Of a stretch of 24,000 bases of DNA, positions 1-24,000 are shown piece after piece. The stretch comes from Acholeplasmatales bacterium (GTDB lineage: Bacteria > Bacillota_I > Bacilli_A > Acholeplasmatales > UBA5453). The notes under the pieces are model-generated. The model was not told where the DNA came from, did not search any database, and saw nothing but the letters and a program-made list of their open reading frames with translations. Position 1 is the first letter of the stretch. Each line of letters begins with the position of its first letter. Made by a program: the position numbers and the translations under genes. The stretch spans positions 273 through 24,272 of the forward strand of contig JBMNFC010000009.1 of NCBI GenBank assembly GCA_050949105.1, written 5' to 3'.

Positions 1-24
1 TTTTACTAAGCCGTGAACTAAATT

Positions 25-378
25 ATGATTTTGATAGTGATTAATCCCCATCATCAATTTACTGTTTATACTGGAATTGATGGGTTTGCCTCAATTGATA
101 TTTATCTTTATCTAAATGAAGATGAATTTTTGTTTTCGATGGTTTTAGAAAAGGTTAAAATTAGTAAAGGTCTCTATGAAGTCATTAATGAATGGAATAA
201 AGAATCTCTTTTATTTAAATTATATATTGGCGAAGAAAACTATTTAATGATTGAAAGTTATCACTGTTATACGAAAAAAGAAGATATTGAAATTTTATTG
301 AATTTATGTTTTGATAGTTTTACAGATGAGTTACAGTTTTTTCCCAAAATTAAAGATTACTTAATTGAAACGGAATAA
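25..378 (+). CDS. hypothetical small acidic protein (117 aa)
   Basis: ORF track. ATG at 25 follows an in-frame TAA at 7-9, so the ORF starts inside the window. I recognise no catalytic motif; a resemblance to YbjN-type small proteins is only an impression. Confidence 0.5.
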   Translation: MILIVINPHHQFTVYTGIDGFASIDIYLYLNEDEFLFSMVLEKVKISKGLYEVINEWNKESLLFKLYIGEENYLMIESYHCYTKKEDIEILLNLCFDSFTDELQFFPKIKDYLIETE

Positions 379-400
379 TCTTTATTAAAGATTAACTATT

Positions 401-409
401 TGATATAAT
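401..409 (+). promoter_or_regulatory. extended -10 promoter element TGaTATAAT
   Basis: tgatataat at 401-409 matches TGnTATAAT. It lies 25 nt upstream of ATG 434, which has an AAGGAG SD at 421-426. Confidence 0.4.
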
Positions 410-433
410 GATAAAAAGGAAAGGAGCTAAATA

Positions 434-610
434 ATGATCCAATTTGACTATAAATATTTAATCGTTTTTTTAACGGGTATTTTATTTGGTTTTTTCTTTT
501 TAGCGTTAGTATACTTATATACGGTGATTTTAGCTTTAAATAGAAAGAATAGAAAAATTAAGAAAAACCCACCTGTAGTAGATGAAATTGAAAATTTCTT
601 TATTCATTAA
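434..610 (+). CDS. 58-aa single-pass membrane peptide (MIQFDYKYLIVFLTGILFGFFFLALVYLYTVILALNRKNRKIKKNPPVVDEIENFFIH), possibly the N-terminus of a frameshifted larger gene
   Basis: Translated by hand; it is below the ORF-track size cutoff. Strong SD AAGGAG at 421-426, 7 nt before the ATG. Hydrophobic core followed by a K/R-rich stretch. TAA at 608-610 sits 2 nt before the next ORF, which has no SD. Confidence 0.45.
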   Translation: MIQFDYKYLIVFLTGILFGFFFLALVYLYTVILALNRKNRKIKKNPPVVDEIENFFIH

Positions 611-612
611 AG

Positions 613-1185
613 ATGCGCAAAAGAAATATAAAGATAAAGCAACTAGAAAAGAAGTGGGGATGGTTTCCTTATTTAAAAGAAGTTTCTTCTGACCTTGCTT
701 TAGATATCGCAAGGAAGTATTATCCTACAAGTAAGTATCCAATGTTAGAGTTAACGGTTGAAGAGTCACTTTTGTTAACCCATTATATTGCTAACCGTAT
801 TGAAGAGTTTTTAAGTGCGAGAATGTTAGCTGTATTAAAAAAACGAAGACTTTCCACAATTAAAGGAATCCTTGATCAAAAGGCTAAAATTGAAGAAATG
901 AAAGTTGTTAAAGCAACCAAAGAAGCCAATGCGGTCAAGGTTGGCAAAACAGTTATGAATGTTTTAAATATAATTAACCCAGCCTATTGGATTAAGAAAG
1001 TTACAGTTGATAAATTATATGAAATCATTCTTGTCAAAATTGGCTTAGCGATTATCGCAATTGTCGGTGAAGAGACATATAAGATTTATTCTAAGAGTGT
1101 CTTTATTGAGCCAAAAGACTTAGAAAGTGATATTGATGATTTGTATGAATCAATAAAGGGGGATTTAAAAAATGAGTCTGTTTAA
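613..1185 (+). CDS. hypothetical protein (190 aa) with a C-terminal hydrophobic segment (LVKIGLAIIAIVG); likely continuation of the 434-610 ORF
   Basis: ORF track. No SD upstream of ATG 613. Sensible reading continues from 434-610 through a third frame (594-660, ISLFIKDAQKKYKDKATRKEVG) into this frame. Confidence 0.5.
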   Translation: MRKRNIKIKQLEKKWGWFPYLKEVSSDLALDIARKYYPTSKYPMLELTVEESLLLTHYIANRIEEFLSARMLAVLKKRRLSTIKGILDQKAKIEEMKVVKATKEANAVKVGKTVMNVLNIINPAYWIKKVTVDKLYEIILVKIGLAIIAIVGEETYKIYSKSVFIEPKDLESDIDDLYESIKGDLKNESV

Positions 1186-1459
1186 TAGAAAGCCAATAGT
1201 TATTAAAGAGCCTAAATTAGATGAATCTTTTAAAATTATTCAATTTGTGAAAATTGAAGGCTTAAAGAAAAACAAACAAAGAAAATATAAACGCCAGGAA
1301 TTTATTAGTCCGATTTTTGGTTTAACTGTTAAAGATGATGTTGTGGCACCGTATGTTAATAAAGATACCGGTGATATTGCAAAACAATATGACTTTATGC
1401 GTGATCATCCAATTAATGATCCCAAAACTTATCATGAGTTTAAAGGAAACAATGGTTAA
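1172..1459 (+). CDS. hypothetical protein (95 aa), translationally coupled to or part of the downstream FtsK-like gene
   Basis: ORF track. Good SD AAAGGGGGA at 1155-1163, 8 nt before ATG 1172. The stop at 1457-1459 overlaps ATG 1452 of the translocase (ATGGTTAA). Confidence 0.55.
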   Translation: MSLFNRKPIVIKEPKLDESFKIIQFVKIEGLKKNKQRKYKRQEFISPIFGLTVKDDVVAPYVNKDTGDIAKQYDFMRDHPINDPKTYHEFKGNNG

Positions 1460-3290
1460 TACTGAAACAAGAAAAGAAGTTTTTGGCGCGGATGTTTATG
1501 TCAATACTGGAAGAAAATATGTTGATCCTAGAAAAAAAGAAGGAAGTATTGATGTTCCTTTCGCCGGTAAAAAAGAAGTTACTTTTGATCAAGTAATTAA
1601 GCCAAGAGAAGAATATTTAAAGGAAGAAATAATTTATAAAAAGGAAGAAATTAAAGAAGAAGTTCCTAAAACTCCTTTCTTTGAGGCTAAAGTAGAGGAA
1701 CATGAAAGAGTTAAACCTAAAGTTGTAGAAGAAATTAGTCGCCTAGAAGAAATTAGACCACACACACCTGAGGTAGAAACATTTAGTCCTGAACCATTAG
1801 AAGTTGAAGACACTAAAGTCACTTTAACACCTAAAGAAGTAGAACCTGTTAGGGAAGTTGTTAAGCAAAAACCAAGAAGAAAATATATTCCGCCAACTCA
1901 TGAGATGTTTTCTAAAGTTGAGCGTGATCAAAACGCGCGTCCTGAATGGTTAGTAAGATTAGAAAACACAGTTAATGAAACATTAAGTCAATTTGGTGTT
2001 GATGGTAAAGTTCATAATATTATTAAAGGACCAACTGTTACAAGATATGAAATCGCCTTAGAACCAGGTGTTAATGTTAAAAAAGTTGAGGGAATCAAAG
2101 ATAACTTAATGATGAACTTAGCAGCAGAATCTTTAAGAATTGAAGCGCCAATTCCAGGAAAACCTTATGTTGGATTAGAACTTCCAAACGAAGTTCCAGA
2201 AATCGTCGCTTTTGGAAATGTTGTTGAAGATCCTGAGTTTATCAATTCCAAAGCGCCACTTAAGATTGCCTTAGGTGTAGATATTGATGGTAATAATATT
2301 TTTTATGATATTAAAAAGATGCCACATGGTTTAATCGCAGGGGCAACCAATAGTGGTAAATCAGTATGTGTTAACACAATAATTATGTCCCTACTGATGA
2401 AAAACCATCCGGATGATTTAAAGTTTATTATGATTGACCCAAAGATGGTTGAATTATCAATTTATGATGGTATTCCTCACCTAGTGACACCGGTAATTAC
2501 TGAACCTAAAATGGCCGCAACCGCGCTTGCTTGGGCGACAGAAGAGATGGATAATCGTTTCTTAAGATTCGCTAATGCCAGAGTTAAAGACTTAGAAGGT
2601 TATAATGAAAAAGCGTTAACAGATTCTTCACTAGAAAAGATGCCTTATATTATTATCGTCATTGATGAGTTAGCGGATTTAATGATGGTTTCTGCTAAAG
2701 ATGTGGAAGATTCAATTCAAAGAATTACCCAAAAAGCAAGAGCGGCAGGAATTCACTTATTAGTTGCGACACAAAGACCAACAACTGATGTTGTTAAAGG
2801 AACAATTAAAGCGAATATTCCTACAAGAATTGCCTTTAAAGTTTCTCAAATCAAGATTCAATCGTTGTTTTGGATCAACAAGGTGCGGAACAACTTCTTG
2901 GTAGAGGAGATATGATTCTTAAGACTGTTGGTACTCCATTAAGATTACAAGGAGCCTTTATTAGAGATTCAGAAATTGAAGCAGTCACTGAATTTATCAA
3001 GGCGCAAATGGATCCAGAATACTTAATTGATCATAACCAATTAAAAGACTATAAAGAGAAAATTGAACTTGTTGAAGATGAACCTTTATTATATCCAGTT
3101 GCCCAGTTTTGTGGTAGTAGAACAAAATGCCTCAATTAACGCGATTCAAAAAGAATTTGGCATTGGCTTTAATAGAGCCCAAAAGATTATCGAATTATTA
3201 GAGAAAAAAGGTGTAGTTGGAGAAAGTGAAGGCACCAAAGCTCGCCAAGTATTAGTCACTAAAGCAGAATTAGAGGATATGTTATCATAA
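1452..3290 (+). pseudogene. ftsK: FtsK/SpoIIIE-family DNA translocase, soluble SftA-like (no N-terminal TM domain), interrupted by two single-nucleotide frameshifts
   Basis: Motor-domain motifs: Walker A GATNSGKS, Walker B IIVIDELADLMM, ATQRPT, and the C-terminal gamma wHTH (IQKEFGIGFNRAQKIIELLEKKGVVG). The reading frame runs frame 0 (1452-2846), then frame 2 (2846-3109; SNQDSIVVLDQQGAEQLLGRGDM...PVAQF), then frame 0 again (3111-3290; VVVEQNAS...). As written, frame 0 terminates at 2913-2915. The track's 1335 start is an out-of-frame overlap with the upstream ORF. Confidence 0.85.
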
Positions 3291-3315
3291 TGGATGAAAT
3301 AGTTACCCAAGCACC

Positions 3316-3351
3316 ACAGCCCTTAAAAGATTTTTAAAAGGGCTGTTTTTA
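3316..3351 (+). terminator. candidate rho-independent terminator after ftsK
   Basis: 9-bp stem ACAGCCCTT (3316-3324) / AAGGGCTGT (3338-3346) followed by TTTTT. Caveat: the same region stays open in the lepB frame (see findings). Confidence 0.45.
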
Positions 3352-3411
3352 AAAAAATTAATAATCTTATTAGCAACAAGCACAACCACATTACTTTTAT
3401 CAAGTATTTTT

Positions 3412-4085
3412 ATGCTTATTGGAGCGGGTAAGTTTTCTAGTAAAACAGCATTAATTGTTGTGTTTATTTTTGAGGTTGTTTTATTATTAACAAGCTTAGC
3501 TGTTTTACTATATCATTTAAAGAAAACCGTTAAAGATGAGCATTATGAGAAATATTATAAAATCTATGACTTAGTTCAGTTCGTTTTACTTATTTTTTTA
3601 GTGTTCTTTTTCTTCCAAACATTTATTTTAAAAACTGCCCGAGTATCGGGTTCTTCAATGGAACAAACGCTTCATGATGGCGATTTAGTATTAGTACTTC
3701 AAGTTCATAATAATTATAAGTATGATGATATTGTGGTGATGGATTCGAAAAACTATAGTGATCTTGATGTGGTAACATTTGAGCCAAGAAATAACATCAT
3801 CAATGATGGTTATTATGTTAAAAGAATCAAAGGCTTACCAGGACAAAGGATTCGTTATGAAGAGGATGTTTTTGGAATCAACTTTTATGTTGATGATGTT
3901 TTAGTTCAAACGATAAATAATACTCATTATATCGCTATTTTAAAACATCTTACAGATAGTCAATAATGGAATTATTCCAAAAAGGAAAGTATTTACTCTT
4001 TGGTGATAATCATATAAATTCAAAAGACTCAAGAGTCTTTGGGTTTGTCGATGAAAAAGATATTTTAGGAATTGTGAAAGTTTAG
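3412..4085 (+). pseudogene. lepB: signal peptidase I (LepB/SipS type), split by frameshifts in A-runs
   Basis: Catalytic Ser box SGSSMEQTL and Lys box YVKRIKGLPGQ lie in the 3412-3966 frame. The conserved C-terminal box GDNHINSKDSRVFGFV is in another frame (3966-4085). The linking peptide NNGIIPK is in the third frame. Shifts map to A4 (3942-3945) and A5 (3979-3983). Confidence 0.8.
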
Positions 4086-4123
4086 ACTAAATAAGCCGGG
4101 AATTATAAAATAAATACTAGTTT

Positions 4124-4159
4124 TAACATCCAAGATAACATACAGAATAACATACAAGA
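4124..4159. repeat. three tandem 12-bp direct repeats TAACATCCAAGA / TAACATACAGAA / TAACATACAAGA
   Basis: Read directly from the sequence. They sit 30-65 bp upstream of the fic -10 element. Confidence 0.7.
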
Positions 4160-4184
4160 TGATGTGATTGATATATTAGGAGAA

Positions 4185-4193
4185 TGGTATAAT
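4185..4193 (+). promoter_or_regulatory. extended -10 promoter element TGgTATAAT upstream of fic
   Basis: tggtataat at 4185-4193. SD GAGGTG at 4210-4215 and ATG at 4222 follow. Confidence 0.4.
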
Positions 4194-4221
4194 GGTTATG
4201 TAGTAATTTGAGGTGATTATT

Positions 4222-5215
4222 ATGAACTACACTCCACCATTTACAATAACTAACTTTATGATTGATAAGGTTTCTTCAATCATGAAAAATATTGGTAAAT
4301 TGGATAATTATCAAGATTTAAATAAAATGCCAGTATTAAGAAGAAATAATCGAATTCATTCGATTCATTCATCACTGGCAATCGAAGCCAATTTATTATC
4401 ATTTAATCAAGTGAAAGATATTATTGATGGGAAAACCGTAATTGGTCCTAAAAATGAAATAAAAGAAGTAAAAAATGCTTATAGTGCATATAAGTTAATA
4501 AATGAATTAAATCCATATCAAGTGAAAGATTTAAAAAGAGCTCATAGCGTGATGATGAATTTAATTGTTAAGGAATCTGGTGAATTTAGAAAGGGTCATG
4601 AAGGAGTGTTTGATGAAAAGGGGAATTGTATTCATTTGTGTCCTCCGCCTGAACAAATAAATTTACTAATTAATCAATTATTTAATTGGATGAAAGAAAA
4701 CAAAAATAAAATTCATCCCCTAATAGTATCATCAGTTTTTCATTATGAATTTGTGTTTATTCATCCGTTTTCTGATGGTAACGGAAGAATTGCGAGATTA
4801 TGGCAAAATGTCATCTTATCAAAATTTGAAATAATCTTTGAATATATGCCAATTGAAACACAAATTAAAAAATATCAAAAAGAGTATTACCAAGCAATAA
4901 ATATTTCTAACCAATCTGGAGATTCAACAGTGTTTATTGAATTCATGTTAAAAGTGATTGATGAAACAATTCTTGATTTACTAAAAAGCACTGCTACTGA
5001 AATTAACCGCGGTTAGCTTATATGTAAATAGACTTTTAGATGTAATGGAAGTAGGAGTAGAGTTAACTACTGCCGAGATGATGAGTAAATTAGGCTTAAA
5101 ATCAAGAATTTCGTTTAGAGAAAACTACTTAAAGCCAGCTTTAGAAAATGGCCTAATTAAGATGACCATTCCTGATAAACCGACTAGTAAAAATCAGATG
5201 TATTATAAGGTGTAA
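4222..5215 (+). pseudogene. fic: Fic/DOC-family AMP-transferase with C-terminal winged-helix domain, split by one frameshift near 4983-5014
   Basis: Fic active-site motif HPFSDGNGRIARL (4762-4800). N-terminal inhibitory-helix-like motif SSLAIEAN. The frame-1 ORF stops at 5014-5016. Frame 2 is open from 4985 to 5215 and encodes the typical Fic C-terminal tail (VSLYVNRLLDVMEVGVELTTAEMMSKLGLKSRISFRENYLKPALENGLIKMTIPDKPTSKNQMYYKV). Likely start is ATG 4222 (SD GAGGTG 6 nt upstream) rather than GTG 4213. Confidence 0.8.
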
Positions 5216-5249
5216 TTTGAATATTTATATTAATTAAGGAGTTGTTCCC

Positions 5250-6047
5250 TTGGAAAACAAATCATGGTATCCGGGCCATATGGCCAAAGCACTAAGAGAA
5301 ATAAAAGGATTAATAAGCAAGGTAGACATCATCTACCTTCTTTTAGATTCAAGAGCGCCAGAGAGTTCTTTAAATCCTGTTATTTTAGATATGATTAAAG
5401 ATAAACCAGTTTTATACTTGTATAACAAATCTACCCTTGCTGATTTAGGCGCGTTAAAGAAAATAATTAAAGAAGAAAATTGCTTAATTATTGATGCCCT
5501 ACACCGAAAAAACATTAGAAACATACCTAAGAAAACTAATGAAATGTTAGTTGATTTATTAGAAAAAAAACGTAGTCAAGGATATTTAAATTATCCGATT
5601 AAAGCGATGATTTTGGGAATTCCTAATGTTGGCAAATCAACTCTCGCAAACGCCTTAGCTAACAGAAAATCCGCAGGTACTGATTATAAACCAGGACATA
5701 CAAGAGCTCTTAGTTGGATTAAGATATCTGGTAATATTAACCTCTTAGATACTCCAGGTTTATTATGGCCTAAAATTGAAGATATAAATGTTAGGTATCA
5801 TTTATCATTAGCTGGTTCAATTAAAGAAGAATTATTAAATAAAGAGAAATTATTTAACTACGGTTATGATTATTTAATGAAAAATTATCCAAATTATTTG
5901 GAATTTTATAAAGTTTCTTATGAAACAAAAGAAATCTTTTTAACTTCATTAATGGAATACAGAGGACTTACTAAAGAAGAGGTCTATATCCTTTTTTTAA
6001 ACGATGTTAGAGATGGTTTACTTGGAGGGATCTGTTTTGATTTATGA
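5250..6047 (+). CDS. rbgA: ribosome biogenesis GTPase A (YlqF/RbgA), circularly permuted GTPase
   Basis: N-terminal WYPGHMAKA. G1 GIPNVGKST and G3 DTPG lie downstream of the G4-like NKST, which is the circularly permuted order. TTG start with AAGGAG SD at 5236-5241. Conserved ylqF-rnhB pairing. Confidence 0.9.
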   Translation: MENKSWYPGHMAKALREIKGLISKVDIIYLLLDSRAPESSLNPVILDMIKDKPVLYLYNKSTLADLGALKKIIKEENCLIIDALHRKNIRNIPKKTNEMLVDLLEKKRSQGYLNYPIKAMILGIPNVGKSTLANALANRKSAGTDYKPGHTRALSWIKISGNINLLDTPGLLWPKIEDINVRYHLSLAGSIKEELLNKEKLFNYGYDYLMKNYPNYLEFYKVSYETKEIFLTSLMEYRGLTKEEVYILFLNDVRDGLLGGICFDL

Positions 6048-6651
6048 ATATGAAGAAAGACTCCTAAAAGAAGGATATAAACTAATTTGTGGAGTCGATG
6101 AAGCTGGAAGAGGACCACTTGCTGGACCGGTAGTGGCGGCGGCAGTTATTTTAAAACCTAATGTAAGAATTGAGGTAAATGATTCTAAAAAACTGACTAA
6201 AAAAAAGAGACGCAAATTAGTGCCATTAATAATAGAAAATAGTATCGCGGTAAGTATAGCATTTATCGATAATGAAGAAATTGATGAAATCAATATCTTA
6301 GAAGCCTCTAAAAAAGCGATGCTTGAGGCAATTAATGGTTTAAAAGTTAAGCCTGATTACGTCTTAAGTGACGCGATAAAATTAGAAGATGAATTATCTA
6401 TTTCTACAAAAGCGATTATTAAGGGGGATCTAAAAGTTGCCTCAATTGCTGCAGCAAGCATTATCGCTAAAGAAGCAAGAGATGATTATATGGAAGCGAT
6501 GGATTTAAAATATCCAATGTATGGCTTTAAAACACATATGGGATATCCAACAAAGTTCCATATTGAAATGATAAAGAAATATGGAATTTGTGAAATCCAT
6601 AGAAAAACATTTAAACCAATTAAAGAGATGATTAACAAAGTAAGAACTTAG
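6037..6651 (+). CDS. rnhB: ribonuclease HII
   Basis: GVDEAGRGPLAGPVV catalytic motif plus SDAIKL and ASIIAK. Probable start is TTG 6037, with GGAGG at 6024-6028 8 nt upstream, overlapping the rbgA stop. The track ORF extends to ATG 6004. Confidence 0.9.
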   Translation: MIYEYEERLLKEGYKLICGVDEAGRGPLAGPVVAAAVILKPNVRIEVNDSKKLTKKKRRKLVPLIIENSIAVSIAFIDNEEIDEINILEASKKAMLEAINGLKVKPDYVLSDAIKLEDELSISTKAIIKGDLKVASIAAASIIAKEARDDYMEAMDLKYPMYGFKTHMGYPTKFHIEMIKKYGICEIHRKTFKPIKEMINKVRT

Positions 6652-6704
6652 AAAAACTTTCTAGTAAGAAGTAGAACAAATTATAAAAAAATTATTAATA
6701 AATG

Positions 6705-6731
6705 AGAATCAATCCAAACTGATTCTTTTTA
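6705..6731 (+). terminator. rho-independent terminator after rnhB
   Basis: Stem AGAATCA (6705-6711) / TGATTCT (6720-6726), 8-nt loop, then TTTTATTTTTATT. Confidence 0.55.
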
Positions 6732-6829
6732 TTTTTATTGATTAAATTTGCAAGCTCTTGCGAAAAATGTCAATAGACAATTTTTAAAAGTAAAAAAAAT
6801 ATATATTAATATATATAATAAATGAGGGC

Positions 6830-6858
6830 TTGACAACGTAAAAAATATTAAGTATTTT
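6830..6858 (+). promoter_or_regulatory. candidate sigma-A promoter for topA (TTGACA-17 bp-TATTTT)
   Basis: Perfect -35 TTGACA at 6830-6835 and a weak -10 TATTTT at 6853-6858 with a 17-bp spacer. The resulting leader would be very short. Confidence 0.3.
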
Positions 6859-6871
6859 AGATAAAAAGGAT

Positions 6872-8683
6872 GTGATTTATGTGGAGACATTAGTAATTGT
6901 TGAATCCCCAACTAAAGCAAAAACAATTAAAAATTATTTGCCAAAAGTAGAAGTTTTAGCTTCTAATGGCCACATTAGAGATTTAACGACTAAGGGGAAA
7001 TTTGGTTATGGTGTTTCTACTGATACATTCGTACCAAGTTATGAAATAATTAAAGAAAAATATGGTGTTGTAAGTAAATTAAAGCGTGCCGCTAAAGGTA
7101 AAAAAGTCTTGCTAGCGACAGACCCAGATAGAGAAGGGGAAGCGATTAGTTGGCATTTGGCGAATATTTTAGATTTAGATTTAAATGAAAATAACCGAAT
7201 TTATTTTAACGAAATTACCAAACCAGCGATACTAGAGGCATTTAATAATCCTAGAAAGATTGACCTTGATTTAGTTGACTCTCAAGAATCAAGACGAATC
7301 TTAGATAGAATCATTGGTTTTGATTTATCTAAATTAGTTCAAAGAAAACTTTATTCTAAGAGTGCAGGAAGAGTTCAAAGTGTCGCCTTAAAAATAATCA
7401 TTGATCGTGAAAAAGAAATAATGGCATTTATTCCAGAAGCGTATTATTTAATTTTTGCTCGTTTTGGTGATACTATATTTGATTATGTTAAAAATCAAAG
7501 AAGATCTTTAAAAAATTTAAATGAGGCGGAAAAAATCTTAAAAGAATTACATAGAGAATTTACAGTTAAAGATATTAGCATAAAAGAAGCGAAACGTTAT
7601 TCAGCCTATCCTTATACAACCTCAAAACTCCAACAAGAAGGTATTACACGCCTAAGAGTAGGAGCCTCAAGTGTGATGAATATTGCTCAAAAACTTTATG
7701 AAGGAATTTTAATAAAAAATGAGACTGTTGGGTTAATTACTTATATGAGAACTGACTCAACGAGACTATCACCAATATTTGTAAGAGAAACATATAATTA
7801 CATTGAAGATAAATATGGTAGTGAGTATGTCGGAAAATTAAGAATAAGTAAAAGTAAACAATCTCAAGATGCTCATGAGGCAATTAGACCAACATCTATC
7901 CATAGAACTCCTGAAAGTGTTAAGCCTTACCTAGATGAAAAATCTTATCTATTATATAAGATGATATATGACAAGACATTAGCTTTTTTAATGAAAGAAG
8001 GAATTGATGAAGTTAAAGAAGTAACGATAACTTCCAATGGCCATGATTTTAATAAAACATTTAATAAGGTAGTTTTTGATGGTTATAGAAAACTAAATAA
8101 TAATGAAGAAGAAACGTACTTTAATGGTAAAGTAGGTGACATGTTAATAGCGGATAAGATTTATAAAGAAAATAAACAAACAGAGCCTAAAAAGAGATTT
8201 AGTGAACCTACCTTAATTGAAGAGCTAGAGCGTCTTGGTATTGGCAGACCCTCAACTTATGCCGATACCACAAGAAAAATCATTAATTCAGGTTATGTAA
8301 GAAGATTAAAAGGTTATTATCATCCTACCCCTCAAGGTTTACTAACAGAAAAGAATTTAGGTAAATATTTTGATTCATTTATTAACACGGAATATACTTC
8401 AAATATGGAAGAAGAGTTAGATTTAATTGCATCAGGTGAATTATCCAAAGAAAAAATGTTAAAAAACTTTTATAAAACATTTAAACCCCTTGTTGAACAC
8501 GCAAGTAAAGAAATGCCTTTTCAACCAATTAAAAAAGAAGTTGAGTATGTTGAAGAAAAGTGTCCAAAATGCGGAAAAGAGCTTGTCTATAGGATAAACA
8601 AAAAAGGCGAAAAATTTATTGCTTGTAGTGGTTTTACAAGTAAGCCTAGATGTACGTATACAAGAAATATTGAAGATAATTAA
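6872..8683 (+). CDS. topA: DNA topoisomerase I (type IA)
   Basis: TOPRIM motifs VIVESPTKAKTI and DPDREGE, active-site ITYMRTDSTR, C-terminal C4 zinc ribbon CPKCG...CSGF..C. The true start may be GTG 6881, 10 nt after AAAGGA at 6865-6870. Confidence 0.93.
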   Translation: MIYVETLVIVESPTKAKTIKNYLPKVEVLASNGHIRDLTTKGKFGYGVSTDTFVPSYEIIKEKYGVVSKLKRAAKGKKVLLATDPDREGEAISWHLANILDLDLNENNRIYFNEITKPAILEAFNNPRKIDLDLVDSQESRRILDRIIGFDLSKLVQRKLYSKSAGRVQSVALKIIIDREKEIMAFIPEAYYLIFARFGDTIFDYVKNQRRSLKNLNEAEKILKELHREFTVKDISIKEAKRYSAYPYTTSKLQQEGITRLRVGASSVMNIAQKLYEGILIKNETVGLITYMRTDSTRLSPIFVRETYNYIEDKYGSEYVGKLRISKSKQSQDAHEAIRPTSIHRTPESVKPYLDEKSYLLYKMIYDKTLAFLMKEGIDEVKEVTITSNGHDFNKTFNKVVFDGYRKLNNNEEETYFNGKVGDMLIADKIYKENKQTEPKKRFSEPTLIEELERLGIGRPSTYADTTRKIINSGYVRRLKGYYHPTPQGLLTEKNLGKYFDSFINTEYTSNMEEELDLIASGELSKEKMLKNFYKTFKPLVEHASKEMPFQPIKKEVEYVEEKCPKCGKELVYRINKKGEKFIACSGFTSKPRCTYTRNIEDN

Positions 8684-8710
8684 AAAAACTCAAGCAAATT
8701 TGATATGATG

Positions 8711-8781
8711 ACTCCAAAGTTTAATTATGTGTAGAACCTTGAATTTAACAAAAATCAGGGGCATAAACTTTGGAGTTTTTT
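8711..8781 (+). terminator. long-loop hairpin plus T-run after topA
   Basis: Perfect 12-bp stem ACTCCAAAGTTT (8711-8722) / AAACTTTGGAGT (8765-8776), followed by TTTTTT. The loop is 42 nt. Confidence 0.5.
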
Positions 8782-8930
8782 ATACAAAAAGACATAATGA
8801 ATTAAAGTCATGAATTGATGATTAATTTTTATGTTTTGCAGTATTTTTTTTAATGTAGATAAACTAACTTTTTCTTAATTTAAATTAAACGAAAACAACA
8901 TTTTCAGTTATAAAAATTATAAATAATTAT

Positions 8931-8958
8931 TTAAAAACACTTACATTTACTGTATAAT
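8931..8958 (+). promoter_or_regulatory. candidate promoter of the lipoprotein gene (TTTAAA-16 bp-TATAAT)
   Basis: Consensus -10 TATAAT at 8953-8958 and a weak -35 at 8931-8936. It lies 48 nt upstream of GTG 9006. Confidence 0.4.
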
Positions 8959-8962
8959 GAGG

Positions 8963-8980
8963 TTGTAATTGTAATTACAA
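8963..8980. promoter_or_regulatory. inverted repeat TTGTAATT-gt-AATTACAA (candidate operator)
   Basis: Perfect 8-bp arms read directly from the sequence, located between the -10 (8953-8958) and the SD AGGAGG (8991-8996). Confidence 0.35.
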
Positions 8981-9005
8981 AACTTGAAAAAGGAGGTTTT
9001 TTCTT

Positions 9006-12000
9006 GTGAGATTTAAAAAGACGCTAAAATTATTAACATTAATTTCGTTTTTATTATTAGTACTTGTTGGTTGTGGAAAGACTGAGAACAATGAAAATAA
9101 TAAAGAAGATAAAGCAGGAGCTAAAATCTACTTAAAAGATGTAGAGGCAGATGTCGATATTGAGATTCCAATTGTAAAAGAAGGACCATTAGGTAAATCT
9201 GAATTGATGCCGATTCCTAAAATTAATGGGTATTTATTTGTTGGAACAGATGATTTTATTATTATTGAATATGCCCAACCATTTAGTACTTATTATCTTC
9301 CATACATAAAACTTGATGATATTAGACCTAATGAAGGTAGGATTATATTTAAGTTCGTTGATGATGATAACATAATGTTTGATTTTGTTCAAATTAAAGG
9401 TGAAGTTGGAACAAATTATAAATATGTAAATGAATATGTAAATAATGGGCTTAATTTAGTTGATCATAGTCAAAAAATAATTAATGTTACATTTGAAAGT
9501 GATGTTCAAATAATTATAGTAAGATATACTGAAAAAACAGCTGTATACTTTGCTCATGAATATAAAGTTAACTACTTAGAAAGGAATACTAATAAAGTTT
9601 TACACGAAACTAAGATAGGCGAGCATTATGCTGGACCATTAGAATTAGGTAAACATCCAGTAATTCCGGGTTATAAATTAGTGACTAACGAGACAATAAT
9701 AGAAATTACGGCCAATAACTCAGCCAATGTGTTAAATGTATACTATATTAAAGATGATAATCAATGGGTAACTATCGCATTTGAATCGGGATTAAATGCG
9801 ACATTTACTGGTTCAACACCAACTTCATATGAAGTAATTAAGAATCATCCGTTAAACGGAGCTAACCAACCCCAAATTAAATTACCAACAATTACTCCAA
9901 ATTCTGGATATATGCTCAATCCAAATGGAAATTGGTCACCAACATTATTAGCATTTGAAACTGATGAAGAAGTTTCAGAAGACATAACATTTTATGCTCA
10001 AGTAGTGGTAAATGAAGAGAAAAAATTTAATTATACAGTTTATTATTTAAATTTATCTTTTGGAAATGTCCATCCAAATAAAACAGGAACACATCATGTT
10101 GGATTATTAGATTTAGGTGAACATCCAGAAATTGCGGGTTTTATATGCACAACTGATGAAACAACATTAGAAATTACAGCTGATGAACATGCAAATGTAT
10201 TACGTGTTTATTATGAAAAAGATGATGAGCAATGGGCTACAATTACATTTTCACCGGGATCAAACGCTAGAACAGAAGGTCCTGCAGTTTATGAAGTAAT
10301 TAAGAACCATCCATTTAATGGTGCAAACCAACGAGAAATTATTCCACCATCACTATTTCCATATCTTGGATATATGATTGATCCAGCCGAAACCTGGTCT
10401 CCAGCATTCAAAGTTGATGGAACAGTTGAAGGAGATGTGACATTTGTTGCCCGAATAATTCCAAATGAAAGCCTTAAGTATGGGTATGTGGTTAACTACT
10501 TAGAAAAAGACAAACCTAATAACGTGTTATATAATAAGTTAACAGGAATGCATCATGTTGGAACATTAGATTTAGGTGAACATCCAGTAATTCCAGGTTA
10601 TAAGCTAGTAACAACTGAAACAACAATAGAAATTACAGTTCATGAATATCAAAATGGATTAAATGTTTATTATGAAAAAGATCCAACCAAGTGGGCTAAG
10701 ATTACATTTAGACAAGGTGCTAATGCAACAGTAGCTGAAACACAATTTGAGGTGATAGTAAATCATCCACTTAATGGTGCAAATCAACCTACTATTACAC
10801 CACCAGCAATTACTCCAAATTATGGTTACAAAGTATCAACTCAACCTTGGGGTTCAGTATATAGTGCAAATCTCCAAATAAGTGAAGCTACAACATTTAC
10901 CTCTAATGTAGTTGTAGATCAATTAGTAAAAACATTTACAGGGACAGTTAAATATCAAATTGAAGGTAAAGAAACTGTAGAAGAAACTAAAACGGTTAAT
11001 GGATATATTAATGAACTAGTGACCATACCAGCACATGCGGTATCTGGATATAAAGTTAAAGCATCACAACCTACTCATATTACAATACTAGAAGATGGTA
11101 GTGCAGTAAAAACAGTTTTATATGAAAAAGATCCAACCAAGTGGGCAAAGATTACATTTAGACAAGGGGCTAATGCAACAGTAGTTGAAACACAATTTGA
11201 GGTAATAGTAAATCATCCACTTAATGGTGCAAATCAACCTACTATTACACCACCAGCAATTACTCCAAATTATGGTTACAAAGTATCAACTCAACCTTGG
11301 GGTTCAGCATATAGTGCAAATCTCCAAATAAGTGAAGCTACAACATTTACCTCTAATGTAGTTGTAGATCAATTAGTAAAAACATTTACAGGGACAGTTA
11401 AATATCAAATTGAAGGTAAAGAAACTGTAGAAGAAACTAAAACGGTTAATGGATATATTAATGAACTAGTGACCATACCAGCACATGCGGTATCTGGATA
11501 TAAAGTTAAAGCATCACAACCTACTCATATTACAATACTAGAAGATGGTAGTGCAGTAAAAACAGTTTTATATGAAAAAGATCCAACCAAGTGGGCAAAG
11601 ATTACATTTAGACAAGGGGCTAATGCAACAGTAGTTGAAACACAATTTGAGGTGATAGTAAATCATCCACTTAATGGTGCAAATCAACCTACTATTAAAC
11701 CACCAGCAATTACTCCAGATTTAGGATATATGCTCAATCCAAATGAAGAAGATTGGTCACCAACATTTGAAGTTGCTGGACAAGTTACAGGACAACAAAT
11801 ATTTTATTCTCAAGTAGTACCTAATCCAGTATACTGGCGCGATGTTACTATTAAATATATAGGTCAAGATTTAAGTGGTTACTACACTACGGAATTGAAT
11901 ACTCACATTATTAGTGGAATTATTGGTAAAAATATAAATATTCCTAAAAAAGGTTTTACAGGTTTTTCTTATGAGTCAACTAACCCAACTACATATAAAG

Positions 12001-13391
12001 TTACTAGTGAAACTAATCAAGAAGTAACGGTTAAATATTCAAGAAGAAAAAACGCTATTTACTATTTAACTGAGGGAGGTCAACCAGTTCCAAGTCCTAC
12101 ATATAATGTCTATTATGGTGAGGAAGTTGTTGATGTATTTTATTTAGATTGTGAACCTAAAAAAACCGGTTATGTATTAACATGCTGGAATATTGGTGAT
12201 ACAGGACAACCATTAAAAGCAGGATATAAGATGCCAGATAATTTTATTAACTTAAAAGCTCAGTGGCAAGCAAACAGTTATACAATAGTATTTGATGGAA
12301 ATGGTGGTTCTGGTTCTATGCAAAATCAAACACTCACATATGACCAACAAATAGCATTAAACAAAAACCAATATTATAAAAATGAACATGACTTTATGGG
12401 GTGGTCTATTACACCTGGCGGTATAGCACAATATATTGATGAAGAAGTAGTAGCCGGCCTTGTAGAAAGCGGAACAATTACATTGTATGCGGTTTGGGAA
12501 TGGTGGGGTAGAAAGATAACATTTAATTTAAATGGTGGTAGTTTACCTGATGGAATTACTGAAATATATGTTAAAGATGCAAATTTCCCTTATGTCTTAC
12601 CATGGCCAACTAAAACACAAGGAGATGCCAATTTAGAATTCTTAGGTTGGTATTCAACAAATGACACTTCAGGAACTAAGTATAAGGTATTAAGTGTTAC
12701 TGAAGACTATACTTTATACGCTATATGGGGGGATGAGTGTTATTATATAGGCGAATATCCACAATCACTAATGGAAGATGCGGCACTAATAACAAAATTA
12801 GATCAGATAACACCTGAAGTATCAAGTAAAGAGTTATTTACATCAGGAGTTGAATCATATATTGAAGAATGGAAAACAGTTACTTATGGTGGGTATAAAT
12901 TTGAAAAAATGGGGGACAATTATTTTAAATATGAACCGATTGCGTTCTGTAAAGTAGCAGAAGATGGAACATTATATTCTAAATATATATTGGATTACTC
13001 AACTTTCGATAACGGTTTAGCAAATTCAAATAATTTTGACACTAGTTATGTTAAACAATATCTAAATGAAGTAATTAAGATTAAAGCAGGATTGACAACA
13101 ACATTAGGATTATTGTCAAAAGAACAACTATTGAATCCGATTAATTTTGCTAATGATGATGCAAGAAAAGCTACGCAAACAGATTATGCAAGAATAGCGA
13201 TATATCCAAATCGAAGAAGCAATCTACCTTGGGCTGGTGATACTAATTACATGAATCAATATTGGACAAATACCGCAGTATCAGGTGAAAATTATCGTGT
13301 CCATTATGTCAGTTGGGTAGGAGGGCATTTATCAGGCTGGGGTCTTGGTACTAATGGCGTAGTAGGTCTTCGTATTACTCTTAGTGATTAA
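9006..13391 (+). CDS. giant modular surface lipoprotein (1,461 aa): lipobox signal peptide, alternating MucBP-like and beta-repeat modules, three Listeria-Bacteroides (InlB B-repeat) type repeats, C-terminal globular domain
   Basis: GTG start 9 nt after AGGAGG. Signal peptide MRFKKTLKLLTLISFLLLVLVGC with lipobox LVGC (9063-9074). MucBP-like modules recur, e.g. YKVNYLE...IPGYKLV...NVYYIKD. Modules of the form WxxITFxxGxNAT...NHPLNGANQP...TPxxGY also recur. Flg_new-like units occur at about 12051-12732 (YTIVFDGNGGSG...GWS...TLYAVWE). The C-terminal domain ends YWTNTAVSG...GVVGLRITLSD. Confidence 0.9.
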   Translation: MRFKKTLKLLTLISFLLLVLVGCGKTENNENNKEDKAGAKIYLKDVEADVDIEIPIVKEGPLGKSELMPIPKINGYLFVGTDDFIIIEYAQPFSTYYLPYIKLDDIRPNEGRIIFKFVDDDNIMFDFVQIKGEVGTNYKYVNEYVNNGLNLVDHSQKIINVTFESDVQIIIVRYTEKTAVYFAHEYKVNYLERNTNKVLHETKIGEHYAGPLELGKHPVIPGYKLVTNETIIEITANNSANVLNVYYIKDDNQWVTIAFESGLNATFTGSTPTSYEVIKNHPLNGANQPQIKLPTITPNSGYMLNPNGNWSPTLLAFETDEEVSEDITFYAQVVVNEEKKFNYTVYYLNLSFGNVHPNKTGTHHVGLLDLGEHPEIAGFICTTDETTLEITADEHANVLRVYYEKDDEQWATITFSPGSNARTEGPAVYEVIKNHPFNGANQREIIPPSLFPYLGYMIDPAETWSPAFKVDGTVEGDVTFVARIIPNESLKYGYVVNYLEKDKPNNVLYNKLTGMHHVGTLDLGEHPVIPGYKLVTTETTIEITVHEYQNGLNVYYEKDPTKWAKITFRQGANATVAETQFEVIVNHPLNGANQPTITPPAITPNYGYKVSTQPWGSVYSANLQISEATTFTSNVVVDQLVKTFTGTVKYQIEGKETVEETKTVNGYINELVTIPAHAVSGYKVKASQPTHITILEDGSAVKTVLYEKDPTKWAKITFRQGANATVVETQFEVIVNHPLNGANQPTITPPAITPNYGYKVSTQPWGSAYSANLQISEATTFTSNVVVDQLVKTFTGTVKYQIEGKETVEETKTVNGYINELVTIPAHAVSGYKVKASQPTHITILEDGSAVKTVLYEKDPTKWAKITFRQGANATVVETQFEVIVNHPLNGANQPTIKPPAITPDLGYMLNPNEEDWSPTFEVAGQVTGQQIFYSQVVPNPVYWRDVTIKYIGQDLSGYYTTELNTHIISGIIGKNINIPKKGFTGFSYESTNPTTYKVTSETNQEVTVKYSRRKNAIYYLTEGGQPVPSPTYNVYYGEEVVDVFYLDCEPKKTGYVLTCWNIGDTGQPLKAGYKMPDNFINLKAQWQANSYTIVFDGNGGSGSMQNQTLTYDQQIALNKNQYYKNEHDFMGWSITPGGIAQYIDEEVVAGLVESGTITLYAVWEWWGRKITFNLNGGSLPDGITEIYVKDANFPYVLPWPTKTQGDANLEFLGWYSTNDTSGTKYKVLSVTEDYTLYAIWGDECYYIGEYPQSLMEDAALITKLDQITPEVSSKELFTSGVESYIEEWKTVTYGGYKFEKMGDNYFKYEPIAFCKVAEDGTLYSKYILDYSTFDNGLANSNNFDTSYVKQYLNEVIKIKAGLTTTLGLLSKEQLLNPINFANDDARKATQTDYARIAIYPNRRSNLPWAGDTNYMNQYWTNTAVSGENYRVHYVSWVGGHLSGWGLGTNGVVGLRITLSD
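10671..11716 (+). repeat. in-frame tandem duplication, 450-bp unit, about 2.3 copies
   Basis: Unit boundaries at 10681, 11131 and 11581. Copies 1 and 2 differ at only 5 positions (10697, 10718, 10735, 10754, 10858). The third copy diverges after about 11716. Confidence 0.9.
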
Positions 13392-13527
13392 TTGTTTTCA
13401 CTTTTAAAACAATCAAAAACAAAGAGCGTTGTGATTGATAAAAAGATAAGAATTTTATTTATAGATAATTTTCATTATGATGTGAACGCTCAAATATGGA
13501 CTAATTTAATATTTATATAATTTAAAT

Positions 13528-13576
13528 GGCTTGTTGCCTGTATTGTACAGATGACAAGCCGTTTAATTTTTATTTT
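13528..13576 (+). terminator. rho-independent terminator downstream of the lipoprotein gene
   Basis: Stem GGCTTGT..CTGTA (13528-13542) / TACAG..ACAAGCC (13546-13560) with a small internal loop, followed by the T-rich GTTTAATTTTTATTTT. Confidence 0.55.
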
Positions 13577-13649
13577 ATTTAAATTGTTTATTTGACAAGA
13601 AGCAGTTAAATTGCGTGGAATTTTATTTTTTAAAATAATATCTCGATTA

Positions 13650-13658
13650 TGATATAAT
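13650..13658 (+). promoter_or_regulatory. extended -10 promoter element TGaTATAAT upstream of ftsY
   Basis: tgatataat at 13650-13658. SD AAGGTGA at 13662-13668 and ATG at 13675 follow. Confidence 0.45.
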
Positions 13659-13674
13659 ATTTAAGGTGATTTAA

Positions 13675-14631
13675 ATGGGATTTTTTAAGATATTTAAAAG
13701 AAAGAAAAATGATAAATATAAATTAGGACTTCATAAGACAAGAGAGTCATTAGGAACTTTAACAGAAATTTTAGAGCGTAGTGATAGTATTACTGATGAT
13801 TTATATGACCAAATTGAAGAAGTTTTAATTATGGCTGATATTGGTGTTGAAGTAACGCTTAAATTTATGGAAATTTTAAGACGTGAACAAATTGCTAAAA
13901 ATATTAAAGATCCAAATGAATTAAAAGAAATTATCGTTGATGAAATGTTTAATATTTACTTAGAAGGTGAAGTTGTTAAAAGTGGTATTGACTATAATAA
14001 AGATGATATAAATGTATATATGTTTGTTGGAGTTAATGGAACTGGTAAAACAACATCTATTGGTAAACTTGCGTATATCTTTAAAAAAGATAAGAAAAAA
14101 GTTTTATTAATTGCCGCAGATACCTTTAGAGCTGGAGCAATTGACCAACTTAAAATTTGGGCTGATAGAGCGAAAGTAGACATTTTTTATAAGGAACAAG
14201 GTACAGATCCTTCAAGTGTAATTTATGATGGGCTAATGCTTGCGAAAAAGGAAAACTTTGATGTAGTATTAATTGATACTGCCGGGAGATTACACAATAA
14301 AGTTCAGTTAATGAATGAATTATCTAAAATGAGAAGAGTTATTGAAAAGGTTATTAGTATTGGACCTAAAGAAACTTTACTTGTGATTGATGCGACAACT
14401 GGACAAAACGGCATTAAACAAGCGGAAATCTTTAAAGAAGCAACTGATGTTACTGGAGTTGTCTTAACTAAGTTAGATGGTTCTTCAAAAGGGGGAATTG
14501 TCTTATCAATTAAACATTTATATAACTTACCAATTAAATATGTTGGTTTAGGTGAGAAAATAGAAGATTTAGTTTTATTTGATATTGAAGAATATATTTA
14601 CGGATTATTTAGTGATTTCTTTGGTGAATAG
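13675..14631 (+). CDS. ftsY: signal recognition particle receptor FtsY
   Basis: SRP-GTPase NG domain: GVNGTGKTTSIGKLA, DTAGRLHN, TKLDGSSKGG. Conserved ftsY-ylxM-ffh order. Confidence 0.93.
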   Translation: MGFFKIFKRKKNDKYKLGLHKTRESLGTLTEILERSDSITDDLYDQIEEVLIMADIGVEVTLKFMEILRREQIAKNIKDPNELKEIIVDEMFNIYLEGEVVKSGIDYNKDDINVYMFVGVNGTGKTTSIGKLAYIFKKDKKKVLLIAADTFRAGAIDQLKIWADRAKVDIFYKEQGTDPSSVIYDGLMLAKKENFDVVLIDTAGRLHNKVQLMNELSKMRRVIEKVISIGPKETLLVIDATTGQNGIKQAEIFKEATDVTGVVLTKLDGSSKGGIVLSIKHLYNLPIKYVGLGEKIEDLVLFDIEEYIYGLFSDFFGE

Positions 14632-14632
14632 T

Positions 14633-14950
14633 ATGTTAGAAAAAACAAATCATTTAAGTAGGTTATTTGATTTTTATCATAAATTACTTACAGACAAACA
14701 AAAAGATTATTTTATTATGTATTATCATAAGGATTATTCTTTACAAGAAATAGCCTCTTTTTACAATGTCTCAAGAAATGCGATTTATGATCAACTTAAA
14801 ATTACAGAAGAAAAGTTACTAGAATTTGAAGAAAAGTTACAGTTATTAGAAAAATCATTAAAGAAAGAAGAACTAATTAATGAATATCTAAAAACTAATA
14901 ATAAAGAACTATTAAAAAAGTTATTAGAAATGGATGAGTACTATGTTTGA
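14633..14950 (+). CDS. ylxM: YlxM/UPF0122 small HTH protein (SRP operon component)
   Basis: LLTDKQKDYFIMYYHKDYSLQEIASFYNVSRNAIYDQLK matches the YlxM sigma-70 region-4-like HTH. ATG 14633 follows GGTGA at 14623-14627, directly after the ftsY stop. The track start at 14579 lies inside ftsY. Confidence 0.85.
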   Translation: MLEKTNHLSRLFDFYHKLLTDKQKDYFIMYYHKDYSLQEIASFYNVSRNAIYDQLKITEEKLLEFEEKLQLLEKSLKKEELINEYLKTNNKELLKKLLEMDEYYV

Positions 14951-16328
14951 AAATCTATCAAGTCGCCTACAAATGGCGTTAAGAAGAGTTACAGGAAAAG
15001 GACAACTTACTGAAAAAGACATTGATGAAATGATGAGGGAAGTAAGGCTTTCTTTGCTAGAGGCAGACGTTAATTTAAAAGTAATTAGAACGTTTATCGC
15101 GAATGTCAAAGAAAAAGCTTTAGGAGAAAAGATCTTAAAGGGATTAAATCCTGGTCAACAAGTTTTAAAAATAGTTAGTGAAGAACTCACAAAAGTAATG
15201 GGCGAAGAAAATGTTCCCCTTAAGTTTAAAACTGCTGGTGTCACTGTCTTTATGACTGTTGGGCTTCAAGGTTCTGGTAAAACTACTGCGATAGGTAAGT
15301 TAGGAAGATTACTTAAAAAAGAAGGCAAAAAAGTGATGTTTATTGCCGCAGACGTTTACCGTCCTGCTGCAATTGATCAATTAAAGACATTAGGTGGTCA
15401 AACTGATATCTTTGTTTATGAAGAAGGAATTAAAAAAGCTTTAGGAATTGTTAAAAACGGTTTAGATTACGCGAAAGAAAATCACTATAACGTTGTCATA
15501 ATTGATACAGCGGGAAGATTAGAAATTGACGCTGAGATGATGCAAGAACTTAAAGATATTAAAGAGTTTGCTGCACCTGATGAAATTTTATTAACCGTTG
15601 ATGCGATGATGGGTCAACAAGCCGCGAATGTGGGGTTATCTTTTCATGAACAATTAGGTTGTACAGGTGTTATTGTCACTAAACTTGATGGGGATACTCG
15701 TGGTGGTGCAGCACTATCAATTAGACAAATATCTTCCTTACCAATTAAGTATGTCTCAAGTGGTGAGAAATTAGATAGCCTAGAGGTTTTCCATCCAGAA
15801 AGAATGGCCCAAAGGATTCTTGGAATGGGCGATATGATGACTTTAATCGAAGAGGCAACGGCGAATATTTCCGAAGATGACGCGATGAGTTTAATGGAAA
15901 AAATGCTTAGTGGTAAGTATGATTATAATGACCTACTAAAACAGTTTAAAATGATTAAACGCATGGGTTCATTATCAAGAATATTAGGTTTTTTACCAGG
16001 AATGAAAAACCTTAAACAACAATTATCTAATGTTGATGATAAAGAACTTTTTAGAATTGAAGCGTTAGTTAAATCAATGACTAAGGAAGAAAGAAGTAAT
16101 CCTCTTTTAATTGAAAAACAATACAAACGAAGACGAAGAATTGCCGATGGAGCTGGGATGACTGTTAATGATGTCAATAAGTTAATTGAATCAAGACGCC
16201 AACAAATTAATATGGCTCAACAGATGCAAGGTATGAATCCAAATAGTTTAAATCCACAAATGCCTAAGATGCAACCTCAAAGGGTTAAAAAGGGCAAAGG
16301 TAAAGGTAGAGGCGGATTTAGATATTAA
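14943..16328 (+). CDS. ffh: signal recognition particle protein Ffh
   Basis: N-terminal MFENLSSRLQ. GLQGSGKTT, DTAGRL, TKLDGDTRGGAA. Met-rich M domain and basic tail. ATG 14943 overlaps the ylxM TGA (ATGTTTGA). An in-frame ATG at 14934 is the alternative start. Confidence 0.93.
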   Translation: MFENLSSRLQMALRRVTGKGQLTEKDIDEMMREVRLSLLEADVNLKVIRTFIANVKEKALGEKILKGLNPGQQVLKIVSEELTKVMGEENVPLKFKTAGVTVFMTVGLQGSGKTTAIGKLGRLLKKEGKKVMFIAADVYRPAAIDQLKTLGGQTDIFVYEEGIKKALGIVKNGLDYAKENHYNVVIIDTAGRLEIDAEMMQELKDIKEFAAPDEILLTVDAMMGQQAANVGLSFHEQLGCTGVIVTKLDGDTRGGAALSIRQISSLPIKYVSSGEKLDSLEVFHPERMAQRILGMGDMMTLIEEATANISEDDAMSLMEKMLSGKYDYNDLLKQFKMIKRMGSLSRILGFLPGMKNLKQQLSNVDDKELFRIEALVKSMTKEERSNPLLIEKQYKRRRRIADGAGMTVNDVNKLIESRRQQINMAQQMQGMNPNSLNPQMPKMQPQRVKKGKGKGRGGFRY

Positions 16329-16354
16329 ACATGTAAAGTTTATTAAATGACACG

Positions 16355-16396
16355 AGAATGTATTATATCAGAGAAATATAAATACATTCTTTTTTA
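16355..16396 (+). terminator. rho-independent terminator after ffh
   Basis: Perfect 10-bp stem AGAATGTATT (16355-16364) / AATACATTCT (16381-16390), followed by TTTTT. Confidence 0.7.
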
Positions 16397-16423
16397 TGTT
16401 TTCGCTCACTTAGCATTGAAATA

Positions 16424-16432
16424 TGTTAAAAT
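16424..16432 (+). promoter_or_regulatory. extended -10 element TGtTAAAAT, candidate promoter of the NTPase gene
   Basis: tgttaaaat at 16424-16432, located downstream of the ffh terminator and 70 nt upstream of ATG 16502. Confidence 0.4.
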
Positions 16433-16501
16433 TAACTTAGAAGTCTAATATCTAAATCAACCAAAAATAAGTTTTAGTATGGAAAAAAAAGGGGGGAGAA
16501 A

Positions 16502-19500
16502 ATGGGTAACGACACAAAAAATAAAATTGATTTAAACACTATAGAATTGCCAAGTAATGAGCCTAAATACCATGAGGAATATAAGGCTTATGCTACTATT
16601 TTAAAGAAGAAAATTGATGATATTAATATAAAAAACATTGGGATAGTAGCTCCATATGGTGCTGGGAAAAGTTCTTTATTAAAAACATATGTTGAGATGC
16701 AAACTAAAGAAGATAAAAACTTCAAAAATAGGGTAATATCAGTATCATTAGCTAATTATGGTTCAATTATAAAAAAACTTGCTAATAAAGAAGATAAACA
16801 AGATGATTTTAATGATGAACAAAATGTAGAAAAAAGCATACTACAACAATTGTTTTACAAAAATGATAATAAAAATACTCCATATTCTAGATTTAAAACT
16901 TTAAAAAATAAAACAAAGCAAAATATAGGTATAACGATATTGCTTTTGCTTTTATTTATGTCAATTTCCTTTTTGTCTTTTCAGTTTTTTGATAACATTT
17001 TTAAAATTAATTTTGCTCTTTTGTGCCATAAAATAGTTATAGGTGTAAATATATTAGTATTATTGGTAAGTTTAGGGGGTTTGCTTTTCATTGTTATAAA
17101 AAACAAATTCGTAAAGTCAGTTCAAGTTGGAAATCTTAATTTTGAAAAAAATGAAAGTGATTCTATATCTGTTTTTAATAAGTATTTAGATGAAATAATT
17201 TATTTTTTTCAAAAAAATGATTTTAATATTTTAATAATTGAGGATTTAGATAGATTTAACAATTTAGGAATTTTTTCAAAATTGAAAGAGTTAAATACTT
17301 TATTAAATAAAAATGATGCTATTATTAAAAAACATGGGAAAATTACATTTGTGTACGCAGTGAAAGATTCTATGTTTGAATGTGAAGAAGATAGAAGTAA
17401 ATTTTTTGAATTTATTTTGCCAGTAATGCCGTCTTTAACTTCAAAAAATGTTAAAGATGAGTTAGAAGATATGCTAAAAAAGAAATTTAAAAAAATGCCT
17501 TTGAGTTCGCAATTAGTAATAGATGTTTCCGATTATATTACTAGTAGAAGAATTCTTAATAATGTTGTTAGCGATTTTATCATTCATTTATTGATACTCA
17601 ATATTGATATGATTGATAAAGATAAAACAGATAAATTATTTAGTCTAATGGTTTTAAAAAACATATTACCACTAGAATATGAAAATTTACAAAACCAAAA
17701 CGAAAAATCGCTTATTTTTAAATTTTTAAATATAGTAAAAAAAGAAATAATTGATAAATTAGTCTCTGTTTATAAAGAAAAAATAAAGCAATATGAGGAA
17801 GAAATTAAAAAACAAGACAAAGAACATCTTGATTCAAAAGAGGATTTAAAAAATATATTTTATGGTTTAGTTTGCAGAAAATATTTCGAATATAGTCATA
17901 TCAAGTATGAATTAGATACTTTCATTGGAACGAATAAAATAAACATGAGTGCTAGAAATTACTATAATTCGTCAACTTTCACTGTTTCGGTTAAAGATAT
18001 TGAGACATCAAACAACTATGAAGACGGCTTTTTTTCAAAAAGAGAAAATGTAATACTACAAAAAATGAATTTTGATAAAAACAATATAATCAAAGAAATA
18101 AACAAATTAAAGAGAAAAATTAACGAATTAAATAATTTGACATTTAAAGAATTGTTTAATGACTATAATCAAGAATTTGATGATTTAAATTTTGAAAAAG
18201 AATATATTAGATTAGTATTAGTGAATGGTTATGTAGATGAGACATATATGGATTATCTTTCTGAACAGTCTGATTTTTTTATGACTTCTAATGACAAAGA
18301 GTTGATAAAAAAAATAAATTATAGAGAAAAAACAGGTTTTTTAGATAAAATAGATGAACCAGATAAAGTGGTTTTGGCTTTAGATGAAAATAAATTTGGC
18401 TATAAGTATGTTATGAATTATTTTATAATCAAAGAATTGATTAATAAGAAAAAGAAGTATTCAAAACAGTTTGAAAATTTCACAATGATGATAAAAAACG
18501 AAGAAGATAGTATCAAAGAAGCTTTAGAAGAGTTAGTTAATTCTGATTTAGATTATGATAGTATTTTAATAGTGTTATCTAAACATACAACCTATACATG
18601 GGATCTGATTTATAAAAGTAATTTAATTTCAGATGACAAAAAAGATGAGATGTTTTTTTTGTTGATAAACAGCGAAGAAATAAATATTGAAAATCTGAGT
18701 AACTTAAACCATAATGAGAATATTATTAAAAAAATAAATTCTGTTAAAAATTTTTGTCAAAAATTTAATTCTCAAACAATAACAATAGAAAAATTGCATG
18801 AAGAATTTAATCTTTATTTAAATGATGTTGGTGAAATAGTAAAAAATAAAAATTCTGATTTTGTTATAAAAAACAACTTATATGAATTAAACTTGAATAA
18901 TATAGTAAACATCTTAAAATACTATTATTCTGAAGAAGAAAAAGATATTAATTCAAGAAATTATGATGTTGTTTCTAATTTGGCAGAAGGATCATTTAAA
19001 GAAAGAATTACTGAAGATTTAAGTTCATACTTACAAATTATTTACAACAATTTAGACAATGGTGATTTGTCGATCGAAAAGTTAACTGAAATATTAATAA
19101 ATAAAGAAATAGATATAAATTTAAAGACGAAAATTATAGAAAAAGAGATTAATAACATAGATTATAATGTTAGTCTCGATAATGAAATTCTTGAATTACT
19201 ATTAAAAAAGAAAAGAATAAAGATGTCTTTAAATAACATAATAGATGTTTATAAAACAGTAGATGAAGAATTAATTAAAAATTATATAGAAGAAAACCAT
19301 AAAGATATGCAGATAACGGAAGAATTACTGAAAAATAATACAGAATTTAAAAGTTTTTTCTTTAACAGCGTAGATATCAGTCTGTTTATTGAAAAAATTG
19401 GAAGTGGCTATGACAATATATCAGCAATTGTAAATTCTAAAAACATTGAACTACTTTTAAACAATGAGTTGGTAACGTATTGTAAAGATGATTTTCGTAT

Positions 19501-19996
19501 TTTTTTAAACAAAGAAGTTCATTTAGAAAAATATTGTGAGTTATTTGGTGATAACATCCTCAATGAATGTTTGAATGGAACTATGATACCAAAATCGGAT
19601 GAAATTGTGACAATGTATTTTGCTACAAAAAAAAGTAAGGGGGAATTATTTAATTGGATTTTGAAGAGAATTACCGAAACAGAATTACAAGAAATTTTCA
19701 AAAAAGAAAACATTAATGATTTTATTAATTCAGTAGAAGATATAGATTGTTTAACTAATGATGTACGGAAATATATAATTAATGAAACAAATGATAAAGA
19801 AATAATTGAAAAAAATTTAATTTCTTTACATAAAAATGGTTACAAAGATTGGTTATCTATTTTTAGAGAGAAAAATAATTTTATCAAAAATAGTGTCTAT
19901 AGATATGAATATCATAATGAAGAATTTTATTATTTATTAAGAAGTAATGTCCATTGTAACCGTAGAAAAGGCGTTGCAACGATAAGATTTTCGTGA
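16502..19996 (+). CDS. YobI/KAP-family-like P-loop NTPase with a transmembrane hairpin inserted in the NTPase domain and a long helical C-terminal region (1,164 aa)
   Basis: Walker A GIVAPYGAGKSS (nt 16640-16675). Two hydrophobic helices at aa ~141-163 (16922-16990) and aa ~172-199 (17015-17098). Walker B ILIIEDLDRF (17228-17257). The remaining ~830 aa are K/E/N/I-rich with coiled-coil-like stretches. G-rich SD at 16491-16498. TGA stop. Confidence 0.85.
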   Translation: MGNDTKNKIDLNTIELPSNEPKYHEEYKAYATILKKKIDDINIKNIGIVAPYGAGKSSLLKTYVEMQTKEDKNFKNRVISVSLANYGSIIKKLANKEDKQDDFNDEQNVEKSILQQLFYKNDNKNTPYSRFKTLKNKTKQNIGITILLLLLFMSISFLSFQFFDNIFKINFALLCHKIVIGVNILVLLVSLGGLLFIVIKNKFVKSVQVGNLNFEKNESDSISVFNKYLDEIIYFFQKNDFNILIIEDLDRFNNLGIFSKLKELNTLLNKNDAIIKKHGKITFVYAVKDSMFECEEDRSKFFEFILPVMPSLTSKNVKDELEDMLKKKFKKMPLSSQLVIDVSDYITSRRILNNVVSDFIIHLLILNIDMIDKDKTDKLFSLMVLKNILPLEYENLQNQNEKSLIFKFLNIVKKEIIDKLVSVYKEKIKQYEEEIKKQDKEHLDSKEDLKNIFYGLVCRKYFEYSHIKYELDTFIGTNKINMSARNYYNSSTFTVSVKDIETSNNYEDGFFSKRENVILQKMNFDKNNIIKEINKLKRKINELNNLTFKELFNDYNQEFDDLNFEKEYIRLVLVNGYVDETYMDYLSEQSDFFMTSNDKELIKKINYREKTGFLDKIDEPDKVVLALDENKFGYKYVMNYFIIKELINKKKKYSKQFENFTMMIKNEEDSIKEALEELVNSDLDYDSILIVLSKHTTYTWDLIYKSNLISDDKKDEMFFLLINSEEINIENLSNLNHNENIIKKINSVKNFCQKFNSQTITIEKLHEEFNLYLNDVGEIVKNKNSDFVIKNNLYELNLNNIVNILKYYYSEEEKDINSRNYDVVSNLAEGSFKERITEDLSSYLQIIYNNLDNGDLSIEKLTEILINKEIDINLKTKIIEKEINNIDYNVSLDNEILELLLKKKRIKMSLNNIIDVYKTVDEELIKNYIEENHKDMQITEELLKNNTEFKSFFFNSVDISLFIEKIGSGYDNISAIVNSKNIELLLNNELVTYCKDDFRIFLNKEVHLEKYCELFGDNILNECLNGTMIPKSDEIVTMYFATKKSKGELFNWILKRITETELQEIFKKENINDFINSVEDIDCLTNDVRKYIINETNDKEIIEKNLISLHKNGYKDWLSIFREKNNFIKNSVYRYEYHNEEFYYLLRSNVHCNRRKGVATIRFS

Positions 19997-20027
19997 TTTT
20001 TAAGGAATTAATAAAGCAAAAATAGTT

Positions 20028-20064
20028 AAAGACACACGATGATTTTCATTGTTGTGTCTTTTTA
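20028..20064 (+). terminator. rho-independent terminator after the NTPase gene
   Basis: Stem AAAGACACA (20028-20036) / TGTGTCTTT (20053-20061), extendable through CGATGA/TCATTG, followed by a T-run. Confidence 0.65.
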
Positions 20065-20066
20065 TA

Positions 20067-20089
20067 TAATCCACAAATATAGTGGATAA
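20067..20089. promoter_or_regulatory. two inverted DnaA-box-like 9-mers (TAATCCACA and, on the minus strand, TTATCCACT)
   Basis: Each is an 8/9 match to TTATCCACA. They are head-to-head with a 5-bp spacer, about 30 bp upstream of the polA promoter. The core ATCCAC/GTGGAT also forms a 6-bp inverted repeat. Confidence 0.3.
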
Positions 20090-20102
20090 CTAAATCATCA
20101 GA

Positions 20103-20124
20103 TATCATATTAATATGATAGAAT
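20103..20124 (+). promoter_or_regulatory. polA promoter region: extended -10 TGaTAGAAT (20116-20124) overlapped by a perfect 18-bp palindrome TATCATATTAATATGATA (20103-20120)
   Basis: Both elements were read directly from the sequence. SD AAGGAG at 20130-20135 and ATG at 20143 follow. Confidence 0.4.
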
Positions 20125-20142
20125 AATTAAAAGGAGTTTTTT

Positions 20143-22749
20143 ATGAAATTAGTCTTAATTGATGGAAATTCAATATTTTACAGGGCATACTACGCAACCG
20201 CTTATGGTAATGTGATGAAAAATAAAGATGGCTTATTTACTAATGCGATATTTGCGTTTATTAATATGATGGAGCCGATTTTAGAAGGTGATTATACTCA
20301 TATATTAGTTGCGTTTGATACGGATAAACCAACACATCGTCATTTAGCCTATGAAGATTATAAAGCGACACGCTCACCAATGCCTGATGAGATGGCTATT
20401 CAAATCCCTTTAATGCATGAATACTTACATCATAAAAACATTAAAACTTGTAGTATTGATGGCTATGAAGCTGATGATATTATTGGCACATACTCAAAGC
20501 TTGCTGATAATAATTTAAAGGTGGAAATTTATTCCTCTGACCAAGACTTGCTTCAATTAATAAATGATAATGTTACAGTTAAACTAATTAAAAAAGGAAC
20601 TAAAGATATTAGAGATATGAATCCTGAGACATTCTTAGAAGAATATGGTTTTCCATATGAGTCAATTGTTGATTATAAAGCTTTATTAGGAGATTCAAGC
20701 GATAATATTAAAGGTATTCCTGGAGTTGGAAAAGTAACGGCGAAGAACTTAATTTTACAGTATGGGTCACTAGAAAACATCTATAAACATAAAGATGAAA
20801 TAGCTGGTAAAGTTGGCGAAAATATTAGAGAAAATGAAAAGCTCGCCAAAGAAAGTTATGAACTATCTAGAATACTTACTAATGTTCCAGTAGAACTTAC
20901 ACTTGATGATTTATCTAAAAGTGAAGTTGACTATGAAAGTTTAATTGAGTTTTATAAGAATATGGATTTTCATTCATTTATTAAAAAGTTAGATGTTCCA
21001 ACATTAGAATCACAAGCGTTAACTCACAGTTTTAAAGTCGGTAAAAGTGAGGATTTAAATTACTTCATTAAAGATAATATTAGTATTTATTGTGAGTTTT
21101 TTGAATCTAATTATCACTTATCAGAAGTAGTTGGAATTGGATTAAGTGATGGAAAGAAATGTTTATTTGTAACTGAAGAAGAGATGTTGTCAAATAAAGC
21201 ATTTATGGACTTTTTAAGAAGCGAAAGACCTAAATATACTTATGATTATAAAGCTTTTAAAGTAAGACTTTTAAAACTAGGTTATGATATAAATGGAGTA
21301 GTGTTTGATTTATTGCTTGCAGCGTATTTGGATAATCCAGAAATAGTTAAGAAAAATGATTTTAAAGTTATTACGGGTTTTTATAATTATGATGATTTAG
21401 AATATGATGATTTAATTTATACTAAGAAGGCGACTAAAGTACTACCTGATGAAAAACGAGTTTATATAGAGCATATTACTAAAAAAGCAAAAGCAATTCA
21501 TAAATTAGAACTAGTGCTAATTGAAAAATTAAAGATTAACCAACAACTTAGTCTTTTATTAGATTTAGAAATTCCGCTATCAAGAGTTTTAGCAAAAATG
21601 GAATACAGTGGAATATACGTTGATAAAGCCATTTTAGGCGAACTAAAGCATGAGTATTCTAAAAGACTTAAAGACTTAGAAGAGCGCATTTATACGCTTG
21701 CGTTAAAAGAGTTTAATATTAATAGTCCTAAACAATTAGGCGAAGTTTTATTTGATGATTTAGGTTTAGAGCCATCGAAAAAGACGAAAACTAAAAACTA
21801 TTCAACTAATATTGAAGTTTTAAATAGTTTAGTTGATGATCATCCAATTATAAGAGAGATTATTGATTATCGTAGTGTTTCAAAATTATATGGAACATAT
21901 ATTGAAGGAATTGAAAATGTTATTTTTCCTGATGGTAAAGTTCATACAATATATAACCAAGCCTTAACAGCGACAGGAAGATTATCATCAATTGAACCTA
22001 ATTTACAAAATATTCCAATTAAGACTGAAGATGGTAGACAAATTAGAAGAATGTTTACTACTAATAATTATTTTGTGGGCGCTGACTATTCTCAGATTGA
22101 ACTTCGTGTTTTAGCCCATATGAGCGATTCTAAGACATTAATTGATGCTTTTAATAATGGTCTGGATATTCACACAGAAACGGCGAAAAAAGTCTTTAAT
22201 AAAGAAACTATTACTGATGAAGAACGAAGAAAAGCGAAAGCCGTTAACTTTGGAATTATTTATGGAATTAGCGCTTTTGGTTTATCTGAAGATCTTAAGA
22301 TTCCAAGATGGATGGCTCAAGAATTTATTGATAAGTACTTCTTAATTTATCCAGAAATTAAAGAGTTTTTAGATTCACAAGTTGAGTTTGCAAATAAGGA
22401 AGGCTATGTTAAGACAATTATGAATAGACGTAGGTATATTCCTGAGTTAAAAAGCTCAATTTATCCAACAAGAGAATTTGGTAAACGCACGAGTATGAAC
22501 GCGCCAATCCAAGGAAGTGCCGCCGACATTCTTAAAAAAGCGATGGTTGATTTAGATAATTATATTGTAAAAAATAATTTATCATCAAAAATATTATTAA
22601 CTGTTCATGACGAACTTATTTTAGAAGTTCCCGAACATGAGTTAAACTTAATGACTAAAGTTTTAAAAGAAACAATGATTAATACAGTGGAATTAAAAGT
22701 TTCTTTAAAAACTGAAGTTAAAGTTGGAAAGAGTTGGTATGATATTTAA
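20143..22749 (+). CDS. polA: DNA polymerase I
   Basis: N-terminal 5'-nuclease domain (LIDGNSIFYRAYYA, GDSSDNIKGIPGVG). Pol motif A DYSQIELRVLAH, motif B RRKAKAVNFGIIYG, motif C VHDELILE. Confidence 0.95.
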   Translation: MKLVLIDGNSIFYRAYYATAYGNVMKNKDGLFTNAIFAFINMMEPILEGDYTHILVAFDTDKPTHRHLAYEDYKATRSPMPDEMAIQIPLMHEYLHHKNIKTCSIDGYEADDIIGTYSKLADNNLKVEIYSSDQDLLQLINDNVTVKLIKKGTKDIRDMNPETFLEEYGFPYESIVDYKALLGDSSDNIKGIPGVGKVTAKNLILQYGSLENIYKHKDEIAGKVGENIRENEKLAKESYELSRILTNVPVELTLDDLSKSEVDYESLIEFYKNMDFHSFIKKLDVPTLESQALTHSFKVGKSEDLNYFIKDNISIYCEFFESNYHLSEVVGIGLSDGKKCLFVTEEEMLSNKAFMDFLRSERPKYTYDYKAFKVRLLKLGYDINGVVFDLLLAAYLDNPEIVKKNDFKVITGFYNYDDLEYDDLIYTKKATKVLPDEKRVYIEHITKKAKAIHKLELVLIEKLKINQQLSLLLDLEIPLSRVLAKMEYSGIYVDKAILGELKHEYSKRLKDLEERIYTLALKEFNINSPKQLGEVLFDDLGLEPSKKTKTKNYSTNIEVLNSLVDDHPIIREIIDYRSVSKLYGTYIEGIENVIFPDGKVHTIYNQALTATGRLSSIEPNLQNIPIKTEDGRQIRRMFTTNNYFVGADYSQIELRVLAHMSDSKTLIDAFNNGLDIHTETAKKVFNKETITDEERRKAKAVNFGIIYGISAFGLSEDLKIPRWMAQEFIDKYFLIYPEIKEFLDSQVEFANKEGYVKTIMNRRRYIPELKSSIYPTREFGKRTSMNAPIQGSAADILKKAMVDLDNYIVKNNLSSKILLTVHDELILEVPEHELNLMTKVLKETMINTVELKVSLKTEVKVGKSWYDI

Positions 22750-23540
22750 TGCCTGAATTACCTGAGGTAAGAACCGTTGTTAAGTTCTTAAACACGTTAA
22801 AAAACAATCGGATTAGAAAAATAGAATCATATTTACCAAAAATGTTTTCTGATGAACTAGTAAAGAAAGTTACTAATCAAAAAATAAATGAAGTAGACTC
22901 TTTAGGTAAATATATTATTTTCCATTTAGATAATTATAATTTAATTAGTCATTTAAGAATGGAAGGAAAATATTTTTATAAGGATCATTATGAAAAAACA
23001 AAACATGATCATGTGATTTTCACATTAGATAAGGGGTATCTTTACTATAATGATGTAAGAAAGTTTGGAACCTTTGATTTAAGGGATAAAGAAGAAACCT
23101 TCACAACTCCACCTTTATCTAAATTAGGGAAAGAACCTTTTACAATCACAACAGATGAGTTGCTCAGCAAACTTAAAAATAGTAATAGGGCAATTAAGAC
23201 TTTATTACTTGACCAAAGTATTATTACGGGAATTGGAAATATTTATGCTGATGAGATTTTGTTTTTATCAAAGATAAACCCAAAAACTAAGGGGGCTATT
23301 ATTACTAAATCTCAAGCAGAAAGTTTAATTAAAAACTCAATTAAAGTCTTAAATGAGGCAATACGTCAAGGTGGAACTACCATTCATACATTTGCAACAA
23401 ATGATGGGCAAGGATGGTTTCAATTAAAGTTAAATGTTCATACAAAGGCTGGAAAGCCTTGTAAAGTCTGTGGTACTATTATTAAAAAAGAAAAAATAAA
23501 TGGGAGAATGAGTTATTATTGTGAAACCTGTCAAAGATAA
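22749..23540 (+). CDS. mutM: formamidopyrimidine-DNA glycosylase (Fpg/MutM)
   Basis: N-terminal MPELPEV. H2TH region. C-terminal zinc finger CKVCG...CETCQ. The start overlaps the polA stop (TAATG). Confidence 0.93.
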   Translation: MPELPEVRTVVKFLNTLKNNRIRKIESYLPKMFSDELVKKVTNQKINEVDSLGKYIIFHLDNYNLISHLRMEGKYFYKDHYEKTKHDHVIFTLDKGYLYYNDVRKFGTFDLRDKEETFTTPPLSKLGKEPFTITTDELLSKLKNSNRAIKTLLLDQSIITGIGNIYADEILFLSKINPKTKGAIITKSQAESLIKNSIKVLNEAIRQGGTTIHTFATNDGQGWFQLKLNVHTKAGKPCKVCGTIIKKEKINGRMSYYCETCQR

Positions 23541-24000
23541 AATTTTAATAGGGATTACTGGAGTGATTGCGAGTGGTAAAAGTTTAGTAACTAATTATTT
23601 AAGCGAATTAGGTTACTATACTATTAGTGCTGATGTAGTTAATCGTGAGTTACTAAATGAAGAAGTTCATATTAGAAATGTTAATTTGTTGCTTTTTAAC
23701 AAAAATAGTAATGAACTTTCTAAAAAGGAAATAAAAGAACTGATTTTTAATAATAGTGATGCTAAATTAAAATTAGAAGGTTATCTTCACCCTTTAATAA
23801 AGAAAAGAATCTTAAAACTTGTTAAAGAAAGTAAAGAAAAGATAATTTTTATTGAAGTACCGTTATTATTTGAGGCTAAATATTTATTTTTTGATAAAAT
23901 AATAACTGTCTATACTCCAAATAATATTACTTTAAAAAGATTAATGACTCGTGATAGAATAACCAAAGAACAAGCTAATAAACTAATTAATTCGCAAATG
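23521..24000 (+). CDS. coaE: dephospho-CoA kinase, 3'-truncated by the window end
   Basis: Hand translation from GTG 23521 gives VKPVKDKILIGITGVIASGKSLVTNYL..., with P-loop GITGVIASGKS, and stays open to the window end. It overlaps the mutM end by 20 nt. It is missing from the track because no stop is reached. Confidence 0.8.
   Translation, partial: MKPVKDKILIGITGVIASGKSLVTNYLSELGYYTISADVVNRELLNEEVHIRNVNLLLFNKNSNELSKKEIKELIFNNSDAKLKLEGYLHPLIKKRILKLVKESKEKIIFIEVPLLFEAKYLFFDKIITVYTPNNITLKRLMTRDRITKEQANKLINSQM

What the first reader, a model, noticed from the sequence alone, without database searches (positions are those of the whole stretch)
16329..20142. Insulated, AT-skewed single-gene island between ffh and polA encoding a YobI/KAP-like NTPase: candidate one-gene conflict/defence module
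Seen: the gene is a closed transcription unit. The ffh terminator (16355-16396) is followed by its own TGnTAAAAT -10 (16424-16432), a G-rich SD, the ORF 16502-19996, and its own terminator (20028-20064), which precedes the polA promoter. Hand counts of six 60-nt lines inside the gene give 8-16 G+C (13-27%). Three lines in ffh and polA give 18-25 G+C (30-42%), so the gene is visibly more AT-rich than both housekeeping flanks. Established: in Bacillota ffh is normally followed by rpsP-(khpA)-rimM-trmD-rplS, and that linkage is absent here. KAP/YobI-type NTPases are patchily distributed and experimentally uncharacterised, and comparative genomics has proposed roles for them in biological conflict. 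Inference: this is a horizontally acquired stand-alone module, possibly a membrane-anchored NTP-driven sensor/effector acting against phage or mobile DNA. I found no integrase, tRNA or flanking direct repeats by eye, so the acquisition route is unknown.
Basis: partly seen in the sequence, partly recalled or inferred. Interest (0 to 1): 0.85.

Follow-up and report, generated by a model that had tools for sequence, protein, structure and literature searches.

The report
Tmn-family anti-phage NTPase gene insertion
A single 3.7-kb gene inserted between two housekeeping genes of an uncultured Acholeplasma-like bacterium encodes a membrane-anchored ATPase of the Tmn/YobI family, which is already a validated one-gene anti-phage defence, so this is a clean but ordinary new member of a known kind.

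Summary
ORF 16502-19996 (1164 aa) is intact. It has its own extended -10, a purine-rich SD and hairpins on both sides. Its GC is 22.5% against 30% for the rest of the window.

An empty site shows it is an insertion. In 31 of 32 Acholeplasmataceae-type loci where polA lies downstream of ffh, polA starts 115-253 bp after ffh. In the nearest relative (Ffh 94-95% identical) homology stops at the ffh stop codon and resumes at about 20005. None of 80 related loci carries the gene, and its closest homologues (at most 57% identity) sit in unrelated contexts, some beside an IS or serine-recombinase genes.

- Pfam YobI-ATPase, E 3e-84.
- PADLOC Tmn, E 3e-39, 78% of the profile.
- hhalign to E. coli plasmid Tmn, probability 100%, 976 columns.
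- Two TM helices lie between Walker A and Walker B.
- All nine NTPase-domain residues at the seven mutated sites that abolished defence in E. coli Tmn are conserved.
- The AlphaFold model shows the coiled-coil arm and the alpha-solenoid arm.

Verdict: horizontally acquired, single-gene Tmn defence; a new member of a known kind. The trigger, the acquisition route and activity in a presumably wall-less host remain untested.

The parts
16329..20004 (.). Inserted segment (about 3.68 kb), absent from the nearest relative.
   Evidence: blastn against L006: homology (88%) ends at the ffh stop codon (16328) and resumes by 20053. By eye, GAATTAATAAA at 20005-20015 matches GAATTATTAAA directly after the ffh stop in L006. 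The right boundary is therefore approximate (20005-20053). GC is 0.226.
16354..16396 (+). AT-rich hairpin plus T-run downstream of ffh. It now probably terminates ffh and lies inside the insert.
   Evidence: Fold dG -10.7 kcal/mol, z -2.6. It has no counterpart in L006.
16424..16432 (+). Extended -10 promoter element TGTTAAAAT.
   Evidence: Read. TATGnTAAAAT is also found at a similar distance upstream of the homologues in L002 and L004. No good -35 was found. The generic promoter scan gives no more hits than shuffled sequence, so this is a consensus match supported only by conservation.
16490..16498 (+). Purine-rich Shine-Dalgarno-like run AGGGGGGAG.
   Evidence: Read.
16502..19996 (+). tmn-like gene encoding a 1164-aa YobI/Tmn-family transmembrane P-loop NTPase.
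16589..17701 (+). [quoted passage not shown]
   Evidence: Pfam PF20693, E 3.3e-84, profile positions 1-359 of 363.
16649..16672 (+). Walker A motif (aa 50-57, APYGAGKS; G55 and K56).
   Evidence: Y52, G53, G55, K56 and S57 are invariant in 56 homologues. G55/K56 align with G66/K67 of E. coli Tmn.
16913..17107 (+). Two transmembrane helices (aa 138-162 and 173-202) inserted within the NTPase domain.
   Evidence: Kyte-Doolittle peaks of 2.5 and 2.65. Helices H138-162 and H173-202 appear in the AF2 model.
17228..17251 (+). Walker B motif (aa 243-250, ILIIEDLD; E247, D248, D250).
   Evidence: These residues are invariant in 56 homologues. D248 and R251 align with D276 and R279 of E. coli Tmn.
17711..18181 (+). 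Proximal arm (aa 404-560): long coiled-coil helices with a small beta domain (aa 466-496).
   Evidence: AF2 model. It aligns to E. coli Tmn by hhalign. F506, Y541 and R544 correspond to L471, F511 and R514.
18287..19876 (+). Distal arm (aa 596-1125): about 36 short helices forming an alpha-solenoid, the presumed trigger sensor.
   Evidence: AF2 pLDDT is mostly 85-95 here. Foldseek matches importin-13, CRM1 and PP2A-A HEAT solenoids. The last ~200 aa are conserved in only 7 representative clusters.
20028..20065 (+). Intrinsic terminator after tmn. It occupies the position of the ancestral ffh terminator.
   Evidence: dG -16.8, z -4.4. Its 3' half and T-run align with the L006 ffh terminator.
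14934..16328 (+). ffh, the left flank (syntenic backbone).
   Evidence: Pfam SRP54, SRP_SPB and SRP54_N. 94% aa identity to L006 (95%).
20143..22749 (+). polA, the right flank (syntenic backbone).
   Evidence: Pfam DNA_pol_A and 5'-3' exonuclease domains. 90% aa identity to L006.

Best explanation
What it is. The segment 16329-~20004 is a horizontally acquired, self-contained one-gene anti-phage defence cassette of the Tmn family (YobI-type transmembrane P-loop NTPase). It was inserted just after the ffh stop codon into the short ffh-polA spacer of an Acholeplasmatales genome.

Shown here:
- the insertion itself;
- full-length homology to E. coli Tmn;
- conservation of the catalytic residues and of the arm residues;
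- two TM helices between Walker A and Walker B;
- a coiled-coil arm plus an alpha-solenoid arm.

Inferred from published work on E. coli Tmn. The protein is expected to assemble into a membrane-anchored oligomer, with the NTPase hub and both arms in the cytoplasm. The variable C-terminal solenoid would bind an early phage protein. Productive binding would switch on ATP hydrolysis. That hydrolysis would drive ion (Mg2+) export and ATP depletion, which arrests phage replication and may awaken ATP-sensing defences.

Expression. The gene is probably transcribed from its own extended -10 promoter. It is probably insulated by a hairpin that came with the insert (upstream) and by the former ffh terminator (downstream).
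For: Insertion.
- The order ftsY-ylxM-ffh-polA-fpg (topA upstream where the locus reaches it) is seen in the 32 related loci with polA downstream of ffh. The ffh-polA gap is 115-253 bp in 31 of them.
- The nearest relative, L006, has an empty site with 87-88% identical flanks.
- No tmn hit is found in any of the 80 loci.
- The closest homologues are only 50-57% identical and sit in unrelated neighbourhoods, next to an rve transposase gene and serine-recombinase genes in L002 and L004.
- Synonymous codon usage is atypical, z 8.7.

Family.
- PF20693, E 3.3e-84.
- PADLOC Tmn, E 3.4e-39 over 78% of the profile. This passes the filter of Wu et al. 2026, namely at least 50% coverage and E below 1e-10.
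- BLASTP to E. coli IncF Tmn gives 29% identity, E 1e-43. hhalign gives probability 100, E 2e-76, 976 columns.
- G55/K56, Y234, D248, R251, N269, K300/F301 and R350 match the residues whose mutation abolished defence in Tmn-25.
- AF2 model with pLDDT 84 shows the described architecture. Foldseek hits are HEAT solenoids and the RADAR protein RdrA/AAA+.
- The C-terminal arm occurs only in proteins of the same architecture.

Mechanism. Taken from PMC13001434 and 10.1101/2022.08.21.504612.
Against: - No experiment exists for this protein or for any Bacillota or Acholeplasmatales Tmn. The variants tested by Wu et al. came from clades Ia, Ib and VIII. Ia and Ib are exclusively Enterobacteriaceae, and the clade VIII example named in the paper is a Shewanella.
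- Identity to the validated protein is only 29% in the NTPase domain and about 19% overall.
- The known trigger (T-even RIIB) cannot be the trigger here.
- The published phenotype, plasmolysis, presupposes a rigid envelope. Acholeplasmatales are classically wall-less (textbook knowledge, not tested here).
- The mechanism paper is a preprint with an 11.6 Å map.
- The promoter and the upstream hairpin are consensus or energy predictions only. The generic scans were not enriched.
Confidence: 0.8

Rival explanations
1. It is a YobI-family membrane NTPase that serves inter-element conflict or element maintenance, for example exclusion of plasmids or conjugative elements, or addiction. On this reading phage defence is not its main role, and it is a remnant cargo gene of a decayed mobile element.
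For: - In E. coli, tmn sits in the leading region of conjugative IncF plasmids next to toxin-antitoxin genes.
- 480 of the 632 plasmids with a match are conjugative.
- The homologue in L002 lies beside an IS and a serine-recombinase gene, and the one in L004 beside an ORF with a weak recombinase zinc-ribbon hit.
- No phage record carries a homologue.
Against: The only experimentally shown activity of the family is anti-phage. The insert here carries no other element genes, so nothing is left to maintain. The two roles are not mutually exclusive.
Confidence: 0.1
2. It is a lineage-specific housekeeping membrane ATPase or ion exporter, for example for Mg2+ homeostasis, that merely looks foreign because its protein is K/N/I-rich.
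For: GC3 of the gene (0.183) is like that of its neighbours, and much of the GC dip comes from amino-acid composition. E. coli Tmn is reported to export Mg2+.
Against: - The sister genome has an empty site, and the gene is absent from all 80 related loci.
- The nearest homologues are not syntenic.
- Synonymous codon usage deviates, z 8.7.
- The distribution is patchy, and the C-terminus is variable as expected for a sensor.
Confidence: 0.04
3. It is an inactive relic, or an artefact of metagenome binning or assembly (a chimeric join), and not a functional gene of this organism.
For: The source is a MAG. FtsK in the same window appears frameshifted, so assembly errors or gene decay occur in this contig.
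Against: - The ORF is full length (1164 aa against 1158-1205 for relatives), with every invariant family residue intact.
- An independent Logan assembly of a sequencing run (L001, SRR31061295) contains the same ffh-tmn-polA join, with 100% identical proteins.
- Both junctions fall in intergenic DNA, and the ancestral terminator is preserved.
Confidence: 0.03

Closest known systems
Tmn (transmembrane NTPase) single-gene anti-phage defence of E. coli, clades Ia/Ib. Named by Gao et al. 2020; Wu et al. 2024 Cell Host Microbe; Wu et al. 2026 preprint PMC13001434.
   Same: - One-gene system.
- YobI-type P-loop NTPase with two TM helices between Walker A and Walker B.
- All nine NTPase-domain residues at the seven mutated sites that abolished defence are conserved.
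- Coiled-coil proximal arm with a small alpha/beta insert, followed by a long alpha-solenoid distal arm.
- Homology spans about 1000 residues.
- No conserved operon partners.
   Different: - 29% identity in the NTPase domain and about 19% overall.
- About 100 aa shorter (1164 against 1268).
- The last ~200 aa are unrelated by sequence to E. coli Tmn and are shared with only 7 representative clusters.
- Chromosomal, in an Acholeplasmatales MAG, rather than on an enterobacterial plasmid or chromosome.
- The trigger cannot be T-even RIIB.
- The host is presumably wall-less, so 'plasmolysis' as described cannot apply literally.
Tmn clade VII of Bacillota, e.g. the Sutcliffiella horikoshii plasmid copy (NZ_CP082921.1).
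   Same: It is the best match among 72,556 plasmids: 29.4% identity over aa 47-667. Two Tmn variants of this strain's assembly (GCF_019931755.1) are given as clade VII examples by Wu et al.. Both hosts are Bacillota in the broad sense.
   Different: It is still distant. Clade assignment of the window protein was not done with the authors' tree. No clade VII member has been tested experimentally according to the text read.
KAP-family NTPases: PifA of the F plasmid, RdrA of RADAR, and EF_KAP of Enterococcus faecalis (PMC13552941).
   Same: They are P-loop NTPases used in phage defence. EF_KAP has a TM helix inside its NTPase domain. In EF_KAP the C-terminal region is required for defence. RdrA is a structural hit to the N-terminal domain.
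   Different: Pfam KAP_NTPase (PF07693) does not match this protein at E up to 1. Wu et al. 2026 treat YobI as a family separate from KAP. The C-terminal architecture differs.
Avs/STAND anti-phage NTPases.
   Same: The logic is the same: a repeat-containing C-terminal sensor that recognises a phage protein, plus an NTPase that switches on an effector output within one large polypeptide.
   Different: The NTPase class is different. There is no separate N-terminal effector domain. The protein is membrane-embedded. The oligomer is reported as a decamer rather than a tetramer.

Membership tests
Tmn / YobI-family transmembrane NTPase defence system | Significant match to the PADLOC Tmn profile, using the inclusion rule of Wu et al. 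2026: at least 50% profile coverage and E below 1e-10. | tested here: met
   PDLC02220, E 3.4e-39, profile positions 40-1037 of 1273 (78%), protein aa 28-957. The rule was read.
Tmn / YobI-family transmembrane NTPase defence system | [quoted passage not shown] | tested here: met
   PF20693, E 3.3e-84. G55/K56/S57 and E247/D248/D250 are invariant in 56 homologues.
Tmn / YobI-family transmembrane NTPase defence system | Two transmembrane helices inserted inside the P-loop domain, between Walker A and Walker B. | tested here: met
   Hydropathy peaks cover aa 139-166 and 168-204. AF2 helices are at 138-162 and 173-202. Walker A is at aa 50-57 and Walker B at 243-250.
Tmn / YobI-family transmembrane NTPase defence system | Conservation of the residues whose mutation abolished defence in Tmn-25: G66/K67, Y262, D276/R279, N297, K325/F326, R374; and in the proximal arm F506, Y541/R544. 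| tested here: met
   The equivalents are G55/K56, Y234, D248/R251, N269, K300/F301 and R350, all identical. In the proximal arm, L471 and F511 are conservative changes and R514 is identical.
Tmn / YobI-family transmembrane NTPase defence system | Cytosolic C-terminal arms: a proximal coiled coil with an alpha/beta domain, and a distal alpha-solenoid (ARM/HEAT-like). | tested here: met
   AF2 model with pLDDT 84.4: helices 404-460 and 510-544, strands 466-496, and about 36 short helices at 596-1125. Foldseek matches importin-13, CRM1 and PP2A-A. hhalign runs through Tmn residue 1075.
Tmn / YobI-family transmembrane NTPase defence system | Self-contained single gene with no conserved operon partner. 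| tested here: met
   The insert contains only this ORF. Neighbourhoods of the homologues differ.
Tmn / YobI-family transmembrane NTPase defence system | Decameric membrane assembly, trigger-stimulated ATP turnover and Mg2+ export. | not testable with these tools
   Known only for E. coli Tmn. Testing needs biochemistry or multimer modelling.
Tmn / YobI-family transmembrane NTPase defence system | Protection against phage infection. | not testable with these tools
   No experimental data exist for this protein or its near relatives.
KAP NTPase family (Pfam PF07693) | Match to the KAP_NTPase profile. | tested here: not met
   No PF07693 hit at E up to 1. A few distant homologues carry both PF07693 and PF20693 annotations, so the families are related. 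This protein should be filed under YobI, not KAP.
Genomic island delivered by an integrase or tRNA-site element | An integrase or recombinase gene, a tRNA target, and flanking direct repeats. | tested here: not met
   No such ORF is in the insert. No tRNA is in the window. No repeat joins the two junctions beyond a trivial TTAA.

The most novel reading that the evidence does not exclude
This subclade of Tmn works in a wall-less (Mollicutes-type) cell, where plasmolysis in the published sense cannot occur. The protective output would then be something other than cytoplasm-wall separation, for example pure ATP/Mg2+ collapse or cell shrinkage. Its subclade-specific C-terminal ~200 residues would sense a protein of Acholeplasma-type phages (plasmaviruses or plectroviruses), which have no RIIB. 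That would separate the essential core of the Tmn mechanism from the envelope phenotype seen in E. coli.
Probability: 0.25. Interest if true: 0.5.

Novelty: new member of a known kind. Interest (0 to 1): 0.25.

Why it matters
This is a textbook-clean example of a one-gene defence cassette dropped into a conserved housekeeping spacer. A matching empty site survives in a sister genome, and the ancestral ffh terminator is re-used by the incoming gene.

It extends the Tmn family to Acholeplasmatales. That lineage is probably missing from the RefSeq-based survey of Wu et al. because it is represented largely by MAGs (my inference). Its cells are presumably wall-less, so the published plasmolysis phenotype would need reinterpreting there.

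It does not reveal a new kind of system. A routine PADLOC run would flag the gene.

Tried and rejected
- The strict terminator scan over 14500-21000 found none, and promoter-like sites were no more frequent than in shuffles. Both hairpins were therefore assessed by folding instead.
- NCBIfam gave no family.
- PDB by sequence gave no hit, so no deposited Tmn structure could be used.
- Phage genomes gave no tblastn hit, so there is no evidence for phage-borne delivery.
- The supplementary tables of Wu et al. 2026 are not held, so I could not check whether Acholeplasmatales are already in their data set, nor assign a clade from their tree.
- Cluster look-up of ten homologues returned no source names, so the taxonomy of the nearest homologues is unresolved.
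- No tRNA was found in the window, and no integrase or recombinase ORF in the insert.
- The repeat search found no direct repeat bracketing the insert. A TTAA at both junctions is too short to mean anything in 23% GC DNA.
- I first took GC content as the HGT signal. I rejected it as sufficient because GC3 is host-like. It was replaced by the empty-site comparison and a synonymous-codon test.
- I considered the KAP label and rejected it, because PF07693 is not matched.

Full report
**1. Observation**

The window carries a single long ORF at 16502-19996 on the + strand (1164 aa). It lies between ffh (14934-16328) and polA (20143-22749).

- TGTTAAAAT at 16424-16432 and the purine run AGGGGGGAG at 16490-16498 can be read directly.
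- The hairpin at 16354-16391 with its T-run folds at -10.7 kcal/mol (z -2.6).
- The hairpin at 20028-20061 with its T-run folds at -16.8 kcal/mol (z -4.4; none of 200 shuffles does as well).

A strict consensus scan called neither hairpin, and promoter-like hexamers are no more frequent than in shuffled sequence. The transcription-unit picture is therefore plausible, not proven.

On composition, the gene is 22.5% GC against 30.2% for the rest of the window. This needs qualifying. GC3 (0.183) is inside the range of the neighbours (0.15-0.25). The deficit is at codon positions 1 and 2, because the protein is rich in Lys, Asn and Ile. When the amino-acid sequence is held fixed, synonymous codon choice still departs strongly from the pooled syntenic genes (z 8.7). 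Every syntenic gene, including the long polA and topA, stays at or below z 1.9.

- AT skew is not unusual.
- Residue 249 is Leu. The Walker B acidic residues are E247/D248.
- The absence of rpsP after ffh is not specific to this island (see section 2).

**2. The gene is an insertion**

The protein is 100% identical to a hypothetical protein of an NCBI MAG named 'Acholeplasmatales bacterium'. An independent Logan assembly of a sequencing run contains the same ffh-gene-polA join.

I scanned one genome per species with Ffh and kept 80 related loci. I then located the window's proteins in them by tblastn.
- The 32 loci with polA downstream of ffh, mostly labelled Acholeplasma, Acholeplasmataceae or Mariniplasma, have the order ftsY-ylxM-ffh-polA-fpg, with topA upstream where the locus reaches it. 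polA starts 115-253 bp after ffh in 31 of them.
- The exception, L022, has 939 bp holding a VanY peptidase gene on the other strand. The spacer has therefore been hit at least twice.
- None of the 80 loci contains a homologue of the gene.
- The nearest relative is L006 (Ffh 94-95%, PolA 90% identical; flanking DNA 87-88%). It has the ffh stop at 1685 and the polA start at 1803. Nucleotide homology to the window ends exactly at the ffh stop (16328) and resumes by 20053. By eye it resumes at 20005, where GAATTAATAAA matches the GAATTATTAAA that follows the ffh stop in L006.

The insert is therefore about 3.68 kb, 16329-~20004. The terminator that now follows the new gene sits where the ancestral ffh terminator sits in L006. 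The two share the 3' stem half and the T-run. The upstream hairpin and the promoter lie inside the insert. A TATGnTAAAAT element also occurs at a similar distance upstream of two of three homologues examined, which suggests the promoter travels with the gene.

The closest homologues are only 50-57% identical and sit in unrelated neighbourhoods. One lies beside an rve transposase gene and a serine-recombinase gene. Another lies beside an ORF with a weak recombinase zinc-ribbon hit. They too are more AT-rich than their flanks: 0.20-0.23 against 0.26-0.29.

I found no integrase, tRNA or meaningful target duplication. How it arrived is still unknown.

Two other Acholeplasmatales-type loci that lack polA after ffh do not have rpsP there either. 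The 'missing rpsP linkage' is therefore a trait of the lineage.

**3. What the protein is**

Profile and sequence matches:
- Pfam gives YobI-ATPase (PF20693, E 3.3e-84, aa 30-400) and no KAP_NTPase match.
- PADLOC gives Tmn (E 3.4e-39, aa 28-957 against profile positions 40-1037 of 1273).
- An E. coli IncF plasmid protein of 1268 aa scores 2046 bits on the same profile and so represents canonical Tmn. It aligns to the window protein at 29% identity over aa 29-421 (E 1e-43).
- A profile of 56 homologues aligns to that E. coli protein with probability 100%, E 2e-76, over 976 columns reaching Tmn residue 1075.

Motifs and residues:
- Two hydrophobic helices (aa 138-162 and 173-202) lie between Walker A (G55/K56) and Walker B (E247/D248). 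This is the signature of the family as described by Wu et al..
- All nine NTPase-domain residues at the seven mutated sites that abolished defence in E. coli Tmn-25 are identical here: G66/K67 to G55/K56, Y262 to Y234, D276 to D248, R279 to R251, N297 to N269, K325/F326 to K300/F301, and R374 to R350.
- The proximal-arm residues are conservative or identical: L471, F511 and R514.

Structure:
- An AlphaFold2 model (mean pLDDT 84.4) shows the P-loop core with the TM hairpin.
- A long coiled coil (404-460 and 510-544) carries a small beta domain (466-496).
- About 36 short helices follow from 596 to 1125.
- Foldseek finds HEAT solenoids (importin-13, CRM1, PP2A-A) for the C-terminal part. It finds AAA+/ORC-Cdc6 and the RADAR ATPase RdrA for the N-terminal part.

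This is the architecture reported for Tmn.

A search with the C-terminal 605 residues alone found 147 representative clusters. The full-length hits (about 1100-1300 aa) match at the equivalent position, and the shorter hits look like fragments. Only seven clusters extend over the last ~200 residues. This fits a fast-evolving sensor end.

**4. How it most likely works**

The published account of Tmn runs as follows. The system was named by Gao et al. 2020. Its synergy with other defences was described by Wu et al. 2024. The mechanism comes from Wu et al. 2026, a preprint.
- Tmn is a membrane-anchored decamer with cytosolic arms.
- The solenoid arm binds an early phage protein (T2 RIIB).
- Productive binding raises ATP turnover.
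- Mg2+ is exported and ATP falls.
- The cytoplasm collapses and phage development stops.
- The ATP drop can wake up Gabija and Septu.

For the window gene, the architecture and the catalytic apparatus are shown here. Oligomer state, trigger, ion export and protection are inferred by homology.

Several cautions apply:
- The tested variants came from clades Ia, Ib and VIII. Ia and Ib are exclusively Enterobacteriaceae, and the clade VIII example named in the paper is a Shewanella.
- The best plasmid-borne relative of the window protein is in Sutcliffiella horikoshii, whose Tmn variants Wu et al. place in clade VII. That clade was not among those chosen for testing.
- RIIB cannot be the trigger in an Acholeplasma-like host.
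- Acholeplasmatales are classically wall-less. This rests on my own knowledge. The only hint in the window is that the large surface protein has a lipoprotein signal, LVGC.

**5. Rivals**

- A role in inter-element conflict rather than phage defence cannot be excluded, and it is compatible with the plasmid bias of the family.
- A housekeeping role is contradicted by the empty site and the non-syntenic homologues.
- An assembly artefact is unlikely, because an independent assembly of a sequencing run contains the same join.

**6. Novelty and score**

Its stated basis, that the family is uncharacterised, is out of date. PADLOC recognises the protein, and it passes the inclusion rule used in the family survey.

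This is a new member of a known kind. The point of interest is modest: a very clean insertion with an empty-site comparator, in a lineage of presumably wall-less bacteria. Interest 0.25.

Noticed in passing
window 9006-13391 (+): A 1461-aa surface lipoprotein lies between topA and ftsY. It has a signal peptide with the lipobox LVGC, and MucBP and Listeria-Bacteroides repeat domains. It is absent from all 80 related loci; in L007 topA and ftsY are only about 90 bp apart. Its synonymous codon usage is as atypical as that of tmn (z 9.4). It is a second, independent insertion into the same syntenic backbone.
   Followed up: partly
window 4213-5016 (+): A 267-aa Fic/DOC protein matches the PADLOC SoFic profile (E 1.8e-36, profile positions 21-268 of 361). 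It has no counterpart in any of the 80 related loci, so it may be a second single-gene defence candidate 12 kb upstream of tmn. Its codon usage is host-like (z 1.3). The match may only reflect the generic Fic fold.
   Followed up: partly
window 1172-3287 (+): FtsK is split. Intact orthologues of 703-717 aa (L007, L008, L010) align to the window in two frames, with a switch near 1440-1447. The ORF list also breaks the gene at about 2870-2915. This is either a pseudogene or frameshift errors in the MAG assembly.
   Followed up: partly
window 16315-16336 and 16437-16458: The last 13-14 nt of ffh (GATTTAGATATTAA) recur as an inverted copy in the presumed tmn 5' UTR (TAATATCTAAATC). In the MFE fold of 16300-16510 the two arms pair and enclose the upstream hairpin and the promoter (overall z only -2.3). 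This could be chance, a scar of the insertion, or a structure that forms only in ffh read-through transcripts.
   Followed up: partly
L022 11420-12290: In an Anaeroplasmatales MAG the ffh-polA spacer is 939 bp and holds a VanY D-Ala-D-Ala carboxypeptidase gene on the opposite strand. The same spacer has thus accepted a different single gene in another lineage.
   Followed up: partly
L002 8001-11498, L003 8001-11492, L004 3764-7252: The nearest tmn homologues are each 5-7 GC points more AT-rich than their own flanks (0.20-0.23 against 0.26-0.29). Two have a TATGGTAAAAT element upstream. L002 has an rve transposase gene and a serine-recombinase gene within 6 kb, and L003 has Fic and AAA_14/DUF4143 genes nearby.
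   Followed up: partly
window 19382-19993 (aa ~960-1164 of the protein): The C-terminal ~200 residues, including a small alpha/beta end (strands at 1132-1162), are conserved in only 7 of 147 representative clusters that match the C-terminal half. They lie beyond the region aligned to E. coli Tmn. This is a subclade-specific module of unknown role.
   Followed up: no

Follow-up and report, generated by a model that had tools for sequence, protein, structure and literature searches.

The window (the whole stretch of Acholeplasmatales DNA that was analysed, 24,000 nucleotides) carries a gene that in all likelihood encodes a divergent Tmn, an anti-phage protein of the YobI family; sequence matches and structural models suggest an ATPase anchored in the membrane and bearing long helical sensor arms. 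This architecture is real but previously described, and the protein is an expected addition to the described Tmn family. The mildly new point is the host, presumably a wall-less Mollicute of the Acholeplasmatales. Tmn defence was reportedly first described by Gao et al. in 2020, and a 2023 bioRxiv preprint by Wu et al. on defence-system synergy is said to have characterised Tmn. To our knowledge, only a few Tmn variants, from E. coli and other Proteobacteria, have been shown to give defence. Further characterisation comes from a 2026 preprint by Wu et al. (PMC13001434).

The coding region of the gene, here called tmn, has the following features (aa, amino acid position in the protein):

16502..19996, forward strand: tmn open reading frame, 1164 aa, the only long open reading frame there
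16649..16672, forward strand: Walker A motif (P-loop) APYGAGKS, aa 50-57, with GAGKS at aa 53-57
16913..16987, forward strand: predicted transmembrane helix 1, aa 138-162, Kyte-Doolittle 2.51, an AlphaFold2 helix
17018..17107, forward strand: predicted transmembrane helix 2, aa 173-202, Kyte-Doolittle 2.65, an AlphaFold2 helix
17228..17257, forward strand: Walker B strand and DLDR motif, ILIIEDLDRF, aa 243-252, with IIEDLDRF at aa 245-252
17258..17701, forward strand: second half of the NTPase domain, aa 253-400, with family-invariant N269, K300, F301 and R350
17702..18166, forward strand: proximal arm, aa 401-555, with long antiparallel helices (404-460 and 510-544) around a small beta domain (466-496)
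18167..19891, forward strand: distal arm, aa 556-1130, about 575 aa, a predicted alpha-solenoid of about 40 short helices
18215..18262, forward strand: arm-junction motif VLVNGYVDETYMDYLS, aa 572-587, of which LVNGYVDETYMDYLS is aa 573-587
19892..19993, forward strand: small C-terminal alpha/beta cap, aa 1131-1164, with strands 1132-1136, 1151-1155 and 1158-1162 and helix 1140-1149

The assignment to Tmn is supported by a 930-aa match to the profile of a defence protein whose function has been validated experimentally. The PADLOC model PDLC02220 (Tmn) matches aa 28-957 with an E value of 3.4e-39, over model positions 40-1037 of 1273 (78% coverage). Pfam PF20693 (YobI-ATPase) matches aa 30-400 across profile positions 1-359 of 363 (E 3.3e-84, 284 bits; the cut-off is 27 bits). 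The protein is identical to NCBI MGI6360140.1, which comes from a MAG labelled Acholeplasmatales bacterium, and has 988 homologues; the 120 of these that were listed all have PF20693, and their length is mostly 1100-1260 aa. It shares 27% identity over aa 29-450 with the E. coli plasmid protein WP_223364258.1, annotated as 'anti-phage transmembrane ATPase', and BLAST finds no similarity to E. coli Tmn beyond aa 450. The family profile has no match among PDB sequences at E <= 0.01, and thus no Tmn structure appears to have been deposited. A viral structure library returned only generic AAA+ and clamp-loader matches. A tblastn search of a phage genome collection found no homologues, so the gene is not phage-borne within that collection.

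The preliminary description, which was made from the sequence alone, placed the protein in the KAP NTPase family and likened it to Bacillus subtilis YobI. The YobI affiliation and the P-loop domain interrupted by transmembrane segments both stand. KAP membership does not, as PF07693 (KAP_NTPase) has no match even at E <= 1. Compared through the Pfam PF20693 model, B. subtilis YobI shows a full-length domain match and a similar size (about 1200 aa). KAP NTPases (PF07693), such as PifA of the F plasmid and EF_KAP of Enterococcus, likewise have transmembrane helices in or near a P-loop NTPase domain, together with C-terminal regions of unknown function and Walker B-dependent defence. Transmembrane segments within the P-loop domain are present here as in KAP NTPases, and because this insertion is common to KAP and YobI/Tmn, it cannot tell the two families apart. 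The families are nevertheless related, since the precomputed hits of two distant homologues (P0064 and P0091) include PF07693 as well as PF20693. Earlier papers labelled Tmn a KAP NTPase, while PMC13001434 treats YobI as a distinct family. PifA is reported to depolarise the membrane and leak nucleotides, whereas Tmn is described as doing neither (PMC13001434). EF_KAP has another transmembrane arrangement and a C-terminus of 322 aa (PMC13552941).

The NTPase domain is the most strongly conserved part of the protein. Its Walker B strand is modelled by AlphaFold2 at aa 243-247, and Foldseek matches the N-terminal part to AAA+/P-loop proteins, among them the defence ATPase RdrA. Across 112 aligned sequences, E247, D248, N269, K300, F301 and R350 are invariant, and G55, K56 and R251 are each present in 111. 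Mutations that abolish defence by Tmn-25 of E. coli affect G66, K67, Y262, D276, R279, N297, K325, F326 and R374 of its NTPase (PMC13001434). These align with G55, K56, Y234, D248, R251, N269, K300, F301 and R350, respectively, and are identical at all nine positions, the Tmn-25 numbering having been inferred as a +2 offset from WP_223364258.1. All nine columns are invariant or nearly so in the 112 sequences. As judged by alignment, the protein thus retains all the catalytic and coupling residues that E. coli Tmn is known to require.

Two hydrophobic segments lie between the Walker motifs (aa 142-163 and 172-199), within regions of high Kyte-Doolittle hydropathy (19-aa window) at aa 139-166 and 168-204. 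Outside aa 130-210, hydropathy never exceeds 1.44. Among 5000 shuffled versions of the protein, only 4 contained two equally hydrophobic windows, and none had such a pair less than 60 aa apart (0/5000). The segments are joined by a 10-aa loop, FDNIFKINFA, and are flanked by stretches rich in lysine and arginine, RFKTLKNKTKQN before the hairpin and KNKFVK after it. Given these flanks and the short loop, both ends of the hairpin can be placed on the cytoplasmic side. In 105 of the 112 family members examined, the region between Walker A and Walker B contains a hydrophobic segment, and in most of these it contains two. The hairpin at aa 138-202 is thus predicted, from hydropathy and modelling, to anchor a cytosolic NTPase domain to the membrane. 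It had been proposed beforehand, and the hydropathy peaks and modelled helices bear it out; the positions first given for Walker A (aa 53-57), Walker B (aa 245-252) and LVNGYVDETYMDYLS (aa 573-587) are likewise exact.

The C-terminal 760 aa are modelled as a coiled-coil/beta proximal arm followed by an ARM/HEAT-like solenoid and a small cap. Mean AlphaFold2 confidence (pLDDT) is 85.8 for the full-length protein and mostly 82-91 in the proximal arm; modelled alone, the arm reaches 91.0 with a pTM of 0.75. Two coiled-coil-like stretches noted earlier correspond to modelled helices (404-439/446-460 and 510-544), and a suspected compositional bias is evident in the protein (K 12%, N 11%, I 11%, L 11%, E 9%). 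A C-terminus first regarded as unassigned is therefore resolved by AlphaFold2 and Foldseek into arms, in the layout that PMC13001434 describes for Tmn. Searched against the PDB, the arm matches only HEAT/ARM scaffolds (PP2A-A, CRM1, importins, CAND1, SF3B1 and AP beta subunits), with no enzyme fold found by Foldseek. Most of its homologues are found at the equivalent place in proteins as long as Tmn, and the shorter ones look like contig-truncated fragments. Y541 and R544 of Tmn-25 correspond in the alignment to F511 and R514 of the proximal arm.

Within the close clade, identity is 0.62 and 0.72 for the two NTPase halves and 0.31 and 0.35 for the arms. Sequence varies most in the distal arm, and conservation of the cap is limited to the close clade. 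A conserved core with variable arms agrees with the sensor-arm picture drawn in PMC13001434. One island of the arms is conserved family-wide, namely the junction motif at aa 572-587 together with D598, F632 and N639. The motif is the best-conserved 30-aa window of the C-terminal 760 aa in the close clade and in the broad alignment alike, with G576 present in 105 and Y585 in 99 of 112 sequences. The island has no signature typical of an active site. In E. coli Tmn, LLSSGYLSTDYMSYRS is aligned to this motif. Its consensus, NGY(I/V)DExYxxYxS, receives no mention in the passages of PMC13001434 consulted.

By analogy with E. coli Tmn, the transmembrane helices and NTPase domains of the protomers would come together in a ring-like hub, from which the arms would radiate into the cytoplasm (PMC13001434). 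Early in infection, the arms would bind a phage-encoded protein; binding would turn on ATP hydrolysis, and the resulting ATP depletion and Mg2+ efflux would halt phage development. For the Acholeplasmatales homologue, the trigger would presumably be a protein encoded by phages of Acholeplasma-like bacteria. In E. coli, the phage trigger is described as being bound by the cytosolic alpha-helical arms, and the effector as the NTPase hub embedded in the membrane, which consumes ATP and exports Mg2+ once the arms sense a phage protein (PMC13001434, 2026 preprint). The published repeat scheme of the E. coli arms is 6 ARM, 5 HEAT and 2+2. The Tmn-25 decamer with a central channel is drawn solely from an 11.6 A cryo-EM map, and the Mg2+-export/plasmolysis mechanism from this one preprint (PMC13001434). 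The analogy supports an earlier suggestion that the helical region acts as a sensor or scaffold and the membrane part as the effector.

By textbook accounts the Acholeplasmatales, an order of Mollicutes, have no wall from which a cell could retract, and the host presumably lacks both a cell wall and an outer membrane. Plasmolysis as described for E. coli could then not occur in that form. A possible, though rather doubtful, alternative is therefore that the protein is a YobI-family anti-phage membrane NTPase whose output is unlike that of E. coli Tmn. Such an output might be loss of ATP by itself, efflux of some ion other than Mg2+, or membrane depolarisation and leakage as reported for the KAP protein PifA, with plasmolysis being a by-product peculiar to the E. 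coli envelope. Besides the textbook absence of a wall in this lineage, the hairpin itself gives some grounds for this, as it is the least conserved portion of the N-terminal half (close-clade identity 0.34) and its external loop is about 10 aa long, less than half the length of the E. coli Tmn loop (about 22 aa, P177-P198). Homologues may also answer other triggers or export different ions, according to PMC13001434. However, the NTPase residues on which the E. coli mechanism depends are all kept, the overall predicted architecture is the same, and nothing positive points to another output. Returning to the Tmn reading, it is conceivable, though less likely than not, that Tmn works in a wall-less, single-membrane cell, or that the NGY(I/V)DExYxxYxS junction serves as a hinge that relays trigger binding to the NTPase.

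The genomic setting of tmn has the following features:

16329..20018, forward strand: insertion of about 3.7 kb that carries a single gene and separates ffh from polA, beginning immediately after the ffh stop codon
16354..16396, forward strand: hairpin and U-run inside the insertion, now predicted to terminate ffh (RNA fold -10.7 kcal/mol, z -2.5, then UUUUUU)
16490..16499, forward strand: Shine-Dalgarno-like AGGGGGGAGA, ending 2 nt upstream of the ATG, as read from the sequence
20028..20064, forward strand: hairpin and U-run 3' of tmn (RNA fold -16.8 kcal/mol, z -5.7)

The right edge of the insertion lies at about 20018 (+/- 10 nt), both breaks having been set by alignments A4 and A5. At the ffh-polA locus of relatives with PolA identities of 95% (L025), 90% (L026/L027) and 74% (L028), tmn is missing and the gap between the two genes is 105-118 bp. 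Since ffh lies directly beside polA in these relatives, tmn is a strain-specific insertion of about 3.7 kb. The same ffh-tmn-polA arrangement is found in an independent assembly (SRR31061295). No convincing direct or inverted flanking repeats, IS element or integrase were found around the insertion, and its flanks are not common to the loci of close homologues. The hairpin at 20028..20064 has an aligned counterpart immediately 3' of ffh in L025 and L027, and is the predicted original ffh terminator of the uninterrupted locus. The hairpin at 16354..16396 was not called in a scan for consensus terminators, because its stem is AT-rich and its loop long. Taken together, the alignments indicate that tmn is an accessory, monocistronic insertion within a housekeeping region.

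It is unlikely that the protein instead has a non-defence role, of the general kind first proposed for P-loop NTPases with transmembrane insertions. In favour of such a role, alpha-solenoids are generic protein-interaction scaffolds, no NCBIfam model matches or names the protein, the neighbours are housekeeping genes (ftsY, ylxM, ffh, polA, mutM and coaE), and GC3 is host-like. However, absence of tmn from the same locus in near-identical relatives implies that the gene is dispensable. Its closest homologues lie in scattered, unrelated contexts, some beside recombinases (one has a transposase and a serine recombinase as neighbours), and the match to a validated defence model spans 930 aa. The GC content of tmn is 22.5%. 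Low GC was rejected as evidence of transfer, as it stems from codon positions 1 and 2 and a composition rich in lysine, asparagine and isoleucine. With GC3 (0.18) equal to that of its neighbours, the gene bears no compositional sign of recent transfer. No recognisable defence island is present at the locus. The only other defence-like gene is a SoFic-like Fic gene 11.5 kb distant. A genetic code with UGA as tryptophan was also considered and rejected, as the apparent interruption of ftsK at a TGA comes from a double frameshift and several intact genes have TGA as their stop codon.

It is highly improbable that the C-terminus conceals an unrecognised enzymatic effector, as the preliminary description had allowed, given that high-confidence models contain only helical repeats and two very small beta elements, the junction island (aa 572-587, D598, F632, N639) is without an active-site signature, Foldseek against the PDB yields only scaffold proteins, and Pfam and PADLOC give nothing in this region. 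As in the preliminary description, searches with Pfam, NCBIfam, PADLOC and Foldseek revealed no nuclease, protease, TIR, Sir2 or pore-forming domain.

Among known systems, the closest is Tmn of E. coli, with Tmn-25 and plasmid-borne homologues such as WP_223364258.1. Both are single large polypeptides that run from Walker A through a transmembrane hairpin to Walker B, with a proximal coiled-coil arm, a distal ARM/HEAT-like solenoid and a common GY..(D/E)xY..Y.S motif at the junction. Both are encoded by stand-alone genes without conserved operon partners. The Acholeplasmatales protein is about 100 aa shorter (1164 versus 1271 aa), and the tip of its distal arm (the last ~200 aa) is unrelated in sequence. 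Its gene is chromosomal in an Acholeplasmatales (Mollicute) host, whereas E. coli Tmn resides on an enterobacterial F-type plasmid or chromosome. The preliminary description neither named Tmn nor recognised that the architecture had been described. STAND/AVAST-type defence NTPases follow the same logic: they couple an NTPase switch to a variable sensor of helical repeats, which detects a phage protein. They are soluble and tetrameric and usually have a separate enzymatic effector, whereas the protein described here is predicted to be membrane-embedded and has no separate effector domain.

The odd layout of this protein is thus the hallmark of Tmn, and its seemingly unassigned C-terminus would be the sensor arm. 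With this gene, the family gains a divergent Tmn that is inserted in the chromosome of a Mollicute-type host, and is extended to cells with a minimal envelope. Comparison with the empty site reveals a single defence gene inserted at the boundary of a housekeeping operon without visible mobile-element machinery. A minimal-envelope host is also a place to ask whether plasmolysis or the loss of ATP and Mg2+ is the real antiviral effect. If Tmn works without a wall, the antiviral principle of the family would be ATP/Mg2+ depletion or whole-cell shrinkage, rather than plasmolysis itself.

The tmn gene encodes a protein that almost certainly belongs to the Tmn/YobI family of membrane ATPases. Residues 30-400 match the Pfam profile YobI-ATPase (PF20693, E 3.3e-84, profile positions 1-359 of 363), and residues 28-957 match the PADLOC model of the Tmn defence protein (E 3.4e-39); an NCBIfam profile search gave no match. 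PF20693 bears out the YobI-like layout noted in the preliminary description, while the placing in the KAP family fell away, as PF07693 had no match at E <= 1 in the Pfam search. Tmn, reported as a single-gene defence system, was itself first called a KAP NTPase with two transmembrane (TM) helices inside the P-loop domain. Its reclassification into the YobI family is given in a March 2026 preprint on E. coli Tmn-25 (PMC13001434), the source of the Tmn-25 data cited below.

In total, 988 homologues were found, and all 120 of those listed carry PF20693 and are mostly 1100-1260 aa long. The identical protein in NCBI (MGI6360140.1, 'hypothetical protein') comes from a metagenome-assembled genome (MAG) labelled Acholeplasmatales bacterium. 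A plasmid tblastn search returned 626 records, chiefly conjugative plasmids of E. coli, Klebsiella and Salmonella, and the RefSeq name of the plasmid-borne homologues is 'anti-phage transmembrane ATPase'. BLASTP against one of them, WP_223364258.1 from E. coli (1271 aa), aligned tmn residues 29-450 at 27% identity, with nothing significant past residue 450.

A strong Shine-Dalgarno-like sequence, AGGGGGGAGA, ends 2 nt upstream of the tmn ATG. The coordinates within the protein proposed earlier were all exact on re-reading. The main features are as follows, with strands, helices, arms and cap taken from AlphaFold2.

16502..19996, + strand: tmn ORF, 1164 aa
aa 45-49, 78-82, 243-247, 282-287, 304-307: five-stranded P-loop sheet, broken by the TM hairpin
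aa 53-57: Walker A, GAGKS
aa 142-163 and 172-199: hydrophobic segments
aa 245-252: Walker B, IIEDLDRF
aa 404-439/446-460 and 510-544: long helices of the proximal arm, around a small beta unit (466-496)
aa 560 to 1125 (roughly): distal arm, about 40 short helices
aa 573-587: motif LVNGYVDETYMDYLS
aa 1131-1164: small alpha/beta cap

Hydropathy, shuffling and structure prediction agree on the two hydrophobic helices that had been suggested between Walker A and Walker B. With a 19-aa window, the Kyte-Doolittle maxima are 2.65 and 2.51, and values never exceed 1.44 outside residues 130-210. Two equally hydrophobic windows arose in 4 of 5000 shuffles of the protein, and a pair 60 aa or less apart in none of the 5000. 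In the AlphaFold2 model the segments are helices 138-162 and 173-202, both long, and the loop that joins them has 10 residues (FDNIFKINFA). The flanks are rich in K and R (RFKTLKNKTKQN ahead, KNKFVK behind), so under the positive-inside rule both hairpin ends would be cytoplasmic, and the two NTPase halves could meet there. Of 112 aligned family members, 105 have a hydrophobic stretch between the Walker motifs, and most of these have two.

The 112 sequences comprise a 111-sequence family alignment and the E. coli Tmn, whose numbering was related to Tmn-25 by an offset of 2, set from Walker A. Defence by Tmn-25 is abolished by NTPase mutations at G66/K67, Y262, D276/R279, N297, K325/F326 and R374, and by proximal-arm mutations at F506 and Y541/R544 (PMC13001434). 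All nine NTPase residues are identical in tmn (G55, K56, Y234, D248, R251, N269, K300, F301 and R350), and their columns are invariant or nearly so. In the proximal arm, Y541 corresponds to F511 (an aromatic column), F506 to L471 (a hydrophobic column) and R544 to R514.

The C-terminus had been described as helical and unassigned. It is indeed helical, but it can be assigned as the Tmn sensor arm, with a proximal arm, a solenoid and a cap in the model. The full-length AlphaFold2 model, built from the family alignment, has a mean pLDDT of 85.8, and a model of the arm only (aa 556-1164) reached pLDDT 91.0 and pTM 0.75. The coiled-coil-like stretches remarked on earlier correspond to the long proximal-arm helices. 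In Tmn-25, the 'proximal arm' comprises a conserved coiled coil and a variable alpha/beta domain, and the 'distal arm' is an alpha-solenoid built from ARM-like and HEAT-like repeats (PMC13001434).

The suggestion that the C-terminus might hide an effector fold finds no support. In a Foldseek comparison with the PDB, the matches of the N-terminal part were AAA+/P-loop proteins (RdrA of RADAR, ORC/Cdc6, RFC and DnaA). The modelled arm matched only alpha-solenoid scaffolds (PP2A-A, CRM1, importins, CAND1, SF3B1, AP-complex beta subunits and designed repeat proteins; E 4e-4 to 1e-2), and no catalytic fold. Their TM-scores were low, as expected for solenoids that differ in curvature. An exhaustive phmmer search with residues 560-1164 over 1.84 billion representative proteins found 147 relatives (only 7 at E <= 1e-30). 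Since these are mostly Tmn-sized (1150-1300 aa) and match at about positions 560-1000, the arm is apparently restricted to the Tmn architecture; shorter matches resemble contig-truncated fragments. The last ~200 residues are specific to the close clade.

Across this close clade of 29 sequences, mean identity to tmn is 0.62 and 0.72 in the first and second halves of the NTPase domain, 0.34 in the TM hairpin, 0.31 in the proximal arm and 0.35 in the distal arm. At the sequence level, this is the published Tmn pattern of a conserved core with variation mostly in the arms (PMC13001434). The most conserved window of the C-terminal 760 residues begins at residue 573, exactly where the preliminary description had flagged a motif. 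Over the 112 sequences it reads [LIV][LIV]xNGY[ILV]DExYxxYxS, and conserved positions in and around it include G576 (105/112), Y585 (99/112), D598 (105/112), F632 (107/112) and N639 (111/112). The corresponding stretch of E. coli Tmn reads LLSSGYLSTDYMSYRS, near the N-604 boundary of its proximal and distal arms (PMC13001434), and no mention of the motif was found in the passages of that preprint consulted. Its position makes a hinge or coupling element possible.

The gene is an accessory, monocistronic insertion in a co-directional housekeeping region (ftsK, lepB, Fic protein, ylqF, rnhB, topA, 1461-aa lipoprotein, ftsY, ylxM, ffh, tmn, polA, mutM, coaE). All 17 substantial ORFs of the window lie on the + strand, GC skew is positive throughout and cumulative skew climbs steadily, as would fit a co-oriented core region on the leading strand. 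The named PolA relatives (Acholeplasmataceae MAGs 72%, Paracholeplasma vituli 57%, Haploplasma axanthum 54%) support the Acholeplasmatales label. In relatives' contigs L025 (PolA 95% identical), L026/L027 (90%) and L028 (74%), polA directly follows ffh, 105-118 bp away. Junction alignment has the extra DNA starting at 16329, directly behind the ffh stop codon, and ending near 20018. An independent assembly, made from run SRR31061295, shows the ffh-tmn-polA order too. Two hairpins flank tmn, neither of them called by a consensus terminator scan.

16354-16396: new hairpin and U-run 3' of ffh, brought by the insert (-10.7 kcal/mol, z -2.5)
20028-20064: original ffh terminator hairpin, now 3' of tmn (-16.8 kcal/mol, z -5.7)

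The insertion carries no visible target-site duplication, IS element or recombinase. The 13 nt that end ffh (GATTTAGATATTA, window 16315-16336) are repeated inverted at 16437-16458, ~110 nt downstream inside the insert; in a region this AT-rich, chance alone should yield roughly one match of this kind, so the repeat is probably not meaningful. The GC content of tmn (22.5%) reflects amino-acid composition, and GC3 (0.18) is as in its neighbours, so composition does not point to recent transfer. At 57-50% identity, the closest homologues lie in unrelated neighbourhoods, one adjoining an IS3-type transposase and a serine recombinase and another among housekeeping genes including cell-wall amidases. 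Where the loci of close homologues were compared, only the coding sequence aligns (71% nucleotide identity to L002) and the flanks are not shared. Operon context is not conserved in the published family (PMC13001434).

Other genes of the window also vary or are disrupted.

1335-3284, + strand: ftsK, broken, with upstream ORFs 613-1185 and 1172-1459
4213-5016, + strand: Fic-domain protein, 267 aa, GTG start (PADLOC model of the single-gene defence system SoFic, E 1.8e-36, model positions 21-268 of 361)
9006-13391, + strand: predicted lipoprotein, 1461 aa, signal peptide with LVGC lipobox, MucBP and Listeria-Bacteroides repeat domains

The Fic gene, perhaps the window's second accessory and defence-like gene, is at the same place in L026/L027 and absent from L028, where ylqF directly follows lepB. 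At L022, the tmn homologue too has a Fic gene ~4 kb away, and an AAA_14/DUF4143 ATPase gene (L002 18644-19498 and L022 14155-15432) is found 3-7 kb from the homologue in these two otherwise unrelated neighbourhoods. The lipoprotein, probably an adhesin, has long, nearly identical internal repeats. Its gene lies between topA and ftsY, which are directly adjacent in L026-L028, and it is therefore another strain-variable insertion. In frame 3, ftsK matches the FtsK of L028 between 1512 and 3284, with ~2850 to 3095 readable only in another frame (ORF 2870-3139), implying two compensating frameshifts; the N-terminal part also looks split. A UGA=Trp code is ruled out as the cause, since TGA ends several intact genes, and the break is either a MAG assembly error or a pseudogene.

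The tmn protein combines a membrane hairpin and an intact NTPase, in which every known essential residue is kept, with the Tmn arm architecture and variable arms, and an anti-phage function is likely. Tmn-25 assembles as a decamer in the membrane (11.6 A cryo-EM map with AlphaFold 3 modelling), and its two arms jointly bind phage T2 RIIB; activation leads to ATP depletion and Mg2+ export, and so to plasmolysis, without depolarisation or leakage (PMC13001434). By analogy, tmn would form an oligomeric hub with arms that recognise a phage protein, and this trigger would start ATP hydrolysis and Mg2+ export. The Mg2+/plasmolysis output is, for tmn specifically, a tentative and somewhat doubtful proposal, mainly on account of the host envelope. 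Mollicutes, including Acholeplasmatales, are generally described as having neither a cell wall nor an outer membrane, and retraction of the membrane from a wall cannot be the phenotype in such cells. The surface protein at 9006-13391, with its lipobox and no LPXTG-type sorting motif noticed near the C-terminal end, weakly hints at such a wall-less host.

The preliminary interpretation was essentially right, but the architecture is already published for Tmn. The protein is a divergent addition to this known family. Of minor interest are its Mollicute host, the clean comparison with empty sites in relatives and the motif conserved at the arm junction. In a wall-less host, the effect would have to come from ATP/Mg2+ loss or from shrinkage of the whole cell.
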